Shown here: piece after piece, positions 1 to 64,000 of the stretch
How the letters are laid out: every line of letters starts with the position of its first letter
How positions within the stretch are numbered: the first letter of the stretch is position 1
Assembly (NCBI GenBank): GCA_023150805.1
Contig: JAKLKF010000021.1
Location: 1-64,000, forward strand
DNA from: Myxococcota bacterium
GTDB taxonomy: Bacteria; Myxococcota_A; UBA796; UBA2385
DNA: 64,000 nt
Reading direction: 5' to 3'
Notes under the pieces: model-generated
The model's database searches: none
What the model was told of the DNA's origin: nothing
Seen by the model: the letters and a program-made list of their open reading frames with translations, nothing else
Position numbers and translations under genes: made by a program

Positions 1-2030
1 GTCGCGCCACCGTCGGTGCTGCCGCCGTCGGTGCTGCCGCCGTCCGTCGCGCCACCGTCGGTGCTGCCGCCGTCCGTCGCGCCACCGTCGGTGCTGCCGC
101 CGTCGCCCCCCCCGAGGTCGTCGGCGGGATCGAGCGGATCAGTACCCCGCCCCACCTCGACACCGTCCTCCACCGTCCCGTCATCGGTGTCCGGGTCCAG
201 CGGGTCCGTGCCGTGGATGTCCACTTCCTCGCCGTCGGTCAGGTCGTCGTCGTCGCTGTCCTCGTCCAGCGGGTCGGTGCCCGTCTCCCACACCTCCTCG
301 CCGTCGAGCAGGTCGTCGTCGTCGCTGTCCGCGTCCAGCGGGTCGGTGTCGAAGACCTCGACCTCGTCGCCGTCGGTCAGCCCGTCGTCGTCGCTGTCCT
401 CGTCCAGCGGGTCGGTCCCGATGTCCAGCACCTCGTCCCCGTCTCCCAGCCCGTCGTCGTCGGTGTCCGGGTCGAGCGGGTCCGTGCCCAGGTCCGCCTC
501 CTCCTCGTCGGTGAGGCGATCGCCGTCGCGGTCGAGCGAGAAGTCGATCTCGCCCTCCCAGGTCACCTCGAAGCGCGTGGCCTCCACGTAGTAGACCAGC
601 GTCGCCTGGAAGGCGTAGGTGCCGCTGGCGGACACGTCGAGCAGCGTCTCGGTGTCGCCCATGTCGCCGCTCACCACGGTGCCCAGCGCCCAGTCGACCT
701 CGTGGTCGCCGCTGTCGTAGAGGCCCCCGTCCGAGGCGCTGTCGAAGACCAGGCCGGAGGGCAGGGTCAAGGTCAGGCTGGCGTCCCGCGCGCGGCCCTC
801 CCCGAAGTTCGCCCAGTCCAGGTCCACGGTCAGCGAGGTGGTGCCCGCGCTGATGAGCCCGTCCAGCTCGATGTCCGGCCCCAGCGACAGGCTGGCGCAG
901 TCGGCAGCGAAGTACGAGTTCAGGAAGACGCGCACGGCGTTGAGCTCGTCGTGGCTGCTGTAGGGCAGGTCCACCGCGTACTCGTGCCCGGCCAGCAGGG
1001 TGACGCGGCCGTTGCTCGGGTCGCCGTCGACCCGGCCGCTGGCGACCATGTAGGCCAGCTCGTCCCCGTCGTCTCCGACCACGAAGGCGACGTCGCTGTG
1101 GAAGACGCCGTCGAAGTCCGGCAGGCTGCCGCCGGTCGAGCCCCAGGGCCCGTGGATCTGGAACAGCTCCAGGCCGGGCTCGGTCAGGTCGAAGGTCGCG
1201 CGCCCGCGGTTGATGCCGACCTTCTCGATCCCCGTCGAGAGCATGTGCCCGTAGTCCAGGTCGTTCTCGATGGTCTCGGCCGCGGCGCACTCGAAGAGCG
1301 AGCTGGACAGCGGATCGGCGGTGAAGTCGCGGATCTCCATCACCACCCCGGCGATGTCCGACTCCTCCCAGTGCATCGCGTTGAGGTGGCAGTAGGCCGG
1401 GTAGCCGTCCTCGGCCCACAGGGCGCCGTCCCCCGAGACCGTCTCGTCGGCGCCCGTGATCTCGTCGCCGCTCAGGTTGCCGGGGCTGCTGGCACCCCAG
1501 GCCTCGCCGTCGCCGTCGGGGATGCCCGCCGCGTTGAGGTAGTCCCAGGCGATGTCCTCGGCGCCATCCTCGAAGACCGCGATCGAGGGCGCGACGTACA
1601 GGGTGCGCGCGACCTCCAGGTCCGCCGCCTCGGCCGTGGTGAAGGCGACCGCTGACCAGCCCGCGTCTGACCAGGCCTCGATCAGCGGCAGCGCCCGGTC
1701 GACGTCGGCCGCGGCGACCACGAAGGGCCCGCCCGCGAAGTCCCGGGCCGCCGCGTCGGAGCTGGTCTCGTCGGTGCCGTAGGTGGAGAGGCCGGCGATG
1801 TCGACGCCGTCCCACTCCTTGTCCCCGTCGATGACCCAGTGGACCTGGATCCCCTCCAGCAGCAGGCCGTAGACCAGCCCGTAGGCGTCGAGGATGCCCT
1901 CGTCCTGCCAGGTCGAGTCCATGGGGATCACGACCGAGCCGGCGTCGAAGGTGGTCACCTCGCCGGCGCGAGCGGGCAGGGCGACCGAGAAGAGGGAGGC
2001 ACCGAGGAGGAGGCTGCGACGAGCAGTCAT
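1..2030 (-). CDS. Secreted protein (5' partial relative to window: start codon at 2030, C-terminus runs off window start) with unknown N-terminal domain, thrombospondin type 3-like Ca-binding repeats (DxDxDGxxDxxE) and C-terminal [10 protein letters not shown] low-complexity tail
   Basis: ATG at 2030 (minus) gives [22 protein letters not shown] signal peptide. Hand translation stays open to position 1 with strong GC3 bias. aa ~500-640 are repeats such as [19 protein letters not shown] and [19 protein letters not shown]. The ORF-track entries 16..591+, 213..1655+ and 181..3186- are shadow frames. Confidence 0.7.
110..533 (-). repeat. In-frame tandem acidic Ca-binding (TSP3/OmpA-like) repeats inside CDS 1..2030
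   Basis: At least five copies of [TG]DPLD[PEA]D[TS]DDDxLxDGxEV, followed by TDGG[SA] repeats at 1..110. Confidence 0.6.
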
Positions 2031-2199
2031 GCGGATCCGGGAGTGGAGGGGAAGAGCCCCAACCTACTGCGCGTGGTTTCGCCAGCCCGCGCGGCCCGGT
2101 CACGATTCGCAACGAAAGGCGTCGTCCGGTCCCGTGGCCGCAGCCCACCGCGGTCGACCGACGACGCGCGTCCCCTGGTGCCCGGTTAACCGCCGCGCC

Positions 2200-3042
2200 A
2201 TGCCCCCCTCCCCTCCCCGCACCGCCTTCATCACCGGCGGCACGGCCGGCATCGGCCGCTCCCTCGCCCTCGCCCTGGCCCACAGCGGCGCCTCGGTCGT
2301 CGTCTGCGCCCGTGGCCAGTCCGCGCTGGACGAGACCCTCGCCGCGCTGCGGCAGGCCAACCCCGGCGGCGCGCACGGGGCGGTCTCCGCCGACGTCGCC
2401 GACCCGGCCGCCATGAAGGCCGCCGCCGCCCAGGCGCTGTCCATCCTCGGCGAGGTCGACCTGTTGATCTGCAACAGCGGCTTCGCGAAGGCCGGCACCG
2501 TCGCCGAGCTGGACGACGCCGACTTCCGCCGCCTGATGGACGTCAACTTCTACGGCCACGTGAACACCGTGCGCGCCTTCCAGCCGCACATGGTCGCCCG
2601 CGGCAAGGGCGACATCGTGCTGGTCAGCTCGATGCTCGCGGTGCTGTCCGTCTACGGCTACGCCGCCTACTCGGCCAGCAAGTTCGCCATCACCGGCTTC
2701 GCCCAGGCCCTGCGCCAGGAGCTGATGCTCCACGGCGTGCGGGTCAAGCTCTTCCTGCCCCCCACCACCGACACCCCCGGGCTGGCCCGGGAGAACCAGG
2801 ACAAGCCCGCCCTGTGCCTGGAGATGGAGATGGGCAGCGCGCTCAACGCCACGCACAGCCCCGACAAGGTGGCGGCCGCCTTCCTCAAGTGGCTGCCCGG
2901 CGGACGCTTCTACGGCTACGCGACCTGGGACTCGTGGCTGCAGTTCTTCATGGCCCACCACTTCCCCGAGCTGACCCTGTCGCTGGCCGACGGCGAGCTG
3001 CACGGGGCCCGGAAGCGCCTGGAGAAGAAGGGAAAGGGGTAG
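2200..3042 (+). CDS. Short-chain dehydrogenase/reductase, 3-ketodihydrosphingosine reductase (KDSR)-like
   Basis: ATG at 2200 in frame with ORF 1894..3042. TGxxxGIG Rossmann motif (ITGGTAGIGRSLA), YxxxK (YSASK), and PPTTDTPGLARENQDKP, which closely resembles the KDSR PPDTDTPGFAEEN segment. Confidence 0.7.
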   Translation: MPPSPPRTAFITGGTAGIGRSLALALAHSGASVVVCARGQSALDETLAALRQANPGGAHGAVSADVADPAAMKAAAAQALSILGEVDLLICNSGFAKAGTVAELDDADFRRLMDVNFYGHVNTVRAFQPHMVARGKGDIVLVSSMLAVLSVYGYAAYSASKFAITGFAQALRQELMLHGVRVKLFLPPTTDTPGLARENQDKPALCLEMEMGSALNATHSPDKVAAAFLKWLPGGRFYGYATWDSWLQFFMAHHFPELTLSLADGELHGARKRLEKKGKG

Positions 3043-3408
3043 GACCTGGCCCCCATGCTGGACAGCCCGCGCGCGCCGCCAAGGAGGCCACGTCGCCAGC
3101 GGTGATCCGCGGCACCCCGAGCGCGGGCGGCAGAGAGCGGCGGCGGGCGGAGGAGGACTCGGCCGATCGCGCGGGCGATCGTTCACCCGGGACTTGACCT
3201 CAGGCCGTGGCGACGCGGCCAGCGTCCGCCCCCAGCCCCGTGACCCTGCCCTCCCCGGCTGCTCCTCTGTGTCCTCTGCGCCCTCTGGTCGGCAGGTGCC
3301 GGCTGCGGCAGGTGCCGGCTCCGCCTGCGCGCGGTCGAGGAGCTGGACGACCAGGTCCTCGCGTCGCTGCGACAGGCCTGGGCGGCCGTGCGCTGACCCG
3401 GCCCCGCC

Positions 3409-4497
3409 TCAGCGCCCGCCGTAGCCCACCGTCGGCACCGCTCCCGTCCGGTCGTCGAAGACCACCGTGCGCTCGGGCCAGCGCAGCGCCGCCAGGCCGC
3501 CGCTGTAGCCAAGGGGCCCCGGGCCGCCGCGGGCCCGCTGCAGGAAGCGGCGCCCGACGCTGTAGTCGACGCAGAAGACCGTGCCGCGGGGCCCCGCCCA
3601 GTGCCAGGGCGAGGGCGCCTGGAAGACGTCGACCTTGCCGGGGATGGGCTCCTGCCGCAGCCGCCAGTAGTGGCCCACCACCACCGCGACCTCCTCGTCG
3701 TAGTCCTGCCACCAGGGCGCCCGGGCGACGAAGCGCCAGCGCCCGCCGACGAAGAAGTGGGTGCCGGGCTCGATGCGCTGCTCCAGCCCGCTGGTCAGCA
3801 CCCGGAAGGGGTTGTCGTTCTGCTGGCGGGCGTTGCGCTCCTGCTCGGCGGGCAGGTGCCGGTCGGGCCGCAGGCCCGGGTCCTTGAGGCCGAGCCAGGG
3901 CGCGCGCTCGGCGGCGGCGGCGGAGAGCAGGCCCTGCGCCTCCAGCCGCTCGTCGACCCGGGCCTCCATGGCGTTGGCCAGGGCGCCGACCTCCCCCTCC
4001 CGCGGCAGCGCCGCGACCGACGCGGCGTGCCAGCAGGCGTGGACCACCCGCAGATCGTCGCGCAGCAGGACCAGGGGCAGCCCGTCGAGGAAGGTGCGGA
4101 GGTCGGCGGCCTCGTCGCCGGAGGGCACGACGCTGTCGAAGACCAGGTGGTGCCCCTGGCCCCGCTCGTCCCGCCACTGGTAGCCGTCGTCGGCGTCGCC
4201 GAAGAACCAGCCGTTGCCCTCCTTGCGCTCCCCCTGCAGCAGGTTCAGCTCGTGGTTGCCCGCGACGCAGAAGGCCTGCCCCGCCTGGCACAGCCGCCGC
4301 ACCAGCCGCACCACGCCGGGGCTGTCCGGCCCGCGGTCCACCAGGTCGCCCAGGAAGACCAGGGGCCGCTGCAGGCGCCCGGTGTCCGGATCCCCGCCCA
4401 GGCGCCCGATCAGGGCGCGCAGCGCCTCCAGCTCGCCGTGCACGTCGCCGACGAGGTCGAGGGGGCCATCAGGCAGGGTCTGTACGAGCGTGGACAT
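3409..4497 (-). CDS. PPP-family metallophosphoesterase (Ser/Thr phosphatase / ApaH-PrpE-like)
   Basis: Motifs GDVHG, GDLVDRGPDS and GNHE in order. ATG at 4497 (MSTLVQT), just N-terminal to the GDxHG motif. Confidence 0.8.
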   Translation of the reverse strand: MSTLVQTLPDGPLDLVGDVHGELEALRALIGRLGGDPDTGRLQRPLVFLGDLVDRGPDSPGVVRLVRRLCQAGQAFCVAGNHELNLLQGERKEGNGWFFGDADDGYQWRDERGQGHHLVFDSVVPSGDEAADLRTFLDGLPLVLLRDDLRVVHACWHAASVAALPREGEVGALANAMEARVDERLEAQGLLSAAAAERAPWLGLKDPGLRPDRHLPAEQERNARQQNDNPFRVLTSGLEQRIEPGTHFFVGGRWRFVARAPWWQDYDEEVAVVVGHYWRLRQEPIPGKVDVFQAPSPWHWAGPRGTVFCVDYSVGRRFLQRARGGPGPLGYSGGLAALRWPERTVVFDDRTGAVPTVGYGGR

Positions 4498-4553
4498 GGG
4501 ACCGCCGGGTTCGTCGCCGGGCACCTATGCCGCTCGCCGGCCGCGGGCCCCGG

Positions 4554-6992
4554 TCACCGGCGGCGGCGGCGCAGGAGCAGGAGCCCCAGCAGCCCCAGGG
4601 TGGGCCAGCTCCCCCTGGCCCGCCCGGGCGCCGTCGCGCAGCCCTTGCCCTCTTCGCCGGGCTCCTCGCCCGTCGCCCCGCCCCCGTCGCCGGAGGTGCC
4701 TCCGTCGCTGGCGCCTCCGTCTCCCGTGCCGGCGGGCCCGTCCAGCCCGTCGCAGTCCTGGTCGACGCCGTCCCCCACGATCTCCAGGGCGTCGGCGCCG
4801 ATGTCCGGGTCGGCGTCGTCGCAGTCGGTGCCGCCGAACAGGTCGGAGTCCTCTCCGTCTCCGTCCATGTCGTAGTCGCTCTCCTCGTCGCAGTCGGCGT
4901 CGATCCCGTCGTACCAGTGCTCGGTGGCGTCCGGACTGACGGTGGGATCCGTGTCGTCGCAGTCGTCACCGGCCCAGGTCGAGGCGCGGTGACCGTCCCC
5001 GTCAGCGTCGTAGTCGTCGGCGTGGTCGCAGTCCCCGTCCCGGCCGTCGTACCAGCTCTCGACCGCCCCCGCGTGGACCGCGGCATCCGTGTCGTCGCAG
5101 TCCGCGCCGCCGCTGGACTCGGCCGTCTGTCCATCGCCGTCCGCGTCGTGGTCGTCGTCCCGCAGGCAGTCACCGTCCACGTCGTCGTACCAGGTCTCGA
5201 TGGCGCCGAAGTAGACCGTGGGATCCGCGTCGTCGCAGTCCGTACCCCCCCAGTCCTCGCCGTCCTGCCCGTCGTGATCGGCGTCGTAGTCGCTGTCGCC
5301 CGCGCAGTCGGCGTCCACGCCGTCGTACCACACCTCGACCGCCCCACCGTACACCGCCGGGTCCTCGTCGTCACAGTCCGCCCCGCCCACCAGGGCCCCC
5401 TCCACGCCGTCACCGTCCACGTCGCGCGCGTCGGCCCCGTCGCAGTCGTTGTCCACGCCGTCGTAGGGGATCTCCCCGGCGCCGGGGTGGACCTCCCCGT
5501 CGAAGTCGTCGCAGTCGCCCAGCAGGGTGGAGGCGCCCTCCGGCCCGTCGCAGGAGACCAGGCCCTCGCCCTCCAGGCCCCACCCGTCCCCGTCTCCGTC
5601 GGGGTACCAGGTGGGCATGTCGACGGCGTCGAGATCGACCCGGCCGTCGCAGTCGTTGTCGATCCCGTCGCACCGCTCGGTGCCCCCCGGGAGGGCCGCG
5701 GGCTCGGCGTCGTCACAGTCCCCGCCCGTCCACGCCCCATCACCGTCCGCGTCGAAGGCCCAGGCGCCCTCGCCGCCAAACCAGCCGATGTCCGACCGGC
5801 TGCCGTCGGGGTCGACCAGCGCCTCGTCGCCCGCGTCCCGCAGGGGTGAGCCCTCGCCCAGCCGCAGGTCGTCGTCCGCGCAGTCGCCGTCGGCGTCCAG
5901 GTCCACCAACAGCGGGTCCGCCGTCACCATGCCGATGCCGCTGGTCACGTCCAGGTGGCTGCCGCTGCCGTCCCCCCCCTCGTTGTCGTACCAGGCGCTG
6001 CTGCCGAAGCTGCTCTCCAGCGCGGCGTCCCCCTCGCCGTAGAGCGCCGCGCCCCCCACCGTCCACGCCACCAGGTTGTTCGTCCACGCCACGCGGCTGT
6101 CGGACAGCTCCACCGCGGCGCGCCCGGCCTGGTTGCCCAGGACGCTGAGCTGGACCAGGGTGGTGTCCCCTCCCCCCGTCACCGAGAGCGCGGCGCCCAG
6201 GGAGGCGACGTTCTCCTGCAGGCGCACGTTGGCCCAGCTCGCCTCGGTCCCGCCCTCCGTGTGGGCGCCACCGCCCTGCGCGGCCTGGTTGCCGCACAGG
6301 CTGCTGGCCTGCACCGCCAGCCGCTCGACCGCCGAGGCGTACAGCGCGCCGCCCGCGCCGTCGGCGAGGTTGTCGGACAGGCTGCTGCCCCACAGGTCCA
6401 GGCTGCCCCCGGTCGCGTGGATCGCCCCGCCGCTGCCGATGGCGAGGTTTCCCGAGAAGGCGCAGTCCTCGACCTGGGCCGTGGCCCCCGCGGAGAGGTG
6501 CAGGGCCCCACCCTGGGCCCCCAGGTTGTCGCGGAAGGCGCAGCCCTGGGCCCACAGGCTGCCCCCCTCCACCCGCAGGCCCCCTCCTTCCCCGGCGCCG
6601 TCGCCGGCGTCGTGTACGATCACCTCCTGCAACGCCAGCGCCCCTCCGACGACGGAGATCGCGCGGGACGCGCCGGTGATCGACAGGCCCTGGAGGGTGA
6701 GCGCCTCCCCCAGGGCCGCGGTCAAGGTCACCTCGCAGCCCTCGGCCCCCGACAGCAGCGTCGCCTCGGCGCCCTCGACACCCACCAGCTCCAGGTCCCG
6801 CCCGCCCAGGTCCAGGCACTCGGCGTAGCTGCCGGCGGCCACCTCGATCCGGTCGCCGCTCTCGGCGGCGGCGATCGCCTCGCCGATGGTCGGGAAGTCC
6901 CCGGCGCCCCCGGGATCCACGATCCAGGTGCGCGCGGGCGTGGGGACGGCCAGGGCGAGGGAGGGGGCGAGCAGCAGGCTGAGGACGGGCAC
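4554..6992 (-). CDS. Secreted right-handed beta-helix protein with ~10 PF11617-type Cys-rich putative metal-binding repeats and a C-terminal MYXO-CTERM sorting signal
   Basis: GTG at 6992 gives MPVLSLLLAPSLALA signal peptide. N-terminal part has beta-helix-like GGAL/GNxA repeats. aa 425-750 carry repeats of CDDxDPxxxPGAxExxYDGxDxDCDG. C-terminus is GKGCATAPGRARGSWPTLGLLGLLLLRRRRR. The upstream part of ORF 4554..7928 is read-through junk. Confidence 0.75.
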   Translation of the reverse strand: MPVLSLLLAPSLALAVPTPARTWIVDPGGAGDFPTIGEAIAAAESGDRIEVAAGSYAECLDLGGRDLELVGVEGAEATLLSGAEGCEVTLTAALGEALTLQGLSITGASRAISVVGGALALQEVIVHDAGDGAGEGGGLRVEGGSLWAQGCAFRDNLGAQGGALHLSAGATAQVEDCAFSGNLAIGSGGAIHATGGSLDLWGSSLSDNLADGAGGALYASAVERLAVQASSLCGNQAAQGGGAHTEGGTEASWANVRLQENVASLGAALSVTGGGDTTLVQLSVLGNQAGRAAVELSDSRVAWTNNLVAWTVGGAALYGEGDAALESSFGSSAWYDNEGGDGSGSHLDVTSGIGMVTADPLLVDLDADGDCADDDLRLGEGSPLRDAGDEALVDPDGSRSDIGWFGGEGAWAFDADGDGAWTGGDCDDAEPAALPGGTERCDGIDNDCDGRVDLDAVDMPTWYPDGDGDGWGLEGEGLVSCDGPEGASTLLGDCDDFDGEVHPGAGEIPYDGVDNDCDGADARDVDGDGVEGALVGGADCDDEDPAVYGGAVEVWYDGVDADCAGDSDYDADHDGQDGEDWGGTDCDDADPTVYFGAIETWYDDVDGDCLRDDDHDADGDGQTAESSGGADCDDTDAAVHAGAVESWYDGRDGDCDHADDYDADGDGHRASTWAGDDCDDTDPTVSPDATEHWYDGIDADCDEESDYDMDGDGEDSDLFGGTDCDDADPDIGADALEIVGDGVDQDCDGLDGPAGTGDGGASDGGTSGDGGGATGEEPGEEGKGCATAPGRARGSWPTLGLLGLLLLRRRRR
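4745..5720 (-). repeat. Tandem cysteine-rich putative metal-binding motif repeats (coding)
   Basis: Counted from the translated product (aa ~425-750 of the 812-aa protein). Confidence 0.6.
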
Positions 6993-7075
6993 GGCGGGCT
7001 CCCACGGCGGCCCCGAGGGGCCCGGCCCCGAGGCTACACCGCGCGCCCGCCCGGCGCGACGCCCCCTCCCCTCCC

Positions 7076-8116
7076 TCAGCCCTTGGGGGCAGAGACGGCC
7101 GCCCACCGGAAGGCCGGCCAGTGCGGCTGCTCGGTGTCGCCGTCGGGGTAGTAGCTCACGATCTGCAGCTTGTAGTAGCCGCCGGTCGCGGTCTGGAAGA
7201 CGTAGACGACGTCGGCGGGGTCCAGCGTGTGCTCGGTCGTGTTGTAGATGTACCAGTCCTCCATGACCTTGTCGTCGTCGGTGTCCGACAGCCAGCCCTC
7301 GGTCGGCGCCTGGGCCAGGCTGTCGAAGTCCTGGCCCGGCAGCACCGCGACCCGGCTGTCCCCGGCGCGGAAGTCCCACTTCTGCATGGCCAGGTCCCAC
7401 CCCTCGCTGACCAGGCCCGCGCTGGCGAAGCTCCAGCACATCCAGCTCTTGACGTCCCCCGTGTACAGGCGGGTCAGGGTGACGCCGCCGCCCTGGTCGC
7501 TGTTCGTCAGGCTGCTGGCGTCGGCGCTGCAGGTGAAGGGGACCTCGGTCGGGCCGGTGCCCGTGTCGGTGCCGCCCTGCTCGGCCAGGGCCCCCCAGCG
7601 CAGGTGGACGTACCCGGGGCTGCCGGCGTCGTCGTAGTAGGCCAGGAACTGGAGCTTGGCCAGGTCCCCGCCGGCGTCGCGCACCGCGTAGATCACGTCG
7701 GCGGGCGTGACCTGGTGCGTGTCGGCGTCGTAGGCGAACCAGGTGTCCAGCGCGTACTCCGGGTCGCCGTCGGCGTCGGCGTCGGCCTGGTCGGTCACCC
7801 AGCCGTCGGTCGGCGCCTCCAGCTCGGTGCTGTACGGCGTCTCGAAGAAGGGCACGACGGCCATGTCGGCCGTGCCCGAGATCCCGCCGTTGATCTTGAC
7901 CTTGTAGCGTCGGAAGCCCAGATCCCACTCGGCGCTGTCGTCGGGATCGGCGGGGCTCACGACCTGCCCGCCGCCCAGGTCCAGGTAGACCCAGTCGGTC
8001 TCGCTGGTGGCGTCGATGACCGCCTCGCCGGCGGCCACCTGGCTGGCGCCGCCGGTGTCGTCCCCCTGGGGGGCGATGCTGGCGGCGCAGGAGAGCAGCA
8101 GGAGCAGGGTGTTCAC
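7076..8116 (-). CDS. Lipoprotein with an internally duplicated domain, coupled to the upstream TonB-dependent receptor (HmuY-like accessory protein is one hypothesis)
   Basis: GTG at 8116 overlaps the receptor stop (GTGA). MNTLLLLLSC lipobox. Two similar modules (WFAYDADTHQVTPADVIYAVRDAGGDLAKLQFLAYYD and WYIYNTTEHTLDPADVVYVFQTATGGYYKLQIVSYYPDG). Confidence 0.55.
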   Translation of the reverse strand: MNTLLLLLSCAASIAPQGDDTGGASQVAAGEAVIDATSETDWVYLDLGGGQVVSPADPDDSAEWDLGFRRYKVKINGGISGTADMAVVPFFETPYSTELEAPTDGWVTDQADADADGDPEYALDTWFAYDADTHQVTPADVIYAVRDAGGDLAKLQFLAYYDDAGSPGYVHLRWGALAEQGGTDTGTGPTEVPFTCSADASSLTNSDQGGGVTLTRLYTGDVKSWMCWSFASAGLVSEGWDLAMQKWDFRAGDSRVAVLPGQDFDSLAQAPTEGWLSDTDDDKVMEDWYIYNTTEHTLDPADVVYVFQTATGGYYKLQIVSYYPDGDTEQPHWPAFRWAAVSAPKG

Positions 8117-10110
8117 GGGGAGGCTCCGCCCGGCACGGGCAGGTCGAGGACCAGGCCGCCGTAGAACAGGCGGGGGTCGAGGTGGATGTACAGGGCGTCG
8201 CCGGCGTTCAGCAGGTTGTCCACGCCGCCGAACAGGCGCAGGCCGGCCGGCAGGCCCGCCCCCTGGCCCTCCCGCCGCTGCCAGGCCCGCGGCAGGACGG
8301 TCTTCTCGACGCGCAGCTTGAGGTTGGCGTAGGGGTCGGTGTCCAGGGCCTCCTCCACGCCGTCGGCGTCCTCGTCGACGTAGAAGCGGGTGGGGCCCAC
8401 CACCTCGCCACGGAGGGTGGCCTCGGCCAGGAGCCAGGGCGAGCGGGCGGTCAGGCCGAAGGTGCCGCGGTGGGGGGCCCGGCCGTCCAGGGGGCGCGCA
8501 GCGTCGCGGTCGTAGGTGAGGGTCAGCGTGTAGCCCAGGTCGGTGGCCAGGACCCGGGACAGGCGCAGGCGGGCGACCACCTCGCCGCCGGTGGTCCAGG
8601 CGCGGGCGACGTTGACGTAGCTGTAGGCCGCCGGCGAAGAGGCCGTCGCGTCCCGCACGAAGTCGATGGTGATGAGGTCCTGCAGGTCGGTGTACCAGCC
8701 GTCCAGCCGCAGGGTCAGCGCGCGGGAGGGCGCCGCCTCGACCCCGCCGGAGAGCCCCAGGCTGGTCTCGGGCCGCAGGTCGGGGTTGCCCTGCACCTGG
8801 TAGCCGGCGCTGGGGTTCTCGAAGAGCAGGAACATCTCCTTGAAGTCCGGCGCGCGGAAGCCCATGCCCCCGTTGATCCGCAGGGAGAGCCGCTCGGCGG
8901 CGTCCCAGCGCAGGGCCAGGCGCGGCGCGGGGTGCAGGCCGAACCAGGAGTCGGCGTCCAGCCGGGCGCTGGGCACCACCTCGAGCTGGTCGCGCGGCCC
9001 CAGGGTGATCGCGTCCTGGGCGAAGACGGCGCCGCGCCAGCGCTCCCCCGGCTCGGACAGGCGCGGCGAGTCCAGGGTCTCCCGCAGCCCCTCGCCGCCC
9101 AGGGTCAGCACCTGCCGCCCGCCCAGCACCTGGTCCCACTGGGCGTCGAGCTGGCCCAGCAGCTCGCGGCTGTCCTCGTACACGTCCAGGTCGCTGCCTC
9201 CGCGCTGGTCCAGGCTGTACTGGTCGCGGAACAGGTTGCCGGTGGCGGAGATCGACAGCTTGGAGGCCTGCCCCGGCAGCAGCTCGGCGCCCAGGCGCAG
9301 GCTCGTGTCCTCCGTCAGGTTGCGCCGGTCGAAGGTGGCGGCGCTCACCACGTCGACGCCGCTGCTGTCCCGCAGGCGGTAGCCGCCGTCCAGCAGCAGG
9401 CGCACCGCGGGCGAGAGCTTCCAGTCCAGGTCGCCCTCGCCCGAGAGCTGCGACGCGGCGTTGCCATCGGTCTGTTCATCCGAGGGATCCCAGTCGTAGC
9501 CGTCGGTGCGGTGCAGGCCGAAGGACAGGCCCGCCGCCCAGCTCTCCCGCCGCAGGCCCAGGGTCTCGCTGGCGTCGACGGTGTCGCGGCTGCCGTAGGA
9601 GGCGACCGCCTGGCTGCTCAGGCCCTGGTCCGGCTGCCGCGTGATGATGTTGATCACCCCGCCGATGGCGTCGCTGCCGTACAGGGCCGAGGCCGCGCCC
9701 TTGACGACCTCGATGCGATCGATGCGCTCGGCGGGGATCCGCGACAGGTCGACCACCCCGTCTCGCCGTCCGATGACGCGCTTGCCGTCGACCAGGATCA
9801 GCACGTACTGCGGGTCCAGGCCCTGCATCCGCACGCCCGCCCCGCGGAAGGAGCGCACCACCTCGACCCCGGGCACCGTCTCCAGCACCTCGCTGGCGTC
9901 GCTGGCCCCGCTCTCCAGCACCTGCTCCCGGGTGATCACGTCGGTGACGACGACGCTCTCGGACAGGGGGCGCTCGGTGCGGGTGCCGGTCACGACGACG
10001 ACCTCGCCGGCCTCCTCGTGCGGGGGCGGCTCCTCCTCCCCGGGCGCGGCGTCCTGCGCGCGCGCGGCGGGGCAGGACAGCAGGGCGGGCAGCAGGGTCG
10101 CGAGGGTCAT
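8113..10110 (-). CDS. TonB-dependent outer-membrane receptor
   Basis: Signal peptide, TonB box/plug (VVVTGTRTERPLSE...YGSDAIGGVINIIT), and a long beta-barrel region with a terminal aromatic residue. Confidence 0.85.
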   Translation of the reverse strand: MTLATLLPALLSCPAARAQDAAPGEEEPPPHEEAGEVVVVTGTRTERPLSESVVVTDVITREQVLESGASDASEVLETVPGVEVVRSFRGAGVRMQGLDPQYVLILVDGKRVIGRRDGVVDLSRIPAERIDRIEVVKGAASALYGSDAIGGVINIITRQPDQGLSSQAVASYGSRDTVDASETLGLRRESWAAGLSFGLHRTDGYDWDPSDEQTDGNAASQLSGEGDLDWKLSPAVRLLLDGGYRLRDSSGVDVVSAATFDRRNLTEDTSLRLGAELLPGQASKLSISATGNLFRDQYSLDQRGGSDLDVYEDSRELLGQLDAQWDQVLGGRQVLTLGGEGLRETLDSPRLSEPGERWRGAVFAQDAITLGPRDQLEVVPSARLDADSWFGLHPAPRLALRWDAAERLSLRINGGMGFRAPDFKEMFLLFENPSAGYQVQGNPDLRPETSLGLSGGVEAAPSRALTLRLDGWYTDLQDLITIDFVRDATASSPAAYSYVNVARAWTTGGEVVARLRLSRVLATDLGYTLTLTYDRDAARPLDGRAPHRGTFGLTARSPWLLAEATLRGEVVGPTRFYVDEDADGVEEALDTDPYANLKLRVEKTVLPRAWQRREGQGAGLPAGLRLFGGVDNLLNAGDALYIHLDPRLFYGGLVLDLPVPGGASP

Positions 10111-10206
10111 GGCCCGGCGGCCTAGCGCCCCGACCGCCGGCGATCAAGCCGGACAGCCGGACAGGGGCCCGGAAAGGAGATAGGCGCCGCCCCCCCCGGA
10201 GGTCTC

Positions 10207-13164
<2,958 letters not shown>

Positions 13165-13197
13165 CCCCGCCCGCCGCGGGTCCGCGGGCGACGGTCC

Positions 13198-14454
13198 TCA
13201 GCAGGGACAGTCGCAGTAGGGCACCTCGTTGGCCAGGTCCAGGGCGGCGCCCACCAGGCGCTGGCTGCCGGTGAGCTCCTCGACCAGGTACAGCAGGGGC
13301 TCCCCGCCGGGCTCCACGGCCAGCACCGGGCCCGCCTGCCAGCCGGTGGTCTCCACCAGGCCCAGCACCGCGGCGCCCTGCGCGTCCAGCAGGCCGGCGG
13401 CCGACCACACGAAGTCCTCGCCGCCGCAGTAGCGGTCGCCCTCGTCGGTCCACAGCCGCACCTGCACCCGCCGCAGGTCCCGCTCGCCGAGCCGGAGGGG
13501 GGACACCTCCCAGGCCACCTGGACGGTGCCCACCTCCTCGGCCAGCGACCGCCGCTGCCCCAGCTCGAGCTGCCACGCGACGGGCAGGTCCGGGGGCGCC
13601 TCCGTCGAGCCGGGGCCCCGGGGCAGGGCCCCCTGGGGGCGGCTGCCCGCGGGCAGCACCACCACGGCGTCGCAGCCCACCTGGGCGTACAGGTGCTCGT
13701 CCCCGCAACCCGGCGCGTCCATGGACCCCGCCTGGACCCAGCCCCAGTGCGGCGTGCCGGCGACCCCCTTCACGAACCGCTCCAGCCGGCACTGCACGAG
13801 CCGCCCCGAGGCGTCGATCCCCGGCAGCTCGTCCCCCACCGTCCACGGCTCCATGGCGTGCACGGTGAGCGGCGCCGACCACGCGCTGCCCGAGGCGTCC
13901 AGCGGGCGCAGCGGCGGCGAGGTGGCGACCGCCTGGGCCTCGATCTCCGGGGCGAAGGGCAGCCGCGCGCCCGGACCGTGGACGAAGGCGACCGTCCCGC
14001 CGACCGGGGGCGGGCTCCGCCGGGCGGCGCAGGCCCGGTCCAGCTCGGGGCGGGCCCCGACCCAGGCCCCGGCCGGCTTGAGGTAGTGGTCGACCCCGCG
14101 CGCCTTCAGGCGGGAAGACAGCTCGCGGGCGGCCCCCACGTCGGCGAAGGCCCCGGCGACGACGATCTCGTAGCAGGGCATCAGGCCCTTGAAGGCCGTG
14201 GAGTCCAGGCGGGCCAGCGCCACCCCCGGCTCCTGCGCGGCCAGGGCCAGGCCGTCGGGCGCCGCGCCCGGGTGCAGGGACGAGGAGAGGATGACCAGGA
14301 CCTTGTCGCCGTAGGCGGCGGGATCGGCGGCGGGCGGGGCGGGGACCGCGGGCGCGGGCGCGGCGGCGGGGACCGGCCCGGCGGGGGCGGCCGCGGGCGC
14401 CTCCGGCTCGGCGGTGGGGCCCGAGGAGCAGGCGAGCAGGAGCAGGGCGAGCAT
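13198..14454 (-). CDS. Hypothetical lipoprotein (C-terminal CDCPC)
   Basis: ATG at 14454. MLALLLLACS lipobox followed by a Pro/Ala linker. GC3-biased frame. The first 94 codons of ORF 13198..14736 are a shadow. Confidence 0.55.
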   Translation of the reverse strand: MLALLLLACSSGPTAEPEAPAAAPAGPVPAAAPAPAVPAPPAADPAAYGDKVLVILSSSLHPGAAPDGLALAAQEPGVALARLDSTAFKGLMPCYEIVVAGAFADVGAARELSSRLKARGVDHYLKPAGAWVGARPELDRACAARRSPPPVGGTVAFVHGPGARLPFAPEIEAQAVATSPPLRPLDASGSAWSAPLTVHAMEPWTVGDELPGIDASGRLVQCRLERFVKGVAGTPHWGWVQAGSMDAPGCGDEHLYAQVGCDAVVVLPAGSRPQGALPRGPGSTEAPPDLPVAWQLELGQRRSLAEEVGTVQVAWEVSPLRLGERDLRRVQVRLWTDEGDRYCGGEDFVWSAAGLLDAQGAAVLGLVETTGWQAGPVLAVEPGGEPLLYLVEELTGSQRLVGAALDLANEVPYCDCPC

Positions 14455-14660
14455 CACGGCACCACGAACAGCAGGAGGGTGAGCCCGGCGCCGACGCCCC
14501 ACAGGAGCAGCGGGCCCCCGACCTGCCAGGGGTAGATCACGAGGGCCGCGGAGATGACCAGCTTGGCCGTGCTCTGCTGCTTGCGCGCGTAGCGCCAGCC
14601 GGCGACGCCGATCAGGCCGAAGATCAGGGAGGCGGCGAGGGAGCCGGGGTCGAAGGTCAT
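14454..14660 (-). CDS. Small two-helix membrane protein (DUF2892/YgaP-like)
   Basis: ATG at 14660, stop overlaps the downstream lipoprotein start (ATGA). 68 aa, MTFDPGSLAASLIFGLIGVAGWRYARKQ...LLLWGVGAGLTLLLFVVP. Every codon is GC3. Confidence 0.5.
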   Translation of the reverse strand: MTFDPGSLAASLIFGLIGVAGWRYARKQQSTAKLVISAALVIYPWQVGGPLLLWGVGAGLTLLLFVVP

Positions 14661-14689
14661 CGATCTGCCCGGGGCGGAGGTGGGACCGT

Positions 14690-15376
14690 TCAGGTCCCCG
14701 GCGCCCACCGGAAGGAGGGGGGGCCCGCCAGGCCACGCTCGCGGCGCAGGAAGCCCAGGAAGGGGTTGGTGCGCAGCTCCTGCTCCAGGGTGGTCATCGG
14801 CCCGTGGCCGCTCCACACCCGCATGTGGCCCGGCAGTGCCAGCAGGCGACGCAGGCTCTCGACCATCAGCGCCGGGTCGCTCATCGGGAAGTCGGTGCGG
14901 CCGATGCTGCCGGCGAACAGCGTGTCGCCCACGATGATGTCGGCGTCGTCGTGCCAGCAGCCCTGGCCGGGGGTGTGGCCGGGGGTGGACAGGAAGCGCA
15001 GGGTGGTCTGTCCGAGCTGCACCGTCTGTCCATCGTCCACCAGGTGGTCGATCCGACCACAGCGCACCGGCGGCATGGGGATGCCGAAGGCGCGGGCCTG
15101 CAGCGGCAGGGTGTCGAACAGGGGCTTCTCCAGCCGCGGCATGAAGGTGGGCACGTCGAAGGCGGCCTGCAGGGCGGGCAGGGCGCCGGCGTGGTCCAGG
15201 TGGGCGTGGGTGAGCAGGATCATCCGCACGTCGGGCCGCGGCGTCATCGCCAGCAGCCGGCGGGGCAGCTCGTCGGTCTCGCCGGTGTCCACGACGGCGC
15301 ACTGGCCGGTGGCCGTGTCGGTCAGCAGGTAGGTGTTGACCTGGAAGGCGCCGACGGTGATGGGCGTGACCTGCAC
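14690..15376 (-). CDS. MBL-fold metallo-hydrolase (glyoxalase II-like)
   Basis: GTG at 15376. HxHxDH motif (THAHLDHAG), later H and D ligands (TPGHTPG, GDTLF). Upstream of the small membrane protein and lipoprotein, same strand. Confidence 0.8.
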   Translation of the reverse strand: MQVTPITVGAFQVNTYLLTDTATGQCAVVDTGETDELPRRLLAMTPRPDVRMILLTHAHLDHAGALPALQAAFDVPTFMPRLEKPLFDTLPLQARAFGIPMPPVRCGRIDHLVDDGQTVQLGQTTLRFLSTPGHTPGQGCWHDDADIIVGDTLFAGSIGRTDFPMSDPALMVESLRRLLALPGHMRVWSGHGPMTTLEQELRTNPFLGFLRRERGLAGPPSFRWAPGT

Positions 15377-15444
15377 GGGGGCTCCGGGAGCGGGGGGCGG
15401 CGATCTAACGCGGGGGGGCTCCCCGGCCGCGGTAGGCTGGGCCC

Positions 15445-16485
15445 GTGCCCCGGACCCTCCCCCTCGCCCCCCTCCTGATCGCCGCGGCCCTCTCCCCCGG
15501 CGCGCTGGCCGCCCGTCCGCTGCCCGAGCGCCTCGTGCCCGCCCGCCCCCTGCCGACGCGGAGCGCGGCGGCGCCCCCTCCCCCCTCGCGCTGGGTCGCG
15601 GTGCGCGCCGACGCCTCCCACTGCCTGGCGACCGCCGACCCCCAGCCGCCGGGGGCGCCCTGCGTGCGCCTGGACGGGGCCGGGACGGGCGGCGCGGTCG
15701 CGGCCGGGGTGGTGGCCCAGGGGGACGGGACCTGGACGCTGCGCTGGGCGCGGCCCACCCGGGATGCCTGCCTCGCGGCGCCGCCCTACGGCCTGGCGGA
15801 CCTGGACCTCCAGGTGCGGGTCGACGCCGCCGCGGTGCTGCCGGTGGTGGCGCAGGCGACGACCCTGGACCTGGGCCAGGGCGCGCGCCTGGAGCTGCGG
15901 CCGGGGCACCCGGTCTGGCCCGGCCCGGTCGTGCACGTCGCGGGCCTGGTGGTCCCCCTGCCCGGGGAGGTGCCGACGGCGACCGAGGTGACGCCGGCCC
16001 CCGGCGCCTGGGTGGACCTGCCCGACATGCAGGTGGCGGCCTCGGCGCTGCCGCCGGTGGGGGGCCTGCCCCTGGCGACCCTGTCGACGGCGCCCCTGGC
16101 CGCGGAGTGGGACCAGGCCGGCAGCGCCGTCGTGCTGCGGGACGCCTGCGCCCGGCTGGCCCTGCCGGTGGAGGGGGGGGTGGCGCCCGGCAGGCCGCCC
16201 CCCGGCGGGCGCACCGTGCACACCCGCAAGGTGGAGGGCACGCTGGTCGAGGGCACGGTCCTGACCCTGCCGGCGGGCCGGCCGGTGGGCCAGGTGACGG
16301 CGAACCTGGTGCTGGGCCCCTGGCAGGCGGCGGCGGGCTCGTCGGGCGAGGTGCCCCTGGCCGCCACGCTGGCCAGCGCCCAGGGCGGCAGGACCTGCCT
16401 GGTGGTGCCGACCAGCGCCGAGCTGTCCCTGCCCACCGAGCAGCGCAGCCTGGTGCTCTGCACCGCCACCCACGCGTTGAAGTGA
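15445..16485 (+). CDS. Secreted hypothetical protein
   Basis: GTG at 15445. Signal peptide MPRTLPLAPLLIAAALSPGALAA. GC3-biased. The opposite-strand ORF is Arg/Gly-rich junk. Confidence 0.5.
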   Translation: MPRTLPLAPLLIAAALSPGALAARPLPERLVPARPLPTRSAAAPPPPSRWVAVRADASHCLATADPQPPGAPCVRLDGAGTGGAVAAGVVAQGDGTWTLRWARPTRDACLAAPPYGLADLDLQVRVDAAAVLPVVAQATTLDLGQGARLELRPGHPVWPGPVVHVAGLVVPLPGEVPTATEVTPAPGAWVDLPDMQVAASALPPVGGLPLATLSTAPLAAEWDQAGSAVVLRDACARLALPVEGGVAPGRPPPGGRTVHTRKVEGTLVEGTVLTLPAGRPVGQVTANLVLGPWQAAAGSSGEVPLAATLASAQGGRTCLVVPTSAELSLPTEQRSLVLCTATHALK

Positions 16486-16501
16486 CCGCATCGGACCGAC
16501 C

Positions 16502-17458
16502 ATGCTCGACCTCGCCCGCCTGCAAGCCATCCACCTCGTCGCCCGGCCACCCGGACAGCGGCTGTTCGCCAAGCTGCTGGCGCTGGACTACCGCTTCCCG
16601 CGGCGGACGGAGATCGTGGTCGAGGGCCTGGAGCGCATCCCCCAGGATCGCTCGGTCTTCCTGGCCATGAACCACACGGACCGGTACAACTACTGGCCCC
16701 TGCAATACCAGATGCACCGGCTGGGCCTGCGCTACACCGCGACCTGGGTCAAGGGCAAGTACTACCAGAACCCGCTGATGGCGTGGTTCATGGATCGCAC
16801 GGGCAACATCCCCCTGCCCAGCCGCGGCTACGTGGTCGCCGTGGCCTTCCAGCAGCGGCGGGGCCGCGCGCCGGATGGCGCCGAGTACCGGGCGCTGCGG
16901 GACCTGGTGGACGGCCAGGACGTACAGGCCCTGCCCCCCGCGGTGGCGACCTGGATGGCGGAGGAGGGCGGGGCGGAGGCCTGGGCGGAGGGCCAGCGCC
17001 GACGGTTCACCACGATGATGGACGAGGTGATGCGCATCCACCGCGAGGCGATGGCCGAGGGCCTGCACGTGCTGGTCTTCCCCGAGGGCACGCGCCGCAA
17101 GCGCCTGGGCCCCGGACACGCGGGCCTGCTGCAGGTGGCCTGGCACCTGGGGGCCGCGGTGGTGCCCATCGGCTGCAACGGCAGCGACCGGGTCTACCCG
17201 GGGAACAGCCCCTCCGCGAAGGGGGGGCGCATCGTCTACCGGGTGGGGCCGCCGCTGGAGCCGGACGGCCCGGAGCTGGGGCCGCACCGGGTGAAGGAGC
17301 CCTACACACCGTTCACGCTGGAGGCCGCGGCCCGCCACGGTCAGGCCTTCCAGGCCGGCACGGCGGTGATCATGGGCCACATCGCCGCGCTGCTGGACCC
17401 GGAGTATGCCCCGGGGGCTGAGCCCGGCCCCGAGGCCGGATCGGAGCGCTTCCTGTGA
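16502..17458 (+). CDS. Lysophospholipid acyltransferase (PlsC/LPLAT family)
   Basis: HX4D-like motif (NHTDRYN) and FPEGTR motif. Confidence 0.75.
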   Translation: MLDLARLQAIHLVARPPGQRLFAKLLALDYRFPRRTEIVVEGLERIPQDRSVFLAMNHTDRYNYWPLQYQMHRLGLRYTATWVKGKYYQNPLMAWFMDRTGNIPLPSRGYVVAVAFQQRRGRAPDGAEYRALRDLVDGQDVQALPPAVATWMAEEGGAEAWAEGQRRRFTTMMDEVMRIHREAMAEGLHVLVFPEGTRRKRLGPGHAGLLQVAWHLGAAVVPIGCNGSDRVYPGNSPSAKGGRIVYRVGPPLEPDGPELGPHRVKEPYTPFTLEAAARHGQAFQAGTAVIMGHIAALLDPEYAPGAEPGPEAGSERFL

Positions 17459-19371
17459 ACCTCCTCCTCCTGCTGACCCTGGCCTGCGGCTCGGACGACC
17501 AGGACGTCGTCTCCGGCTCCCCCTCGCCCTCGCCGGACGGCGGCGCCACCCACGCGGACGGGGGGGGCACCGGGGCGGACGGTGGCAGCGCGGACGGCGG
17601 CGGCGCCGATGGCGGCAGCCCCACGGTCGACGCCGACCTGGACGGTTCCCCGGCCGGGGAGGACTGCGACGACGACGACCCGGACGTCTTCCCCGGCCAG
17701 CAGGAGATCTGCGACGGGCGCGACCAGGACTGCGACAGCGTGCCCGACGACGGCGTCATCACCGACGGCGCGGGCTGCCAGGACCCCGGCGCGCCCGCCT
17801 TCCCCGAGGTGGTCGGCACCGTGCACCTGACCCTGCGCACGGCGACCGGCACCTACGACGGGAGCGACGACGGCGGCGTGCAGGTCTGCCTGGGCGAGGG
17901 GCGCTGCCTGAGCCCCTACCTGCCGGAGTGGAACGACCTGGAGCCCGGCGCCCGGGACGTGAGCGCGCACGAGGGGCTGGCCTGGTCCAGGGCGGACCTG
18001 GACCGGTTCACGGTCGGCACCACCGACGGCGAGGACCAGTGGCAGCCCGACGGCTTCCAGGTCAGCCTGGACGGAGAGGTCGTGTACTGCCGGCAGGTCG
18101 AGGGGCTGGAGATCGGCGACGCCTCCGACGAGGTGCTGAGCTGGACGGACCCCGAGGGGCTGTCGCTGGGATGTGACACGGTCTTCGAGGACCCGCTCAC
18201 CCACGGGCCGATGGTGGGCGCGACCGGCGACACCTGGGCCCGCATCTGGCTGCGCACGGACGCCACCCGCCACGTCACCGTCACCGTGGCCCCCGACGAG
18301 GCCGCGCTGGCCACCGCGCTGCCGGTCCACCACGCCTGGCCCGCCGCCGCGACCGACTTCGCCCACTCCTTCACCGTCCACGGCCTGCAGCCCGCCACCC
18401 GCTACGTCTACCGGGTCGAGGTGGACGGCCACGTGGACGGACCCCACGAGCTGGTGACCGCGCCCCTGCCCGACAGCCCGGGGATCTTCCGGATGGCCTT
18501 CGGCTCCTGCTCGAAGGACGACGAGCAGCCGGTGTTCGGCGCCGTCGTGGCCTGGGACCCCGACCTGTTCCTGTTCATCGGCGACAACCACTACGGCAAC
18601 ACCGACGACCTGTCCGACCTGCGGCAGCACTACCGCTGGGCCCACGAGCGCCCGCTGCGCCGGGACCTGCTCGCGCAGACGCCCATCCTGGCCACCTGGG
18701 ACGACCACGACTACGTCGGCAACAACACCGACGGCAGCGAGCCCGGCCGGGACACCGCGCTGCGCGTCTTCCAGGAGTACTGGGCCAACGCCTCCTACGG
18801 CCTGGAGGACACGCCGGGCGTGTTCAGCCGGCACCGCTGGGGCGACGTCGAGCTGTTCCTGCTGGACGGCCGCTACCACCGCGGCGTGGACGGCACGCTG
18901 CTGGGCGAGGCGCAGCTGGACTGGTTGATCGAGGGCCTGGCCGAGAGCGACGCCACCTTCAAGCTCCTGGCCAGCGGCAGCCAGTGGAGCCCCTACGGCA
19001 GTGACGACTCCTGGGCGGCCTGGGACGATGACCGGGAGCAGCTCTTCCAGGCGATCGTCGACGAGGGGGTGGAGGGCGTGGCCCTCCTCTCGGGCGACAT
19101 CCACCGCTTCGAGCTGCGGGAGCTCAGCCCGGCGCCGGGCGGCTACGTCCTGCCCGAGATCACCAGCAGCCCGATGGCCTACGCCGCGGGTTCCACCTGC
19201 GGCGACGACGCCAGCGAGCCCGATCGGCGCACCTGCCTGGACGGCTTCGACGGCTTCATCGGGCTCACGGTGGACACGACCCTGGACGATCCCACGCTGA
19301 CGGCGGAGATCGTGGACACGGCGGGGGGCGTGCACGAGGTCTGGACGATCCTGCGCTCCGAGCTGCGCTGA
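17455..19371 (+). CDS. Lipoprotein PhoD-like phosphatase with one N-terminal Cys-rich metal-binding motif
   Basis: GTGA overlap with the previous stop. MNLLLLLTLAC lipobox. CDDDDPDVFPGQQEICDGRDQDCD motif. PhoD/metallophosphatase motifs GDNHYG, WDDHDY and TRYVYRVEV. Confidence 0.8.
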   Translation: MNLLLLLTLACGSDDQDVVSGSPSPSPDGGATHADGGGTGADGGSADGGGADGGSPTVDADLDGSPAGEDCDDDDPDVFPGQQEICDGRDQDCDSVPDDGVITDGAGCQDPGAPAFPEVVGTVHLTLRTATGTYDGSDDGGVQVCLGEGRCLSPYLPEWNDLEPGARDVSAHEGLAWSRADLDRFTVGTTDGEDQWQPDGFQVSLDGEVVYCRQVEGLEIGDASDEVLSWTDPEGLSLGCDTVFEDPLTHGPMVGATGDTWARIWLRTDATRHVTVTVAPDEAALATALPVHHAWPAAATDFAHSFTVHGLQPATRYVYRVEVDGHVDGPHELVTAPLPDSPGIFRMAFGSCSKDDEQPVFGAVVAWDPDLFLFIGDNHYGNTDDLSDLRQHYRWAHERPLRRDLLAQTPILATWDDHDYVGNNTDGSEPGRDTALRVFQEYWANASYGLEDTPGVFSRHRWGDVELFLLDGRYHRGVDGTLLGEAQLDWLIEGLAESDATFKLLASGSQWSPYGSDDSWAAWDDDREQLFQAIVDEGVEGVALLSGDIHRFELRELSPAPGGYVLPEITSSPMAYAAGSTCGDDASEPDRRTCLDGFDGFIGLTVDTTLDDPTLTAEIVDTAGGVHEVWTILRSELR

Positions 19372-19377
19372 GCGGGA

Positions 19378-20961
19378 TCAGGGGCCGGGGCCTGCCCCTG
19401 CCAGCCAGGCGGCGGCCGGGGGATCGCGGTCGGACAGCTCCTGGACGAAGGCGGCCCGCTGGTCGGCGGCGCGGGTGGACAGCCCCTCGCCGACCCCTCG
19501 CCAGGCCGCCGCGCGCAGCTCGCCCAGCGGCCCCAGCGCCTCCACGACGACCTCGACCTCCCAGCGCGCGGCCACCGCGACGCCCCAGCCGGCGTCGGCC
19601 GCCAGGGCCTGGGGGTCGTGGCCCGCGGCCGACAGCGCCCGCAGGCGCCCGGACAGGCCGGGCCGAGGGGAAGGGTCGGGGAAGGGCTCGCCGAGCACGG
19701 GGTAGCCGAAGCGGCGCGAGAAGGCGGCGGCGAAGCCGGGGGTGGCCTGGGGCCCCCGCGCCGCGAGGAAGGCCTCGACCTCGGGGACGAGCGGCAGGGG
19801 TACGCGGTCCAGGCCGAGCGCCAGGTAGGCCTGGGGGTGGTAGCCCCGCAGGTCGACCGGCGACGGTCGGGTCCACACGGCGGCGTAGACGGGCAGGGCC
19901 AGCAGCGAGGGGGCCAGGGCCAGCGCCGCCCAGGCCCGGTGGCGGGTGGCGGCCAGGGCGGGCCACAGGAGCAGGGCGGGCAGCCAGGGCAGCAGGTAGC
20001 GGTGCTGCAGCTCGGGCCGGAAGGGCGAGAGGGCGGCGACGGACAGGAGGTGGACGAGGGGCAGGACCACCAGCAGGCGGGCGGGTGGGCGGGCGTCGCG
20101 GAGCAGCGGCAGGGCCGCCAGCAGGAGGAGCAGGCCCAGGGGCGCGGAGAGCCAGGCGGGGGCGGCCTCGCTGGCGACCAGCGGGACCGGCAGGTGGCCG
20201 GCCAGGCTCTGGAGCAGGGGCCCCGGCGCGAGGGCGCGCGCGAGCAGGGCGGGCACGGTCTGCGAGGGGTCCTCGGTGAGCGAGGCGCGCAGCCATGGCC
20301 AGGGGGTCGCCAGCGCGCCGAGCTGCAGGGGCAGCCAGCCGAGCGCCGCGGCGGGCAGGGCCAGCGGGCGGCGGCGGAGCAGGAGCAGCAGCAGGCCGGT
20401 GGGGGCGAGCACGGGCGCGAAGGCGACGCCCAGGCCGACCAGCAGGCCGAGCAGGAGGGGCGAGGCCGCCCAGGCCAGCAACCACGCCGCGGGGAACAGG
20501 GTCGCCTCGGGGTGGCTGCCCCAGGTGGTGAGCCACCACTGGCTGGCCCAGGGCACCGGCAGGGCCAGCGCGACCCCGGCGAGCAGGGCGGCGCGGGGGC
20601 CGCCCAGGCGCAGCGCCAGGCCGGTCCAGGCCAGCCAGCCGGCCGTCGACCACAGGACGGCGCTGGCCTTCAGCGCCGCGTGGGTGGGGCCGAACAGCAG
20701 GGACGCGGCGGCCGTGGTCAGCGAGACCGGCAGGAAGCCGCCGTGGTGCACCGCGCTGGCGGCGCCGAGCTGGCGCAGGAGGGCCGAGGAGGACAGCGTG
20801 CCGTCGTGCAGCGCCTGCGCCAGCCCGGCCAGCTCCAGCTCTGCCGGGTCCACGGGGTGGAGCAGGTCGGGGGCCCACAGGCAGAGCAGCGCCCGGAAGG
20901 TGGCGACCAGGGAGGCGCCGGCCAGCAGCGGGCCGAGGGGGCGGAGCGGGAGGCGGGCCAC
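19378..20961 (-). CDS. Polytopic integral membrane protein, possibly a GT-C (ArnT/PMT-like) glycosyltransferase
   Basis: 527 aa, Leu/Ala/Trp-rich with >10 hydrophobic segments. Competing ORFs on both strands are Arg-rich junk. Confidence 0.45.
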   Translation of the reverse strand: MARLPLRPLGPLLAGASLVATFRALLCLWAPDLLHPVDPAELELAGLAQALHDGTLSSSALLRQLGAASAVHHGGFLPVSLTTAAASLLFGPTHAALKASAVLWSTAGWLAWTGLALRLGGPRAALLAGVALALPVPWASQWWLTTWGSHPEATLFPAAWLLAWAASPLLLGLLVGLGVAFAPVLAPTGLLLLLLRRRPLALPAAALGWLPLQLGALATPWPWLRASLTEDPSQTVPALLARALAPGPLLQSLAGHLPVPLVASEAAPAWLSAPLGLLLLLAALPLLRDARPPARLLVVLPLVHLLSVAALSPFRPELQHRYLLPWLPALLLWPALAATRHRAWAALALAPSLLALPVYAAVWTRPSPVDLRGYHPQAYLALGLDRVPLPLVPEVEAFLAARGPQATPGFAAAFSRRFGYPVLGEPFPDPSPRPGLSGRLRALSAAGHDPQALAADAGWGVAVAARWEVEVVVEALGPLGELRAAAWRGVGEGLSTRAADQRAAFVQELSDRDPPAAAWLAGAGPGP

Positions 20962-21019
20962 CGGCAGAGGCTGCCACGAAGGGAGGGCCGCTGCCCGTCC
21001 GGCTGGCTAAGCCCGGCGG

Positions 21020-22114
21020 ATGGACGCGATCCTCACCAGCCAGAGCCTGCGCGCCGCCATGGCCGACGGCGCCATCCAGGCGCTGCTGCCCGTGCGCCCC
21101 GACCAGGTGCAGCCCTCCAGCCTGGACCTGCGCCTGGGCGCGCGCGCCTGGCAGCTGCAGTGCAGCTTCCTGCCCGGTGGGCAGGGCATCGAGCGCAAGC
21201 TCGGCCGGCTGGCGACCGCCACCTGGCGGCTGGACCGCGACGATCCGCTGGTGCTGCACGCCGGCGGCGTCTACCTGGTCGAGCTGGAGGAGGTGCTGGA
21301 GCTGCCCGCGGGGGTCTGGGGCCGCACCAACCCCAAGTCCAGCACCGGGCGCCTGGACGTCTTCGTGCGCGTGCTCACCGAGCAGGGCGCGGCCTTCGAC
21401 ACGATCCCGCCGGGCTACCGCGGGCGGCTGTTCCTGGAGGTGACGCCGCAGAGCTTCCACGTCGCCGTGCGCCGCGGCGACTGCCTGGCCCAGCTCCGCC
21501 TGGCGCGGGGCCGGCCGGGCCTGGGCTTCGCCGAGCTGTGCGACTGGCAGGCGCGGCAGCCGCTGTGCACCTGGTCGGACGGCTCGCCCGCCCCGGTCGC
21601 CGACGACCTGCCCCCCGGCGTGCTGCTCTCCGTCGACCTGGAGAGCCAGGACGGCGGCCCGGTCGGCTACATGGCCCGTCGCCACCAGCCGCCCATCGAC
21701 CTGTCCCGCCGCAACCTGCCCGTCGAACGGTACTGGGTGCCGCTGCCCGCCGCCGGGGACGAGGGCCACGTGCTCGAGCCCGAGCAGTTCTACATCTTCG
21801 CCACCCGCGAGCGCCTGTCGATCCCGCCAGAGCTGTGCGCCGAGCTGGTGGCCTTCGATGCCACCAAGGGCGAGCTGCGCACCCACTACGCCGGCTTCAT
21901 CGACAGCGGCTTCGGCTGGTCGGCCCAGGGCGCCCCCGGCGCGCGCCTGGTGCTGGAGATCCGCACCCACGACGTGCCCTTCCTGCTGGAGCACGGCCAG
22001 GCCCTGTTCCGCGTCGAGTTCATGCGCAACGAGGCCACGCCCGACGTGCTCTACGGCAGCGCCGGCAGCAACTACCAGATGCAGGGGCTCAAGCTGGGCA
22101 AGCAGTTCGGCTGA
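21020..22114 (+). CDS. 2'-deoxycytidine 5'-triphosphate deaminase-like protein (long, ~360 aa DCD family)
   Basis: NPKSSTGRLDVFV and GFIDSGFGW, reminiscent of the dCTP deaminase/dUTPase fold. Length matches the long DCD family. Confidence 0.65.
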   Translation: MDAILTSQSLRAAMADGAIQALLPVRPDQVQPSSLDLRLGARAWQLQCSFLPGGQGIERKLGRLATATWRLDRDDPLVLHAGGVYLVELEEVLELPAGVWGRTNPKSSTGRLDVFVRVLTEQGAAFDTIPPGYRGRLFLEVTPQSFHVAVRRGDCLAQLRLARGRPGLGFAELCDWQARQPLCTWSDGSPAPVADDLPPGVLLSVDLESQDGGPVGYMARRHQPPIDLSRRNLPVERYWVPLPAAGDEGHVLEPEQFYIFATRERLSIPPELCAELVAFDATKGELRTHYAGFIDSGFGWSAQGAPGARLVLEIRTHDVPFLLEHGQALFRVEFMRNEATPDVLYGSAGSNYQMQGLKLGKQFG

Positions 22115-24285
<2,171 letters not shown>

Positions 24286-24289
<4 letters not shown>

Positions 24290-24570
24290 CGCTCCACCTG
24301 GATCCGCTGCGCCTCGGCCCGGCGGATCGAGAGGCGCCCCCCACGCAGCTCCAGCTCCAGCGGATCCCCCAGCGGGGCGACGTTGCGCACGGTGACCGTG
24401 GTGCCGGGGAGCAGGCCCAGCTCCAGCAGCCGCCGCCGGAAGGCGCGGTCCCCGCCGACCGCCAGGACCCGGGCAGGCTGGTGCAGGGGCAGCTCGGCGA
24501 GGGAGAGGGGCAGGTGTTCCGCCAGGTGCTCGACGCGGTCGAGGGAGGGAGAGCGGGCGACCATTAGCAC
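24286..24570 (-). CDS. feoA: FeoA family protein
   Basis: SH3-like FeoA motifs (LRRRLLELGLLPGTTVTV...PLGDPLELELRG). GTG at 24570, or ATG at 24564. Confidence 0.8.
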
Positions 24571-24589
24571 CTCCGAGGGAGAGACGTTC

Positions 24590-24606
24590 TAATGAGAATG
24601 ACTATC
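24590..24606. promoter_or_regulatory. Fur-box-like site upstream of feoAB
   Basis: TAATGAGAATGACTATC versus Fur consensus TAATGATAATCATTATC (14/17). Lies in a locally AT-rich patch in an otherwise ~73% GC region. Only ~20 nt from the annotated feoA start, so the true start may be further in. Confidence 0.35.
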
Positions 24607-24748
24607 AGTTTCAAGCGACAAGTTGCCACATCTTCCGGGGGCGCGCCAGGACACGCTCGGGGGGCAGGCGCACGCTGCCAGCCCACGCACGCTGCCAGCC
24701 CACGCCCGCTGCCGCCGGTGCCTCCGCCGGTGCCTCCGCCGGTGCCGA

Positions 24749-25624
24749 CTACCGCTCCTTGTCCGCGAAGAAGCCCGCCGCGGCCAGGAACTGGGCGGTC
24801 GAGCCGTGGGTGTCGGCCCCCGCCCCGCTGTAGGGGGCGTCCGCGGGCAGGCGGTAGCCGGCCGCCGCCATGCCCGCGACGATGGCCTCGGCGTCGGGCC
24901 AGTCGCCGCCCGGGCCGGCGTTGCCCCAGGGCGCCACCCCCAGCGTGGCCACGTCGCGCGCCGGCTCGGCCCGGGCGTTGACGTCGTTGAACCAGGCGGC
25001 CGCGAACCAGGACTGGCGGTCCCGCAGGGCCAGCTCCAGGCCCGCGGCGGTGCCCGCGGACTCCGACAGCAGCCAGGTGCGGTCGTTGTCGACGTCGTAG
25101 AGCGCCCGCGCGGCGTCCAGCGCCCGGGCCCCGTCGTCGGCGGTGGCGGTGCGCCCGTCGAGCACGACGATCAAGGCGTCGCCGACCCCGACGTGGTCGG
25201 CCACCTGCCGCATGTTCGAGAGCATGGCCGAGGCGCCCTCGGTGCCCGAGATCACCACCAGCAGGGGCACCCGCGCCCGCGCGGACACGCCGGCCGGCGC
25301 CAGCAGGCCGACCGGCACCCCACCCAGGCTGGTGCTGGTGCCGCTGGGGAAGTCCCCTCCCCCGCTGCCGCCGCTGCTGCCGTCCAGGGGCGGCTCCACC
25401 TCGACCCCCCCGTCGCCGCTGCCCCCGTCGCCGCTGCCGCCATCCGACGCGCCCCCGTCGCCGCTGCCGCCATCCGACGCGCCGCCGTCGCCGGCCAGCC
25501 CGCCGTCCCCGGCCAGCCCGCCGTCGGCTCGCCCGCTGTCCGCCGGGCCCGGCGGGCCCGCGCCGTCCGGATCGCCGCCGCAGGCCCACAGGCCCAGGAA
25601 CACGCTCCACCACCACGACCGCAT
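24749..25624 (-). CDS. Lipoprotein with DGG low-complexity linker and a putative esterase/alpha-beta hydrolase-like domain
   Basis: MRSWWWSVFLGLWAC lipobox. GDGGASDGGSGDGG repeats. LVVISGTEGASA and LLSESAGTAAG segments suggest a serine hydrolase. Confidence 0.5.
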   Translation of the reverse strand: MRSWWWSVFLGLWACGGDPDGAGPPGPADSGRADGGLAGDGGLAGDGGASDGGSGDGGASDGGSGDGGSGDGGVEVEPPLDGSSGGSGGGDFPSGTSTSLGGVPVGLLAPAGVSARARVPLLVVISGTEGASAMLSNMRQVADHVGVGDALIVVLDGRTATADDGARALDAARALYDVDNDRTWLLSESAGTAAGLELALRDRQSWFAAAWFNDVNARAEPARDVATLGVAPWGNAGPGGDWPDAEAIVAGMAAAGYRLPADAPYSGAGADTHGSTAQFLAAAGFFADKER

Positions 25625-25691
25625 CGCCGCTCCCTGGTGCCGACGCGAGTGTACACCCTCCCCCCACCGCCGTCGCGGGAGGGGGAGGGTC

Positions 25692-26786
25692 CTACTCGCT
25701 GCGGGCCAGGTCGCTCAGGCGGACCTGGCTCATCAGCTCGGCGCCGCCGACCAGGACCAGCTTGTCGATCTTGCCGACCAGCTCGCCCATGGCCTCCAGC
25801 TCCTTGAGCCGCAGCAGGACCGGCGACTGCTCCAGCAGCTTCGCAGTGTTGGCGAGCTGCCGGGTGGCGGCCACCTCCTCGCGCCGCTTGATGGCCAGGG
25901 CCTCGGCCTCCTTGCGGGCCAGGGTGACGCGGTGGACCACGTCCTTGACCTCGCCCGGCAGGATCAGGTCCTTGACCCAGACCTCGGCCAGCGCCAGGCC
26001 GACCGGGGGCAGGGCGACGCGGGCGCGGGCCAGGAGCTGGTCGGACAGCTCGGCGCGGGCCTGGCTGAGGCCGTCCAGGTCGACGGCGGCGACCACCTCG
26101 CGCAGGGCGAGCTGGACCGCGCCGTAGACCAGGGTGTCCCCCTGGCCCTCGCGCAGGCGCTGGACCGGGTCGGTGACCACCACCGCGGCGGCGGCCTTGA
26201 CCCGGACCGGCACCTGGTCCCGGGTCACCAGGTCCTGGGCCGCCAGCTCGACGACCTGCCGCTCGCGGCTGACCGTGCGCAGCGACCAGGGCCCCGCGAC
26301 CCAGGTCCGGTAGCGGCCGGGCGCCAGGGCCCGGACCGGCTTGCCGTCCCGCAGCAGCACGACCTCGGCGTGGCCGTCGGCGGTGGCCTCCTGCCAGGCG
26401 GCCAGGCGCCCCACCTCCAGCACGTCGTCGGCGGCCAGGGCCACCGGCTCGGCGAGCAGGTCGAAGCGCGTGATCTCCTGGCGCGGACCCTCGCGCCACA
26501 GGCGGTAGCGCCCGGCCAGCAGGACCTGGCTGTCGCGGCCCTCGACCCGCAGCACGCCCACCTCGTGGCGCGCGACGGTGACGACGGCGGCCTCGGCCAG
26601 GTCGGCCGGCAGCGGATCGTCGGCCTGCAGCGCGGTCGGGGGCGCGCGCAGGTCGTAGCGGACCAGCTCGGTCAGGGCGCCCAGGGTCCAGATCCAGTGG
26701 CGACCCGGGCCCAGCAGGCGGACGAAGCGACCGTCCCGCAGCAGGGCGACCCGCTCGTGACGGTGGACAGTGATGGACTGCAGCAT
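25692..26786 (-). CDS. SPFH/band-7 domain protein
   Basis: ATG at 26786 (MLQSITVHRHE). C-terminal SPFH-like helical region (KDLILPGEVKDVVHRVTLARKEAEALAIKRREE). Confidence 0.65.
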   Translation of the reverse strand: MLQSITVHRHERVALLRDGRFVRLLGPGRHWIWTLGALTELVRYDLRAPPTALQADDPLPADLAEAAVVTVARHEVGVLRVEGRDSQVLLAGRYRLWREGPRQEITRFDLLAEPVALAADDVLEVGRLAAWQEATADGHAEVVLLRDGKPVRALAPGRYRTWVAGPWSLRTVSRERQVVELAAQDLVTRDQVPVRVKAAAAVVVTDPVQRLREGQGDTLVYGAVQLALREVVAAVDLDGLSQARAELSDQLLARARVALPPVGLALAEVWVKDLILPGEVKDVVHRVTLARKEAEALAIKRREEVAATRQLANTAKLLEQSPVLLRLKELEAMGELVGKIDKLVLVGGAELMSQVRLSDLARSE

Positions 26787-27120
26787 GGGGCACCTCGGGG
26801 TGGGGGGAGGTCGGGGTTGCACAGGGGGTCGACGGTGTCGGCGAGGAGGTCGTCGTGGTCGGCACGGGAGCCGCGCTCCCGCCCCGGGCGAGGGGGCCGC
26901 CGTCGCCTCCGCCGCGCCCGCGCCGAGGCCACGAGGCGGGAGCGGGCGGCGCCGGCACCCGAGGGGGGACGGAGCGGTGCCCGCCCGCGGGCCCGTGGAC
27001 AGACCGGCGAGGGCGATGCCACCGGGCAGAGCCCGAGGGCGTGGCGGGGGGGCGACGGCGCGCCCCGTGTGTGGGAGGCCAGCGTTTCAGGCTGGTGGTG
27101 CCCCCGAGGGGACACCGGGG

Positions 27121-27193
27121 AGGGAATGGCGGGACTCGAACCCGCTCCAGCCGGCGGTCAGGCCGGTGCTCTACCGGGATGAGCTACATTCAC
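27121..27193 (-). tRNA. tRNA-Val (anticodon GAC), with an apparently 6-nt anticodon loop
   Basis: Reverse complement GTGAATGTAGCTCATCCCGGTAGAGCACCGGCCTGACCGCCGGCTGGAGCGGGTTCGAGTCCCGCCATTCCCT. Clear D-arm (GCTC/GAGC), T-arm (GCGGG TTCGAGT CCCGC) and acceptor stem (one U.C mismatch). Anticodon arm is CCGGC-CTGACC-GCCGG. Confidence 0.6.
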
Positions 27194-27721
27194 TGCGACC
27201 ACGCATCCGGGCCGGGCCATGGGCAGGCGATGGCGCGGGACGGGTGGGAGCGAGGCCCGAAGGCCGCCCCGCCCGCCGCTTCCTGCTTGGGCACCCTGCC
27301 CTCGGTAGCGCCGAGGGCACCCGGACCTCCGGAGTCGAACCGGAGACGGCGCCGGGAGGAAGGCCTCCCGACGAGACGACGAGACACGTGTGACATCACG
27401 CATGAACAGACATGCGCACAGGGGTTCGGTGCGCCCGAGAGCAGCGAGCCCCCGGGCTCGGGGGAGGCCGGGGGCTCGCGCGCACGGGGGCGAAGGGTGC
27501 CCTATGCGACGAGGTCGTCCCGACCGGAGTCAGCGCTGTTGTCCAGGTAGAACCCGGAGATCCGGCGCGAGCCGGCTTCGGGCTGGACGGGGGGCCGCGC
27601 GGTGAGGCGGCGCACGAAGAACATCGGTGCCAGGCCCATGTCGGCCTCCAGGCTGGGGTGGACGGGAACTCGAATCACCGTACAGGTATCGAGCGCCGGG
27701 AAGACGCGCAAGCGAGACTGT

Positions 27722-28762
27722 TCATTTTTCCGCGGCCGGCCTGCCCGCCCGCGAGAGCAGGGGCGGCAGGCTCAGCGACAGGATGGCAGCCAGCACCAGG
27801 GCGGCGCCCCACAGCTCGCCCCGGGCGGGGGGCGCCAGGCCGAGCAGGAAGGACAGGGCGAAGCTGGCGACCAGGCCCGCCAGCACGCTGGAGGAGCGGT
27901 TGACCGGCACGCAGAAGGTGTGCTCGCGCCGGTCGAGCAGGATGAGCCCGCCGAACAGGCCCGTGCCCTGCGAGAACAGGCCCACCAGCGCGGTGGCGAG
28001 GACCACCGTGCCCGGCTCGGAGAAGAAGGTGGTGAAGCCGGCCCGCACCTCGCTGGCGAAGGTGCCGTCGCCCCCCAGCAAGGCCACCGCGCCCAGGAAG
28101 GCCAGGACGGCGGGCGTGCCGACGAGCTGCTCCTCGACGAAGTACCGCCGCGTGGCGTCCTGGTCGCTGGACTTGGCCAGGCGGGACATGAAGCGCAGGC
28201 GCACGAAGTAGCTGGCCAGGTAGATGGCCACGTCCACCGCCGCCACCACGGTGATCGCGAAGCCCCCCCGCTCGGCGAAGGCGACCACCAGGGCCAGCAG
28301 GCTGAGCACCAGGGCCAGCCCGCTGAACCAGCGCACCCGGCGGCCCGTCAACAGGTCGATGGTCGGCGCGATGACCAGCACGCCGCCGCGCATCAGCAGC
28401 ATCATGAAGACGATGCTGACCCCTTCGAAGGTGTAGGCCAGCGTGGTGGTGGCCACGATGGCGGCCGTGCACAGCCCGGAGAGGAAGGTCCAGCGGGTGG
28501 GCACCGGAAGCGAGAGCGGCCCGACCGGGAGCTGGGTGGCGTGCTTCCACCAGCCCAGGGCGGAGATGGTCAGGACCATCCCGATCACCGACACGAAGAC
28601 GCTCAGCGGCAACATCTCGTAGCCGGACACCGGGCGGGTCTGCCCCGCCACCAGCCCGGAGCTGAGCGCCTTGGCCGTGGCGCTGTACGGGGCGTAGCAG
28701 GCAAAGTAGCCGAGCGCGAAGAGCCAGATCGAGGCGTCGGCGAGGCGTTGCTTCAGGTCCAT
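27722..28762 (-). CDS. Polytopic membrane protein, DMT/EamA-like transporter candidate
   Basis: 346 aa with ~10 hydrophobic helices. Ends PAAEK then TGA. GC3-biased. Confidence 0.6.
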   Translation of the reverse strand: MDLKQRLADASIWLFALGYFACYAPYSATAKALSSGLVAGQTRPVSGYEMLPLSVFVSVIGMVLTISALGWWKHATQLPVGPLSLPVPTRWTFLSGLCTAAIVATTTLAYTFEGVSIVFMMLLMRGGVLVIAPTIDLLTGRRVRWFSGLALVLSLLALVVAFAERGGFAITVVAAVDVAIYLASYFVRLRFMSRLAKSSDQDATRRYFVEEQLVGTPAVLAFLGAVALLGGDGTFASEVRAGFTTFFSEPGTVVLATALVGLFSQGTGLFGGLILLDRREHTFCVPVNRSSSVLAGLVASFALSFLLGLAPPARGELWGAALVLAAILSLSLPPLLSRAGRPAAEK

Positions 28763-28986
28763 CCCGACAGGCTAAGCCCTGCAGCCCCCGCCTGTGGGCG
28801 CTCCTGCGGCATTTCGTCGAGTTTTCGCCACCTTGCCGTCACGCTCACGCCACACCCGCGCCGCGCGGCGAGGTCCTGTCGTGGCCCTGCGGTGACGTTC
28901 TGTGACCCGCAGGCCCCCGCCCACGTCCTACGCTGGGACAGCTTACACAGCCTTACGCCTCGTTTCGATGCAGCCCGGAGGCCCCC

Positions 28987-29481
28987 TTGGTCCGCCCTCC
29001 TCCCCCGCCGCTTCCCCCGCCCCCCTCCCCGCAGCGCCGCGCCCCCGCCCTCCGGCCCGCGGCGGGCATCGACGCCCTGGTCGAGGTCCTCGAGGCCTGC
29101 TGCGACCCCGGCGCCGCGGACGACGTGCTCGGCCACGGCTTCGGCGCCCGGGTGGGCGAGCTGAGGGATCGCCTGCGGCGGGCGGAGCTGGCGGCGACCT
29201 CGCACAGCCCGACGCCGGACAGCCCGCAGGCCGCCGAGCTGGTGGCCCTGCGGCGGCAGGCCCGCCGGCTGGAGGACGAGCTGATGGCCGTGGTGGCAGA
29301 GGTGGCGGAGCGGCTCGACCGCGCCTGGGAGGACACCGACAGCGCGCGGGACGAGGCCGACGGCCGCTGGTTGCTGCGGCACCTCCCCCCGGGGGCCTGC
29401 GACGAGGCGCGGGCGCTGAAGGCCGAGCTGGCCGCCGCGATCGAGGCCCTGGAGGCGCGCCTGCCCTCCTCGCCGGGCTGA
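28987..29481 (+). CDS. Hypothetical helical protein (start uncertain)
   Basis: Frame has near-100% GC3 and protein-like composition (LVEVLEACCDPGAADDVLGHGFGARVGELRDRLRRAELAA...). The overlapping 1550-aa minus ORF is junk. Confidence 0.4.
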   Translation: MVRPPPPPLPPPPSPQRRAPALRPAAGIDALVEVLEACCDPGAADDVLGHGFGARVGELRDRLRRAELAATSHSPTPDSPQAAELVALRRQARRLEDELMAVVAEVAERLDRAWEDTDSARDEADGRWLLRHLPPGACDEARALKAELAAAIEALEARLPSSPG

Positions 29482-29524
29482 CCGCCTCCTCGCCCCCGGC
29501 GGCGCCGGCGACTACAAGGCAGGC

Positions 29525-30238
29525 ATGCCCGCCCCCGTCGACGCCGCCTTCCTCGCCCCCAACGCCTTCGTCGACAGCGACCACCCGGCCGTCGTCGCCT
29601 TCGCCCACCGGCACGGCGGCGGCCTGCCCCCGCAGCAGGCGATGGTCGCCGTCTACCGCGCCGTCCGGGACGGGCTGCGCTACAACCCCTGGCGCGTCGG
29701 GATGCGGCCCCAGGACTACACGGCCAGCGGCGTGCTGCTGCGCGACCCGGCCGAGGGTGGGCACTGCATCGACAAGGCCAACCTGCTGGCCGCCGCGGCC
29801 CGGGCCCTGGGCGTCGCCAGCCGCCTGCACTTCGCCAACGTGCGCAACCACATCGGCACCGCGCGGCTGGAGGCCCACCTGGGCACCGACCTGCTGGTCT
29901 TCCACGGCTACTGCGAGCTGTGGCTGGGCGGGCGGTGGGTGGCGGCCACCCCCGCCTTCAACGTGGAGCTGTGCCGCCGCCTGGGCGTCGCCCCGCTGGA
30001 CTTCGACGGCGAGCACGACAGCATCTTCCAGGAGTTCGACCCGGTCGCCGGCCGCTTCATGGAGTACGTCGCCGACCACGGCAGCTTCGCCGACATCCCC
30101 TTCGAGCGGATGATGGCGGCCTGGCGCGAGCACTACCCGCGGATCATGAAGCGCGGCGCGTGGCCGCGGCCCGACTCGCCCCTGCCCGGCCAGGACCCCG
30201 CGGCCTCCCCGGTGGAAGGGGAGGGCGCCGGGAGGTAG
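29525..30238 (+). CDS. Transglutaminase-like cysteine protease superfamily protein
   Basis: GHCIDKANLLAAAARALGVASRL (G-x-C...A core), then conserved H (VFHGY) and D residues. Confidence 0.65.
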   Translation: MPAPVDAAFLAPNAFVDSDHPAVVAFAHRHGGGLPPQQAMVAVYRAVRDGLRYNPWRVGMRPQDYTASGVLLRDPAEGGHCIDKANLLAAAARALGVASRLHFANVRNHIGTARLEAHLGTDLLVFHGYCELWLGGRWVAATPAFNVELCRRLGVAPLDFDGEHDSIFQEFDPVAGRFMEYVADHGSFADIPFERMMAAWREHYPRIMKRGAWPRPDSPLPGQDPAASPVEGEGAGR

Positions 30239-30247
30239 GTCAGCGCC

Positions 30248-31528
30248 ATGGACCACCCCGGACCGCACGCCGCCGACGCCGCCCTGCACGCCCTGGTCGA
30301 GCCCGCCGCCGCGCGTGTGCCCGCCGGCCTGGCTCCCCCCTCGCCCGCAGACGGGCCGGACATCGTGGTCTACGGCTACTGGCCCTACTGGGTCGACGAG
30401 CTCGATCCTGCCTGGCTCTCCGGCCTCACCCACCTGGCGATCTTCAACGTCGACCTGAACAGCGACGGCAGCCTGTCCTACGAGTCGCGCTGGACCGGCC
30501 TGGCCGGCGAGGTGGTGCCGCTGGCCCACGCCGCGGGGGTGAAGGTGCACCTGTGCGTCACCTCCTTCGACGAGGACGTGATGCAGGCGGTGCTCTCGGA
30601 CCCCGGCAAGCGGGCCTCCGCCGTGGCGCGGCTGGCGACCCTGGTCGACGCCTACGGCGCCGACGGGGTGAACGTCGACTTCGAGGGGCTGCCCACCAGC
30701 ATGAAGGAGGAGCTGGTCCTGTTCACCCAGGAGCTGCAGGCCGCCACCGGCGAGGTCTGGCACGCCCTGCCGGTGATCGACTGGTCGGGCGCCTACGACT
30801 ACTCCGAGCTGGCCGCCGCCTCCGACGGCCTGTTCATCATGGGCTACGCCTTCCACGGCACCTGGGGCAACCCCGGGCCCAACGACCCGCTGGATCCCTC
30901 GGACCTGTGGGGCAGCTACAGCCTGTCCTGGTCGATCGACGACTACCTCGCGAACGGGGCGCCCGCGCAGTCCCTGGTGCTGGGCCTGCCGCTGTACGGC
31001 CACGCCTGGGAGGTCTCCTCCAACACGGTGCCCACCTCGGTCACCGGGGAGGCCTGGTCGGTGCAGCAGGCCTCCTGCGAGGAGACCTACGCCCGCGGCC
31101 TGTGGGAGTACGACGCGGCCTCCAGCAGCAGCTTCGCGCGGGACGGTGGCGAGCAGCTCTGGTGCGACGACGTCGACGACGTGCGCCTGCGCGTGCAGCG
31201 CGCGGTGGACGAGGGGCTGCTGGGCGTGGGCTTCTGGGCCCTGGGCTACGAGGCCGACGGGCTGTGGGAGATGATGGCGGAGGAGACGGACCTGGGCGGC
31301 GACGGGGGAGGCACCGACGGGGGAGGCACCGACGGGGGAGGCGCCGACGGGGGAGGCGCCGACGGGGGCGCCGAGGGGCGCGGCACCCGCTACGAGGAGC
31401 CCGGCGCCTGCGCCAGCGCCGGCGCGCGCGGGGCCAGGGGCGCGGCGCTGCTGGCCGCGCTGGCCCTGCCGCTGGTCGCCCGGCGGACCCGCCGACGCCT
31501 CGCGGAGATCCCGGCGCCCCGGGTGTAG
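30248..31528 (+). CDS. Glycoside hydrolase family 18 (chitinase-like) protein with C-terminal DGGGT repeats and MYXO-CTERM signal
   Basis: DGVNVDFE catalytic motif (DxxDxDxE), then YAFHG. C-terminus is GGTDGGGTDGGGADGGGADGG...PGACASAGARGARGAALLAALALPLVARRTRRR. No obvious N-terminal signal peptide at the annotated ATG. Confidence 0.75.
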   Translation: MDHPGPHAADAALHALVEPAAARVPAGLAPPSPADGPDIVVYGYWPYWVDELDPAWLSGLTHLAIFNVDLNSDGSLSYESRWTGLAGEVVPLAHAAGVKVHLCVTSFDEDVMQAVLSDPGKRASAVARLATLVDAYGADGVNVDFEGLPTSMKEELVLFTQELQAATGEVWHALPVIDWSGAYDYSELAAASDGLFIMGYAFHGTWGNPGPNDPLDPSDLWGSYSLSWSIDDYLANGAPAQSLVLGLPLYGHAWEVSSNTVPTSVTGEAWSVQQASCEETYARGLWEYDAASSSSFARDGGEQLWCDDVDDVRLRVQRAVDEGLLGVGFWALGYEADGLWEMMAEETDLGGDGGGTDGGGTDGGGADGGGADGGAEGRGTRYEEPGACASAGARGARGAALLAALALPLVARRTRRRLAEIPAPRV

Positions 31529-31552
31529 GCTCTGCGGCCCAGGGAGGCACCG

Positions 31553-33702
<2,150 letters not shown>

Positions 33703-33706
<4 letters not shown>

Positions 33707-35265
33707 GCGCCCGCCAGGAGATCGTGGTCCCCGTGGCCGAGGTGCTGCTGCTGGAGGACCGGGCCCAGGTGCGCCGCCGCGGGAGCCTGCGCCTGCCCCC
33801 CGGCCGCTGCCTGCTGGCGGTGCCGGAGGTGGCGCCCGCCCTGGTGGACCGCACGCTGCAGGCCGCGGCGCGGGGGGCCCAGGTGGTCGACCTGCGGGTC
33901 GTGCGGAGCGCCCGGCTGCGGCGCACCGAGCGCCCCGCCGACCTGGCGGCGCGGGAGGCCCAGGAGCGCGCCCTGCGGGAGCAGGTGGGCGAGCGCAAGG
34001 GCCGGTTGGCCCGCCGCAGCCGGGACCTGGAGCTGGCCCGCCAGGTCGAGGCCCAGGTGCTGGCCGAGCTGGCGCAGGACGTGGCCTGGGGGGTCGCGGA
34101 CCCGGAGGCGTGGACGGCGGCGCTCGCCCCCGCGCGGGCCCGGGCCGACGCGCTGGCCGAGCAGGTGCTGGACCTGCAGGACGAGCTGGCCCTCCTGGAG
34201 CGGCGGCTCACCGACCTCGCGCTGCTGGTCGCCAGCCTGGAGGAGCCCGCCAGCCGGCTGCGGGCCGACCTGCACCTGGAGCTGGTGGTGGAGGCCGAGG
34301 GCGAGGTCGCGCTGGAGCTGGGCTACGTGGTGCCCGGCGCCTGCTGGCGGCCCCTGCACCGGGCCACCCTGCACCGGGCGACGGTGACCGCCGGGCTGCT
34401 CACGATGGAGACCTTCGGCGTGGCCTGGCAGCGCACGGGCGAGGACTGGACGGGCGCGGCGCTCTCGCTGTCCACGCAGCGCGCCTCGCTGGGCGTGGAC
34501 CCGCCCCTGCTCGACGAGGACGAGCTGCGGGCCCGCCCACGGCAGGAGGCCGTGGTGATCGAGGCCCGCGAGCAGGCCATCCAGACGGCGGGCCTGGGCG
34601 GCGAGGCCGGCGCGCCCTCGCCTGTCGACAGCCAGCTCCCCGGCATCGACGACGGCGGCGAGGTGCGCACCCTGCGCGTCCAGGGCCGCCCCTCGCTGCC
34701 CTCGGACGGGCGGCCGCACCACCTGCCCCTCTCCGCCTTCACCTCCCCCGCCACCCTGGACCGGGTCGCCCTGCCCGAGCGCGCGCCGGTCGTGCTGCGC
34801 CGCGTGCGGGCCCAGCACCAGGGTGAGCAGCCCCTGCTGGCAGGGCCCGTCGAGCTGGTGGTCGACGGCGGGCGCGTCGGCCGCACCTCGCTGCGCTTCA
34901 TCGCCCCCGGCGAGCGCTTCGAGCTGGGCCTGGGCCCCGATCCGGACCTGCGCCTGCACCGCCGCGCCGAGCGGGTCGACCCCGAGCCCGGCCCCCTCTC
35001 CCGCTGGGCCAGCACCGAGCACCGGATCACGCTGCGCCTGTCGAACCTGGGCACGGAGGCCCGGTCGGTGGAGCTGACCGAGCGCATCCCGGTCAGCGAG
35101 GTCGAGCAGGTGCGGGTCGAGCTGGACGCCCGCCAGAGCAGCCCGGGCTGCCGCGCGGACGCCGACGGGATGGTGCGCCTGCCGGTCGACCTGGCCCCCG
35201 GCGGCACGGCCGAGCGCGTGCTGGCCTGGAAGCTCGAGCGCAAGCGCGACGTCGCCGGGGTCTGA
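33703..35265 (+). CDS. DUF4140/DUF4139 family protein, paralog 2
   Basis: ATGA overlap with paralog 1. Same architecture (IVVPVAEVLLLEDRAQVRRRG ... GPVELVVDGGRVGRTSLRFIAPGERFELGLGPDPDLRL). It is the only protein-like part of the 1781-aa ORF 29920..35265. Confidence 0.6.
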
Positions 35266-35283
35266 TCCCCGGGTGCGGGGGGC

Positions 35284-36285
35284 TCAGCGCGGGCCGTAGC
35301 CCTGGGGGTTCTCGGTCCACCAGCGCCAGGCCGAGGCGACCATGCCGTGCAGGTCGTGCTCGGCGCGAAAGCCCAGGTCGGCGTGGAAGCGGGCGGGGTC
35401 GGCCACGGCGACGGGCATGTCCCCGGCGCGGCGGGGCCCCTCGACCACCGGCACGGGGCGGCCGGCGACCTCGGCGCAGGCGGCCAGCACCTCGCGCACG
35501 CTGTGGGGGCGACCGGTGCCGACGTTGTAGACGTGGTGGCCGGGGCGCTCCAGGGCGGCCAGCGCGACCAGGTGGGCGCGGGAGAGGTCGCAGACGTGGA
35601 TGTAGTCGCGCAGGCAGGTGCCGTCGGCGGTGTCGTAGTCGCTGCCGAAGACCGTGAGCGCCGGCAGGTGGCCGGTGAGCGCCATCAGCACGCGGGGCAC
35701 CAGGTTGCTGGGGGCGACGACGTGCTCGCCGATGCTGCCCGAGGGGTGGGCGCCGACCGGGTTGAAGTAGCGCAGGCTGACGGCCGAGAAGCCCGCACGG
35801 GCCGCCATCCAGGACAACATCTGCTCGCCCTGGGCCTTGGTCCAGCCGTAGGGCGAGTCGGGGCCGACCATCGAGTCCTCGCGCAGGGGCATCGGCGCCT
35901 GCGGGCTGTAGACCGCCGCGGTCGAGGAGTAGAGGATCCGCTTCACGCCCTCCTCCCGCATGGCCGTGAGCAGGCCCGACAGGCCGCCCAGGTTGTTGCG
36001 GAAGTAGCGCTCGGGGTGCTCCATCGACTCGCCCACGGCCTTGAAGGCCGCCAGGTGCAGGACCACGTCGACGCCGGCCAGCGCCCGCCGGACCAGGGGT
36101 ACGTCCGCCACGTCGCCGACGACCAGCTCGGCCGGGCGCGGGGCCAGGGCGGCCACCCGCTCCAGGGCGCGCGGGTGGCCGTTGCTCAGGTCGTCGAGGA
36201 CCACGACCTCGTGCCCGGCCTGCAGCAGGTCGAGCACCAGGTGACTGCCGATGTAGCCGGCGCCGCCGGTGACCAGGGTGCGCAT
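35284..36285 (-). CDS. galE: UDP-glucose 4-epimerase
   Basis: MRTLVTGGAGYIGSH, YxxxK (YGWTK), and full-length match to GalE-type SDRs. Confidence 0.9.
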   Translation of the reverse strand: MRTLVTGGAGYIGSHLVLDLLQAGHEVVVLDDLSNGHPRALERVAALAPRPAELVVGDVADVPLVRRALAGVDVVLHLAAFKAVGESMEHPERYFRNNLGGLSGLLTAMREEGVKRILYSSTAAVYSPQAPMPLREDSMVGPDSPYGWTKAQGEQMLSWMAARAGFSAVSLRYFNPVGAHPSGSIGEHVVAPSNLVPRVLMALTGHLPALTVFGSDYDTADGTCLRDYIHVCDLSRAHLVALAALERPGHHVYNVGTGRPHSVREVLAACAEVAGRPVPVVEGPRRAGDMPVAVADPARFHADLGFRAEHDLHGMVASAWRWWTENPQGYGPR

Positions 36286-36374
36286 GGGGGCGTCCTATCC
36301 GCGGCCCGCGGGGGCCCGTGCGGCGCGGCGTGTCAGTTAATGCCCCTCCTCCCCTCGCCCGCCGCGGGTCCCCC

Positions 36375-37514
36375 ATGCGCGTCGCCATCGTCACGCCCGT
36401 CTTCCCCTCCGACCTCGACCAGCCCTCGCGCGGCGCCGGCATCGGGGCCGTCACCCTCGCCCGCGCGCTGCTGGCGGAGGCCCCCGACCTGGACCTGCAC
36501 ATCGTGCACTACCGGGCCGAGGCGACCCTGCCCGAGCGCCGCCTGGGCAGCCCGGCGATGACGGTCCACACCCACGCCGCCTCCAAGGCGGCCCGCGCGG
36601 CGCCGACCCCGGCCCTGATCCAGGCCGAGGTGGCGCGGGTGCTGCGGCGGATCCAGCCCGACGTGGTGCACGTGCGGGGCACGGCCAGCCTGGTCGACGG
36701 CCGCGCCTGGCCGGCGGTGCTCAGCGTGCACGGCATCACCGAGCGCGAGGTCGCGCTGTCGGGGATGAAGGGCGCCCGGCTGCGCAGCCAGCTCCACCGC
36801 CTGCGCGAGCCGCCGGCCCGCGCGCGCTACCGGCACGTCATCGCCATCGTCGGCCACGTGACCCAGGCGCTCGAGGGCCAGCTCACGGGCCGGGTGCACT
36901 TCGTGCCCAACAGCGTGGGCGAGGAGTTCTTCGCGGCCGCGGGCGACCGGACGGGGACGGCCCCGCTCGTGGTGCACGCCGGCGACGTGTGCCCCATCAA
37001 GAACGCCGCCGGCACGGTGCGGGCGATGGCGGTGCTCCGGCGCCGCGGGGTGGACTGCCGGCTGCGCATCCTGGGCCAGGTGACCTACCCGGACTACGGC
37101 CGGCAGGTGCAGGCCCTGGTCGAGGAGCTGGGACTGCAGGACCGGGTCGAGCTGCCCGGCCGCATCGGGCGGGCCGAGATGCCCGGCGAGCTGTCCCGGG
37201 CCCGCGTCCTGGCCCTGCCGAGCTTCATCGAGGTGGCGCCCCTGTCGATCGCCGAGGCCAGCGCGGTGGGCGTGCCCTCGGTCGCCAGCCCCGCCGGCGG
37301 CAACGCCGAGATGGTCGTCGACCGCTTCGCCGGGCGGCTGTGCAGCCCCTCCTCGCCCGAGTCCATCGCCGACGCGCTGCAGCCCTACCTGGAGGACGAG
37401 GCGCTGGCGACGCTGCACGGGAGGCGGGCGAGGGAGATCGCGCAGCGGCACCGCCCGGCCGCCGTCGCGCGGGGCACGCTGGCGGTCTACGAGGCGGTGC
37501 GGGCGGGAGGGTAG
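36375..37514 (+). CDS. Glycosyltransferase family 4
   Basis: MRVAIVTPVFP N-terminus and C-terminal E-x7-E region (EVAPLSIAEASAVGVPSVAS). Confidence 0.8.
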   Translation: MRVAIVTPVFPSDLDQPSRGAGIGAVTLARALLAEAPDLDLHIVHYRAEATLPERRLGSPAMTVHTHAASKAARAAPTPALIQAEVARVLRRIQPDVVHVRGTASLVDGRAWPAVLSVHGITEREVALSGMKGARLRSQLHRLREPPARARYRHVIAIVGHVTQALEGQLTGRVHFVPNSVGEEFFAAAGDRTGTAPLVVHAGDVCPIKNAAGTVRAMAVLRRRGVDCRLRILGQVTYPDYGRQVQALVEELGLQDRVELPGRIGRAEMPGELSRARVLALPSFIEVAPLSIAEASAVGVPSVASPAGGNAEMVVDRFAGRLCSPSSPESIADALQPYLEDEALATLHGRRAREIAQRHRPAAVARGTLAVYEAVRAGG

Positions 37515-37559
37515 GGGTTCATCGCAGGGGCGACAGGGCGACGCGCCAGGCGGCCCGGG

Positions 37560-37817
37560 GTGCGCTACAATCCGGGTATGACCACCGTGACAGACGCCGC
37601 GACCCGCGCCGCCGCCCGCCGTGCCACCTGGCATGGCCAGCTCACCACCGAGCACCATCCTGTCCAGGCGTCCGAGGCCAGCGCCGAGCAGCGGCTCGCG
37701 CTGCTGACGGAGTTGTCCGTGCTGGCGTGGACCCTCAGCGGACGGCCCCTGCCGTCCTACTCGCGGCAGACCATGCCAGGCAGGCTGATCCGGCGGCTCG
37801 GGGAGGAGGCGGGTTGA
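37560..37817 (+). CDS. Small hypothetical protein upstream of, and translationally coupled to, a nucleotidyltransferase (possible antitoxin-like partner)
   Basis: 85 aa (or 79 aa from ATG at 37578). Stop overlaps the next start (TTGA). Contains an Rx4H-like RRATWH segment. Confidence 0.35.
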   Translation: MRYNPGMTTVTDAATRAAARRATWHGQLTTEHHPVQASEASAEQRLALLTELSVLAWTLSGRPLPSYSRQTMPGRLIRRLGEEAG

Positions 37818-38293
37818 GCGTCACCGGCCTGACTGTCGACTACCTGGACCTGTTGGACGCATTTGCAGCGGAGGGCGTCATCCACCTGGTGGTCGGTGGC
37901 TTCGCGCTGGCGGGCCACGGTGTCACCCGGGCGACCGTCGACCTGGACGTGTGGGTGCGCCCCGATCCAGACAACGCGCAGCGTGTGATTCGGGGCCTGC
38001 TGCGCTTTGGCGCACCGCTCGAAGAGCACGGTGTACAAGCCTCGGACTTCGCGCGAGAGGGGATCGTGTACCAGCTTGGCCTGCCCCCATGTCGCATCGA
38101 TGTGCTCACCCGAATCGACGGCGTCGCCTTTGACGACGCGTGGCCCGACCGCGTCTTCCTCCCGATGGAGGGTCGATCGGTCCCCGCCCTGGGCCTGTCG
38201 GCGTTGGTGCAGGCGAAGCGCGCCGCAGGGCGAGAGAAGGACCTGCTGGACCTGCTGCTCCTGCGCAAGGCAGGGGTCCGAATCGACCCGTGA
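37814..38293 (+). CDS. Minimal nucleotidyltransferase (Pol-beta superfamily, MNT/AbiEii-like)
   Basis: TTG at 37814. hG[GS]x9-13DhD motif (VVGGFALAGHGVTRATVDLDVWV) and C-terminal KRAAGREKDLLDLLLL motif. The N-terminal ~275 codons of ORF 36989..38293 are a shadow. Confidence 0.55.
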   Translation: MSVTGLTVDYLDLLDAFAAEGVIHLVVGGFALAGHGVTRATVDLDVWVRPDPDNAQRVIRGLLRFGAPLEEHGVQASDFAREGIVYQLGLPPCRIDVLTRIDGVAFDDAWPDRVFLPMEGRSVPALGLSALVQAKRAAGREKDLLDLLLLRKAGVRIDP

Positions 38294-38311
38294 GAATTCC
38301 GGCGTCCTCCG

Positions 38312-40624
38312 TCAAGCCGGCGGCGAAGGCCGTGGCAGGCTGAATCGAGCACGCCAGGCCACGCGAAGCGCGTCTTCCAGCCAGGCCCGCGCGTGGGCGG
38401 CTGACACGTCGCCCCCTGCCATCATCCCCGCCCAGGCGTAGGCCACCTCGTCGTCCAGGGTCGTGTCAAACAACAAGGGATCGTCCGTGCTGATGCACAA
38501 AGGGAGGACACGGTGATCATTGGGGACCACAGGTCGCAGGTGGAACATCGGCTGATCGAGAGGTGCGTCGAGGTCAGCGATCAGAAGGTTCGAGCTGGGG
38601 TTCACTTCGACTACGAGTTGACTCCTCGCCACTTCCCGCGCCAGCGCAGCCTGGAGCTGGCACAGCAGCGGCACCTCGTCCGTGGTCCGCACCGGGACCA
38701 GGCGCTGCGCACGCTGCCACCTCTCTGGCGACAGGATCAAGAGCATGGCAGCGGGCGCGGCCCCCAGGTCCGGAGCCGCGCCCGCCGCGGGGATGTCCTC
38801 GGGCCGGAGGGAATACAGGTCCGGGATGACCTGCTCCGGGTCGTCGAGCCATGTTCCCGGCACCATCCCCGCGAAGAGCTTGCGTTGCAGCTCTCTGCGC
38901 TCGCCATCGAGTCGCAAGAGGGTGCCGGCGTCCACCGGGACGCACCAGCTACGTATGACATGCGGCACCCACAGCAGATCGATCCAGCGCTCGACCGCGG
39001 GCACCCACACCGTGTCGTTTCGCTTCGCCCATGGCTCGGGGGACAGACCAAGGGCAAGGGCGTGCCCCAGGCGATCGCCCGGTCGCACCAGGTCTGTCAG
39101 CATCGGCTCCGAGACGGCCCGCAGCCCTGTCAGCAGGTGGCGAAAGGACTCCCCACAGTGCAGGGTCATGCCGGGGCCTCTGACCCCGACGCGCCGAAAC
39201 GACTCGTCCAGGCCCGACCTCAGCTCCCGCAGGGCCGGGGCGAACACCCACAGTGGTCCCTCGGCTTCATCCCCCGCCAGGTCGATCCCGCGCAGGACGC
39301 GCGCCAGGTCCGGCTCGGCCTCGATGCAGCCCGCGAGGTCGTCACACAGCGCCCGCGCCTGTCGCAGCGCGCGACGTGCCTGGGCCGGCCAGGGGCAGCT
39401 CCCGTCGGGAGACTGACGGTCCCGCTCGCGGGTCAGGTGCACCACGACAGCCCGCTCCACCGAGCCGTTCCGACCCGACTGATCACGGGCCGTTTGCAGC
39501 CCTCTGCCCGGTGTCACGCGGATCTCCACCGCCTGAACGTGCAGCGAGCTATGCCGTGACGGCGCGTCGGGGTCTACGAGCGTGCCGCCCCCAAGGTCGG
39601 TGCTGTCCCGGAACTGCTGCACGAAGCGCTGAAGCCCCGGCCGGGTGGGGTCGACCACGACGGCCTGGTGGAAGAGGCAACGGACACGGATCCACTGAAC
39701 CAGGACCGCCTTGAGCCAGGGATCCCCGTCCTTGCCCCTCCGCCGCAGCCGCAGCAGGCCACGACGGAGGATGTCGGGGTCCTTGCGGGCTTCGGGATCG
39801 CCGCCCGGGCCGAGCGGCTCCCCGCATCGGATCCTCTCCTCGCGCTCCGGAGATGACTCAGGTCGCAGCAGACGACCGCGGGCCAGCTCCCACACGGCGC
39901 TGGTGGTCTCTGCGTCCCCGCGGCGCGCGAGCCACTCCTCCAGGGCAAGGTCGTCCGGGACGCCGAGGAACCGGTCCAGCAACCGTTCGCACAGTCGGGC
40001 GCGGGACAGCGCCTGCTCCCAGCCCAAGGCGTGCTCGCGGTCGGTGGAGCTACCGTGACCAGCGCCCCAGGCGCGCCCGATGGGCTCTGGGAGGGGCCGC
40101 CCCTGCTCAAGGTGGCGATCCACGCGGCGCCAGGCGTCCGCGGGCAGGCCCGCCGCGCTCAGGTGGAGGTGCAGGTGCGCAGTGGGGATGTCCGTGTCGA
40201 GCAGGGGCGGAAGGAGCGAGACGCGCCCTGGCGTGAATCCCAGACCCTCGTCGGCGGCCAACGCCGCCACGAGGACCTCTCCGGGGACGCGCAGGGAGAG
40301 AAAGCGCCACCGGATCGTCTCGCGCGCAGCGTCGGCCGCCGTTGAAAGCTGCAGGCGGGCCTCGATGCCCTCCAGCCGAAGGCGCCGACGGGCCAGGAGC
40401 CGGAGCCAATCCAGGACGTGCCCGGGAGGCTGCTCGTCGGGCAGCGGCGTCCAGGTGGCCACGCAGGGGTCCCAGGGGAACTGGCGGGGCCCGTACGCCG
40501 CCAGGCGGTCATCGAGGCCGACGCGAAGGTCCTGGGGGGCCCACTCGACGAGACCGCGGTGGAAGGCTTGGGGGGAGCAGAGCGGCCAGGCCTCGGCCTC
40601 GGCCTCCAGGCGGAGGGTGCGCAT
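38312..40624 (-). CDS. Large divergent adenosine/AMP deaminase-fold protein (RADAR RdrB-like)
   Basis: 770 aa with the full ADA metal-hydrolase signature in order: HxH (TAHLHLHLS), HCGESF (HAGE-like), RLGHALAL (cf. ERIGHG), EVNPSSN (cf. VCPxSN), and ISTDDPLLFDTTLDDEVAY (cf. S[LN][NS]TDDP). Long insertions between the motifs. Starts 3 nt after the stop of the upstream NTPase. Confidence 0.7.
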   Translation of the reverse strand: MRTLRLEAEAEAWPLCSPQAFHRGLVEWAPQDLRVGLDDRLAAYGPRQFPWDPCVATWTPLPDEQPPGHVLDWLRLLARRRLRLEGIEARLQLSTAADAARETIRWRFLSLRVPGEVLVAALAADEGLGFTPGRVSLLPPLLDTDIPTAHLHLHLSAAGLPADAWRRVDRHLEQGRPLPEPIGRAWGAGHGSSTDREHALGWEQALSRARLCERLLDRFLGVPDDLALEEWLARRGDAETTSAVWELARGRLLRPESSPEREERIRCGEPLGPGGDPEARKDPDILRRGLLRLRRRGKDGDPWLKAVLVQWIRVRCLFHQAVVVDPTRPGLQRFVQQFRDSTDLGGGTLVDPDAPSRHSSLHVQAVEIRVTPGRGLQTARDQSGRNGSVERAVVVHLTRERDRQSPDGSCPWPAQARRALRQARALCDDLAGCIEAEPDLARVLRGIDLAGDEAEGPLWVFAPALRELRSGLDESFRRVGVRGPGMTLHCGESFRHLLTGLRAVSEPMLTDLVRPGDRLGHALALGLSPEPWAKRNDTVWVPAVERWIDLLWVPHVIRSWCVPVDAGTLLRLDGERRELQRKLFAGMVPGTWLDDPEQVIPDLYSLRPEDIPAAGAAPDLGAAPAAMLLILSPERWQRAQRLVPVRTTDEVPLLCQLQAALAREVARSQLVVEVNPSSNLLIADLDAPLDQPMFHLRPVVPNDHRVLPLCISTDDPLLFDTTLDDEVAYAWAGMMAGGDVSAAHARAWLEDALRVAWRARFSLPRPSPPA

Positions 40625-40627
40625 GGG

Positions 40628-43600
40628 TCAGGGGACGGCCGAGCGCGACGGTTTGGCGCTATGTGCGATCTCGAGATCAAAATCGGTCATCTTGTCTATC
40701 ACGTGTGATGGCAAGACCTCCTTCAGCGATTCACGCAAACTCAAGTACCAGCTGACGAGCAAGTCAGCCATGCGGCTTGACGGCACTCTGCCCGTCGCCT
40801 CACGGCGAATGATCTTGAAAAGCGGAATCCTTCGCAAGTTTCGCCAATATCTGTCCATGTTCCCGTCGAAGTCGAGGCCCACGAGTGGCCCCCATGGATC
40901 ATCAGCGAGCAGTGCACCGACCGTCAGGTACCATGCGACCCACCATAGCTTCTCGTCGGGTGCATTCGAGGGTCGTTGGGCTTGGTGTGCGTCCGCCAAC
41001 GCCGACATGAAGCGATCCCAGGCGACCCATGACGACAGCGGCGGGAGGGGCCAGGGACCATTCGAGCCGCTGAGCACCCACAGGTCGCCTGGAAGCTCGA
41101 CCCCCGACGGCACACCCTGCTGCGTGACAGCGACGCTCGATGCCAGGCCAAGCCAGGAGCCGAATACCGCCTCACGCGGCCTGGACCCTTGGAATTTGGG
41201 AATCGAATATCTCCACGAGAGGTCCCGCCGAACACTCAGGCCGTCGAAGTCCGCTTCTTTTCGAGTGTCGATGGCGAAGGTGACACCAGCCAGGTCAACG
41301 CTCAACTCGCCCATACCCAGCACTCTCACTCGGTCCATCAGGGAGCTATTCGCCTTACCTTCGGTCAATACGCCCCATACCCACTCGATGAACCTCGCCG
41401 CATTGCCGTTCGTCTGCCGGGTCGCCTCCGCGACCTTCGCCAGCAGGTCCTTCACCCCGCCCCTCCGGGCCCAGGCACCGAGCGCCACCGCCGCCGAACC
41501 TGCACGGGACCAGGTAGATGGCCCGGTCCACCTGCCCAGTCGATCAGCTCCGACCATCGCGAACGAGATGTCCTCGGACTTGTCGTCCCCGTGGTGAAAC
41601 AGAAGCGGCGTCCTGGTACTCCTGCGCTCGGTCATTTCTCCCAGGAGCAGAAGAGCCCAGGCTCCGGGCCCGAGCGCCGCTTCCGCGGCACGCGCGTACC
41701 AGCAATCCTGCCAGAACTCTGCCGACCCCACGTGGTCCAGGGGGAGCCTTGCGAGCAAGCCTACCTGCGTGGAGTCGAGCCGGTTCCCATTCGCCATGGA
41801 CAGCACCTCGGCATCCACAGGCACCTGCTCAAGATGCGGCATCATGTCGACCGCGGTCGCGTCGGGTTTCGCGTTCCCGTCATTAGGGCCCCGCTGGTCA
41901 TGCCAGAGTTCGCTGACGATCACCTCCCGATGCGTTGGACCCAGCCCGAAACGCGGATGCGACAGCGCCAGCATAGCGCCCTTCCAACGGCTCTCGGCCT
42001 GCCTATCGTCTCCATCGGGAGGCGACTTCGCGGCGATGACCTTCAACAATGACCACTCCGCGCTTGCACTCTGCGTCTGCCCACGCAAGAAGCGCACCCA
42101 GGCGCACAGGATCCGCTCCTCACCGCCCTGCGCACCGCTGGCTGAAGATTCCTTCTCAGCCTCTCGAAGCAGCGCATCGAGGCGGGCGCGATGTTCCCGC
42201 CAGTGGGCCTGTTCGCCCGGGTCCGCCTGATCTCCACGCGGGAACCAGGGCGACGGCCAGACCAGCGACGCATCGCTCCCCAGGTCGACGCTGCGCACCA
42301 TCGCACCGCCGCGGACACCGCCCGAGCGGGCCAGCGCCTCCCCCCCGCTGAGGTACCGCGCGCCCGCCGCGAGCCAGGCGTCCAGGGGCCGAGGTTCCTG
42401 TCCTTCGCAGGCGGGGCGCAGCTGCTCAACCACCTGGAAGGCCGTGGAGCGCCCCGGCGCTGGCGACAGGAGGGGCCGCCATCGGGAGGGCACCGCCTCC
42501 AGCACAAGCCGGGAGCCCGTCGGGATGACCCTGCGAAGGACGCTGCGCAGCCCCTGGGCTCGGAGGTTCTTCAGTTCGAAGGGTTCCCCCTCCCACACCT
42601 CCTCTGGTGCTTCGCCGAACAGCCCCTCCAGGAGGAGGTCCAGCGCGTCGCCCTCGGCGGGGTCAGCCCCAGCCTGGCCCGCCCACTCCAGTTCTCGCGC
42701 CAGGCTCTCCAGGCGCCGATGGGTGCTGGAGAGCGCCGGCGTCCACCCGGGCTCCGCCAGGAGCCTGTCGTTCCAAAGCTGTTCGAGCAGTTCCCGGCGC
42801 TCCTCGGTGAGGCCTCGCTCCTCAACCACCTTGCGAAGGGCCCCTCCACGCCAGCGGAGCACCCTTCCGAGATCCAGCCGGGACAGGCTCACCCGCATCA
42901 CCGGCGGGATGGTCTTCTCCACCGATTGCCGTCCCAGCGACGCGGTCGGCCGCTGGCCGGGGTCCTGAACGACCTCGCTTCCGCCCATGCGGCGCTCCTG
43001 CCCGTCCACGTCTACCTGGAGCACGAACTCGAGCTGTCGTGCGAAGCCAGTGACCAGGAAGACCACCCGGCGATGCTGGAGCAGGCGCAGGAAACGCAGG
43101 AGCTCAGGCGCCCGGGTGATCTGCAGGTCGACGTCGTCGACGGGAACCAGCAGCACGCCGTGCTTCCCGAGTCTGCCGCATCGCTCGATGGCGGCCAGCA
43201 GCTCGTCGACGAAACTGCACCACTCACCCTGGAAGCCGCCCCAGGTCCGCACCCGGCGCAGCTCCTCCTCCGGCGAGGGCACACCGCGCGCGGACGAGGG
43301 CTCCCGCCAGGCGACGACGGCATGGTCGTGAAGGCGCTGCCACTGCCCCTTTAAGTTGAGCTCCCCCCGCCCGGCCCGTCGATCCAGCTCGTCCAGTCGC
43401 GCAGAGCCCGTCTCCAGACCCAGCCGGGTGACCTCGTCCACCAGCGGCTCGAAGGCCTGAAGGATCCATGCCAGCAGCGGCAGGCCGGGGGGAAGTGGAT
43501 CGAAGTCCAGGGGCCGGGTCGGGAGCACGCTGCCATGGATCTCTGCCACCCAGGCTGGCGGGGCGTCCCTCTGCTGGAGCCTGTCCAGCAGGGTAAGGAG

Positions 43601-43846
43601 CAAGGAGGTCTTGCCGGTGCCCCGGTCGCCATCGACCATCACCACGCGCGGCGTGCGGCCGCTGTCCATCGCCAGCCAGGGCATGGAATCGGTCGCGGGC
43701 GACCTCGTCGTGGGGTTCGCAATGTCGGTGAGCACACCCTGCAGGCGACCGACCAGCTCCGTCAGGAGGCGTCGGTCGTCGTCGACCAGCTCCTCCTCTC
43801 GGAGGGGACGAGTGTCGGCGGGCAAGTGCCAGGACGAAGCGAGCAT
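40628..43846 (-). CDS. Large P-loop NTPase (AAA/KAP-like; RADAR RdrA-like)
   Basis: 1072 aa. Walker A VVMVDGDRGTGKTSLLLTLL near the N-terminus, Walker B VLLVPVDDVDL. ~800 aa of non-repetitive C-terminal sequence. SD-like gagg upstream of the ATG at 43846. Confidence 0.7.
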   Translation of the reverse strand: MLASSWHLPADTRPLREEELVDDDRRLLTELVGRLQGVLTDIANPTTRSPATDSMPWLAMDSGRTPRVVMVDGDRGTGKTSLLLTLLDRLQQRDAPPAWVAEIHGSVLPTRPLDFDPLPPGLPLLAWILQAFEPLVDEVTRLGLETGSARLDELDRRAGRGELNLKGQWQRLHDHAVVAWREPSSARGVPSPEEELRRVRTWGGFQGEWCSFVDELLAAIERCGRLGKHGVLLVPVDDVDLQITRAPELLRFLRLLQHRRVVFLVTGFARQLEFVLQVDVDGQERRMGGSEVVQDPGQRPTASLGRQSVEKTIPPVMRVSLSRLDLGRVLRWRGGALRKVVEERGLTEERRELLEQLWNDRLLAEPGWTPALSSTHRRLESLARELEWAGQAGADPAEGDALDLLLEGLFGEAPEEVWEGEPFELKNLRAQGLRSVLRRVIPTGSRLVLEAVPSRWRPLLSPAPGRSTAFQVVEQLRPACEGQEPRPLDAWLAAGARYLSGGEALARSGGVRGGAMVRSVDLGSDASLVWPSPWFPRGDQADPGEQAHWREHRARLDALLREAEKESSASGAQGGEERILCAWVRFLRGQTQSASAEWSLLKVIAAKSPPDGDDRQAESRWKGAMLALSHPRFGLGPTHREVIVSELWHDQRGPNDGNAKPDATAVDMMPHLEQVPVDAEVLSMANGNRLDSTQVGLLARLPLDHVGSAEFWQDCWYARAAEAALGPGAWALLLLGEMTERRSTRTPLLFHHGDDKSEDISFAMVGADRLGRWTGPSTWSRAGSAAVALGAWARRGGVKDLLAKVAEATRQTNGNAARFIEWVWGVLTEGKANSSLMDRVRVLGMGELSVDLAGVTFAIDTRKEADFDGLSVRRDLSWRYSIPKFQGSRPREAVFGSWLGLASSVAVTQQGVPSGVELPGDLWVLSGSNGPWPLPPLSSWVAWDRFMSALADAHQAQRPSNAPDEKLWWVAWYLTVGALLADDPWGPLVGLDFDGNMDRYWRNLRRIPLFKIIRREATGRVPSSRMADLLVSWYLSLRESLKEVLPSHVIDKMTDFDLEIAHSAKPSRSAVP

Positions 43847-43923
43847 CGGGCAAGACCTCAGTGGGGAGAAGAACCCCCGGCCAGCCTACGCAGTGATTCC
43901 GTCCGGATCAACCGCCCCCCGCC

Positions 43924-44736
43924 CTACAGCACCGACTCGCCCACCACGACCTGGTCGCCGGCCAGCACGGGCACGTCGGGGTCCTTGCCCTTCAGGATGC
44001 GGCGCACGTTGACGCGGATGCGCTGGTCCCCGCGCAGCAGGGTGACGCGGCCCAGGTTGGCGGCGTCGGCGGCGCCGCCGGCCTCGGTGATGGCGCGGGC
44101 GACGGTCAGCCCCTCGCGGAAGGCGACGGAGCCCGGCTTGCTGACCTGGCCGGAGACGTAGACCAGGCTCTCGGGCACGAAGATCACGTCCCCGCCGGCC
44201 AGCGCCACGTTGCCGACCCCGCGGGAGACCAGGTCCTCGAAGGGCAGGACCGTGACCGCGCCCTCGCCGGCGCGGGTCAGCCGCACCTCGTTGACGCCCT
44301 GGCGGTTGACGCCGCCGGCCTGGCCCAGCAGCTCCAGCAGGGTGGTCGGGCCGCGGATGTAGTACACGCCGGGCTTGCCGACGGCGCCGAGCACCTGGAC
44401 CGGCTGGCTGCCGTAGGCCTCGACCCAGACGGTGACCTGGGGGTCGACCAGGTAGCCCTGCTGCAGGCGCGCCCGCAGGGTCGCGGCGACCTGGTCGGCG
44501 GTCTGGCCGGCGACGGAGACCGGGCCCAGGAACGGGAAGTCGATGCGCCCGGCCTCGTCCACCGGCACGCTGCGCGAGAGGTCGGCCTCGCCGTAGACCT
44601 GGATCTTGAGCACGTCGCCGTGCCCCACCGCGTAGCCGGCGACGGGGGCCGGGCTGGCGGGAGGCGAGGCGCCCGCGGGCTCCTGCGCGCGGGCCACGCC
44701 GAGCAGGAGGACCAGCAGGAGGGAGGGCGCGGGCAT
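43924..44736 (-). CDS. wza: Polysaccharide export outer-membrane protein (Wza/EpsY family)
   Basis: Signal peptide, Poly_export motif region (GYAVGHGDVLKIQVYGEADLS...PVDEAGRIDFPFLGPVSVAGQT) and SLBB-like C-terminus. Confidence 0.8.
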   Translation of the reverse strand: MPAPSLLLVLLLGVARAQEPAGASPPASPAPVAGYAVGHGDVLKIQVYGEADLSRSVPVDEAGRIDFPFLGPVSVAGQTADQVAATLRARLQQGYLVDPQVTVWVEAYGSQPVQVLGAVGKPGVYYIRGPTTLLELLGQAGGVNRQGVNEVRLTRAGEGAVTVLPFEDLVSRGVGNVALAGGDVIFVPESLVYVSGQVSKPGSVAFREGLTVARAITEAGGAADAANLGRVTLLRGDQRIRVNVRRILKGKDPDVPVLAGDQVVVGESVL

Positions 44737-44763
44737 GGCGGCTCGGGTGGGAGAGCGCCTGGA

Positions 44764-45459
44764 CTAACACCCCGGCGGGGGCACCTCGGCCCCCCGCGCC
44801 CAGGTCAGCAGCAGGTCGCCGTGGCGCTGCCAGCCGGCGGGCCGCGGGGGCAGGCCCTCGACCCACCAGCGCAGGCTGCCCTCGGGGGCCAGGGGTCCGG
44901 GGCCGGGCAGCTCCAGCCGCACCGCGCGGGGGTCCAGCCGCAGGCCGGTCCGCAGGACCTTGAGCGCGGCCTCCCGCGCCGACCACAGCAGGTTGGCGCG
45001 CAGGGCCGGGTCGGGGCTGGCCCGCACGGCGGCCGCCTCGTCCGGCCAGAGCCACTGGTCGAGGAAGGCCTCGCTGCGCGGCTCGATCCGCTCCAGGTCG
45101 ACGCCGACGCCGAGTCCGACGCCAGCGGCGGCGGGGGCCAGGGCGGCGGGGGCCAGGGCGGCGGCGGCGTGCCCGTCGCGGTGGCTGATCGACAGCGACA
45201 GGGCCAGGGGGCGGCCGTCCAGCCAGGGCTCGGGGGCGCCGTCGGCGGCCGGACGGACGTCCAGCCGCGGCGCGGAAGACACGGGCAGCCCCAGGTGCAG
45301 GCAGAGCAGGCGCGCGGCGGCGTAGCGTCCCAGCAGGTGATCGCGGCGACGGCGCTCGGTGCGCAGGGCGAGGACGCGCGCCGCGGCTGCGGGGTGCAGC
45401 CAGCCCGGGTCGGCGGGCAGGTCGGCGGCCGAGACCAGCACCAGCAGCGGCGCGCTCAT
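44764..45459 (-). CDS. 4'-phosphopantetheinyl transferase (Sfp/EntD type)
   Basis: ATG at 45459. GVDLERI (GxDxE) and WSAREAALK (W/FSAKEA) motifs. ATGA overlap with the upstream GT4. Confidence 0.7.
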   Translation of the reverse strand: MSAPLLVLVSAADLPADPGWLHPAAAARVLALRTERRRRDHLLGRYAAARLLCLHLGLPVSSAPRLDVRPAADGAPEPWLDGRPLALSLSISHRDGHAAAALAPAALAPAAAGVGLGVGVDLERIEPRSEAFLDQWLWPDEAAAVRASPDPALRANLLWSAREAALKVLRTGLRLDPRAVRLELPGPGPLAPEGSLRWWVEGLPPRPAGWQRHGDLLLTWARGAEVPPPGC

Positions 45460-46562
45460 CGCCCCTGCCGCAGCGCCCGGTAGGCGGCCTCGTAGGCGGC
45501 GGCCATCACGGGCAGGTCGAAGCGCTCCCGGGCGACCCGGCGACCGCGCTGGCCCGCCTGCCGGGCTGCGGGCAGGTCGGTCAGCAGCGCGCGCAGGGCG
45601 CGAGCCAGCGCGGGGGGGTCGCGCGGCGGCACCAGGGCGCCGGTGGAGGCGTCGACCAGCTCGGGCACGCAGCCGACGGCGGTGGCGACGACGGGCAGGC
45701 CGGCGGAGAGGGCCTCCATCACGACGAGGGGGTTGCCCTCGTAGGTCGACGACAGCACGAAGGCGTCGGCCGCGGCCATCAGCTCGGGCACGTCGCGCCG
45801 CACGCCCAGGAAGCGGACCCGCTCGCCCAGGCCCAGCGCGTCCGCCAGGGCCTCCAGCTCGGGCCGCAGCTCGCCCTCGCCGGCCAGCAGCAGCCGCAGC
45901 GGGGCCTCGCCCAGCGCGGGATCGGCCAGGGCGCGCAGCAGGGTGGCGTGGTCCTTCTGGGCGTTGAGCCGCCCGGCGGCCAGCAGCACGGGCAGGTCGT
46001 CGGCCAGGCCCAGCTCCCGGCGCACGGCCTGCCGGACCTCTGCCGGCCGCTGGAAGGCGGCGACGTCGACGCCGTTGGGGATGGTGAAGCGGGCGGGCAC
46101 CCCGTACAGCCGCTGCACGCTGTCGGCGACGGCCTGGCCGATGGCGACCGGCGCCACCCCCGCCCGGAAGGCCAGGTGGTGGGCGGCCTGGCCCAGGCGG
46201 TCGGCCTCGTGCTCCGCCAGGTTGTGCACGGTGTGCAGCACGGGGGCCCGGGGCCACGCCAGCCGGGCCGGCAGGACGTACTTCACGGTGTGCAGGTGGG
46301 TGTGGATCACGTCGGGCCGCAGCCGCCGCAGCAGCCGGGCCAGGCGGGGCACCACCCGCGGCTCCAGGCCCAGGCCCTTGTCCAGGAAGGCCAGTCCGAC
46401 CCCCGCGGCCCGCAGCTCGGCCTCGATGAAGCTGCCCGCCGGCGGGCCCAGCGCGCAGACGGTGACCCGGTGGCCGCGGGCCTGCAGGGCCACGGCGAGC
46501 AGGCCGACGATGCGCTCGGCGCCGCCGACCGTGAGCGAGGGGATCACCTGGAGGACGTGCAT
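45456..46562 (-). CDS. Glycosyltransferase family 4
   Basis: ATG at 46562 (MHVLQVIPSLTVGGAE). GT4 C-terminal EGNPLVVMEALSAGLPVV motif. ATGA overlaps at both ends. Confidence 0.8.
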   Translation of the reverse strand: MHVLQVIPSLTVGGAERIVGLLAVALQARGHRVTVCALGPPAGSFIEAELRAAGVGLAFLDKGLGLEPRVVPRLARLLRRLRPDVIHTHLHTVKYVLPARLAWPRAPVLHTVHNLAEHEADRLGQAAHHLAFRAGVAPVAIGQAVADSVQRLYGVPARFTIPNGVDVAAFQRPAEVRQAVRRELGLADDLPVLLAAGRLNAQKDHATLLRALADPALGEAPLRLLLAGEGELRPELEALADALGLGERVRFLGVRRDVPELMAAADAFVLSSTYEGNPLVVMEALSAGLPVVATAVGCVPELVDASTGALVPPRDPPALARALRALLTDLPAARQAGQRGRRVARERFDLPVMAAAYEAAYRALRQGR

Positions 46563-48022
46563 CAGACCCGCCGCAGCCAGCGCAGGTCGCGGGGGTGCCA
46601 GGCGCCCACGAGGTAGCCCAGCACGGCGTAGACGAGGGCGCCGACGGCGACCTGGAGCAGGACGTGGAAGGGGGGCAACAGCAACAGGACGCCGCCCATG
46701 AGCAGCGAGGGCAGGGCCGCGCGCGCCACCATCGGCAGCACGCGGTAGCCCTCCAGCAGGGGCGCCATCCGCCAGTGCTTCCACAGCAGCAGCCCCACGT
46801 CGGTCAGCAACGTGGTGAAGGCCGCGCCCGCGGCCCCCCAGCGGGGGATGGCGTACAGGTTGGCCAGGATGTTGAAGGCCGCCGCCCAGAACACCCCGCG
46901 CGTGCGATCGGCCTGGCGGTTGAGGCTGGACAGGGTCATGCCGTAGGCGTTCTTGAGGAAGCGCAGCGGGATCATGGGCGCCATGATCACGAAGGCGACC
47001 GAGGCCGCGGCGAACTCCTCGCCGCCCATCAGCACGACCAGGGGCTCGGCCAGCACGACCCCGCCCACCGCCGCGGGCATCGAGATGGCGAGCAGCACGC
47101 GGGCGGTGCGGGTCAGCTCCTCGCCGGCGGCGGCCGGGTCGCCCAGGTGGCGGGCCATGCGCGGGAAGACGCCGGTGGTGATGGTGTCGGCGACCTGGGG
47201 CAGCAGGGCGATGACGATGGTGGCCGCGCGGTAGAGCCCGACCTCGGCCTCGCCGCGCATCTGCTGGAGCATGATGACGTCGACGCTGAGGTAGACGCTG
47301 GTGAACAGGGCGTTGAGCCCGAAGGGCACCGAGCGGCGCAGCAGGCCGGGGACCTCGGCCGCCCCCTGGCGCAGCGGCAGCCGCCCGACCTCGCGGGCGT
47401 AGACGACCAGGATGATGCCCAGGGTGACCAGGGCGTCGATGACCTGGGCGCCGAAGACGGCGACGACGTCGAGCCCGGCCTGGAGCAGGACCAGGGTGGC
47501 CGCGACCAGGACCATGCGCCCGACGATGTGGCCGCCCGCGCCGAGCCCCATGCGCCGCAGGGCGTGGAAGCTGGCCACCGGCATCATCGCCAGCGAGCGC
47601 AGGCCCAGCGCCAGGGCGCCGACCGCGGCGGCGGTCACCACCAGGGGGCGGCCGTCGCCCAGCCAGGCCCAGCCGACGATGGCGGCGGCCGTGACGGTCG
47701 AGAGCAGGGCCGTCGCCAGCAGGCCGGCGGCGACCGAGCGGGGCAGCAGCGACTCGTCGCGCGAGATCTCGGCGTTGAGCAGCCGGTCCATGCCCATGTA
47801 GGAGCCGAAGGCGAACAGCCCCACCAGGGTCGTGACGTAGCCGTAGATGCCGAAGGGCTCGACGCCCAGGGCGCGCATCACGATCACGTTGACCACGAAG
47901 CCGGCGCCCAGGCGGAAGGCCTGGCTGATGCCCAGGAAGATCAGGTTCCCGCCGCGACGGAGCGCGGCGCTCCCGCCCCGCGACCCGGCCGCCGCGCCCG
48001 ACGGCTCAGGCGTGCCGGACAT
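46562..48022 (-). CDS. wzx: Wzx-type polysaccharide flippase (MOP superfamily)
   Basis: 486 aa, 12-14 helix polysaccharide_biosynth protein architecture. Confidence 0.75.
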   Translation of the reverse strand: MSGTPEPSGAAAGSRGGSAALRRGGNLIFLGISQAFRLGAGFVVNVIVMRALGVEPFGIYGYVTTLVGLFAFGSYMGMDRLLNAEISRDESLLPRSVAAGLLATALLSTVTAAAIVGWAWLGDGRPLVVTAAAVGALALGLRSLAMMPVASFHALRRMGLGAGGHIVGRMVLVAATLVLLQAGLDVVAVFGAQVIDALVTLGIILVVYAREVGRLPLRQGAAEVPGLLRRSVPFGLNALFTSVYLSVDVIMLQQMRGEAEVGLYRAATIVIALLPQVADTITTGVFPRMARHLGDPAAAGEELTRTARVLLAISMPAAVGGVVLAEPLVVLMGGEEFAAASVAFVIMAPMIPLRFLKNAYGMTLSSLNRQADRTRGVFWAAAFNILANLYAIPRWGAAGAAFTTLLTDVGLLLWKHWRMAPLLEGYRVLPMVARAALPSLLMGGVLLLLPPFHVLLQVAVGALVYAVLGYLVGAWHPRDLRWLRRV

Positions 48023-49334
48023 CCTCGACCTCCTGGTGCACCACGGCCAGGGTGAAGCCCAGCACCAGGTAGGCCATGGCCAGCGTGAGCAGGCCGAGGG
48101 TCACCGCCATCAGGGCGATGGCCGCCAGGCCCAGCGCGGCGCCCAGCACGCGGGCCCGCCCCTGGGGGTCCCGGGCGCGCCGGTAGCCCCGCGCCAGGGT
48201 GCGGGTCACGGCCAGGCCCAGCACCGCCGTCGCCAGCAGGCCGACGATCCCCTGCTCGCAGGCGATCTGCAGGTAGGTGTTGTGCGGCGGCAGCAGGTGG
48301 CCTTCCAGCGGGATGAAGCCGCTCTCGGTCTGGAACTCGCCGGGGCCGACGCCCAGCAGCGGGTGCTCCACGAACAGGTCCCAGGCCTGGCGCCCCAGCT
48401 CGGCCCGCTCGTTCAGGCTGTTGTCCTCCACCGCGGCCGTGCCGGTCAGCTTGTCCACCAGCGTGCGGTACCGGGACAGCGCGGCGTCCACGTCGACCGC
48501 CACCGGAGCGGCGACCAGCGCGGCCAGGGCGGCCAGCGACAGCTCGCCGCGCCGGTGGCGGACCAGCAGCACCGACAGGGGCAGCACCACCATCGCCGCC
48601 ACGAAGGCCGCCCGGGACTGGGTCATCATGATGGCGATCGGCGGCAGCCCGAGCATCGCCAGGCGCAGCGGCCGGGCCAGGGCGTGGTCGTCCCAGGCCA
48701 GCCCGCCCAGCAACCAGGGGGTCAGCAGCAGCAGCATGGCCCCCCACTCGTTGGGGTCGCCCATCGTGCCGGTCGACCGCCCCCCGCCGCTGGCCGCCGC
48801 CATGTTCGAGAGCAGGATGAGCGCCAGGGCGATGGCGCAGGCGCGGTAGACCCCCGCGAGGTCGGCCTCGGCCAGCGCGGCGTAGACCAGCCCCACCAGC
48901 ACGGTGAGCATGGCCAGGCCCGCCAGGTCGAAGATGCCGTAGTGCATGGACCCCACGACCGCGATCGACAGCCCGGTGGCCACGACCATCGTCAGCAGTC
49001 CCCCCAGCACCGGGTGCCAGCGGACCGGCTTGCGCCCGGTCAGCATCGCGTGCGCCGCCCACATGCCCAGGCTGCCCAGCACCGCCAGCTTCGAGGCCGT
49101 CACCGGCAGCCGGGCCACGTCGATGCCCGCCACCCCCGCCTGGTCGAAGAGCATCGCGACGTACATCAGCCCGACCAGGAAGGGCGGCGAGGACAGGCCC
49201 AGCCAGGCCACGACGAGGGCGCCCAGCAGCAGGGCCGGGAGGACCGGCGAGACGGCCACGGCGCCCCCCGCGAGCAACCCCAGCCCCATCGGCACCAGGC
49301 CCCGGCGCGACGCCGGCCACCGGGCCCCGGTCAT
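48006..49334 (-). CDS. Wzy-type polymerase / O-antigen ligase family membrane protein
   Basis: ATG at 49334. Polytopic, with a large periplasmic loop and the O-antigen-ligase-like region (MTQSRAAFVAAMVVLPL). Confidence 0.65.
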   Translation of the reverse strand: MTGARWPASRRGLVPMGLGLLAGGAVAVSPVLPALLLGALVVAWLGLSSPPFLVGLMYVAMLFDQAGVAGIDVARLPVTASKLAVLGSLGMWAAHAMLTGRKPVRWHPVLGGLLTMVVATGLSIAVVGSMHYGIFDLAGLAMLTVLVGLVYAALAEADLAGVYRACAIALALILLSNMAAASGGGRSTGTMGDPNEWGAMLLLLTPWLLGGLAWDDHALARPLRLAMLGLPPIAIMMTQSRAAFVAAMVVLPLSVLLVRHRRGELSLAALAALVAAPVAVDVDAALSRYRTLVDKLTGTAAVEDNSLNERAELGRQAWDLFVEHPLLGVGPGEFQTESGFIPLEGHLLPPHNTYLQIACEQGIVGLLATAVLGLAVTRTLARGYRRARDPQGRARVLGAALGLAAIALMAVTLGLLTLAMAYLVLGFTLAVVHQEVEDVRHA

Positions 49335-51454
49335 GCGGAGGGCGTGGACGGCCCCGCCGCGGCCGGGGGCGCAGCCCCTTCTTGGCGCTGGCCGTAGTAG
49401 GGCCGGTCCAGCCCGTAGCGCTTCGCCTCGCGGGAGATGGGCAGGTCGTTGAGCACGACGCCCAGCACGCGCGCGCCGGTCTGCCGCAGGCGGGCCAGGG
49501 TCTGGGCGACGATGGCGCGCGAGGGCAGGCCGCGCCGCACGACGACGAGCACCCCGTCGGTGTGCGAGGCCATCGCGGCGGCGTCGGCGAGCATCCCGGC
49601 GGGGGGGGTGTCGATGATGACGACCTTGTAGGTCTCGCCCAGCAGGTCGAGCACGTCGTCCATGGCCTGCGAGGCCAGCAGCTCGTTGGGCAGGTCGACG
49701 CCGGCGCCGACGGTCATCGCGTGCAGGTTCGGGATCGCCGTCGGCCGGACGAAGCGCAGCGGGTCGCGGGGGTCGGCCAGCGCCTCGGCCACGCCGGGCT
49801 CGGGCGGCAGGCCCAGCACCTGGTGCACCCGGGGCGCCCGCAGGTCCCCCTCGAAGAGCAGCACGCTCAGGCCGAGCTGGGCGTAGGCCACGGCCAGCCC
49901 GGCGGCGACGGTGGTCTTGCCCTCGCCTTCCATGGTGCTGGTCACCAGCAGGCGGCGGCTGCGGCCCCTCCCGATGGTGGAGATCAGCACGCCGCGCAGC
50001 GCCCGGAAGGACTCGGCGTAGACCGAGCGGGGGTGGTCGAGCAGGTAGAGCGCGCGCTGCTCGGGGCGGGTCTCGCCGGGCAGCGAGGGGATGGCCCCCA
50101 GCAGCGTCTCCCCGAGCAGGCCCTGCACGTCGCCCGGCGTGCCGATGCTCTCGTCGAGGCGGTGCCGCAGCAGCGCCAACCCGAAGCCGCCCCCCAGGCC
50201 CACGAACAGCGCCATGCCCATGTTGAGCGGCACGTTGGGGCGCGTCGGCCGGGAGGGCGGCTGGGCCAAGTCCACCACCCGCACGTCGTTGAGCTGGGTG
50301 TGCGCCTGCAGGTCGACCTCGGTCCCCCGCTGGCCCAGCGCGTCGTAGACCTGCCGGGCGCGCTCGTGCTCCATCTTCAGCCGGGAGTACTCCTCCTGCA
50401 GGCGCTGCTTGTCGAGCAGCTCGCCCTTGACCGAGGACAGCTCCTCCTCCAGGCGGGTCTCCTGCCGCCGCAGCGTGTTCACCCGGCTGCGCTCGGCGTC
50501 GACCGCGCGCGCGACCTCGGCGGCCAGCATCTCCTCGACCCGGGCCTGGTGGGCCAGGGCGCGGCGGTGCTCGGGGTGCTGGTCCCCGTAGCGGGCCAGC
50601 ACCTGGGCCGACTGCGCCACCACCTGGGCGTGCTCCTCGGCCAGGGCGTTGAGGGTCGGGTCGTCGAACATGCCCGCCAGGACGTCGGTGTCGCCGGCCC
50701 GCAGCAGCCGCTGGTGCTCGTAGAGGCGGGTCTCGAGCAGGACCCGCTCGGTGGTGGTGTCGCCATAGGCCTGCTGCAGCGCCGAGAGGCGGGAGCTGAT
50801 CCCGTCGATCCGCTCCTCGATGTCGACGACGTCCTGCTCCTCCTTGAACTGCAGGAGCGCGGCGCTGGCCTGGTCGACCGACTGCAGGTACTGGTCGCTG
50901 CGGTTCTCGATCCACACCTTCGTGTCGCGCGCGGCGTCCCGCCGGGCGTCCAGGTTGCCCTCCTGGTAGACCTCGGCCACCAGGTTGGCGAGCGCGGCGG
51001 CGCGCTCGGGGTCGGCATGGGCGACCCGGATCTCGACGAGCTGGGTGTCCTCCCGGGGGCCGGCCGAGAGCTTGCGCCCCAGCCGGTCCACGTCGTCGGA
51101 CGTCGGCCGCAGGTCGTCGAAGCCCTGCTGGTTGTAGCGTCGGAGCGCTTCTTCCCGGACCACCCGGCTCTGGATGATCTGCACCTGGGTGCGCGCCCGC
51201 TCCCGCCCCTCCATGTAGCCGCCGGCGTCGGACTGCACGACCTCGCGCACCGCGATCTCCTGGCCCGCGCGCGGCAGCAGGTGGACCACGGTGACCGCCT
51301 CGTACTCCCGATCCGCCAGGGCGGTGCCGACGCCGGCCGCGACCAGCGAGGCGCCGAGGAAGCCCAGGAAGGTCACCCTCTGCTGGCGGATCACCTCCAG
51401 CAGGTGGCCGAGGTCCAGCCAGGGATCGGGCGGGCGGTGGGACGAGGTGCTCAC
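49331..51454 (-). CDS. wzc: Polysaccharide co-polymerase / tyrosine autokinase (Wzc, PCP-2a)
   Basis: GTG at 51454. N-terminal transmembrane segment, Wzz periplasmic coiled-coil, second transmembrane segment. Cytoplasmic kinase Walker A TSTMEGEGKTT and Walker B VVIIDTPP. Confidence 0.85.
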   Translation of the reverse strand: MSTSSHRPPDPWLDLGHLLEVIRQQRVTFLGFLGASLVAAGVGTALADREYEAVTVVHLLPRAGQEIAVREVVQSDAGGYMEGRERARTQVQIIQSRVVREEALRRYNQQGFDDLRPTSDDVDRLGRKLSAGPREDTQLVEIRVAHADPERAAALANLVAEVYQEGNLDARRDAARDTKVWIENRSDQYLQSVDQASAALLQFKEEQDVVDIEERIDGISSRLSALQQAYGDTTTERVLLETRLYEHQRLLRAGDTDVLAGMFDDPTLNALAEEHAQVVAQSAQVLARYGDQHPEHRRALAHQARVEEMLAAEVARAVDAERSRVNTLRRQETRLEEELSSVKGELLDKQRLQEEYSRLKMEHERARQVYDALGQRGTEVDLQAHTQLNDVRVVDLAQPPSRPTRPNVPLNMGMALFVGLGGGFGLALLRHRLDESIGTPGDVQGLLGETLLGAIPSLPGETRPEQRALYLLDHPRSVYAESFRALRGVLISTIGRGRSRRLLVTSTMEGEGKTTVAAGLAVAYAQLGLSVLLFEGDLRAPRVHQVLGLPPEPGVAEALADPRDPLRFVRPTAIPNLHAMTVGAGVDLPNELLASQAMDDVLDLLGETYKVVIIDTPPAGMLADAAAMASHTDGVLVVVRRGLPSRAIVAQTLARLRQTGARVLGVVLNDLPISREAKRYGLDRPYYGQRQEGAAPPAAAGPSTPSA

Positions 51455-51575
51455 GCGCGACGCCTATCCCGCGGGCACCTGCCCAGCGGGCCGGCCAGCT
51501 TCACCGGATGTCTCCGAACGCGCCGGCCTGTCGCGGCCGCTGGCCGCGGGGGCACCGACTGGCGATATTGCCGCC

Positions 51576-52574
51576 GTGATCACCAGCCTGCCGCGCGGCG
51601 TCTTCACCCTGAGCCTGGACTTCGAGCTGGTCTGGGGCTCTCGGGACCTCTACGACCCGCTGGAGCCGCTGCTGGTCCAGGCCCGGGACACGCGCCGGAT
51701 CGTCTTCGAGCGGCTGCTCGGGCGCCTGCAGGCCCTGGGCATGGTGGCCACCTGGGCGACCGTCGGTCACCTCTTCCTCGCCGAGGCCCGCCGCGTCGAC
51801 GGCGTGCTGCACCCCGAGGTCGTCCCCCCGGCGCACCGGTGGTACCCCCGGCCCTGGTTCCAGGACGTGCCCGAGGGGACCGAGGCCGAGCACCCGGAGT
51901 TCTACGGGCGCAGCCTGGTGCGCCGCCTGGTCGAGGCGGGCCAGGAGATCGGCAGCCACAGCTTCTCCCACCCCGTCTTCGGCGACCCGGGCTGCTCGCG
52001 GCAGTGCGCCGACACCGACCTGGCCCGCTGCGTGGCCCTGGGGCGCGAGCTGGGGCTGACCCTGCGCGCCTTCGTCTTTCCCCGCAACGTCGTCGGTCAC
52101 CTGGACCTGGTCGCGCGCCACGGCTTCACCTGCTGGCGGGGGCCGGCGCCCGACTGGTACAGCCGACCGGGAGTGCCCCGGGTGGCGGGGCGCCTGGCGC
52201 ACCTGGCCGACGTGGCCCGGGCAGCGCGGCCCCCGACGGTGCTCCCCGAGCGCGGGCCCCACGGGCTGTGGAACGTGCCGGCGTCGGCCTCCTTCCTGCC
52301 CTCGGACGGCGTGCGGAGGGTGATCCCCGTCTCCCGCCGCGTCGACCGGGCGCTCGCGGGCCTCTCCGACGCGGTCGACCAGCGGCGGGTCTTCCACCTC
52401 TGGCTGCACCCGATCAACCTGGCCTCTCATCCCGAGCCCATGCTCGCCGGCCTGTGCCGGGTGCTGGACCAGGCCGCCCGCCTGCGGGACGCCGGACGGC
52501 TCGACGTGCTCGGCATGGCCCAGGTGGCGGAGCGGGCCCAGGCGCAGGAGCCGGTCGCGGCCCGCTCGGCCTGA
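51576..52574 (+). CDS. Polysaccharide deacetylase (carbohydrate esterase family 4 / NodB)-like protein
   Basis: TLSLDFE (DxE-like) and HSFSHP His motifs. Start uncertain: GTG at 51576 is the first in-frame start not overlapping wzc. Confidence 0.65.
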   Translation: MITSLPRGVFTLSLDFELVWGSRDLYDPLEPLLVQARDTRRIVFERLLGRLQALGMVATWATVGHLFLAEARRVDGVLHPEVVPPAHRWYPRPWFQDVPEGTEAEHPEFYGRSLVRRLVEAGQEIGSHSFSHPVFGDPGCSRQCADTDLARCVALGRELGLTLRAFVFPRNVVGHLDLVARHGFTCWRGPAPDWYSRPGVPRVAGRLAHLADVARAARPPTVLPERGPHGLWNVPASASFLPSDGVRRVIPVSRRVDRALAGLSDAVDQRRVFHLWLHPINLASHPEPMLAGLCRVLDQAARLRDAGRLDVLGMAQVAERAQAQEPVAARSA

Positions 52575-52596
52575 AGCGACGCGCTACGCTGCCCGC

Positions 52597-53709
52597 GTGA
52601 CCCGCCCCGACCGCATCCGGATCGCGCCCATGGACGAGGGCTGGCTGCCTCAGGTGGCCGCGTTCCGGGCCCGCGTCTTCCCGGACAACCGCTGGGGCGC
52701 GTCCGAGGCCCACCTGCGCTGGCGCTTCCTGCGGGGTCCGGGGGGGGAGCCCCCGATGGTGCTGCTGGCGCTGCGCGGGGACGAGGTCGTCGGTCACTGG
52801 GCCGGCATGTCCGACCGCCTGCTCGGCGCCCGGGCGGCGTGGCCGGTCACCTGGATGGTCGACCTGGTCGTCGCGCCGGAGCACCGGGACACCATGGCCG
52901 CCGCCGCCCTCTTCCGGGCCGCCGCCGCCAGCGGACGGAACCTGCTGGCCATCGGCGCCACCGACGCAGTGTTGCCCTTCTACCCGGTCTTCCGCTGGCA
53001 GCGGCGCGCGATCGCCGACACCTTCTACCGCGTGCTCCGCCCGGGCCCGGCGGCCGCCCTGGCCGGCCAGCACCTCGACGGCGCGCCCGCCCGGCTGGCC
53101 CCCCTCGCCGACCGCCTGCTGCCCCTCGCCCAGGAGCTGGCCTCGCGCCACCGGGTCGAGGTCGAGCCCCTGCCCTCGCCCGGCCCCGAGGTCGACGCCC
53201 TCTGCGAGGAGCTGCGGCCCCGCCTGGGCCTGCACTTCGACCGAGGGGCCCGCTGGCAGCGCTGGAAGCTCGACCAGCGGCCCTGCGGGCGGCACCGCGT
53301 GCTGGTCCTGCGCCACCGGGGGGGCCGCCTGCGCGGCCTGGTCGTGGTCAAGCTCCGCGCGCGGCCCGGAGTCGCCCGCTGGGCCGAGCTGTCCGACCTG
53401 CTGGTGGATCCCGCCGACGGCGAGGCCTTCGACGCCTTGATCGACGCCGGCACGCGGGCCGCCATCGCCGCCGAGGTCGACCTGGTGCGCCTGCGCTGCT
53501 CGCTGCCCGCCCACACGACGCGCCTGCGCCCCCCCTGGTGGCTGCGGCGCACGCGCACGCCGGTGGACGACCTGTTCCTGTCGGCGCCGCCGGAGGTCCT
53601 GGCCGCGTGGGCGCGCGCGCCCTGGCACCTCACCGCCGCCGCCTCCGACACGGTGGACACCGGCCTGGACGAGTGGGAGGGGGCAGCGCCGGGCGCTCCG
53701 CCCTGGTAG
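52597..53709 (+). CDS. GNAT/FemAB-like acyltransferase family protein
   Basis: 370 aa. N-terminal domain resembles a GNAT fold (VVGHWAGMSDRLLG...LVVAPEHRD), second domain similar. GC3-biased. Confidence 0.45.
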   Translation: MTRPDRIRIAPMDEGWLPQVAAFRARVFPDNRWGASEAHLRWRFLRGPGGEPPMVLLALRGDEVVGHWAGMSDRLLGARAAWPVTWMVDLVVAPEHRDTMAAAALFRAAAASGRNLLAIGATDAVLPFYPVFRWQRRAIADTFYRVLRPGPAAALAGQHLDGAPARLAPLADRLLPLAQELASRHRVEVEPLPSPGPEVDALCEELRPRLGLHFDRGARWQRWKLDQRPCGRHRVLVLRHRGGRLRGLVVVKLRARPGVARWAELSDLLVDPADGEAFDALIDAGTRAAIAAEVDLVRLRCSLPAHTTRLRPPWWLRRTRTPVDDLFLSAPPEVLAAWARAPWHLTAAASDTVDTGLDEWEGAAPGAPPW

Positions 53710-53742
53710 ACGCGCGTCGTCCCCGCGCAGGGAGGAGCGACC

Positions 53743-53991
53743 ATGGCGACCCGGAAGCAGATCCAGGACCTGTTCACTGCGGCCTTGGGCCTGCCGGCCG
53801 AGACCGACTTCGCGACCCTGGCCTACCGCGGCGTGCCGCAGTGGGACTCGGTGGCGCACATGAGCCTGGTCGCGCGGCTGGAGGCGGCCCTGGGCATCAT
53901 GCTCGAGACCGACGACGTGCTCGACATGAGCAGCTTCGACGAGTGCCTGCGCATCCTGGCGCGCCACGGGGTGCGGGTCGAGGAGCCCTGA
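53743..53991 (+). CDS. Acyl carrier protein
   Basis: 82 aa with the phosphopantetheine attachment motif GVPQWDSVAHMSLVARLE (DS-L). SD ggagga upstream. Confidence 0.7.
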   Translation: MATRKQIQDLFTAALGLPAETDFATLAYRGVPQWDSVAHMSLVARLEAALGIMLETDDVLDMSSFDECLRILARHGVRVEEP

Positions 53992-53998
53992 GCGCCGC

Positions 53999-55396
53999 TC
54001 AGCTTCCCGGTCGCACCAGCACCGTCTGCAGGGTCTTGAGCACGATCAGCACGTAGAGCAGCGGGCTCATCTCCTGGATGGAGAACAGCTCGTACCGCAG
54101 CTTCTCGGCGGCGTCCTCGGTGGTGGCGCCGTAGCGGTACATCACCTGGGCCCAGCCGGTGACCCCCGGCTTCACGGCGAAGCGCAGCGCGTAGAAGGGG
54201 ATCTGCTCCTCGAGCTGGCGCACGAAGTGCTCGCGCTCCGGCCGCGGGCCGACCATGGACATGTCGCCGCGCAGCACGTTCCAGAACTGGGGCAGCTCGT
54301 CGATGCGCGTGCGCCGCAGGATGCGGCCGACCCGGGTCACCCGGGGGTCGCTGGCCCCCTGGGACCAGACCGCGCCCGTCTTCGACTCCGCGTCCCGCCC
54401 CATGGTCCGCAGCTTGATGATGGTGAAGGGCCGCTCGCCCTTGCCCAGCCGCTCCTGCAGGAAGAACGCGGGCCCCGGCGTCTCCAGCCGGATGACGATC
54501 CCCGCGACCAGGATCACCGGCGCCGACAGCAGCAAGCCCACCACGGCGAGCGCCATGTCCGCGAGCCGCTGGGTGGTGGCGATGAGCGGCCGGTCGGCGT
54601 TGAAGCCCGGCCCGAAGATGAGCCAGGTGTCGGCGACGTGGTCGATGGGCACCTTGCCCGTCAGCCGCTTGTACAGCGAGGGCATGTCGACGATGGTCAG
54701 CCCCCGCGACTTGCACTCCAACAGCTGCTGGGTGAGCCGCTCGTGCATCCCCCCGCGGATCGCCACGATCACCAGGTCGATGCGGTGCTTGCGGGTGAGC
54801 TTGACCAGGTCGACCGCCGGTCCCAGCACCAGCATCCCGGTCGGCGAGTGCAGGACCCGGTCGTCGACGAAGCCCACCAGGTCGTAGACCGAGCCGTGCT
54901 CCTGGTGGGTGCGCACCACCTCGGCGATCGCGTGGCCCGCGCGCCCGGCGCCCACGACCAGGCAGCGGTGCCGGCGCGTCGGCAGCGGGCGCACCACCGT
55001 CAGGGCCACGCGCCACCCGGGCAGCAGCACGCCGAAGCACAGGCTGGAGAGCGCCGCCACCCCGCGCCCGATCCACCAGTGCGGGAACAGGTAGAAGAGC
55101 GTGGCCTGCGCGAGGAAAGCCGCCGCGATCGCGAGCAGCAGCCGCAGCAGCTCCCTGCCGCGCCGGTAGTCCCGCCCCGGGTCGAAGGCGTCCGCCACGT
55201 AGAGCAGGACCAGGTGGGTCAGGACGAAGAAGACCGTCGCGCCGGTCTCTTCGGACAGGATCCGCGCCAGGCTGGCGGCGCCCTGGTCCAGGCCCAGGCG
55301 CAGGGCGTGGCCCACCTGGAGGGCGACCAGGGCCATCACCACGTCGCCCGCGACCATCAGGAGCTGCCGGCGCTGGTAGGGGATGCCCAGGACCAT
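53999..55396 (-). CDS. Undecaprenyl-phosphate sugar phosphotransferase (WbaP/EpsZ-like priming glycosyltransferase)
   Basis: ATG at 55396. N-terminal transmembrane helices, NAD-binding-like middle domain, and the bacterial sugar transferase domain (IDELPQFWNVLRGDMSMVGPRP). Confidence 0.85.
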   Translation of the reverse strand: MVLGIPYQRRQLLMVAGDVVMALVALQVGHALRLGLDQGAASLARILSEETGATVFFVLTHLVLLYVADAFDPGRDYRRGRELLRLLLAIAAAFLAQATLFYLFPHWWIGRGVAALSSLCFGVLLPGWRVALTVVRPLPTRRHRCLVVGAGRAGHAIAEVVRTHQEHGSVYDLVGFVDDRVLHSPTGMLVLGPAVDLVKLTRKHRIDLVIVAIRGGMHERLTQQLLECKSRGLTIVDMPSLYKRLTGKVPIDHVADTWLIFGPGFNADRPLIATTQRLADMALAVVGLLLSAPVILVAGIVIRLETPGPAFFLQERLGKGERPFTIIKLRTMGRDAESKTGAVWSQGASDPRVTRVGRILRRTRIDELPQFWNVLRGDMSMVGPRPEREHFVRQLEEQIPFYALRFAVKPGVTGWAQVMYRYGATTEDAAEKLRYELFSIQEMSPLLYVLIVLKTLQTVLVRPGS

Positions 55397-56631
55397 CAGG
55401 TGCTCTCCGGATCCGCCGGCAGGCCCCCCGGCGCCCGCTCGACGGCCAGCGGACCGGGCCGCGGCCCGCCCACCTCGGCGATCACCTCCTCGTACACCGC
55501 GCGGGTGCCCTCCAGCATGCGCCGCACGGTGAAGCGAGCCTCGTAGGCCGCACGCCCCGCGTCGCCCTGCCGCTGCCGCAGGGCCGGGTCCTGGAGCAGG
55601 GCCTGCAGCGCCGCGGCCAGGCCCGCCTCGTCCCCGCGGCCGACCAGGGCCCCGGTCCGCCCTGGCGCCACCGCCTCGCGCACGCCCCCGACGTCGCTGG
55701 CCACCACCGGCAGGCCGGCGCGCATCGCCTCCAGGACGACCAGGGGGAAGCCCTCCTGCCGGGAGATCAACAGCCCCACCTGCGCCTGCGCCATCAGCTC
55801 GGGCACGTCCAGCCGGGTGCCCAGCAGCTCGACCCGGTCGCGCAGCCCCAGCGCGTCGACGGTGCGCTCGACCGCTGGCCGGTCCGGCCCGTCCCCCACC
55901 AGGCGCAGCCGCCACGGGGCCGCGACCCGCGACAGCGCCCGCAGCAGCAGCGTGGGGTCCTTGGGCGCGGCCAGGCGCGCCACCATCAGCAGGACCGGCA
56001 CCCCCTCCCGTCCCGGACGGGCGCGGGGCGCGACGTCCGCCACCCCGTTGTGCACGACCCGCACCTGGGCGGGCCGCGCCACCCGGTAGCGCAAGCCCAC
56101 CTCGCGGTCGGCCTCGCTCACGACGATGAAGCGCCGCGTCCAGCGCGCCGCCGCCGCCTCCAGCGGGACGGCCAGGGCCTTGCGTCGCCAGGCGATCCCG
56201 TCGGAGAAGGCCCAGGAGTGGGCCGTGTGGATCGCCGGCCGCCCCTCCAGGCGCGCCGCCAGGCGCCCCAGCAGCCCGGCCTTGCTGCTGTGGGTGTGCA
56301 CCAGGTCCGGCCGCACCTGCCGGATGAGGCGCCGCAGGGAGCGGAGGGCCGGCAGGTCGCGGGCAGGGTCGATCTCCCGCTCCAGCTCGGGCACCACGTG
56401 GACCGGCAGGCCCAGCGCGCGCGCCTGGTCCGTCAGCCAGCCCTGGTCCCCGCAGGCCAGGACCGGGTCGACCGCCCCGCGCAGGCCGGCCAGGAGGTCG
56501 CGCACGTGCACCTGGGCGCCGCCCGGCTCGGCGCGGGTGATGACCACCAGCGCCGTGGGCCGCTCGCCCCGCCCGCCGTGCCGCCCGGCTGCGTCCACCT
56601 GCTGCCCCTCTGCCGCCCGCCCCGGGACCAC
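55396..56631 (-). CDS. Glycosyltransferase family 4 (start uncertain)
   Basis: LVVITRAEPGGAQ N-terminus and EGFPLVVLEAMRAGLPVVASDVGG C-terminus. ATGA overlap with wbaP. Confidence 0.75.
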   Translation of the reverse strand: MVPGRAAEGQQVDAAGRHGGRGERPTALVVITRAEPGGAQVHVRDLLAGLRGAVDPVLACGDQGWLTDQARALGLPVHVVPELEREIDPARDLPALRSLRRLIRQVRPDLVHTHSSKAGLLGRLAARLEGRPAIHTAHSWAFSDGIAWRRKALAVPLEAAAARWTRRFIVVSEADREVGLRYRVARPAQVRVVHNGVADVAPRARPGREGVPVLLMVARLAAPKDPTLLLRALSRVAAPWRLRLVGDGPDRPAVERTVDALGLRDRVELLGTRLDVPELMAQAQVGLLISRQEGFPLVVLEAMRAGLPVVASDVGGVREAVAPGRTGALVGRGDEAGLAAALQALLQDPALRQRQGDAGRAAYEARFTVRRMLEGTRAVYEEVIAEVGGPRPGPLAVERAPGGLPADPEST

Positions 56632-56717
56632 CCCGCGGGGGCACCCAAGGTAGCCCGTCCGGCCTCCGGCCGGCGACCGCGCGCGCTACCCTCGGCGCGA
56701 AGGGCAGGAGGAGGCCG

Positions 56718-58157
56718 GTGTACGAGGTGCGGGCGCCACAGGCCCACGGCGTGCGGCCCGCGCTGTGGCACGAGGGCCGGGTGATCACCCACGAGGAGCT
56801 GGCCGACGCGGTCGAGGCGCTGGCCGGCAGCCTGCGGGACCGCGGCCCCGGGCTGGTCCTGGCCTTCTGCCGCGGCCGCCCCGGCACCGTGCTGGGCCTG
56901 CTGGCCGCCCGCGCCGCCGGCCTGCCGGTCGCGCTGGTCGACGCCAACCTGGCCGCGCCGCAGCGCCGGGCCCTGGTCGAGGCCTACCGCCCGGAGTGGA
57001 TCCTCGACGACCGCCCCGAGGACGACGCGGTCGAGCGCCTGCCCGTGGAGGACGCCGTGCTCGGCCGGCGCCCCGGGCCCCCCGGCCCCGCCCCTCACCC
57101 CGACCTGGCCCTGCTCCTGTCCACCTCGGGCACCACCGGCAGCCCCAAGCTGGTCCGGCTCTCGGCCGCCGCCGTCGCCCACAACGCCCGGGCCATCGCC
57201 GCGGCCCTGGACCTCGGCCCCGAGGAGCGGGCCCTGCAGGCCCTCCCCCTGCACTACTCCTACGGGCTCTCCGTCCTGCACAGCCACCTGGTCGCCGGCG
57301 GCAGCGTGGCGCTGACCGAGCGCTCGCCCATGGAGCGGGGCTGGTGGCAGGACCTCGCCGACGCCGGCTGCACCAGCCTGCCCGGCGTGCCCACCGGCTG
57401 GCGCCACCTGCTGCGCCTGGGACTGCTCGACCGCGCACCGCCCGGCCTGCGCACGTGCACCCAGGCCGGCGGGCGGCTGGAGCCGGAGCGCGTCCGCCTC
57501 CTGGCGAGCTGGGCCGCGGCGCGCGGCGGCGATCTGCGCGTCATGTACGGGCAGACCGAGGCCACAGCCCGCATCGCCGTGATGCCGCCGGGGGCCAGCC
57601 TGCGCCGGCCCGAGGCGGCGGGCCGGGTGCTCGCGGGCGGCGCGCTGTGGATCGAGGCGCCCGGCTCGGCCGGACCGGAACGGCCTCCCGAGGTGGGAGA
57701 GGTCGTCTACCGCGGCCCCAACGTGATGATGGGCTACGCCCGGCGGCGCGCAGACCTGGCCCGGGGCGACGAGCTGCAGGGCGTGCTGCGCACCGGCGAC
57801 CTGGGCCGGCTGGACGAGGCGGGGCTGCTGGTGCTGGCCGGGCGCCGCAGCCGCCTGGCCAAGGTCCACGGCCTGCGCCTGGAGCTGGACGAGGTGGAGG
57901 CGCTGCTGCAGCCCCACGGCCCGACGGCCGCGCTCGAGGGTGACGACGAGCTGGTCCTGGCCTGCGCCTGGGGCAGCCCGGCGGAGCTGGGCGCCCTGGC
58001 GCCGACGCTGGCGGTCCGCTTGCGCCTGCCCGCCGCCGCCCTGCGCCTGGTCCACCTCGACGCGCTGCCCCTGTCGGCCAGCGGCAAGATCGACTACCCG
58101 GCGCTGCGCCGGGAGCTGCTGCCCGCCCCCCTCCCCGCCGCCGTGGACCCGCGATGA
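56718..58157 (+). CDS. AMP-dependent synthetase/ligase (adenylating enzyme)
   Basis: GTG at 56718. Core motifs LLSTSGTTGSPK, YGQTE and GDLGRLDEAGLLVLAGRR. Confidence 0.8.
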   Translation: MYEVRAPQAHGVRPALWHEGRVITHEELADAVEALAGSLRDRGPGLVLAFCRGRPGTVLGLLAARAAGLPVALVDANLAAPQRRALVEAYRPEWILDDRPEDDAVERLPVEDAVLGRRPGPPGPAPHPDLALLLSTSGTTGSPKLVRLSAAAVAHNARAIAAALDLGPEERALQALPLHYSYGLSVLHSHLVAGGSVALTERSPMERGWWQDLADAGCTSLPGVPTGWRHLLRLGLLDRAPPGLRTCTQAGGRLEPERVRLLASWAAARGGDLRVMYGQTEATARIAVMPPGASLRRPEAAGRVLAGGALWIEAPGSAGPERPPEVGEVVYRGPNVMMGYARRRADLARGDELQGVLRTGDLGRLDEAGLLVLAGRRSRLAKVHGLRLELDEVEALLQPHGPTAALEGDDELVLACAWGSPAELGALAPTLAVRLRLPAAALRLVHLDALPLSASGKIDYPALRRELLPAPLPAAVDPR

Positions 58158-59242
58158 CGCTCGACGCCCTGCTCGCCGCCACGCCGGGCCAGGTCTCGCT
58201 GGCCGAGAAGGAGGCCGCACTGCTGGCGCTGCTGTCCGAGCGCACCGCCTGGCACCGGCAGCGCTGCCCGGCCTACGCCCGCCTGCTCGACCAGCTCCAC
58301 CCGGGCGTCCACGCCCCGGCCCGCCTCGCCGACCTGCCCTGGCTGCCCGTGGGCCTGTTCAAGAGCCACGAGCTGGCCAGCGTGCCGCCGGCCGAGCGCT
58401 TCAAGGTCCTGCACTCCAGCGGCACCACCGGCCAGGCGCGCAGCCGCATCGTGCTCGACCGCGCCACCGCCGCCCTGCAGGCCCGGGGCCTCGCCGCCTG
58501 CCTGCGCCCGGTGCTGGGCCCCCGGCGGCTGCCCATGCTGCTGGTCGAGAGCGCCGACCTGCTCACCGACGCGCGCGCCGCCTCGGCCCGCGGGGCCGGT
58601 GTGCTCGGGATGATGGCCCTGGGTCGCGACCACCTCTTCGCGCTGGACTCCGACCTGGAGCTGCGGATCCCGGCCCTGGCGGACTGGCTCTCGCAGCACG
58701 GGCACGCGCCCTTCGTCGTGTTCGGCTTCACCTTCCTGGTGTGGCGCCACCTCGCCCTGGCCGCCGAGGGGCGGGGCCTGGACATGTCCCAGGCCATCCT
58801 CGTCCACTCCGGCGGGTGGAAGAAGCTCCAGGACCAGGCCGTCGACCGGGCCACCTTCCGCGCGGGCCTGCGCGAGCGCCTGGGCATCGAGCGCGTGCAC
58901 GACTTCTACGGCATGGTCGAGCAGGTCGGCAGCGTCTTCCTGGAGGGCGAGGACGGGCTGCTGTACCCGCCGCCCTTCGGCGAGGTGCTGGTCCGCGACC
59001 CGCTGCGCTTCGAGGTGCTGCCCGACGGCGAGGAGGGCCTGCTGCAGGTGTTGAGCCCCCTGCCCCTGAGCTACCCGGGCCACAGCCTGCTCACCGCCGA
59101 CCTGGGGGTCGTGCACCGGGTCGAGCGGGGTCCCGGCGGGGTCCCGGCCCGCGGCCTGCAGGTGCGGGGCCGGGTGCCCCGGGCCGAGCTGCGCGGCTGC
59201 AGCGACACCCACGCCGTCGGCGCCGCCGGGGGCGCGCCGTGA
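58154..59242 (+). CDS. LuxE-like acyl-protein synthetase family protein
   Basis: ATGA overlap. SSGTTG nucleotide-binding motif (VLHSSGTTGQARSRIV) and overall LuxE-like length and layout. Confidence 0.65.
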   Translation: MTLDALLAATPGQVSLAEKEAALLALLSERTAWHRQRCPAYARLLDQLHPGVHAPARLADLPWLPVGLFKSHELASVPPAERFKVLHSSGTTGQARSRIVLDRATAALQARGLAACLRPVLGPRRLPMLLVESADLLTDARAASARGAGVLGMMALGRDHLFALDSDLELRIPALADWLSQHGHAPFVVFGFTFLVWRHLALAAEGRGLDMSQAILVHSGGWKKLQDQAVDRATFRAGLRERLGIERVHDFYGMVEQVGSVFLEGEDGLLYPPPFGEVLVRDPLRFEVLPDGEEGLLQVLSPLPLSYPGHSLLTADLGVVHRVERGPGGVPARGLQVRGRVPRAELRGCSDTHAVGAAGGAP

Positions 59243-60492
59243 GCGCCGCGGCGCCGCCGACGGTCCAGCGCCTGGCCCCGGAGCCCGGGCCGGTCGCCGT
59301 GCCCACGCTGCTGCGCGACCTGGCCGAGGCGCCCGACGGCCGCCCCTTCGACGCCGACCGGCAGGCCCTCTGCGCCGACCTCAGCGCCCGGCTGCTCGAC
59401 CACCCCGCGGCCCGGCGCTTCCCCGAGCTGGTGGCGCTGGGCTGGTGGCTGCGCCCCGCCGAGGTGACGCGGCTGGCGCGCGCCTTCGCGGCGCTGGAGG
59501 ACGAGCGCTCGGTGCTCTGCCCCCGGGGCCTGGCCCTGCACCTGCCGCCGGCCAACGTCGACACGCTGTCGGTGCACTCCTGGGCGCTCTCGCTGCTGGT
59601 CGGCAACCGCAACCTGGTCCGCCTCTCCTCCCGCCGTTCCCCGGTCAGCGACGCCGTGTCGGAGGTGCTCTCCGCCGCGCTGGCCGCCGCCGCGCCCGCG
59701 CTGCGCGCCGGCAACCAGCTCGTCTCCTACCCGCACGACGCCGCCGTCACCGCCGCCCTCTGTGCGGGGATCGACGCCCGGGTCGTCTGGGGAGGGGACG
59801 CCACCGTCGCCGCCCTGCGCGCCGTGCCGATGCCCGCCACCGCGGTCGACCTGTCCTTCGGCGACCGGTGGTCGCTGGCGGTGGCCCGCGCCGGGGCCTG
59901 GCGGGACCTGTCGGAGGAGGCCCGCGACCAGCTCGCCCAGCGGCTGTTCAACGACGCGTACTGGTTCGACCAGCAGGCCTGCGCCTCGCCGCGGATGCTG
60001 GCCTGGGTGGGAGCGGGCGGCCATGAATGTGGGCGGGAGCTGTTCACCCGGGTCGCCGCCCACGCGCGCGCCCGGGGCTGGCAGCCCGACGCGGCCACCA
60101 GCCTGCAGAAGCTGGAGTTCGCCGCGCGGGCCGTGCTGGACGCCGAGGTCCGCGCCCTGTTCCGCCCCGACCCGGCCGTCACCGTGATCGAGCTGCACCA
60201 CGCCCGGGGGCTGTCCCGCGCCCACGAGGGCGGTGGGCTGTTCTACCAGGTCGAGCTGCCCGACCTGGAGGCGCTGCTGCCGCTGGTCCAGCGGCGCGAC
60301 CAGACCCTGGTCGCCTTCGGCTTCTCCGACCCCGAGCTCCGCGCGCTGGCGCGCAGCCTGGGCGGGCGCGGCATCGACCGCATCGTGCCCTTCGGGCAGG
60401 CCCTGGCCTTCCACCGCTACTGGGACGGTCTGGATCTCTTGCAGGCCCTCTCCCGTCGAGTAGGGGTGCAGACCGACCCCGGCCTCCCCTGA
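59239..60492 (+). CDS. LuxC-like acyl-CoA/acyl-protein reductase family protein
   Basis: GTGA overlap. ~417 aa. Aldehyde-dehydrogenase-fold-like with conserved Cys region (DQQACASPRMLAWVG). Only the C-terminal third of ORF 57940..60492 is protein-like. Confidence 0.65.
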   Translation: MSAAAPPTVQRLAPEPGPVAVPTLLRDLAEAPDGRPFDADRQALCADLSARLLDHPAARRFPELVALGWWLRPAEVTRLARAFAALEDERSVLCPRGLALHLPPANVDTLSVHSWALSLLVGNRNLVRLSSRRSPVSDAVSEVLSAALAAAAPALRAGNQLVSYPHDAAVTAALCAGIDARVVWGGDATVAALRAVPMPATAVDLSFGDRWSLAVARAGAWRDLSEEARDQLAQRLFNDAYWFDQQACASPRMLAWVGAGGHECGRELFTRVAAHARARGWQPDAATSLQKLEFAARAVLDAEVRALFRPDPAVTVIELHHARGLSRAHEGGGLFYQVELPDLEALLPLVQRRDQTLVAFGFSDPELRALARSLGGRGIDRIVPFGQALAFHRYWDGLDLLQALSRRVGVQTDPGLP

Positions 60493-60493
60493 C

Positions 60494-62482
60494 ATGCCCG
60501 TCGACCTGCCCGAAGACCGCCAGCCCCTCGCCGAGCGCCTGCAGGACCTGCGGCGCGCGGCGCCCGGCTTCTGGCGACGCCAGGTCAAGACCGCGCGGCA
60601 GGCCCGCTACGGCTGGCGCCACGACAAGCAGATCACCTTCGTCTTCGGCTGCCAGCGCTCCGGCACGAAGATGCTGATGCGCGTCCTGGACCACAGCCCC
60701 GCCATCCGCATCTTCCACGAGAACCACGCCTCGGCCTTCCAGGACTTCCAGCTCCGCGCCGACGGCGTGCTGCGCGCCCTGGTGGCGCTCAACCCCGCGC
60801 CGGCCCAGGTCTTCAAGCCCATCTGCGACAGCCACAAGGCCGACCTGCTGCTGGACCGCTTCGACGACGCCCGGGGCCTGTGGATCTACCGGCACTACGA
60901 CGACGTGGCGAACTCGGCGGACGTCAAGTGGGGCGACCACCAGCGCCAGCTCGCCGACGCGGTCGCGAAGGGCGAGCTGGACACCTGGGGCTGGCGCACC
61001 GAGCGGCTGCCCCCGGAGGTGATCGCGGACATCCGCCGGGTGTGGCGGCCCGACCTGACGCCGTCCGAGGGCGCCCTGCTGTTCTGGTACCTGCGGAACA
61101 GCTTCTTCTTCACCCTGGACCTGCCCGCCCACCCGCGGGTCCACCTCGTCCGCTACGAGGACCTGGTCACCCGGCCCGAGCCGTCCTTCGCCCGGGTCTT
61201 CCAGGTGGTCGGCGCGCCCTTCGACCCCTCGCTGGTGGCCGGCGTGCGCAGCACCAGCGTCGGCCGCCGCCCCGCCCCTGCCGCCAGCCCCGAGATCCGC
61301 GCCCTGTGCCAGGGCCTGCTGGAGCGCCTGGACGCCGTCGCCGCCACCCAGGTCCAGGCCTGGACCCCGCCCCCCCCGCGGCCCCTGACCTCCCCGGTCC
61401 TGGTGCTCAACAACACGCTGGGGGTCGGCGGGGCCGAGCGCTACATCGTCACGGTGGCCAACTGGCTGGCCGCCCACGGCAGCCGCGTCGTGGTCGCCGC
61501 CGAGCACGGCCCCATGGTCGACCAGCTCGACCCCGCCGTGCGCTTCGTCGACGTGCCCCTGGCCCGCGTGCGGGCCGACCTGCCAAGGGCCGCCCGCCAG
61601 GTGCGGCGCCTCATCGAGCAGGAGCGCCCCGCCGCCATCGTCGCCAACTCGCTCGCCGTGACCTGGGTGGCGCGGGCCGCCCAGGGGCGCCGCCGGGTGC
61701 CCATCGTCAACGTCGCCCACGGCTGGCCGGCCGACCGCTACACCAGGGTCGGGCCCCTGATGCGGATCGCCGACGCGGTGGTCGCCGTCTCGCCCGAGGT
61801 CAAGCGCAAGCTCGTGGCCGGTGGCCTGGACGAGGGCCGCTGCACCGTGATCTTCAACGGGGTGGACTGCGCCCCCTTCCACCCGCGCCAGGGCCCGGCC
61901 CGGGACCAGGCCCGCGCGGCGATGGGCGCCGGCCCCGACGACCTGCTCGTGGTCAACCTCGGCCGCCTCTCGGCACAGAAGGCCCACCAGCACGTCGTCG
62001 AGATCGCCCGGCGCCTGCGGCAGGAGCTGCCCTCCCTGCGCTTCGCCGTCATCGGCGAGGGCGAGCGCCAGGACGAGCTGCAGGCCCGGATCGACGACCA
62101 GGACCTGGCCGACCGGGTGCGCCTGATGGGTCGGCGCATGGACGTGGCCGAGCTGCTGGGCGCCGCCGACCTCTTCCTGTCCACCTCGGACTGGGAGGGC
62201 ATGCCCCTGTCGATGATCGAGGGCATGGCCTCCGGCCTGCCGGTCGTGGCCACCGCCACCGAGGGCGTGGCCGAGTTGCTCGACGCCGAGAGCGGCGTCG
62301 TCGTGCCCGTGGGCGACGTGGCCGCCATGGCGAGCGCCGTGGCCGACCTGGCCCGCGATCCCGACCGCCGGCGCCACATGGGGCAGGCGGCCCGGGACCG
62401 GGCCCTGGCCAGGTTCAGCCACGACCGGATGGTGAGCGAGCTGGAGGCGGTCCTGGCGCGAGTGGGGGGTGCGCGGCGCTGA
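60494..62482 (+). CDS. Bifunctional sulfotransferase (N-terminal) / GT4 glycosyltransferase (C-terminal) fusion
   Basis: N-terminal 5'-PSB-like FVFGCQRSGTKMLMRVL and 3'-PB-like YRHYDDVANS. The C-terminal half is a full GT4 (LVLNNTLGVGGAERY ... EGMPLSMIEGMASGLPVVAT). Confidence 0.7.
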   Translation: MPVDLPEDRQPLAERLQDLRRAAPGFWRRQVKTARQARYGWRHDKQITFVFGCQRSGTKMLMRVLDHSPAIRIFHENHASAFQDFQLRADGVLRALVALNPAPAQVFKPICDSHKADLLLDRFDDARGLWIYRHYDDVANSADVKWGDHQRQLADAVAKGELDTWGWRTERLPPEVIADIRRVWRPDLTPSEGALLFWYLRNSFFFTLDLPAHPRVHLVRYEDLVTRPEPSFARVFQVVGAPFDPSLVAGVRSTSVGRRPAPAASPEIRALCQGLLERLDAVAATQVQAWTPPPPRPLTSPVLVLNNTLGVGGAERYIVTVANWLAAHGSRVVVAAEHGPMVDQLDPAVRFVDVPLARVRADLPRAARQVRRLIEQERPAAIVANSLAVTWVARAAQGRRRVPIVNVAHGWPADRYTRVGPLMRIADAVVAVSPEVKRKLVAGGLDEGRCTVIFNGVDCAPFHPRQGPARDQARAAMGAGPDDLLVVNLGRLSAQKAHQHVVEIARRLRQELPSLRFAVIGEGERQDELQARIDDQDLADRVRLMGRRMDVAELLGAADLFLSTSDWEGMPLSMIEGMASGLPVVATATEGVAELLDAESGVVVPVGDVAAMASAVADLARDPDRRRHMGQAARDRALARFSHDRMVSELEAVLARVGGARR

Positions 62483-62586
62483 GCGGCGGCGACGGAGCCA
62501 GCCCCGCCTCGCGCGCGTGATGGCGGCCCTGGCCGGTGATAGAGCCGCACCGTCCTTGCCCGTGCGGATCGCCCTTGGAGGCCGCC

Positions 62587-63093
62587 ATGCCCGCCGCTGC
62601 CCTCGCCACCCCGGAAGAAGACCCCGCCGAAGCCCTCCCCCTGCCCACGCTGCCGGTGATCCGCGACGGCTGCCTGGGCGACGCCCCGTCCCTCCGCGCG
62701 CTGGAGCTGCGCAGCTTCCCGGGCAACCACATGAGCCTGCGGCAGTTCCGCTTCCACCTGCGGAGCCCCCGGGCCCACTTGCTGGTGGCCGAGGTCGACG
62801 GCGCCCTGGTCGGCAGCGCCACCGTCCTGGTGCGGGCCAACTCGCGCCGGGCCCGCCTGTACTCGATCATGGTCGACCCCGCGGCGCGCGGCCTGGGGCT
62901 GGGCCGCAGCCTGCTCGCCCGCGCCGAGCAGGTCGCGCGCCAGGCGGGCGCCCGGCAGCTCTACCTGGAGGTCCGCCAGGACAACGCGGCCGCCATCGCC
63001 ATGTACGAGCGGCTGGGCTACCGCCGGATCGGCCAGGAAGCCGCCTACTACGACGACGGCGCGGACGCCTGGCGCTACGCGCGCGAGCTGTAG
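62587..63093 (+). CDS. GNAT family N-acetyltransferase
   Basis: SD ggaggc upstream of the ATG at 62587. Acetyl-CoA binding motif MVDPAARGLGLGRSLL. Confidence 0.7.
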   Translation: MPAAALATPEEDPAEALPLPTLPVIRDGCLGDAPSLRALELRSFPGNHMSLRQFRFHLRSPRAHLLVAEVDGALVGSATVLVRANSRRARLYSIMVDPAARGLGLGRSLLARAEQVARQAGARQLYLEVRQDNAAAIAMYERLGYRRIGQEAAYYDDGADAWRYAREL

Positions 63094-64000
63094 GGCCGCT
63101 CCAGCCCCTGCGCGAAGGCCAGGATCCGCCGCGCCCGCGCCTGCCAGTCCAGCGCGGCCACGGCCTGCAGCGCCCTCCCGGCCCGCGCCGCGGCCGCCCC
63201 CGGATCCGCCAGCGTCGCCCGGATCCCCGCCGCCAGCGCCGCCGGGTCGTCGGCCGCGACCAGCACCGCCAGCGACGGGTCGAGCACCTCGCGCAGGCTC
63301 GGCAGGTCCGAGGCGACGACCGGGCGGCCGCTGGCCATGTACTCCAGCAGCTTGAGCGGCGAGGTCTCGTGGCGCGACTCGTAGGAGGAGCCCACGTTGG
63401 GCAGCACCAGCACGTCGGCGGCCTTCAGCCAGCCGGCCACCTCGCCCCGCGGCACCCGGCCCAGCACCTGGACCCTCGGCCCCGCGTGCGCGGCGCGGAA
63501 GCGCGCCACGTCCTCGTCCCGGCCGCCGAGCAGCAGGACTCGCGTGTCCCCGTCCAGCAGCGGCGCCGCGGCCACCAGGGTCTCGACCCCCTTCCAGGCG
63601 TGCAGGTGGCCGCTGTAGAGCACCAGCCGGGCCTCGTCCGGCAGCCCCAGCGCCGCGCGGACCCCCGGGCGCGGCGTCGCCGCCTGGAAGGCCGCCACGT
63701 CGACGCCGTTCTGCGCGACCAGGATGCGCGCGGCGGGCACCCCCAGCTCCGACGACAGCCGCAGCGCCTTCGCCTGGTTCGTCGAGACCACCCCCGCCGC
63801 CCGCCGCAGCAGCGCCCCGTAGAGCGACAGGGCCCGCACCGGCAGCTTGTGCACCTCGACCAGGGTCCGGGCCCAGGGCGCGCAGGCCGCCGCCGCCACC
63901 TCGTCGCGGGACAGCACCAGCTCGGGCCGGGCCCGGGCGCAGGCCCGCCCCGCGGCAGCCGCGAAGGACAGCCGCTGGGGCGCGCTGGCCAGCGGCCGGC
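63075..64000 (-). CDS. Glycosyltransferase family 4 (5' partial relative to window: N-terminus beyond window end)
   Basis: C-terminal GT4 domain (SYESRHETSPLKLLEYMASGRPVVASD). Frame stays open to position 64000. Confidence 0.7.
   Translation of the reverse strand, partial: RPLASAPQRLSFAAAAGRACARARPELVLSRDEVAAAACAPWARTLVEVHKLPVRALSLYGALLRRAAGVVSTNQAKALRLSSELGVPAARILVAQNGVDVAAFQAATPRPGVRAALGLPDEARLVLYSGHLHAWKGVETLVAAAPLLDGDTRVLLLGGRDEDVARFRAAHAGPRVQVLGRVPRGEVAGWLKAADVLVLPNVGSSYESRHETSPLKLLEYMASGRPVVASDLPSLREVLDPSLAVLVAADDPAALAAGIRATLADPGAAAARAGRALQAVAALDWQARARRILAFAQGLERPYSSRA

Follow-up and report, generated by a model that had tools for sequence, protein, structure and literature searches.

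The closest described counterparts of the genes considered here are the RADAR anti-phage systems, in which rdrA, encoding an AAA+ ATPase that carries the Walker A and B motifs, is followed in tandem and in tight coupling by rdrB, encoding an adenosine deaminase of ~800 aa with a Zn-binding His tetrad and a catalytic Glu (Gao et al., 2020; PMC9994260; structures 8FNT-8FNW and 8HR7-8HRC). Accepted RADAR systems share 22–28% identity with each other, and only in the ATPase core and the C-terminal part of the deaminase; as to sensing, the C-terminus of RdrA is so far only a proposed sensor (PMC9994260). RADAR is further characterized by a supramolecular assembly of an RdrA heptamer with an RdrB dodecamer, and by defence against phages in which ATP/dATP is converted to ITP/dITP and both active sites are needed. 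Toxin–antitoxin systems of the AbiEii/MenT type (PF08843; 8AN4) consist of two overlapping genes, a small upstream partner and then a nucleotidyltransferase (NTase) with a GG...DxD minimal motif. As for genomic setting, hotspots without identifiable mobility genes were documented in E. coli (PMC10121019) and as core defence hotspots in P. aeruginosa (PMC10250203).

We analyzed a window of 64,000 nt (the whole stretch of DNA) from a metagenome-assembled Myxococcota genome, in which an island between two blocks of EPS genes carries two independent modules, a divergent RADAR pair and a small partner with an NTase. The features are given below; positions of the individual right-flank genes from ACPS to wzc come from gene calls and Pfam on the identical contigs L001 and L117, converted to window coordinates.

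35284–36285, minus strand: NAD-dependent, galE-like epimerase of the left flank, 333 aa (Pfam Epimerase / GDP_Man_Dehyd; GC3 0.98)
36375–37514, plus strand: GT4-family glycosyltransferase (GT) of the left flank, 379 aa, convergent with wza (Glycos_transf_1 / Glyco_trans_1_4; GC3 0.97)
37515–43923, no strand: the island, the whole stretch from the GT stop codon to the wza stop codon
37578–37817, plus strand: p85, small partner, putative antitoxin-like (79 aa from the ATG at 37578; 85 aa from the GTG at 37560 chosen by gene callers)
37814–38293, plus strand: p159, 159-aa NTase of the AbiEii / DUF6036 / DUF2204 type, putative toxin
38312–40624, minus strand: rdrB-like adenosine deaminase, 770 aa, RADAR effector by homology
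40628–43846, minus strand: rdrA-like AAA+ ATPase, 1072 aa, putative RADAR sensor/activator
40628–44280, minus strand: recombination tract relative to strain L082, covering rdrA and the wza 3' end (nucleotide identity in 100-nt windows)
43847–43923, minus strand: 77-nt spacer from the wza stop to the rdrA start, on the same strand as both
43924–44736, minus strand: Wza-type polysaccharide export protein of the right flank, 270 aa (Poly_export + SLBB; GC3 0.99)
44764–51454, minus strand: remaining right-flank EPS operon, upstream of wza (gene calls and Pfam)
44764–45459, minus strand: ACPS
45456–46562, minus strand: GT4
46562–48022, minus strand: wzx
48006–49334, minus strand: wzy
49331–51454, minus strand: wzc

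The extent of the island in the original prediction proved exact: the stop codon of GT ends at 37514, and that of wza, on the minus strand, starts at 43924. These two genes converge and the island occupies the whole space between their stops, so that no operon is broken by it; the polysaccharide locus is "split" insofar as the insert lies between its two EPS blocks, but benignly. The order on the right had been read as wza-wzc-wzy-wzx and is in fact wza-ACPS-GT4-wzx-wzy-wzc according to the gene calls. GC content is 69.2% in the island compared with 75.6% in the remaining window, the lowest among all 6.4-kb windows of the 64 kb (mean 0.750, sd 0.018, z ~−3.3), and by tetranucleotide signature the island is also the most deviant 6.4-kb stretch (z = 4.0). 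The predicted dip is therefore genuine, but its size, given as a fall from ~73% to 48–62%, was overstated: such values occur only in single 60-nt windows (median 70%, 5th percentile 57%, minimum 48%), and 500-nt windows range from 62% to 75%. The clearest compositional signal is GC3, which is 0.80–0.89 in the four island genes (0.89 in p85, 0.81 in p159) vs. 0.90–0.99, mostly ~0.97, in all other credible genes. Sliding-window GC, codon and tetranucleotide computations all single out exactly the intergenic block.

The ATPase–deaminase pair, first described simply as an NTPase with a deaminase, is predicted to be a very divergent RADAR system composed of an RdrA-like ATPase and an RdrB-like adenosine deaminase. 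The RdrB-like protein matches RdrB in NCBIfam (E = 7.5e-42, 143.8 bits) and PADLOC (E = 3e-28), its PDB sequence matches are to RdrB only (8fnv/8fnw, E = 6e-14), and 2614 of 1.84e9 representatives are related to it at E ≤ 1e-3. H150/H152/H154, H489, E492, H521 and D715-D716 are all present, leaving the Zn-binding His tetrad, the catalytic Glu and the DD motif intact, and H152/H154 (in HLHLH, 150–154), H489, E492 and H521 align with H152/H154/H498/E501/H530 of E. coli RdrB (PMC9994260). In the RdrA-like protein, the domain match is AAA_16, and RdrA is the sole, although weak, NCBIfam/PADLOC family match, as it is the sole family match for 10 of 10 homologs tested. Its best 19 Foldseek matches in the PDB are all RdrA (E 2e-7 to 6e-4; 410–490 columns in all but one), and its family profile matched only RdrA chains there, with a marginal E of 0.016. 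Walker A (GDRGTGKT at 73–80, with G78-K79-T80) and Walker B (VDDVD at 236–240, with D237-D238) are intact and lie in an N-terminal AAA+ core at nearly the same positions as in E. coli RdrA. The rdrA stop codon (40628–40630) is followed by 3 nt and then by the rdrB ATG at 40624; the same tandem, co-directional arrangement occurs in L082-L086, with the 3-nt gap conserved in L085 and L086. As between accepted RADAR systems, only the ATPase core and the C-terminal part of the deaminase show similarity.

The pair nevertheless departs from described RADAR in several respects. The NCBIfam equivalog cut-offs are 600 bits for RdrA (NF041743) and 800 bits for RdrB (NF041744), and the RdrA-like protein, with 24.6 bits, and the RdrB-like protein, with the score above, fall far below them; therefore, the pair is a distant relative of RADAR rather than an equivalog by the NCBI criterion. 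RdrA-like proteins of this subclade are 1072–1143 aa long, compared with 742 positions in the NCBIfam model and 947 aa in the E. coli RdrA PDB chains, and rdrB-like genes also follow shorter, N-terminal RdrA-like homologs of 680–940 aa. Only four full-length homologs of the RdrA-like protein came out of 5.8 billion protein clusters searched by word index, with no matches outside these four beyond ~residue 600; the C-terminal ~700 aa, recognizably related to just three proteins, are modeled poorly in the monomer (pLDDT 30–70). Some RADAR loci carry a SLATT-type accessory gene, whereas this locus has none. By homology, the RdrA-like ATPase would form a ring, sense infection and dock on the RdrB-like deaminase, which would turn ATP/dATP into ITP/dITP and so halt phage replication.

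The other module had been taken for an NTase pair, and turned out to be one 159-aa NTase with a 79–85-aa partner that is not an NTase. The partner, p85, had no match in the family libraries searched, including any detectable similarity to AbiEi or MenA-type antitoxins, but it is 47–50% identical to 76–78-aa ORFs that precede NTase homologs in the unrelated loci L113 and L116. In the window, L082, L113 and L116, the NTase gene is directly preceded by a homologous ORF of 76–85 aa, with a 4-nt overlap in all but L116, where the two are 62 nt apart; this conserved neighbor is the putative antitoxin. p159 has at least 300 homologs and keeps the minimal NTase signature, a glycine motif followed by the catalytic DxD, of which G28, D43 and D45 are invariant across 30 family members. 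The family profile matches PDB entries annotated as "AbiEii/AbiGii toxin family" (8an4/8an5/8rr5, E = 1e-5), in the case of 8AN4 over residues 21–155. On the other hand, p159 itself scores under the Pfam gathering threshold for AbiEii (E = 0.017, 15.5 bits vs. 22.5), its family is split equally between DUF6036 and AbiEii (15/30 each at E ≤ 0.01, with DUF2204 in 11/30), and its ~160 aa compare with 196 aa in 8AN4 and ~240 positions in the AbiEii model. The two genes recur elsewhere without RADAR, and they form an independent cassette, most likely a toxin–antitoxin or abortive-infection pair.

Both modules are missing from L002, the one distant relative with synteny. Its gene order is the same (wzc-wzy-wzx-GT4-wza / GT-galE), with amino acid identities of 64% for Wza and 72% each for GT and GalE, and at the same junction it carries a different low-GC insert of 2.45 kb, at whose borders the wza 3' end is duplicated over 191 nt with 95% identity. 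A duplication of this sort would be expected if a circular fragment had integrated by a single crossover. Since the remnant wza stop lies ~14 nt from the GT stop, the EPS blocks of L002 abut once the different insert is set aside, and to this extent the proposal that they would otherwise form a contiguous region stands; in a second relative, L087, galE-GT is not adjacent to wza. Each module is also found elsewhere, without the other, in unrelated, lower-GC contexts. The absence of an integrase, transposase or border repeats, noted at the outset, was confirmed by gene calls and a repeat search: no recombinase was called within ±10 kb of the island and no border direct repeats beyond chance were found, so that the recombinase gene and att or direct repeats of an integrase- or transposase-borne island are both missing. 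The nearest tRNA is at 27121–27193, and a donor/vector search returned no phage match and only distant plasmid matches.

Horizontal acquisition into the polysaccharide locus, as the original prediction proposed, at a recombination hotspot that lacks mobility genes is supported by the composition, the absence from L002, the separate occurrence of the modules and the recurrence of the junctions in eight sequencing runs. The island would sit in the ~14-nt gap that originally separated the GT and wza stop codons, and both its arrival and its present exchange probably rely on homologous recombination for which the conserved EPS genes on either side serve as anchors, with the wza-GT junction behaving as a cargo hotspot. 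This setting resembles hotspots flanked by core genes in that cargo differs between lineages at one conserved-gene junction and that exchange, with no integrase or transposase present, is consistent with flanking homology. It differs in its flanks, which encode EPS export and a glycosyltransferase in an uncultured Myxococcota lineage, and in that "hotspot" refers here to two cargo states (RADAR with the NTase, and the L002 insert) in few genomes.

Alternatively, the island could be old, vertically inherited content, with low GC due to gene-specific constraints or weak expression, that was lost in L002. All near-identical strains carry it at the same place (7 of 7 junction-spanning contigs), and no close relative with an empty site was found; moreover, the GC gap is a modest 6.4 points, and with one syntenic outgroup, loss or replacement in L002 is conceivable. 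Yet GC3, which is largely free of protein constraint, falls from ~0.97 to 0.80–0.89 in all four genes and recovers at both stop codons, the modules occur separately in unrelated, lower-GC contexts, and in L002 the remnant wza stop is close to the GT stop and the insert is a different one, so we consider it improbable. Presence in all relatives, which had been named as counting against acquisition, was not observed; only near-identical strains share the island. It is more improbable still, to the point of being negligible, that the island is an assembly or binning chimera. Although the source is a MAG and several contigs of other runs end within rdrA or wza, the same junctions were assembled independently in SRR17665565, SRR17665585, SRR17665586, SRR17665587, SRR18853683, SRR23814900, SRR23814902 and SRR23814904, and contig breaks within rdrA fit co-existing alleles. 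As to function, the pair might be no anti-phage system but a purine-nucleotide deaminase complex with a housekeeping or regulatory role, expressed together with the EPS operon: it lies directly downstream of wza, 77 nt away on the same strand, no sigma-70-like promoter was found in this spacer, nor was any promoter or terminator detected, and both scores are far below the equivalog cut-offs. We regard this as very unlikely, given that both proteins have their nearest relatives, by sequence and by fold, among RADAR components, that the pair moves among unrelated genomic contexts, and that it combines foreign-looking composition with an allelic hyperdiversity typical of immune sensors.

This hyperdiversity is evident between the window and the near-identical strain L082. 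Identity in 100-nt windows is 99–100% above 44281, 91–97% in the wza 3' end, 62–86% in the 5' third of rdrA and 41–82% (mostly 41–55%) in the remainder, and is back at 99% at 40632, the rdrA stop codon marking a sharp breakpoint; the 77-nt spacer is ~81% identical between the two island haplotypes. RdrA is 52% identical in protein, compared with 95.7% for RdrB, 99.4% for p159, and 100% for ACPS and the 5' part of wza. With a dS of 1.02 in rdrA against 0.05–0.09 in neighboring genes, and with the sharp breakpoint, the divergence indicates allele replacement by recombination. The divergence could instead have built up in place, by point mutations under very fast positive selection, in line with a dN/dS of 0.41 in rdrA, higher than in wza (0.09) or p159 (0.03), and with the fast evolution often seen in immune sensors and the high variability of the RdrA C-terminus (PMC9994260). 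We give this little credence, as synonymous sites are saturated in rdrA and not in its neighbors, identity rises from ~50% to 99% within 100 nt around the stop codon, and a third haplotype, L125, reassorts the flanks, combining a GT identical to that of the window with the L082-type island; the gene calls of the locus included no hypermutation device, for example a diversity-generating retroelement (DGR). Under allele replacement, the island would recombine independently of its flanks within the population, and anciently diverged rdrA alleles would be swapped as a cassette beside an almost unchanged rdrB.

Taken together, we think it likely that this is an acquired, two-module defence island (RADAR and NTase), exchanged by recombination at a wza-GT hotspot, with rdrA alleles swapped beside a near-constant rdrB. 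Defence islands acquired at hotspots that lack mobility genes are of an ordinary kind, and the only unusual aspect of this one is that near-identical strains unexpectedly carry rdrA genes whose products are 52% identical. With this locus, RADAR would gain a very divergent "long-RdrA" subclade, found in an uncultured Myxococcota lineage of 75% GC, and its long-RdrA proteins would go unnamed by standard equivalog models. In the three natural haplotypes, rdrB and the flanks are nearly constant and rdrA is replaced by a 52%-identity allele, and such a natural pair, with the same effector and a different ATPase, is a contrast that could help map RADAR specificity. RdrA-like alleles are best conserved at ~residues 100–200, equivalent to the RdrB-docking "crown", and most divergent in the extended C-terminal two-thirds. 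It is conceivable, though we hold it only tentatively, that rdrA is a swappable specificity cassette of RADAR, of which one population maintains and exchanges by recombination two anciently diverged alleles (52% aa identity) with the same rdrB (96%). If so, the long C-terminal region of RdrA would be a phage-sensing determinant under balancing or diversifying selection, and the allele pair would offer a direct handle on the trigger of RADAR.

The island is bounded exactly as originally predicted, at 37515-43923, with the stop codon of a glycosyltransferase (GT) gene on the plus strand ending at 37514 and that of wza on the minus strand starting at 43924. It contains 69.2% GC vs. 75.6% in the remaining window (75.0% overall), which is the minimum among all 6.4-kb windows (mean 0.750, sd 0.018). 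Its GC ranges from 62 to 75% by 500-nt windows, and its 60-nt windows have a median of 70%, a 5th percentile of 57% and a minimum of 48%. The GC dip is real and significant, but it amounts to about 6 points rather than 11–25; the predicted location and dip of the low-GC island therefore stand, whereas the predicted 48–62% fits only the lowest single 60-nt windows. GC3 gives a sharper signal than GC, being 0.80–0.89 in the four island genes, 0.97–0.99 in the flanking genes and 0.90–0.99 in every other credible gene of the window, and the island is also the most deviant stretch of the window in tetranucleotide signature (z = 4.0). Gene calls made on the public contig, which is identical to the window, gave the following features around the island.

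33.7-35.3 kb, plus strand: DUF4139 protein
Between the DUF4139 gene and the GT gene, minus strand: galE-like epimerase
36375-37514, plus strand: glycosyltransferase (GT), 379 aa
Between GT and p159, overlapping p159, plus strand: 85-aa ORF (p85)
37814-38293, plus strand: 159-aa ORF (p159), overlapping the 85-aa ORF
38312-40624, minus strand: 770-aa protein (RdrB-like), 3 nt past the stop of the 1072-aa gene, L6R53_08745
40628-43846, minus strand: 1072-aa P-loop protein (RdrA-like), 77 nt past wza, L6R53_08750
43924-44736, minus strand: wza, in a minus-strand unit ordered wzc, wzy, wzx, GT4, ACPS, wza

Since the island lies between two convergent transcription units, no gene or operon is interrupted. 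It was thought to split the polysaccharide (EPS) region, and it does sit between EPS blocks, but both convergent units are intact and no operon is broken. Two further ORFs with gene-like GC3, at 37757-38311 (minus strand) and 43355-44161 (plus strand), were nevertheless dismissed as shadows of p159 and of rdrA/wza, respectively. A scan for sigma-70 promoters and intrinsic terminators, using a model that may not suit Myxococcota promoters, found none above shuffled expectation. A TACAAT hexamer is located at 37565-37570, 7 nt 5' of the probable p85 start ATG, and no matching −35 element was found; its position suggests that the p85 leader is very short or absent. Within the EPS operon, a 4'-phosphopantetheinyl transferase (ACPS) gene with native-like GC3 lies between GT4 and wza (44764-45459, minus strand).

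The two minus-strand island genes resemble RADAR, an anti-phage system composed of the AAA+ ATPase RdrA and the adenosine deaminase RdrB. The 770-aa protein matches the RdrB models of NCBIfam (E = 7.5e-42; 144 bits vs. a cut-off of 800) and PADLOC (E = 3e-28), and its sole matches in a PDB sequence search are RdrB 8fnv/8fnw (E = 6e-14). It retains H152/H154 (in HLHLH 150–154), H489, E492, H521 and D715-D716, of which the four histidines and E492 align with the zinc tetrad H152/H154/H498/H530 and the catalytic E501 of Escherichia coli RdrB (PMC9994260). A word-indexed homolog search returned only three proteins, and the family is visible only by exhaustive search, which found 2614 relatives at E ≤ 1e-3 and 392 at E ≤ 1e-30, mostly 750–950 aa long and at best 40–41% identical. 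In another RADAR-like locus (L123:8276-14031), an IS21-like element (rve and AAA_22 genes) interrupts the rdrB-like gene, with a 616-aa N-terminal portion on one side and, on the other, a 134-aa deaminase fragment from the C terminus.

The 1072-aa protein contains a Pfam AAA_16 domain, and its matches to RdrA models are weak but exclusive, both for the protein itself and for 10 of the 10 homologs tested. Its AlphaFold2 model (mean pLDDT 60.7) is confident over residues ~10–350 and poor beyond, and the C-terminal part was left out of fold inference. The best 19 PDB matches to this model are all RdrA (E = 2e-7 to 6e-4), with 410–490 aligned columns in all but one, and the first non-RdrA match is BrxC (9e-3). 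A family profile search of PDB likewise recovered RdrA chains only, at a marginal E = 0.016 and colinear from Walker A to past Walker B. Walker A (G78-K79-T80) and Walker B (D237-D238) are near their positions in E. coli RdrA (G81-K82-T83 and D221-D222; PMC9994260).

Pairs with the same 3-nt spacing occur in two other lineages (L085 and L086), with RdrA-like proteins 32–33% and RdrB-like proteins 41–46% identical to those of the window. Only four members of the full-length long-RdrA subclade were found; about 25 shorter proteins (680–940 aa) match only the N-terminal third of the RdrA-like protein, and an rdrB-like gene is 3' of the shorter homolog in both cases checked. Although the pair scores below the NCBI equivalog cut-offs for RADAR, accepted RADAR systems share only 22–28% mutual identity, limited to the ATPase core and the C-terminal deaminase part (PMC9994260), and such divergence is therefore within known RADAR behavior. 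We have filed the pair, from its sequence and predicted fold, as a putative new and very divergent RADAR member of a "long-RdrA" subclade. By homology, an RdrA ring would sense infection and would dock on RdrB, triggering conversion of ATP/dATP to ITP/dITP. The L085 locus also carries a 186-aa ORF overlapping the rdrA-like start by 4 nt (L085:817-1377) and a 933-aa ORF converging on the rdrB-like gene (L085:7177-9978); neither has a Pfam or PADLOC match, and both could be accessory genes.

The plus-strand genes had been described as a nucleotidyltransferase (NTase) pair, but they consist of one NTase, p159, and a small partner. The p159 family comprises at least 300 proteins of ~150–166 aa. 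G28, D43 and D45 are invariant across 30 members, and of 30 members, 15 match Pfam DUF6036, 15 AbiEii and 11 DUF2204. In PDB, the family profile finds the toxin 8an4 ("AbiEii/AbiGii toxin family"; E = 1e-5). For p85, ATG 37578 is the most probable start, which makes the product 79 aa long. The small partner matches no family, and it is 47–50% identical to small ORFs directly upstream of NTase homologs in two unrelated RADAR-free loci. Because homologous pairs occur in these loci, the cassette is an independent, widespread, toxin-antitoxin (TA)-like unit, with p159 as putative toxin and p85 as putative antitoxin.

Horizontal acquisition into the EPS locus, as originally predicted, is upheld by composition and by the junction in a distant relative, while none of the close relatives yielded an empty site. 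A search with Wza, using one genome per GTDB species, yielded a single syntenic relative, L002 (Wza 64%, GT 72% and GalE 72% identical), the remaining hits being at most 39% identical and paralog-level. L002 (CAZRFD010000061.1) is a 72%-GC MAG contig with a Myxococcota-like EPS locus, titled "uncultured Enterobacterales bacterium," a label that is probably wrong. Its gene order is that of the window (wzc-wzy-wzx-GT4-wza/GT-galE), except that ACPS is missing and wza directly follows GT4. It has neither the RADAR nor the NTase module; instead, a different 2.45-kb insert (GC 61–69%) lies between wza and GT. It encodes a putative lipoprotein (~10735-11271) and a 520-aa protein (11581-13143) that weakly resembles GHKL ATPases and carries an HExxH motif (HELAH); neither has a PADLOC match. 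On each side of the insert is a 191-nt copy of the wza 3' end, the two being in direct orientation and 95% identical (L002:10545-10735 and L002:13187-13377); the distal one contains a premature TAG, and ~14 nt separate its stop from that of GT. When a circular fragment integrates by single crossover (Campbell type), the segment of homology ends up duplicated around the cargo, and the L002 arrangement resembles the scar of such an event. In a second relative (L087), found by metagenome search with GT (73% identity), the genes after galE-GT encode an oxidoreductase, a GST and a Mutator transposase in place of Wza, and this relative is therefore uninformative on the wza-GT junction.

The predicted absence of integrase, transposase and border repeats was borne out. 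The gene calls include no recombinase within ±10 kb. A repeat search and a blastn comparison of the island with its flanks returned nothing beyond 18–55-nt chance-level matches, and the window therefore holds no att-like or target-site duplication; tblastx matches were discarded as compositional noise in 75%-GC DNA. tRNA and Rfam scans of the window found one tRNA only, ~10 kb from the island, and integration was therefore not tRNA-linked. ARAGORN could assign no normal anticodon to this tRNA (27118-27194, minus strand; Rfam 49 bits) and reported it as "tRNA-??? anticodon (ga)." Searches with the RdrB-like protein found no match in phage records and only distant matches in plasmids, and therefore no vector was identified. 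Defense hotspots without an identifiable mode of mobilization are documented elsewhere (PMC10121019, PMC10250203).

The same island occupies the same site in contigs from seven other sequencing runs. Between the window and a near-identical strain (L082), protein identity is 100% for ACPS, 98.5% for Wza, 99% for GT, 99.4% for p159, 92% for p85 and 95.7% for RdrB, but only 52% for RdrA. By 100-nt windows, nucleotide identity is 99–100% down to 44281, 91–97% at the wza 3' end, 81% in the wza-rdrA spacer, 62–86% in the first third of rdrA and 41–82% (mostly 41–55%) in the remainder, and is back to 99% at 40632, at the rdrA stop. Since dS is saturated in rdrA (1.02) and only 0.05–0.09 in wza, rdrB, p159 and p85, in-place positive selection is excluded, and import of an anciently diverged allele by recombination is indicated. 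Hypermutation, e.g., by a diversity-generating retroelement, was rejected, given the saturation at synonymous sites and the lack of a reverse transcriptase. In a third haplotype (L125), GT matches that of the window at 100% identity over 1.2 kb, the sequence is of the L082 type from ~37445 through the island, and the wza 3' end is nearer the window's; therefore, island type and flanks reassort. L125 is also mosaic in the 5' 800 nt of rdrB. Across the three haplotypes (compared over 38312-40644), this part (39845-40644) alternates in 200-nt blocks of 92–100% identity, while the 3' half is nearly invariant, so recombination breakpoints also fall inside rdrB.

RdrA residues ~100–200 are the best conserved between alleles (39–44 of 50 identical) and, by rough alignment, may tentatively be equated with the "crown" of E. 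coli RdrA, which docks on RdrB (K150/E151/R162; PMC9994260). The C-terminal two-thirds are the most divergent part, and the C-terminal region has been proposed as the sensing domain of RADAR (PMC9994260). No description of within-population rdrA replacement was found in the literature searched. As a class of feature, a horizontally acquired defense island at a recombination hotspot, here with a divergent RADAR and a common TA-like NTase cassette as cargo, is ordinary; the allele-swapped rdrA beside a conserved rdrB is the one observation that a specialist might follow up.

Follow-up and report, generated by a model that had tools for sequence, protein, structure and literature searches.

A deeply divergent, probable RADAR-type gene pair amid the polysaccharide genes of a Myxococcota bacterium

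INTRODUCTION

The closest described relatives of the locus reported here are the RADAR systems of Escherichia coli and Citrobacter rodentium, for which structures have been solved (PDB 8FNT, 8FNV, 8FNW, and 8HR7 to 8HRC) (Duncan-Lowey et al. 2023, PMC9994260), and in which rdrA precedes rdrB. The E. coli RdrA ATPase has its Walker A residues, G81/K82/T83, near the N terminus, its Walker B residues are D221/D222, and two insertions set it apart from other ATPases of its kind: a crown of four helices, placed between b2 and b3, and a further set of three helices that separates b4 from b5. The crown makes nearly all of the contacts with RdrB (PMC9994260). Across published RADAR systems, RdrA ranges from 812 to 1178 aa, and its C-terminal region is unconserved (PMC9994260, main text and Table S1). 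A preliminary description of the sequence analyzed here had drawn on mainly enterobacterial examples of RADAR, but the system is not mainly enterobacterial, as the published cases come from 75 genera and 7 phyla (PMC9994260).

Here, we analyzed a 64,000-nucleotide stretch of a Myxococcota MAG (GCA_023150805.1, JAKLKF010000021.1:1-64000), referred to below as the window. It holds an NTPase gene and a deaminase gene that together likely constitute a two-gene RADAR-type anti-phage system, one whose branch of the family is deeply divergent and has not yet been annotated. A RADAR pair is in itself an expected kind of system; the unusual feature is that a sister strain carries a different RdrA allele beside a near-identical RdrB.

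RESULTS

A low-GC3 gene pair within a polysaccharide locus

The NTPase and deaminase genes, together with two small ORFs, form a block of lower GC3 with Poly_export on one side and glycosyltransferase/GalE on the other. Pfam annotation of the flanks (Epimerase, Glycos_transf_1, Poly_export/SLBB, and ACPS) identifies a polysaccharide locus. The parts of the block, in window coordinates, are the following.

40628..43846, minus strand: rdrA-like gene, 1072 aa, with an N-terminal AAA+ ATPase (~aa 10 to 350) and a C-terminal region of ~730 aa
38312..40624, minus strand: rdrB-like gene, 770 aa, adenosine-deaminase-fold protein with apparent RdrB-type long insertions (ORF listing, HMM/profile matches)
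40622..40630, minus strand: rdrA-stop/rdrB-start junction TGACCCATG, with the RdrA stop TGA, a 3-nt spacer (CCC), and the RdrB ATG
43847..43923, minus strand: intergenic region upstream of rdrA, 77 nt, diverging along with the rdrA allele
37560..38293, plus strand: a pair of short ORFs (85 and 159 aa) that overlap each other and are convergent with rdrB

GC is 65 to 72% over 38 to 44 kb versus about 75 to 80% in the flanks, and GC3 is 0.80 in the NTPase gene and 0.84 in the deaminase gene versus 0.96 to 1.00 in the adjacent GalE, glycosyltransferase, Poly_export, and PPTase genes. The GC3 of the block as a whole (0.80 to 0.87) against that of the flanks (0.96 to 1.0) marks it as foreign in origin. 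The preliminary description had reported the two ORFs, their 3-nt gap, the motifs treated below, and a low-GC island in an EPS locus; ORF listing, translation, GC, GC3, and the Pfam flank annotation all agree with it. The pair was absent from 80 of 80 other Poly_export loci, and a Poly_export relative with 58% identity has GalE directly next to it, without the island. A search for a mobile-element boundary around the pair found none, and the 77-nt region upstream of rdrA contained no sigma-70-like promoter. The 85-aa and 159-aa ORFs (GC3, 0.87 and 0.81) are both kept in the sister locus (L001) and had no match in Pfam or NCBIfam; the 159-aa ORF gave a weak match to PADLOC AbiEii (E 0.0047).

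The deaminase is an RdrB homolog

The 770-aa protein is a homolog of RdrB. It matched NCBIfam RdrB with an E value of 7.5e-42 and 143.8 bits, far below the curated cutoff of 800 bits for that equivalog model (NF041744), and PADLOC RdrB with an E value of 2.7e-28. A single-sequence search recovered the solved E. coli RdrB from the PDB (8fnv/8fnw/8hr7) at E 6e-14, and the RdrB-like profile matched PDB RdrB at E 1.2e-38 (residues 286 to 786 of 799). An hhalign comparison with canonical RdrB (Pluralibacter and Pseudoduganella) gave a probability of 99.7% and an E value of 4e-27 over canonical columns 333 to 901, with about 23% identity across 440 columns. The following motifs were located in the deaminase.

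40163..40177, minus strand: HLHLH, aa 150 to 154, with the putative HxH metal ligands H152 and H154 (motif and spacing)
39149..39160, minus strand: HCGE, aa 489 to 492, with the putative third zinc ligand H489 and catalytic E492, aligned to HVGE of E. coli RdrB (H498, E501)
39059..39073, minus strand: RLGHA, aa 518 to 522, with the putative fourth zinc ligand H521, aligned to GDRLGHC of E. coli RdrB (H530)
38477..38602, minus strand: C-terminal ADA core motifs NPSSN, aa 675 to 679, and STDDP, aa 712 to 716, aligned to PTSN and GSDDP of E. coli RdrB

On alignment, the His, Glu, and Asp positions were retained, and the zinc-binding histidine tetrad and catalytic glutamate (H152, H154, H489, E492, and H521) appear intact. 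The order is that of E. coli RdrB, with H152/H154...H489/E492...H521 here corresponding to H152/H154...H498/E501...H530 there. Because the N-terminal stretch lies outside the profile alignments, the equivalence of the HxH pair was drawn from motif and spacing; H152 and H154 are invariant in nine RdrB-like sequences and bear the same numbers as the E. coli ligands (PMC9994260). The distance from third to fourth zinc ligand is 32 residues in both proteins. As in E. coli RdrB, the core is split by an insertion of some 335 aa, and another long one comes past the last histidine: from the HxH pair to the third histidine there are 335 aa here versus 344 in E. coli RdrB, and 154 aa separate H521 from NPSSN. 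RdrB-type long insertions therefore appear to be present, as judged by these spacings, and collinearity with the solved protein supports an RdrB fold with its assembly insertions. The structure prediction for the RdrB-like protein had a pLDDT of 35.

A housekeeping adenosine deaminase (Add, about 330 aa) was considered and rejected. Pfam A_deaminase (PF00962; 20 bits versus a cutoff of 27, C-terminal 70 residues only) and TIGR01430 (22.9 versus 216.55, same C-terminal ADA segment) were both below threshold, and the protein is 770 aa long, paired with an ATPase, and located in a polysaccharide locus. There was also a weak match of the deaminase to PADLOC CARF_ADA (E 2e-4). Cad1, or CARF-ADA, is an antiviral ADA-fold effector associated with type III CRISPR that converts ATP to ITP, and its sensor is a fused CARF domain binding cyclic oligoadenylates rather than a separate AAA+ ATPase. 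In contrast, the window has neither a CARF domain nor a CRISPR context.

The NTPase is a remote RdrA homolog

The 1072-aa protein is a remote homolog of RdrA. Its direct matches were to Pfam AAA_16 (34.5 bits, above the cutoff), to NCBIfam RdrA (E 8e-6, 24.6 bits, far below the curated 600-bit cutoff of this equivalog, NF041743), and to PADLOC RdrA (E 2.3e-5, 20.9 bits, only 37 residues covered); two canonical controls, L037 and L039, scored 1566 and 723 bits with NCBIfam RdrA. The family as a whole matched better, with NCBIfam RdrA found in 29 of 29 homologs (best E 1.4e-14) and PADLOC RdrA in 23 of 29. The top PDB match of a profile of these 29 was the solved RdrA (8hr7_A, 8fnt_B; E 1.2e-3), with positions 68 to 331 collinear with 69 to 312 across the ATPase domain. 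Aligned to canonical RdrA by hhalign, the ATPase gave a probability of 97.8% and an E value of 9.6e-13, the consensus showing about 28% identity over 225 aligned ATPase columns. Since the whole-protein HMM and profile E values are highly significant for the deaminase and significant at the profile/fold level for the NTPase, the motifs of the two proteins are not chance occurrences. The regions of the NTPase referred to below are as follows.

43604..43630, minus strand: Walker A/P-loop GDRGTGKTS, aa 73 to 81 (G78, K79, T80), checked by translation
43124..43156, minus strand: Walker B VLLVPVDDVDL, aa 231 to 241 (D237, D238), checked by translation
43172..43489, minus strand: predicted four-helix crown, inserted between b2 and b3, ~aa 120 to 225 (AF2 model)
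40631..42841, minus strand: C-terminal region, aa 336 to 1072, candidate sensor domain, hypervariable between sister strains

In profile alignments, Walker A corresponds to GAGKT and Walker B to ITFDDIDTQ of E. coli RdrA. Among the 29 homologs, G73, R75, G76, G78, K79, and T80 of Walker A and D237, D238, and D240 of Walker B are invariant. The sensor-1 position aligned with E. coli D253 varies within the clade: the window protein has F268, P0002 has D, and P0003 and P0004 have H.

Foldseek comparison of the AlphaFold model with the PDB returned RdrA chains at ranks 1 to 20 (E 2.9e-7 to 1.1e-4, about 520 to 540 aligned columns), followed by Cdc6 at E 0.05, so that among AAA+/STAND structures the predicted fold comes nearest to that of solved RdrA. 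In the model, strands 107-109 and 231-237 enclose helices 124-141, 149-158, 165-179, and 192-222, and strands 261-267 and 318-321 enclose three more (269-312), at the place of the b4-b5 channel insertion; pLDDT in the N-terminal/crown part is mostly 76 to 95, dipping to 45 to 63 near aa 141-160 and 181-200. Both insertions specific to RdrA, in the crown and in the channel, are thus predicted for the 1072-aa protein, which in its AAA+ core, a Walker A near residue 80, and a Walker B DD resembles E. coli RdrA. The preliminary description had correctly placed the P-loop at the N terminus. However, it had called this position KAP-like and had taken it, with the length of the protein, as a hint at a distinct variant or a different NTPase. 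Neither cue discriminates, the P-loop of E. coli RdrA being likewise N-terminal and the length falling within the published range (PMC9994260); no match of the window protein to Pfam KAP (PF07693) was found at E≤1. Its broader reading of an RdrA/RdrB-like pair was borne out by homology of both proteins, by the rdrA-then-rdrB order, and by the apparently intact catalytic residues, with significant PADLOC and hhalign matches for both proteins and Foldseek matches for the NTPase.

The C-terminal ~730 aa had no similarity to the canonical RdrA C terminus detectable by hhalign; they share no sequence relationship with the E. coli counterpart and exceed it by about 125 aa. In canonical RdrA, the C terminus is an alpha-helical lobe that makes up the lower layer of the heptamer. 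In the window protein, this region has the lowest GC within the island (GC3, 0.77). Full-length matches numbered only 3 in 1.84 billion cluster representatives (P0002, P0004, and P0033), and an HMM of the region matched only the window, L001 to L003, L004, L005, and L041, which represent five lineages. A low-confidence AF2 model (pLDDT 30 to 65) predicts it to be mostly helical, with short beta segments at aa 840-873.

A sister strain carries a different RdrA allele beside a near-identical RdrB

The sister strain (L001) has near-identical flanks and RdrB, and an RdrA allele with 53% amino acid identity. Between the window and this strain, dS runs from 0.47 to saturation in rdrA versus 0.005 to 0.09 in ACPS, Poly_export, rdrB, orf159, and orf85. 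The 3' breakpoint of the replacement is sharp and falls exactly at the TGACCCATG junction, at the rdrA stop codon. On the other side, the alignment is near-identical inside Poly_export and falls to ~75% just past the Poly_export stop codon; as the 77-nt upstream region diverges together with the rdrA allele, it is likely the 5' edge of the swapped segment. Within RdrA, the C-terminal region is 22 to 50% identical to the sister allele, rising to 56 to 78% in two islands (~aa 700-820 and 900-1020), with dS from 0.8 to saturated. The crown (dN 0.10, aa 101-200) is where the two RdrA alleles with a common RdrB partner have diverged least. For rdrB, dN/dS between the strains is 0.44, and the catalytic core segments are without substitution. 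The junction itself is kept in four to five lineages, and rdrB is probably translationally coupled to rdrA through it.

Related loci and an eight-gene cassette

Wherever a related locus included enough downstream DNA (~40 loci), the RdrA-like gene had an RdrB-like gene behind it. These include L037 and L039, which are bona fide RADAR and were retrieved by the same sequence patterns; L037 appears in Table S1 of the RADAR paper (PMC9994260). L004, L005, and L041, the long-form relatives, have surroundings unrelated to the polysaccharide locus, and there was no purine-metabolic synteny. The branch that includes the window is large, with no fewer than 620 clusters at 50% identity (E≤1e-10), and its scores are far under the curated models.

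The closest large group of relatives occurs in an eight-gene cassette (L007 to L009, L013, L015, and others). There, the pair has the same A-then-B order, with 30 to 35% identity to the window in the ATPase domain and 28 to 30% in RdrB, and the RdrA is shorter (750 to 830 aa) with a different C terminus. In every case, the neighbors of the pair are a GRDP-like/UCP032817-like gene, two genes for SAM methyltransferases and two for TauD-type dioxygenases, and one for a UvrA-like ABC ATPase of 1420 aa, none of which is found in the window. To our knowledge, this cassette is undescribed in the literature. Since many close RdrA-like relatives lie within it, the pair may not in all cases function by itself in this branch.

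DISCUSSION

Going by the homologous E. coli proteins, the RdrA ring, a heptamer, would dock through its crown onto a dodecameric RdrB shell, and phage infection might be sensed by the variable C-terminal region of RdrA. RdrB would then convert ATP and dATP to ITP and dITP, a conversion expected to halt both phage replication and host growth. Compared with E. coli RADAR, the window pair lacks a SLATT or other accessory gene and resides in a high-GC Myxococcota host.

Three other explanations were weighed against a RADAR-type defense system. It is unlikely that the pair has a non-defense role, such as controlled ATP/adenosine deamination tied to polysaccharide, starvation, or development through EPS cotranscription. 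The pair does lie on the same strand as Poly_export, directly downstream at 77 nt and without a recognizable promoter, a placement kept in the sister strain, and the methyltransferases, TauD dioxygenases, and UvrA-like ATPase of the cassette relatives could be biosynthetic or resistance related. However, the pair occurs in none of the 80 other Poly_export loci, one relative has Poly_export adjoining GalE, the long-form relatives (L004, L005, and L041) occupy unrelated contexts, and GC3 marks the block as foreign. Whole-gene replacement of rdrA with saturated dS is, moreover, typical of conflict genes and not of housekeeping genes. That the locus is an inactive relic, its ORFs intact but the system nonfunctional, we consider highly improbable. 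The sensor-1 position is unconserved (F268 versus E. coli D253), but both long ORFs remain open in a genome of 75% GC, none of the catalytic residues appears lost, rdrB evolves at a dN/dS of 0.44 with an unsubstituted catalytic core, and the two-gene arrangement and its junction persist in five lineages.

The identity of the NTPase bears on the remaining alternative, in which a different STAND/KAP-type P-loop NTPase was independently paired with an RdrB-like deaminase, a convergent arrangement with another activation mechanism. The weakness of the direct RdrA HMM matches (E 8e-6 and 2.3e-5), the precomputed Pfam KAP (PF07693; 3 of 29) or nSTAND_NTPase5 tags of a few homologs, and the C-terminal two-thirds without RdrA similarity would suit it. 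Yet the top 20 of 20 Foldseek matches are RdrA (E down to 3e-7), with other AAA+/STAND structures at 0.05 or worse, the model has both RdrA-specific insertions, and the profile-profile probability is 97.8%. Further, NCBIfam RdrA is matched by all 29 homologs, PF07693 is unmatched by the window protein, the same sequence patterns found genuine RADAR at L037 and L039, and published RdrA C termini are themselves unconserved (PMC9994260). We consider such an origin very improbable.

Within the RADAR-type reading, the allele replacement in the sister strain is consistent with RdrA being the exchangeable specificity component, and the divergence of rdrA, with its sharp breakpoint and conserved crown, reads as an arms-race signature. 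More tentatively, and with somewhat less confidence than doubt, we suggest that specificity may lie in RdrA as a swappable cassette, the whole gene and its upstream spacer being exchanged while the crown stays most conserved. If general, this would be natural-population evidence that RdrA, via its C-terminal region, sets what RADAR senses, and RdrB would be a constant effector chassis. The RdrA of Streptococcus suis (PDB 8FNU) was found by the fold search at E 7.5e-5, its sequence match to the window protein is limited to the P-loop region, and its C-terminal lobe is different, which shows that the ATPase layer is common to RdrA proteins and that the C-terminal lobes have diverged past sequence recognition.

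Identification of a divergent RADAR gene pair

The window carries a genuine but very divergent version of RADAR, a rare anti-phage defense system in which an RdrA ATPase gene is followed by a gene for the RdrB adenosine deaminase. Identical database entries place both proteins in a Myxococcota MAG, where they are annotated as "hypothetical protein" (L6R53_08750 and L6R53_08745). The 1,072-aa and 770-aa ORFs of the preliminary description were recovered with coordinates exact, and translating them yielded every motif that it had quoted.

ORFs and motifs of the gene pair and adjoining small ORFs (ORFs from the ORF listing, motifs from the translations)
40628..43846, minus strand: RdrA-like NTPase, 1,072 aa
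38312..40624, minus strand: RdrB-like deaminase, 770 aa
37560-38293, plus strand: two overlapping small ORFs, orf85 (85 aa) and orf159 (159 aa), convergent with rdrB
NTPase aa 73-81: Walker A, GDRGTGKTS
NTPase aa 231-241: Walker B, VLLVPVDDVDL
Deaminase aa 150-154: HxH motif, HLHLH
Deaminase aa 489-492: HCGE
Deaminase aa 518-522: RLGHA
Deaminase aa 675-679: NPSSN
Deaminase aa 712-716: STDDP

In the window sequence the TGA stop codon of the NTPase is followed by CCC and then by the ATG of the deaminase, a tandem layout that is consistent with translational coupling. The low-GC island proposed earlier is real, with 65 to 72% GC over 38 to 44 kb against about 75 to 80% on both sides. The contrast is sharper in GC3, which is 0.80 for the NTPase, 0.84 for the deaminase, and 0.81 and 0.87 for the two small ORFs, against 0.96 to 1.00 for the adjoining GalE, glycosyltransferase, Poly_export, and PPTase genes. 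The base composition of the island is foreign. The small ORFs lie in the same lower-GC3 block as the pair and are conserved in a sister strain. The 159-aa protein gave a weak match to the PADLOC model of AbiEii, a nucleotidyltransferase toxin (E 0.0047), and no match in Pfam or NCBIfam; the two may be a small toxin-antitoxin-like pair travelling with the island.

Assignment of the two proteins to RdrB and RdrA

Judged by its sequence, the 770-aa protein is RdrB, as had been proposed. It matched NCBIfam RdrB with an E value of 7.5e-42 and two PADLOC RdrB models with 2.7e-28 and 1.4e-27, and the sole solved structures it matched were those of the E. coli RADAR RdrB (8fnv, 8fnw, 8hr7, and 8hrc; E 6e-14). 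A profile of nine members of its clade matched RdrB in the PDB at E 1.2e-38, spanning residues 286 to 786 of 799, and hhalign of the RdrB-like profile with two bona fide RdrB proteins gave 99.7% (E 4e-27). Models of housekeeping deaminases matched the C-terminal 70 residues only, below threshold. The catalytic residues, whose loss on proper alignment had been a concern, are kept: H489, E492, and H521 align with H498, E501, and H530 of E. coli RdrB in single-sequence and profile alignments, and the roles of the E. coli residues are known from the RADAR structure paper (Duncan-Lowey et al. 2023; PMC9994260). H152 and H154 are invariant within the clade and have the same residue numbers as the E. 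coli HxH pair, to which motif and spacing suggest they are equivalent. The catalytic core is split by 335 aa, versus 344 in E. coli RdrB, and about 150 aa follow the last histidine, a spacing that reads as RdrB-like and not Add-like. An AF2 model of the deaminase from a three-row alignment had a pLDDT of 35.5, and the RdrB-like fold and assembly insertions are predicted from sequence alone.

The 1,072-aa protein is a remote RdrA, and the evidence at the family level is consistent. Its own matches to NCBIfam RdrA (E 8e-6) and PADLOC RdrA (E 2.3e-5, over 37 residues only) are weak, its score for Pfam AAA_16 was just over threshold, and single-sequence phmmer against the PDB gave nothing relevant; homology to PDB entries is seen only by profile, hhalign, and fold search. 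The NCBIfam RdrA model was matched by 29 of 29 homologues (best E 1.4e-14) and the PADLOC model by 23. The best PDB match to a profile of the 29 was E. coli RdrA, collinear over 68 to 331 versus 69 to 312, and hhalign of four full-length relatives with canonical RdrA gave 97.8% (E 9.6e-13). The AlphaFold model is good at aa 10 to 350 (pLDDT mostly 76 to 95, with short dips), and the first 20 Foldseek matches were all to E. coli or S. suis RdrA chains (E 2.9e-7 to 1.1e-4), with Cdc6 the first match of another kind at E 0.05. Profile and structure searches thus bear out the RdrA half of the earlier proposal. The model has a four-helix insertion at aa 124 to 222, between b2 and b3, and three helices at aa 269 to 312, between b4 and b5. 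Insertions of this kind in these two places set RdrA apart from other AAA+ clades, and the one between b2 and b3 is the "crown," the source of nearly all RdrB contacts (PMC9994260). The C-terminal 730 aa had no similarity to canonical RdrA by hhalign and were modeled by AF2 with low confidence; RdrA C termini lack conservation even among proven systems (PMC9994260). The catalytic residues of both the ATPase and the deaminase are intact in the window pair.

The N-terminal P-loop had been taken as a KAP-like cue and the length of the NTPase as atypical, pointing to a distinct variant or a different NTPase. The same P-loop arrangement is normal in RdrA (G81/K82/T83 in E. coli), and we rejected the KAP reading, as the window protein has no KAP profile match in Pfam. 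Lengths of 1,072 and 770 aa are unremarkable, because PMC9994260 gives 812 to 1,178 aa for RdrA and 727 to 914 aa for RdrB. Nor is RADAR mainly enterobacterial, being known from 75 genera in 7 phyla (PMC9994260).

Pairing of RdrA-like and RdrB-like genes in related loci

About 40 related loci, retrieved through protein identity and by scanning one genome of each species, were surveyed with profiles of both proteins. In every one of them with enough downstream DNA, the RdrA-like gene is directly followed by an RdrB-like gene. Two of these loci are canonical RADAR, one in Pluralibacter gergoviae (PADLOC RdrA, 1,566 bits; RdrB, 1,724 bits) and one in Pseudoduganella flava (723 and 904 bits); the former appears in Table S1 of PMC9994260. 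The window pair is thus part of a continuum extending to proven RADAR.

At L006:9276-15031, an IS21-type element (rve transposase and AAA_22 helper) splits the RdrB-like gene. The N-terminal part remains as an ORF of 616 aa, and the C-terminal part, 134 aa, can still be matched to A_deaminase and to the RdrB profile. A fifth long-form RdrA-like gene (L041:5562-8967) lies in two overlapping ORFs of 136 aa (with the P-loop) and 988 aa, a frameshift or sequencing error; it is followed by a 792-aa RdrB-like gene and has an FRG-domain gene upstream. Another long-form locus, L004, has a 186-aa ORF overlapping the rdrA start by 4 nt (L004:817-1377) and a 933-aa ORF convergent with rdrB (L004:7177-9978). 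Neither matched Pfam, NCBIfam, or PADLOC, and they are possible lineage-specific accessory genes.

Genomic context and island edges

Pfam confirmed the polysaccharide (EPS) locus described earlier as the setting of the island. A purine-metabolic context for the pair was rejected, since the flanks belong to this locus and the pair is absent from all 80 loci around Poly_export relatives; we found no purine-metabolic synteny. The pair stands outside the polysaccharide pathway, and other long-form relatives occur in unrelated contexts. No close relative came out of a metagenome scan made with Poly_export to look for an empty site. In the best match (L042, 58% identical), a GalE homologue comes directly after Poly_export, where the window has about 7.6 kb holding rdrA, rdrB, the two small ORFs, and a glycosyltransferase gene; as evidence of an empty site this adjacency is suggestive only. 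We saw no direct or inverted repeats of note flanking the island, and no tRNA lies nearby. Scanning the island turned up no sigma-70-like promoter. It gave a single terminator-like site, which lies within rdrB but on the other strand, a count below chance expectation. About 11 kb from the island, ARAGORN reported a tRNA-like gene (27118-27194, minus strand; identity "tRNA-???", anticodon "ga").

Probable replacement of the rdrA allele in a sister strain

The locus was found in a sister strain in three independent Logan assemblies, in the same ACPS/Poly_export context. At the codon level, dS between window and sister is 0.005 for ACPS, 0.073 for Poly_export, 0.049 for rdrB, 0.088 for orf159, and 0.075 for orf85. 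For rdrA, the ATPase domain gives 0.47 to 0.90 and the C-terminal region 0.8 to saturated, and the two RdrA proteins share 53% overall amino acid identity. The divergence begins just past the Poly_export stop codon. At the 3' end it stops very abruptly: the two sequences cannot be aligned as far as the rdrA stop codon, and from TGACCCATG onward they are identical for about 130 nt. Four lineages, with proteins only 33 to 53% identical, share the TGACCCATG junction. The best-conserved part of the swapped allele is aa 76 to 200 (78 to 88% identity; dN 0.10), which the structural model predicts to be the crown region. All 33 RdrB substitutions between window and sister fall at aa 43 to 386 and 559/561, in the RdrB-specific extension and insertions, and none in the catalytic core segments.

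We rejected a diversity-generating or hypermutation origin, because the divergence covers the whole gene, synonymous sites included, and ends sharply at the stop codon. These same features fit allele replacement by recombination. From the two alleles, we infer that the whole rdrA gene was replaced in this way and that the crown keeps the swapped allele compatible with the resident RdrB. The allele turnover in rdrA is of the conflict type. The variable C-terminal region of RdrA has been proposed as its sensing or specificity part (PMC9994260), and replacement, as seen from two alleles, would be expected if RdrA is the sensing or specificity component by way of that region. The strains thus provide a natural "allele-swap experiment," one RdrB with two very different RdrA proteins of similar crown, which directly suggests testing the RdrA C-terminal region as the determinant of phage specificity.

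By analogy with the E. coli system (PMC9994260), RdrA would sense infection, its ring would dock through the crown over the RdrB active sites, and RdrB would convert ATP/dATP to ITP/dITP, arresting phage replication. The known principle of RADAR is unchanged by the window locus, whose value lies mainly in adding a new member to the family and in supplying constructs for testing; its interest is moderate and comes mainly from the natural allele swap and the size of the unannotated branch.

Extent of the branch and a conserved eight-gene cassette

We searched 1.84 billion cluster representatives exhaustively and found 1,013 relatives of the NTPase at E<=1e-3, with 620 reaching E<=1e-10. Almost all match the ATPase domain only (about aa 10 to 335); the C-terminal region was matched by only 3 representatives, and its HMM matched only the window, the sister loci, and three other long-form relatives (L004, L005, and L041). 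The wider branch occurs mostly in environmental MAGs (Acidobacteriota, Myxococcota, Gemmatimonadota, and Proteobacteria) and also in Chondromyces apiculatus DSM 436. The window proteins score far below the NCBIfam equivalog cutoffs (RdrA-like, 24.6 versus 600 bits; RdrB-like, 143.8 versus 800 bits), so standard annotation would leave both unnamed, and with a branch scoring so low, published RADAR counts may be underestimates. The available part of Table S1 of PMC9994260 holds no names starting Myxococc, Chondromyces, or Acidobacteri, and neither RADAR in Myxococcota nor an exchange of RdrA alleles was reported in the literature that we searched. Recognizable RADAR now reaches a very divergent, high-GC branch centered on Myxococcota and Acidobacteriota. 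Four Myxococcota MAG loci (L024, L031, L033, and L034) have long RdrA-like ORFs (stop to stop, 1,040 to 1,240 aa) whose C-terminal regions did not match the window's C-terminal HMM, and such long, lineage-specific C-terminal regions seem on this basis to be common in Myxococcota.

For a large subclade of RdrA/RdrB-like pairs, the setting is a conserved eight-gene cassette, of which we know of no description; unlike these pairs, the window pair lacks the cassette neighbor genes. In order, the cassette encodes a UCP032817/GRDP-like protein, a SAM methyltransferase, TauD, a 1,420-aa UvrA-like ABC ATPase, a second SAM methyltransferase, the RdrA-like and RdrB-like proteins, and a TauD-like protein. 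It is present in L007:1-12900, L008, L009, L013, L015, L017, L018, L020-L023, L027-L030, and L035, and in rearranged form in C. apiculatus DSM 436 (L025). Relatives of the window pair have thus been recruited into a larger conserved cassette, the genes of which are 50 to 80% identical across Acidobacteriota, Gemmatimonadota, Alpha- and Betaproteobacteria, and Myxococcota. The methyltransferases and the ABC ATPase gave partial PADLOC matches to the MADS components mad2, mad3, and mad8, and in L009 the cassette adjoins a relaxase.

Follow-up and report, generated by a model that had tools for sequence, protein, structure and literature searches.

What enzymes that activate and reduce acyl groups might do in a polysaccharide locus is the question raised by a 64 000-nucleotide stretch of Myxococcota bacterium DNA (contig JAKLKF010000021.1, positions 1 to 64,000; the window hereafter), which contains a soil-type myxobacterial exopolysaccharide gene cluster. 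On balance, we think that the locus probably encodes a carrier-protein route that adds a short non-acetyl N-acyl group to an amino sugar in an exopolysaccharide exported by the Wzx/Wzy system.

Gene organization

Since spurious open reading frames are common at the 75% GC content of the window, genes were called by third-position GC. By these calls, every gene named in the original prediction is real and lies where that prediction had placed it. The export genes and the glycan genes around the acyl-activation module are as follows.

43924..51454, minus strand: export/polymerization operon (Pfam), with overlapping or tightly spaced genes
49331-51454, minus strand: Wzc (Pfam GNVR/Wzz/P-loop)
48006-49334, minus strand: Wzy (Pfam Wzy_C)
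46562-48022, minus strand: Wzx (Pfam Polysacc_synt)
45456-46562, minus strand: GT4 of the export operon (Pfam GT4)
44764..45459, minus strand: B1, Sfp-type PPTase (Pfam ACPS, PF01648, 48.2 bits), inside the wzc-wzy-wzx-GT4-PPTase-wza string
43924-44736, minus strand: Wza (Pfam Poly_export and SLBB)
53999..55396, minus strand: I, priming polyprenyl-phosphate sugar-phosphate transferase, PGT (Pfam Bac_transf, 197 bits)
55396..56631, minus strand: J, GT4 glycosyltransferase (Pfam Glyco_trans_1_4, 126 bits; Glyco_transf_4, 97 bits)
60494..62482, plus strand: N, sulfotransferase-GT4 fusion of 662 aa (Sulfotransfer_3, 44.5 bits; Glycos_transf_1, 120.7 bits)

The Wzx/Wzy setting is evident from Pfam, with Wza, Wzx, Wzy_C, Wzc, Bac_transf and several GT4 genes all found. 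The Sfp-type PPTase predicted in the wza operon is confirmed by its PF01648 score, by the motifs GVDLERI (residue 119) and WSAREAALK (residue 159) and by its position in the gene string; its start overlaps the stop of the upstream GT4 gene and it lies 8.3 kb from the acyl carrier protein (ACP) gene. The PGT, which scores 352 bits on TIGR03025 (above the cutoff of 295), is convergent with the ACP operon, and J is divergent from the K-L-M-N operon. N is translationally coupled to M, starting after a 1-nt spacer past the M stop codon; the same sulfotransferase-GT4 fusion is found in locus L086.

The AMP ligase, LuxE-like and LuxC-like genes

56718..58157, plus strand: K, adenylate-forming (AMP-binding) enzyme of 479 aa (PF00501, 152.7 bits)
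58154..59242, plus strand: L, LuxE-family acyl-protein synthetase of 362 aa (PF04443, 136.5 bits; cutoff 24.9)
59239..60492, plus strand: M, LuxC-family thioester reductase of 417 aa (PF05893, 93.3 bits; cutoff 21)

The description of these as three tightly overlapping genes holds, with junctions of ATGA (K/L) and GTGA (L/M) and Pfam families as expected. Domain searches, the test by which the original prediction had proposed to stand or fall, place L and M above threshold in the LuxE and LuxC families, and the catalytic residues of K, L and M are all kept. Residues K223, R340 and C349 of L, invariant across 27 homologues, align with K238, R355 and C364 of PpLuxE (reference residues from PMC9157457), while C248 of M (in WFDQQAC) aligns with the catalytic cysteine of PpLuxC and is invariant in 18 homologues. 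L and M thus share with the LuxC-LuxE bioluminescence reductase (PDB code 7xc6) their Pfam families, the LuxE Lys/Arg pair, the C-terminal GCS cysteine, the LuxC catalytic cysteine and an arrangement as adjacent, overlapping genes. The window differs in having no luxA, luxB or luxD and in placing the pair in a glycan locus that also encodes an ACP of its own and another adenylating enzyme.

Membership of the LuxE and LuxC families would also suit lipidation, in which a long-chain fatty acid is activated and reduced to a fatty acyl, aldehyde or alcohol group to give a lipo-polysaccharide or liposugar. The ACP and the FabG-like SDR that accompanies such genes elsewhere (TIGR01830, 264 bits) likewise resemble fatty-acid machinery. 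We nevertheless regard lipidation as unlikely. On the NCBIfam equivalogs for true LuxE and LuxC, L and M score far below the cutoffs (62 versus 550 and 32 versus 750, respectively). M is about 60 aa shorter than LuxC, and its family lacks the C-terminal cleft-exit segment, which in LuxC forms the distal part of the myristoyl cleft (PMC9157457); the residue after the catalytic cysteine, Phe in LuxC, is Ala or Ser in the M family. A LuxD-type thioesterase or ketosynthase is missing from the cassette to which these genes belong, and the best solved relatives of K are enzymes of small dicarboxylates and not FadD.

These relatives are VinN (which loads 3-methylaspartate onto an ACP), MenE and the malonyl- and oxalyl-CoA ligases. 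K carries the motifs SGTTGSPK (residue 137) and YGQTE (residue 277). Its invariant R285 aligns with R331 of VinN, an arginine that binds the distal carboxylate (PMC11253843), and Ser181 stands where VinN has its amino-binding Asp. We propose K as a candidate loader of an acid onto the ACP, the substrate probably being a C3–C5 dicarboxylate or hydroxy-dicarboxylate (malate, succinate, malonate) and not an amino acid. The dicarboxylate idea draws on one aligned arginine and on the identity of the best-scoring solved enzymes.

The deacetylase, GNAT and ACP operon

51576..52574, plus strand: F, CE4/NodB-type polysaccharide deacetylase of 332 aa (PF01522, homologue names)
52597..53709, plus strand: G, tandem-GNAT acyltransferase of 370 aa (AF2 model, Foldseek)
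53743..53991, plus strand: H, ACP of 82 aa (orthologue profile; phosphopantetheine serine Ser36)

The ACP had been described as standing alone with an intact DS-L site; it is in fact the third gene of this operon. That it is an ACP is supported by a profile of 18 orthologues that matches 41 solved ACPs with the serine of W-D-S36-V-A-H-M in register, although the motif is DSV(AHM) and not the classical DSL. The Pfam PP-binding score is below the cutoff (17.9 versus 20.8 bits). W34, S36, H39 and M40 are invariant in the family alignment, and the protein is 50% identical to the ACP of a cassette in another genome (L004). The two genes 5′ of the ACP and the missing SDR, which are the most informative parts of the locus, were passed over in the original prediction.

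The open reading frame of F spans 51291-52574, with its true start at a GTG at 51576. F is 88% identical to a 332-aa gene product in L085 and scores slightly below the PF01522 cutoff (22.3 versus 23.1 bits); it has 613 homologues, and many among the matches listed carry PF01522 or the name polysaccharide deacetylase. It adjoins G in L085, L089 and L090 and is the proposed source of a free sugar amine.

The AF2 model of G (mean pLDDT 85) matches the Eis-like GNAT 2ozg, N-myristoyltransferases and Eis2 in Foldseek (E ∼1e-13 to 1e-11, TM ∼0.6), so that its tandem-GNAT fold resembles that of the amine acyltransferases NMT and Eis. Only ten close homologues were found, marking this as a rare protein. 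G lies directly 5′ of the ACP gene in L085, L087/L088, L089 and L090 (L091 stops within the G gene), and in three type I PKSs a G-like domain is the last domain, directly past the final PP-binding domain. G is therefore proposed, from its modelled fold and these contexts, as a candidate acyl-ACP:sugar-amine N-acyltransferase.

In the NodB/NodA/NodF and LpxC/LpxD systems, a sugar amine is deacetylated and then N-acylated from an acyl-ACP. F-G-H similarly places genes for a NodB-type (CE4) deacetylase, a putative N-acyltransferase and a dedicated ACP side by side, but the tandem-GNAT fold of G is unlike NodA and the hexapeptide fold of LpxD, making this a likeness of logic and not of homology, and instead of a fatty acid the group transferred here would probably be a short, oxygenated one.

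In XrtA/PEP-CTERM exopolysaccharide loci, too, an ACP occurs together with a polysaccharide deacetylase and a FemAB-like (GNAT-fold) protein, and the PGT and K score on their models TIGR03013 (382 bits) and TIGR03098. The latter, the XrtA acyl-CoA ligase, is the second-best NCBIfam match of K, but at 131 bits, where the cutoff is 592, K is not a member. F and G matched no NCBIfam model, and within the examined part of the window neither exosortase nor PEP-CTERM genes turned up.

Comparison with other genomes

K-L-M and the ACP are a rearranged variant of a widespread cassette, ACP-FabG-like SDR-AMP ligase-LuxE-LuxC. At least 596 species genomes contain LuxE-like relatives, and neighbourhoods were examined in 85 loci from seven phyla. 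In all 85, LuxE has the AMP ligase on one side and LuxC on the other, a co-occurrence beyond chance; an ACP is found in 81 and an SDR in 79. RefSeq annotates the cassette routinely, for instance with the same layout in a Deinococcus plasmid polysaccharide locus. In L004 its neighbours are DegT aminotransferase genes, a sugar N-acyltransferase of the NeuD/PglB/VioB type and the priming sugar transferase Bac_transf. A DegT gene lies within 10 kb of the cassette in 48 of the 85 loci.

The combination is thus not the unusual one that had been supposed, having already been reported in flagellin glycosylation islands. What stands is the predicted decoration by a carrier-bound acyl group, for which the protein families, the comparative glycan context and the deacetylase-GNAT-ACP operon all speak. 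To call the chemistry largely uncharacterized was fair, as no biochemical study of the five-gene cassette was found in the literature.

Alternatively, the trio might serve lipid metabolism or a secondary metabolite by making an aldehyde or alcohol, its location being incidental; some genomes, L002 among them, carry the cassette with no obvious glycan gene inside 10 kb. This seems very improbable given that sugar N-acyltransferase and DegT genes adjoin the cassette elsewhere and that five related contigs share the interleaved layout of PGT, GT4 genes, Wzc, deacetylase, GNAT and ACP. The PPTase within the wz* operon and the 1-nt distance from M to a glycosyltransferase gene also speak against it.

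The set of ACP, 3-oxoacyl-ACP reductase, AMP-dependent synthetase, LuxE and LuxC is described in Aeromonas group II and Enterobacteriaceae flagellin glycosylation islands (FGIs), for which a lipid component was proposed (PMC7874193, PMC4875605). By these descriptions, the protein families are the same, the AMP ligase-LuxE-LuxC order is kept in the window and both settings are glycan-biosynthesis loci, with function predicted in each. The window differs in lacking the SDR, in having its ACP detached in another operon, in its likely transferase (the deacetylase and tandem-GNAT pair instead of a NeuD/PglB/VioB hexapeptide enzyme) and in its predicted target, a Wzx/Wzy exopolysaccharide instead of a flagellin glycan. 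A. piscicola AH-3, which carries the cassette, has a 376.14-Da Pse derivative and a 102-Da moiety (PMC7874193). Both masses fit C4H6O3 by our arithmetic on the published values and, as a further point against lipidation, allow only an acyl group of about C4. An isomeric O-methylglyceroyl group would also explain them.

Vibrio cholerae O1 provides a genetic precedent. There, the tetronate-acylated O1 antigen requires wbeL, wbeM and wbeN, the last of these a LuxC/LuxE fusion, and mutations in any of the three abolish or alter the antigen (PMC3441752, PMC9915646). The wbeK-wbeO (rfbK-O) genes, a parallel by description, concern 3-deoxy-L-glycero-tetronic acid as the N-acyl group on perosamine, a short hydroxylated C4 group comparable with the short oxygenated group proposed here. 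The set also has WbeK, an ACP, and WbeO, an acetyltransferase. In V. cholerae a single 825-aa protein combines LuxC and LuxE, which are separate in the window, and the second reduction is attributed to WbeM, an iron-containing alcohol dehydrogenase, and not to an SDR; the window has neither.

Particular features of the window

The cassette is split here, the ACP lying 2.7 kb upstream in a separate operon with the PGT and GT4 genes in between. The F-G-ACP(-SDR) operon, convergent with the PGT/GT4 genes, is kept in L085, L089 and L090; L087/L088 share the G-ACP-SDR part but have the F homologue downstream of LuxC. The SDR is missing both here and in L085, a relative at 77% identity. Its loss could mean a partly defunct module in which only K, the ACP and G matter, for simple acyl transfer, with LuxE and LuxC as passengers. 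Between these two SDR-less genomes (∼77–80% amino-acid identity), dN/dS for K, L, M and the ACP is 0.33–0.42, somewhat above the PGT (0.12). However, these values are well under 1 and near those of J (0.29) and G (0.31), and purifying selection acts on all four cassette genes. L and M are also full length with all catalytic residues present, still overlap with K and remain coupled to N, leaving a defunct module quite improbable.

Proposed pathway

For the favoured N-acylation route, we infer the chemistry from families, residues and context. The PPTase B1 and the 82-aa ACP are both in place, and B1 would convert the ACP to its holo form. K would then adenylate a small carboxylic acid, probably a C3–C5 dicarboxylate or hydroxy-dicarboxylate, and load it onto the ACP. 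L may adenylate the second, free carboxylate, capture it on its C-terminal Cys349 and hand the acyl group to Cys248 of M, which would use NAD(P)H to reduce this thioester to an aldehyde; the order may be reversed, with the free acid reduced prior to loading. The translational coupling of M to the glycosyltransferase gene N speaks for the pathway. Finally, F would strip the N-acetyl group from a repeat-unit sugar and G would acylate the freed amine with acyl-S-ACP as the donor, as suggested by the operon structure, the fold of G and the PKS domain fusions.

Compared across genomes, the surroundings of the module link it strongly to the decoration of glycans through a putative carrier-protein-bound acyl group. 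In the canonical cassette the FabG-like SDR would reduce the aldehyde or oxo group to give an omega-hydroxyacyl-ACP. With this gene absent from the window, a housekeeping reductase may stand in or the decoration may retain the oxo group, so the product may not be the one that the canonical cassette makes.

Gene content of the locus

Because the G+C content of the window is ~75%, ORF lists are ridden with artefacts (mostly spurious long ORFs), and genes were called from third-position GC and codon-position patterns instead of a plain ORF listing. By these calls, the four genes that the original prediction had grouped as an acyl-activation and reduction module (ACP, AMP-binding ligase, LuxE-like and LuxC-like) are real and their coordinates exact; an ORF listed at 51291-52574 was trimmed, which sets the start of the deacetylase gene F at 51576.

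Features of the module and its surroundings (Pfam scores versus cutoffs where given)
44764-45459, minus strand: B1, Sfp-type PPTase, 231 aa; PF01648, 48.2 bits versus 25
51576-52574, plus strand: F, predicted CE4/NodB-type polysaccharide deacetylase; PF01522, 22.3 bits versus 23.1
52597-53709, plus strand: G, predicted tandem-GNAT protein, 370 aa; fold search
53743-53991, plus strand: H, carrier protein (ACP), 82 aa
56718-58157, plus strand: K, AMP-binding enzyme; PF00501, 152.7 bits
58154-59242, plus strand: L, LuxE family; PF04443, 136.5 bits versus 24.9
59239-60492, plus strand: M, LuxC family; PF05893, 93.3 bits versus 21
60494-62482, plus strand: N, sulfotransferase-GT4 fusion, 662 aa; Sulfotransfer_3, 44.5 bits

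Pfam places L in the LuxE family and M in the LuxC family with scores well above the cutoffs, the assignment by which the prediction was from the outset to be judged. The motifs claimed for K are present (SGTTGSPK at residue 137 and YGQTE at residue 277), and the proposed PPTase was likewise borne out, B1 showing both quoted motifs and a weak 4PPT_N match in addition to PF01648. B1 sits within a tightly packed wzc-wzy-wzx-GT4-PPTase-wza string. The K/L and L/M junctions are 4-bp overlaps (ATGA and GTGA) and the stop codon of M lies 1 nt before the start of N. The LuxE-like protein L is deposited as MCK6503483.1, annotated 'acyl-protein synthetase', from a Myxococcota MAG.

On its own, the carrier protein H falls under the Pfam PF00550 cutoff (17.9 versus 20.8 bits). 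A profile of 18 H orthologues matched 41 ACPs of solved structure, down to E = 2e-5, and placed Ser36 on the phosphopantetheine (DS) serine. H is an ACP of the type found in the cassette described below (~80 aa, with a WDS[VI]xHM motif) and is 50% identical to the cassette ACP of a Gemmatimonadaceae MAG (locus L004). F, G, the ACP and the PPTase had no match among the NCBIfam families, and membership of these proteins in PEP-CTERM families of the TIGR03006/TIGR03019 type was therefore rejected. K was also considered as an exosortase-A-associated acyl-CoA ligase (TIGR03098) and rejected at 131 bits versus 592.

Several neighbouring features deserve comment. The EPS is probably sulfated via the sulfotransferase domain of N. 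A RimI-like GNAT acetyltransferase at 62536-63093 on the plus strand (TIGR01575, 86.6 bits, at cutoff) lies within the EPS locus and is conserved in loci L001 and L086; it may serve a further acetyl decoration or be unrelated. On the minus strand, a block of lower G+C content (38312-43846; 67-70% versus ~75%) encodes a 1072-aa AAA/STAND ATPase, which matches RdrA weakly (21 bits), and a 770-aa protein that matches RADAR RdrB (97 bits). Flanked by an epimerase (35284-36294) and a GT4 (36273-37514) on the left and by wza (43924) on the right, it looks like a RADAR-like anti-phage pair inserted between EPS genes, and it was rejected as a part of the EPS locus. A 546-aa frame at 33646-35283 on the minus strand has an unusual codon-position GC (0.97 at the first and 0.86 at the third position) and, read this way, may not be a genuine gene.

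A rearranged member of a common cassette

The interpretation offered in the original prediction, an unusual acyl decoration of the exopolysaccharide, is right in outline; its unusualness was overstated, because the module in the window represents, in rearranged form, a glycan-acylation cassette that is very common and has been noticed before. What is truly new here is the split architecture lacking an SDR, together with the operon of deacetylase, tandem-GNAT protein and ACP and its link to polyketide synthases (PKSs).

More than 5,200 homologues of the LuxE-like protein can be detected, and a scan with one genome per species found a LuxE relative in at least 596 genomes. In tblastn comparisons of 85 loci, LuxE was in every case directly flanked by an AMP ligase on its upstream side and by LuxC on its downstream side, a cassette-type ACP lay ~2.15 kb upstream in 81 and a FabG-like SDR between ACP and ligase in 79, a gene order that defines the canonical unit as ACP-SDR-AMP ligase-LuxE-LuxC. 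The cassette SDR scores 264 bits on TIGR01830. Hosts are found among the Acidobacteriota, Myxococcota, Actinomycetota, Bacteroidota, Alphaproteobacteria, Bacillota and Chloroflexota.

The neighbours of the cassette are often glycan genes. DegT-like genes lie within 10 kb in 48 of the 85 loci; in the Gemmatimonadaceae locus two DegT aminotransferases occur a few kilobases upstream, and immediately downstream come the genes for a sugar N-acyltransferase of the NeuD/PglB/VioB type (TIGR03570, 176 bits) and for a small Bac_transf protein. A Deinococcus plasmid has the cassette in an EpsG/GT locus, flanked by a sugar transferase on one side and a NeuD-type acetyltransferase on the other; its genes bear the RefSeq names acyl carrier protein, SDR, AMP-binding protein, acyl-protein synthetase and acyl-CoA reductase, the reductase also with a bioluminescence GO term. 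A minority of loci (e.g. L002) have no obvious glycan genes nearby. The same five genes occur in flagellin glycosylation islands, in those of group II in 98 Aeromonas strains and in three or four types of island among the Enterobacteriaceae, and in both cases the authors read them as 'fatty-acid synthesis' genes that might add lipid (PMC7874193; PMC4875605). A literature search found no biochemical characterization of the cassette proteins and nothing usable on a Shewanella flagellin link, on a Yersinia ruckeri 4-hydroxybutyramido gene link or on the carboxylate-binding residues of MatB.

A more distant and otherwise arranged version is carried by the Rhizobium anhuiense plasmid pRA_T24_2 (183342-202310; L093), with a LuxE at 38% identity and a gene set comprising a hexapeptide acyltransferase annotated as LpxA-type, an ACP-sized hypothetical protein, an AMP-binding protein, DegT, LuxE, LuxC, SDR, FabZ and a split transketolase; versions akin to it are present on other Rhizobium plasmids. 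In this locus and in L092 (NZ_CP026517.1, 8877-10133), RefSeq attaches the GO term 'bioluminescence' to the LuxC-like reductases of polysaccharide loci, and some LuxE-like genes go under the name 'long-chain fatty acid--CoA ligase'. Such labels are probably wrongly propagated annotation.

The split layout lacking an SDR

In the window the cassette is split: the ACP gene H lies 2.7 kb upstream of K instead of adjacent to it. The intervening genes, on the opposite strand, encode a priming sugar-phosphate transferase (PGT; gene I; TIGR03025, 352 bits) and a GT4 (gene J), and the ACP gene ends just 7 nt from the stop codon of the convergent PGT gene. A tblastn search for the cassette SDR across the 64-kb window gave as its best match a generic SDR, 30% identical, at 2218-2886, ~51 kb upstream of the ACP, and nothing further turned up in the additional 4 kb of the L001 contig. 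Exactly the same layout without an SDR is found in a second metagenomic organism (L085/L086), with LuxE 76-77% and F 88% identical. In the more distant relatives L087/L088 (LuxE 62% identical), L089 and L090, an SDR of 249-255 aa directly follows the ACP.

The full N fusion is also present in L086, and L085 holds the start of the same gene before the contig ends; in L087, one of the relatives with an SDR, LuxC is followed by a plain GT4 of 385 aa. L088 (also sampled as L009; CAZRFD010000061.1) comes from a MAG labelled 'uncultured Enterobacterales'; its locus closely parallels the window and also includes a Ser/Thr kinase bearing an FGE-sulfatase domain. Either the taxonomy assigned to this MAG or its binning looks doubtful.

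dN/dS (NG86) between the window and the second genome lacking the SDR
K, AMP ligase: 0.42
H, ACP: 0.40
L, LuxE-like: 0.35
M, LuxC-like: 0.33
G, tandem GNAT: 0.31
J, GT4: 0.29
F, deacetylase: 0.20
I, PGT: 0.12

These values indicate purifying selection and therefore a module that is maintained, not decaying. Partial loss of function following the loss of the SDR is very unlikely, given ratios well under 1 and the intact catalytic residues described below. That the K-L-M trio is simply a metabolic neighbour unrelated to the EPS locus is less likely still: the interleaved synteny recurs, and M is translationally coupled to the glycosyltransferase gene N.

Catalytic residues of the LuxE-like and LuxC-like proteins

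Residues 4-352 of L match positions 19-385 of the 391 in the PF04443 profile, and K223, R340 and C349, invariant in 27 homologues, align with K238, R355 and C364 of Photobacterium phosphoreum LuxE (PDB code 7xc6, chain E). The cryo-EM structure identified K238 and R355 as the adenylation and thioesterification pair and C364 as the acylated cysteine, within TRxxKGCxLS (PMC9157457). A PDB search with the single sequence of M gave no match and a profile of 18 orthologues was needed; aligned to 7xc6 chain A, this LuxC-like profile places C248 of M (WFDQQAC), invariant in 18 sequences, on the catalytic cysteine of LuxC (DQQAC).

Both proteins score far below the equivalogs for the true luminescence enzymes (L, 61.9 bits on NF052244 with a cutoff of 550; M, 31.8 bits on NF052251 with a cutoff of 750). 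Pfam scans of 43.9-64 kb found no lux gene and the neighbours of L and M are glycan genes; scores and context together rule out the trio as true bioluminescence genes. The LuxC-like family profile ends at residue 444 of the 477-residue LuxC chain, ~33 residues before the C-terminus, and the family has no counterpart of the segment bearing I472, L478 and F483, which lines the exit of the hydrophobic, L-shaped, 40-Å myristoyl cleft of LuxC (PMC9157457). The residue after the catalytic cysteine is Phe in LuxC (PMC9157457), Ala in M and Ser in the family consensus. The missing segment and the replaced Phe hint that M may act on a shorter substrate.

The acid activated by K

The best solved relatives of K are VinN, MenE, malonyl-CoA synthetases and oxalyl-CoA synthetases, which activate small dicarboxylates. 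VinN loads 3-methylaspartate onto a stand-alone ACP. In the alignment, VinN D230, which binds the amino group of the substrate, is replaced by Ser181 in K, which has an acyl-CoA-ligase-like PLHYSYG motif in this region, making an amino-acid substrate unlikely. K330 and R331 of VinN are the two key residues of the β13β14 substrate-recognition loop (PMC11253843); R331, which we read as contacting the second carboxylate of the substrate, aligns with R285 of K in YGQTEATAR, an Arg conserved without exception in 18 orthologues of K drawn from seven phyla. Judged from these alignments, the acid is probably a small dicarboxylic or hydroxy-dicarboxylic one, and this is the weakest link of the model. 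A dicarboxylate would explain the presence of two adenylating enzymes in one cassette, with one carboxylate handled by K and the other by LuxE/LuxC.

A route from malate would give a dihydroxybutanoyl group (the tetronate residue) and one from succinate a 4-hydroxybutanoyl group, the latter known on sugars such as 3,6-dideoxy-3-(4-hydroxybutyramido)-D-galactose (PMC3210612). In A. piscicola AH-3, which has the cassette, the flagellin carries a 376.14-Da pseudaminic acid derivative and an unexplained 102-Da moiety (PMC7874193). Arithmetic on published masses (Pse5Ac7Ac, 316.127, minus acetyl, 42.011, plus C4H6O3, 102.032) gives 376.148; this is suggestive of, and not proof for, a C4H6O3 group that is either dihydroxybutanoyl (the tetronate residue) or the isomeric O-methylglyceroyl.

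The O antigen of V. cholerae O1, perosamine N-acylated with tetronate, provides a genetic precedent for a LuxC/LuxE-type module making a short hydroxylated N-acyl group in a polysaccharide locus. Deletion of a wbe tetronate gene abolishes the O1 antigen (PMC3441752), and mutation in either of two such genes confers pan-resistance to O1-dependent phages (PMC9915646). The resemblance of V. cholerae WbeK-O to the window is one of part lists, taken from descriptions (PMC3441752; PMC9915646), and no Fe-alcohol dehydrogenase of the WbeM type was found among the window genes scanned.

Long-chain lipidation, in which the module would produce a 'liposugar', appears unlikely in the light of the very low Lux equivalog scores, the truncated cleft of the LuxC-like family, the small-dicarboxylate relatives of K and the small masses of the Aeromonas glycans.

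The predicted deacetylase and the tandem-GNAT protein

The ACP gene is the third of an F-G-H operon. Of 613 homologues found for F, those listed include many close ones, 55-70% identical, that contain PF01522 or bear the name polysaccharide deacetylase. F lies immediately ahead of G in L085, L089 and L090, and an F homologue lies downstream of LuxC in L087/L088. The adjacency of G and the ACP is kept in every relative whose contig extends past G.

Only ten close homologues of G were found and its Pfam GNAT match is just at threshold (20.7). A search of the PDB by sequence with a G profile returned only noise, and the fold search was the informative one. An AlphaFold (AF2) model from the ten-sequence alignment (pLDDT 85, pTM 0.85) gave Foldseek hits in the PDB to the Eis-like tandem GNAT 2ozg, to NMT1/2 and many other N-myristoyltransferases and to Eis2 (probability 1.00, TM ~0.6, 337-396 columns). 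By this model, G has the tandem-GNAT fold, two GNAT domains in one chain, of amine-acylating enzymes.

In an exhaustive search of 1.84 billion representative sequences, an HMM of G detected 41 relatives with E <= 1e-30; at E <= 1e-10 the count rises to 843. Three among the matches listed are C-terminal domains of type I PKSs of 1,569-4,122 aa, and in each of these Pfam places the last PP-binding (ACP) domain directly before the G-like domain.

G-like domains in type I PKSs
P0295: residues 2910-3259
P0354: residues 1222-1564
P0375: residues 3777-4084

This position suggests an unusual amide-forming off-loading domain. Together, the PKS fusion and the G-ACP adjacency are indirect indications that the G family may take its acyl group from a carrier-protein thioester and not from CoA.

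Proposed model and implications

Gene identities, catalytic residues, synteny, fold, domain fusion and purifying selection stand as observations; from them we infer the substrates, the order of steps, the donor of G and the acceptor sugar in the following scheme. The PPTase would prime the ACP, and K would load a small acid, probably dicarboxylic or hydroxy-dicarboxylic, onto it. L would then activate the distal carboxylate and M reduce it to the aldehyde; alternatively, both might act on the free acid before loading. In the canonical cassette the SDR (in V. cholerae an Fe-ADH) would turn the aldehyde into an alcohol; in the window, which has no cassette SDR, a housekeeping FabG-type reductase could complete the reduction or the oxo group might stay. 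F would de-N-acetylate a sugar to leave a free amine, to which G would move the acyl group from the ACP. The PGT and GT4 would build the repeat unit, N would probably sulfate it and Wzx/Wzy/Wzc/Wza would export the product. In the loci elsewhere with DegT and NeuD-type genes, the same acyl-ACP may be used on 3- or 4-amino-dideoxy sugars, and the F-G pair looks like an alternative module that makes the acceptor and transfers the group, drawing on the same acyl supply.

The full reading is offered tentatively, as possible and short of probable. The general cassette, with LuxE relatives in the genomes of at least 596 species, would turn a dicarboxylate of primary metabolism, for example malate or succinate, into an omega-oxo- or omega-hydroxy-acyl group bound to the ACP, with LuxE/LuxC reducing the distal carboxylate. 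The Myxococcota lineage would have rewired it with a previously unrecognized ACP-dependent tandem-GNAT family, which also supplies terminal off-loading domains of some PKSs, and, having lost the SDR, may decorate a de-N-acetylated and probably sulfated EPS with an oxo-acyl group that bears an aldehyde.

Non-acetyl N-acyl groups on bacterial surface sugars, such as tetronate, 3- and 4-hydroxybutanoyl and glyceroyl, affect antigenicity, phage receptors and the properties of the biofilm matrix; most of these groups have no assigned genes, and the cassette is among the commonest gene sets without an assigned function in glycan loci. Should the product be an ordinary hydroxyacyl group, the result would be a useful annotation rule and no surprise. 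The window offers a natural variant minus the SDR, with a clean candidate transferase pair in the deacetylase and the tandem GNAT, and hence a tractable system in vitro in which to resolve the chemistry; it could define a new family of ACP-dependent acyltransferases common to EPS loci and polyketide synthases.

Follow-up and report, generated by a model that had tools for sequence, protein, structure and literature searches.

The window, the whole 64 kb stretch of Myxococcota DNA analysed here, carries an exopolysaccharide (EPS) locus in which a single gene encodes both a sulfotransferase (ST) domain and a GT4 glycosyltransferase domain (Table 1). The Wzx/Wzy-dependent EPS or capsule set is complete, with the priming polyprenyl-phosphate glycosyl-phosphotransferase (PGT), Wzx, Wzy, PCP/Wzc and OPX/Wza all present in the locus. 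Pfam matches within the export and polymerisation block comprise Poly_export with SLBB, ACPS, GT4, Polysacc_synt, Wzy_C, and Wzz with GNVR and a ParA-like match. The priming PGT scored 382 bits against TIGR03013, under the cutoff of 393. The HSFSHP motif of the CE4-like protein aligns to PdaC, and no signal peptide was obvious in its sequence. An HMM search with the small carrier protein gave no match. Acylation enzymes and GNATs had been noted in the locus from its sequence, and are represented by the AMP-ligase, the LuxE-like and LuxC-like proteins, the carrier protein, the PPTase and two GNAT-type genes.

Table 1. Features of the ST-GT4 gene and the surrounding locus (window positions)
Feature	Position	Strand	Evidence or remark
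Whole ST-GT4 fusion gene	60494..62482	+	ORF list; ATG start, 662 aa + TGA stop
N-terminal cationic amphipathic helix, aa 12-39	60527..60610	+	helix in both AF2 models
Sulfotransferase domain, aa ~45-289	60626..61360	+	
5'-phosphosulfate-binding loop G52-C-Q-R-S-G-T58 (predicted)	60647..60667	+	invariant in 48 fused proteins; aligns to TPST1 RSGTT loop
E76, candidate catalytic base	60719..60721	+	invariant 36/36; HMMER alignment places it on second Glu of TPST1 'GEE'
K108, conserved Lys of K-P-I/L-C-D-S strand	60815..60817	+	35/36 conserved
3'-phosphate-binding motif R133-x7-S141 (predicted)	60890..60916	+	both residues invariant 36/36
Pro-rich interdomain linker WTPPPPRPLTSP, aa 290-301	61361..61396	+	coil in full-length model, block pLDDT 81
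GT4 (GT-B) domain, aa 302-659	61397..62470	+	Pfam, Foldseek, phmmer
EX7E motif E568-x7-E576, EGMPLSMIE	62195..62221	+	E568 and E576 invariant in 48 family members
AMP-dependent ligase, first gene of same-strand operon (start uncertain)	56718..58157	+	Pfam AMP-binding 152 bits
LuxE-like acyl-protein synthetase	58154..59242	+	Pfam LuxE 136 bits
LuxC-like acyl-CoA reductase	59239..60492	+	Pfam LuxC 93 bits; GTG at 59239 overlaps LuxE stop
GNAT acetyltransferase, same operon, downstream of fusion	62536..63093	+	Pfam Acetyltransf_1 84 bits
Priming PGT (start approximate)	53999..55459	-	Bac_transf 197 bits; TIGR03025 352 vs cutoff 296
GT4 glycosyltransferase, divergent from operon	55396..56685	-	Pfam
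Divergent CE4 (polysaccharide-deacetylase-like) gene	51576..52574	+	Pfam Polysacc_deac_1 22.1 bits, just below cutoff 23.1
Export/polymerisation block: Wza/OPX, PPTase, GT4, Wzx, Wzy, Wzc (PCP tyrosine kinase)	43924..51463	-	
Small carrier protein, ACP-like, WDSVAHMSL Ser motif	53743..53991	+	translation

The fused reading frame and its GT4 half

The ATG of the fusion lies 1 nt past the TGA of the upstream LuxC-like gene, as read directly at the junction, and the homologs P0002 and P0003 (83-88% identity) share this start site. GC content by codon position is 0.77/0.49/0.98, a coding signature in a genome of ~75% GC. The protein is 100% identical to P0001, an NCBI protein named 'glycosyltransferase [Myxococcota bacterium]', and more than 100 fused homologs have 50-88% identity to it. 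A spurious ORF or an assembly chimera is ruled out by the GC3 signature, the identical NCBI protein and the fused homologs. The ORF list, the codon-position GC and the positions as read bear out the 662-aa frame and the two motifs previously reported in it, with CQRSGTKMLMRVL (the proposed 5'-PSB motif) at aa 53-65 (nt 60650-60688) and YRHYDDVANS (the proposed 3'-PB motif) at aa 132-141 (nt 60887-60916). All carriers of the fusion are uncultured MAGs or metagenome contigs, among them the 1.0 Mb contig CALOBC010000017.

Within the C-terminal part, Pfam Glyco_transf_4 matched aa 311-459 (81.4 bits) and Glycos_transf_1 aa 471-635 (120.7 bits), both above threshold. With both Rossmann halves matched, this part is by sequence a complete GT4 of the retaining GT-B type, joined in frame to the N-terminal domain as had been proposed. 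The glutamates listed in Table 1 form an EX7E motif, which is characteristic of retaining GT4 enzymes. Foldseek placed the GT4 half in the GT-B fold, with TM scores of 0.84-0.86 (target-normalised) to BshA, HepE and MshA, and phmmer matched it to BshA with an E-value of 1e-19. The retaining GT4s BshA, MshA, PimB' and HepE, the last from the heterocyst-envelope polysaccharide of Anabaena, superpose on it over ~380 columns (TM 0.81-0.86); however, all four are single-domain proteins, and at 16-22% identity their donor and acceptor specificities are not transferable. The best NCBIfam names suggested an XrtA/PEP-CTERM (exosortase) system, which was rejected: the glycosyltransferase TIGR03088 'stp2' reached 152 bits versus a cutoff of 409, TIGR03013 was likewise under its cutoff for the PGT, and no called gene of the 64 kb window matched an exosortase family.

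The helix preceding the ST domain has a net charge of +6 and a hydrophobic moment exceeding that of 99.6% of shuffles. Residues R29, Q30, Q36 and G40 of this region are invariant in the fused clade, and the helix is possibly a membrane-interface element. The full-length AF2 model has a pTM of 0.74, and a PDB fold search with it found no solved chain spanning both domains.

The sulfotransferase domain and its presumed cofactor

The N-terminal part passed the gathering score of Pfam Sulfotransfer_3 (PF13469) at 44.5 versus 27 bits (E 2.9e-11), the profile check that the preliminary description had called for, and more than 100 fusion-family members carry PF13469 as precomputed annotation. The match is fragmentary, being formed of two stretches that cover part of the profile. 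Residues G52, R55, S56, G57, T58, E76, R133 and S141 are invariant in 36 of 36 relatives, down to 24% identity. With the profile above threshold and these residues invariant, the sulfotransferase-like motifs are beyond chance. The spacing of 8 from R133 to S141 agrees with the Arg-to-Ser spacing of 8 in the sulfotransferase 3'-PB motif. In the TPST2 structure the second Glu of 'GEE' is reportedly the catalytic base of TPSTs, making E76 a candidate for this role by homology, while K108 may act in catalysis or on the transition state. The possibility of a non-sulfotransferase P-loop family had been raised at the outset; the fold test instead returned a sulfotransferase fold. Together these results support membership of the PAPS-dependent sulfotransferase superfamily, with PAPS as the presumed sulfate donor.

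The source of PAPS was sought at the locus itself. No gene called in the window was identified as an APS kinase or ATP sulfurylase, and no PAPS-synthesis genes turned up in relatives within ±10 kb of the locus. E. coli CysC and CysD probes, run in six frames against the window together with 65 loci, likewise detected neither enzyme, although this screen gives only a rough negative. Co-located PAPS genes have been called a hallmark of sulfated-polysaccharide clusters (PMC11641403); beside the sulfotransferase, no cysD/N/C gene was recognised among those called in the 64 kb window. This would suit a non-catalytic ST domain that serves as a PAP/PAPS or nucleotide sensor, or as a scaffold or membrane-recruitment module regulating or positioning the GT4, with an unsulfated polymer as product. 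The partial Pfam match points the same way, as does an orthologous locus, L067, which has an acyl module and an ST-less GT4 but no ST. However, the full set of cofactor-binding and catalytic-type residues is invariant down to 24% identity, stand-alone enzymes included, which is unusual for pseudo-enzymes. In addition, the stand-alone ST relatives, which form 624 clusters at E<=1e-30, lack a GT4 on which such a module could act. A non-catalytic role is considered improbable. The ST clade as a whole numbers 2162 representatives. The closest stand-alone relatives all come from uncultured sources, and the data also include split pairs of genes as well as a permuted fusion.

Acceptor and genomic context

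The nearest structural neighbours of the ST domain are protein-tyrosine and acyl-ACP sulfotransferases rather than carbohydrate ones. An active ST could accordingly be directed at a non-glycan acceptor, either the carrier protein's hydroxy-acyl group, made by the adjacent AMP-ligase/LuxE/LuxC/ACP module, or a protein tyrosine, in the manner of TPST or RaxST. The sulfotransferases of CurM and OLS sulfate a hydroxy-acyl group on a carrier protein. However, TPST1/2 and the OLS/CurM polyketide sulfotransferase domains (PDB 5wri, 3ap1, 4gox, 4gbm), whose acceptors are peptides or acyl-ACP, share only 17-22% identity with the ST domain, a level at which fold similarity carries little information on the acceptor. 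None of them is fused to a glycosyltransferase, and the window protein differs from them by its extra N-terminal amphipathic helix. Carbohydrate sulfotransferases (3-OSTs, NDST1, Stf0 and Stf9) are strong matches as well, with NDST1 and the 3-O-sulfotransferases at 12-17% identity. NDST differs in being a eukaryotic Golgi-lumen enzyme whose fusion partner is a deacetylase, not a glycosyltransferase, and whose substrate is the finished polymer.

Synteny also bears on the acceptor. Orthologs of the priming PGT adjoin 28 of 31 fused loci, and the export and polymerisation block is kept beside the fusion in relatives. Orthologs of the divergent GT4 (56-69% identity) are found in fused loci, and those of the CE4-like gene (53-70%), which co-occurs with the fusion, in most of them. 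The acyl module lies beside only 2 of the 31 other fused loci, L005 and L013, which also have orthologs of the small carrier protein (59-62% identity); L001 and L003 are among those without it. The module occurs also with the ST-less GT4 of L067, so it is not co-inherited with the ST, whereas the GT4 is. The census together with L067 rules out a functional tie to that module as a general rule. A non-glycan acceptor therefore appears unlikely.

A sulfated bacterial polysaccharide is predicted, though not proven, from the fusion and its EPS locus. The domain identities, the conservation of both residues and fusion, and the EPS linkage support the possible sulfated EPS suggested in the preliminary description, the product itself being inferred. 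Both domains might also act on a glycan other than secreted EPS, for instance a capsule or spore-coat polysaccharide, a glycolipid or an O-antigen-like chain, assembled on undecaprenyl phosphate. It is established that O-antigen, capsule, EPS and myxobacterial spore-coat pathways have Wzx/Wzy machinery in common, and the Wzy-like gene matches the O-antigen-ligase family Wzy_C. The cassette, however, encodes Wza/OPX together with a Wzc-type PCP that has a kinase domain, and these are markers of group-1-capsule or EPS-type secretion more than of LPS O-antigen. Such a product, to which a low probability is assigned, would alter the destination and leave the mechanism unchanged.

Proposed co-synthetic sulfation and its meaning

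The gene probably encodes a soluble, membrane-peripheral bifunctional ST-GT4 enzyme of a Wzx/Wzy-dependent EPS pathway that sulfates the lipid-linked repeat unit, a reading favoured with some reserve. On the cytoplasmic side of the inner membrane, the GT4 domain would extend the undecaprenyl-diphosphate-linked repeat unit by one sugar taken from a nucleotide-sugar. The ST domain would draw on cytoplasmic PAPS to place a sulfate on a hydroxyl (or amine) of the same lipid-linked oligosaccharide, on the new sugar or a neighbour. Through fusion of the two activities, each repeat unit would be sulfated ahead of Wzx flipping, Wzy polymerisation and Wzc/Wza export. As the ST-less orthologous locus L067 works, sulfation would be dispensable for polymer production.

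A conserved nine-gene cassette comprises Wza, GT4, Wzx, Wzy, Wzc, the CE4-like deacetylase, PGT, GT4 and ST-GT4. More speculatively, and with little probability attached, the cassette could be a self-contained co-synthetic sulfation system in which the CE4-like protein and the ST carry out NDST-like N-deacetylation/N-sulfation or site-specific O-sulfation. The resulting EPS would be glycosaminoglycan-like, sulfated stoichiometrically and made by a widespread clade of uncultured freshwater Myxococcota, and the fusion would be the first described glycosyltransferase-sulfotransferase bifunctional enzyme.

Two bacterial systems invite comparison. The synechan (xss) cluster of Synechocystis sp. PCC 6803, an experimentally supported bacterial model of sulfated EPS, likewise unites PAPS-type sulfotransferases and glycosyltransferases in a Wzx/Wzy-dependent EPS cluster (PMC8205485). 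Its sulfotransferases, however, are described as separate proteins, a text search of PMC8205485 turned up neither a fused nor a bifunctional enzyme, and its host is a cyanobacterium, whereas the fusion is carried by Myxococcota-type MAGs. The capsular cluster of Vibrio sp. KMM 8419, for whose product sulfation is chemically proven, also combines both enzyme types (PMC11641403), but it relies on an ABC transporter (Kps), its sulfotransferases stand alone, and it contains additional cysDNC copies; cysDNC genes were not found at the ST-GT4 locus. A literature search found no described ST-GT fusion, papers mentioning both domain types describing separate proteins, and a review of polysaccharide sulfotransferases does not mention fusions.

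Chemically proven sulfated bacterial polysaccharides are few and are still described by some authors as essentially cyanobacterial (PMC13390465, PMC8205485), in line with the rarity stated in the preliminary description. Such polymers are wanted as non-animal replacements for heparin-like and carrageenan-like polymers. The ST-less orthologous locus, the split gene pairs and the permuted fusion provide natural controls that make the hypothesis directly testable. If the enzyme works as predicted, sugar addition and sulfation would be physically coupled within a compact, portable Wzx/Wzy cassette. This coupling would account for a defined sulfation pattern being written into each repeat unit, and the cassette would offer a small transplantable gene set for microbial production of sulfated polymers. 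It would also extend the production of sulfated matrix to uncultured freshwater Myxococcota.

Identity and conservation of the two halves of ST-GT4

The ST-GT4 gene encodes an N-terminal sulfotransferase (ST) half and a C-terminal GT4 glycosyltransferase half within DNA of ~75% GC, and the GC1/2/3 values of its frame (0.77/0.49/0.98) are the coding signature expected in genomes of such composition. A single nucleotide separates its ATG from the TGA of the preceding LuxC-like gene, and the gene itself ends in TGA (62480-62482). The protein is 100% identical to the database entry P0001, named by NCBI just 'glycosyltransferase [Myxococcota bacterium]', and its family is annotated simply as 'glycosyltransferase'. 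Both PAPS-binding-like motifs reported in the preliminary description were located, CQRSGTKMLMRVL at aa 53-65 and YRHYDDVANS at aa 132-141, confirming that observation.

The proposed domain assignments held in Pfam, where aa ~49-250 matched Sulfotransfer_3 (PF13469; 44.5 bits against a cutoff of 27, E 2.9e-11) and aa 311-635 matched both GT4 families, Glyco_transf_4 (81 bits) and Glycos_transf_1 (121 bits). GT4 names in NCBIfam were all sub-threshold, the best being PEP-CTERM/XrtA 'stp2' (152 vs 409 bits). When searched against the PDB, as a single sequence and as a 24-sequence profile, the N-terminal 300 aa matched exclusively sulfotransferases (TPST1/2, tick TPST, the CurM and OLS ST domains, Stf9 and SULT1 enzymes), with no match in the non-sulfotransferase P-loop families that the preliminary description had raised as the alternative. 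HMMER aligned FVFGCQRSGTKMLMRVLDHSPAIRIFHEN to a 29-residue stretch of TPST1, so that R55-S-G-T falls on the 5'-PSB loop and E76 coincides with the second Glu of 'GEE', the residue that acts as catalytic base in the TPST2 structure. In the full-length model (pLDDT 93.2, pTM 0.74), the C-terminal ~380 residues matched the retaining GT4 enzymes BshA, HepE, MshA, PimB', PglA and WaaG at target-normalised TM of 0.84-0.86, and phmmer related the GT4 half to BshA at E 1e-19. Because the query-normalised TM of the full-length model never exceeded 0.50, no solved chain spans both domains.

Across 48 full-length members of the family, which share 52-88% identity with the window protein, the invariant residues of the ST half were F49-V-F-G-C-Q-R-S-G-T58, H75, E76, K108-P-I-C-D112, R133, V138, S141, W167, R168, W198, R201, N202 and Y221, and those of the GT4 half were G312-G-A-E-R316, R491, K496 and the EX7E motif E568...E576. 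In a second set of 36 sequences that included stand-alone ST relatives down to 24% identity, G52, R55, S56, G57, T58, E76, R133, S141, W167, W198, R201 and Y221 were kept throughout and K108 in 35. The pattern is that expected of an active PAPS-dependent enzyme, and the two halves of the fusion are equally conserved (mean column identity in the fused family of 63% for ST vs 60% for GT4).

APS-kinase and ATP-sulfurylase families were absent from the called genes of the 64-kb window and from the ±10 kb around the fusion in two relatives (precomputed Pfam). A rough six-frame screen by tblastn, with the CysC and CysD of E. coli as probes, gave no match in the window or in 65 loci. This lack of PAPS genes would fit a non-catalytic ST domain of regulatory or scaffold function, but the invariant catalytic set, common to hundreds of stand-alone relatives, makes this distinctly improbable.

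The surrounding polysaccharide locus

A polysaccharide locus of the Wzx/Wzy type occupies the right-hand 29 kb of the window, and its features are listed in the table. It does encode the acylation enzymes and GNATs noted in the preliminary description.

Features of the polysaccharide locus and the ST-GT4 gene
Feature	Position	Strand	Remark
Epimerase/dehydratase	35284-36294	-	
GT4	36273-37514	+	
Low-GC island	~37515-43885		
Wza/OPX	43924-44763	-	
PPTase	44764-45504	-	
GT4	45456-46601	-	
Wzx	46562-48100	-	
Wzy	48006-49400	-	
Wzc-type PCP kinase	49331-51463	-	
Divergent CE4-like gene	~51576-52574	+	
GNAT-like gene	to 53709	+	
Small carrier protein	53743-53991	+	
Priming PGT	53999-55459	-	TIGR03025 above cutoff
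GT4	55396-56685	-	
Operon: AMP-ligase, LuxE-like, LuxC-like, ST-GT4, GNAT	56718-63093	+	
ST-GT4 fusion gene	60494..62482	+	ATG start, 662 aa (ORF list)
Further GT4	from 63075	-	reaching past window end

In relatives at 55-59% identity, the fusion adjoins the same cassette of Wza, GT4, Wzx, Wzy, Wzc, CE4-like, PGT and GT4 genes and is transcribed divergently to it. A tblastn census found the PGT ortholog adjoining 28 of the 31 fused loci and that of Wzc adjoining 23, the remainder being mostly too short in flanking sequence. The same chemistry acting on another Und-P-assembled glycoconjugate is quite unlikely, since the presence of Wza and Wzc points rather to a polymer that is secreted or capsular.

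The locus also holds an acyl module (PPTase at 44764-45504 (-), with 52540-53991 (+) and 56718-60492 (+)) comprising the PPTase, a GNAT-like protein, an 82-aa carrier (WDSVAHMSL), the AMP-ligase, a LuxE-like acyl-protein synthetase and a LuxC-like acyl-CoA reductase, with acyl or aldehyde groups on the polymer as its putative product. Elsewhere, the module was found beside only two of 31 other fusions (L005 and L013) and in L067, an orthologous locus whose GT4 is without an ST domain; since it is so limited among fused loci, it is an optional insertion, and the ST is not, as a rule, functionally tied to it. Sulfation of a non-glycan acceptor, either the acyl-ACP used by OLS and CurM or the protein tyrosine used by TPST, would suit the fold ranking and the adjoining module, but the synteny census of fused loci and the ST-less L067 argue against it and leave it unlikely.

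The CE4-like protein carries an HSFSHP motif, has no obvious signal peptide and scores just below the Pfam cutoff; its orthologs adjoin most ST-GT4 fusions at 53-70% identity (L001-L031). It is a possible N-deacetylation partner prior to sulfation. A further, unlikely reading is that this protein and the ST together carry out an NDST-like N-deacetylation/N-sulfation that yields a glycosaminoglycan-like EPS.

The low-GC island (GC 0.67-0.70 vs ~0.75 around it), located between GT4 and Wza, encodes a 771-aa protein (38312-40627 (-)) matching PADLOC RdrB (E 2.7e-28), with a weak hit to Pfam A_deaminase, and a 1085-aa AAA_16 ATPase (40628-43885 (-)) weakly matching RdrA (E 2.4e-5); the island seems to be an anti-phage system of RADAR type that has inserted in the locus. 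Just upstream of the locus lie adjacent paralogous DUF4140+DUF4139 proteins (31529-33706 (+) and 33721-35265 (+)), preceded by transglutaminase-like (29420-30238) and GH18 chitinase-like (30239-31528) genes. A row of genes at 4554-10143 (-) encodes an apparently secreted protein that bears six MopE-type Cu-binding repeats, an HmuY-like protein and a TonB-dependent receptor, which suggests a cluster for uptake of metal or haem with no relation to ST-GT4.

Distribution and gene arrangements of the family

A word-indexed search found the PF13469+GT4 architecture, at 625-680 aa, in more than 100 clusters at 90% identity. When each GTDB species was represented by one genome, a pattern scan showed an ST-domain relative encoded in 61 genomes, and in the closest 27 (L005-L031, 53-68% identity) GT4 was fused in frame in every case. 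These 27 derive from MAGs, mostly lake, titled Myxococcota, 'Deltaproteobacteria' or Oligoflexia, with a few plainly mislabelled Klebsiella or Bifidobacterium. Seven high-GC, Myxococcota-like MAG contigs with the fusion or relatives (L008, L015, L026, L027, L031, L032, L039) are titled 'Klebsiella pneumoniae', 'uncultured Klebsiella', 'Enterobacterales' or 'Bifidobacterium breve', and are almost certainly mislabelled metagenome bins. Relatives at <=45% identity were stand-alone ST proteins of 270-320 aa from Pirellulales, Phycisphaerae, Prosthecobacter and other Verrucomicrobiota, Woeseia and others. Searching 1.84 billion representatives with a profile yielded 2162 hits at E<=1e-3, of which 624 reached E<=1e-30. 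At 50% identity the fused clade was one full-length representative; the scores then fell from 437 to 297 bits, and beyond this gap nearly all hits were stand-alone ST proteins.

The link between this ST clade and GT4 enzymes takes four arrangements. In L034 (a 6.9-Mb Myxococcota contig) and L068, the orthologous GT4 (48% and 52% identical to the window GT half) is a separate gene immediately upstream of a stand-alone ST (45% and 38% identical), so that the ST-GT4 pair is here split and reversed in order. The database protein P0262, from one 2.9-kb contig only, is a fusion of permuted order, GT4 to ST, and six genomes (PVC and others) place a GT4 gene immediately downstream of a stand-alone ST. 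The GT4 of L067 is 65% identical, with no ST sequence anywhere in that locus's 17 kb. L067 also encodes an 828-aa protein (13353-15839 (-)) with Ser/Thr kinase and FGE-sulfatase (formylglycine-generating-enzyme-like) domains (precomputed Pfam). Another protein, P0264 (634 aa, Logan metagenome contig), is a tandem sulfotransferase-sulfotransferase, with a typical Sulfotransfer_3 domain (aa 19-251) and a second domain of this ST clade (aa 377-628).

A model for coupled glycan extension and sulfation

GT4 enzymes of the Wzx/Wzy pathway use undecaprenyl-diphosphate-linked intermediates at the cytoplasmic membrane face, and PAPS is a metabolite of the cytoplasm. ST-GT4 lacks a signal peptide and any transmembrane segment, the peak 19-residue hydropathy (1.68) lying within the GT4 Rossmann core; a long N-terminal helix (aa 12-39) has a net charge of +6 and a hydrophobic moment greater than 99.6% of shuffles. 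The GT4 domain would extend a lipid-linked repeat unit, probably a tetrasaccharide given the one PGT and three GT4 domains of the minimal cassette. The ST domain, tethered by a 12-residue Pro-rich linker (WTPPPPRPLTSP), would then use PAPS to sulfate the same glycan intermediate prior to flipping, polymerisation and export. This coupled model is the reading we favour, with moderate confidence. The analysis shows the identities of the domains, the conservation of their residues and of the fusion, and the linkage to the cassette; use of PAPS, a glycan acceptor, the order of events and the sulfated product are predicted. The earlier proposal of a possible sulfated exopolysaccharide is supported for domain architecture and locus type, and the sulfated product is predicted from sequence and modelled structure.

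The closest functional precedents are sulfated polysaccharide clusters in which the sulfotransferases are separate proteins, namely those for synechan in Synechocystis (PMC8205485), for the Vibrio sp. KMM 8419 capsule, where cysDNC lies inside the cluster (PMC11641403), those in Cobetia and Pontiella and, as a predicted case, wps-1 in Actinoplanes (PMC13390465). The N-terminal half has TPST1/2 and the OLS/CurM ST domains as structural neighbours, and the C-terminal half has BshA, HepE and MshA. NDST of heparan sulfate synthesis, a sulfotransferase joined to another glycan-processing domain, is a conceptual analogue. In the literature searched no ST-GT fusion was found described, papers naming both domain types concerned separate proteins, and a 2024 review of polysaccharide sulfotransferases leaves fusions unmentioned. 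Since the precedents have separate proteins and the literature searched describes no fusion, ST-GT4 is placed as a conserved bifunctional architecture not previously described, built of ordinary domains and pathway logic. The prediction, drawn wholly from sequences and modelled structures of uncultured organisms, is solid and open to test, and the variants found in nature supply useful controls.
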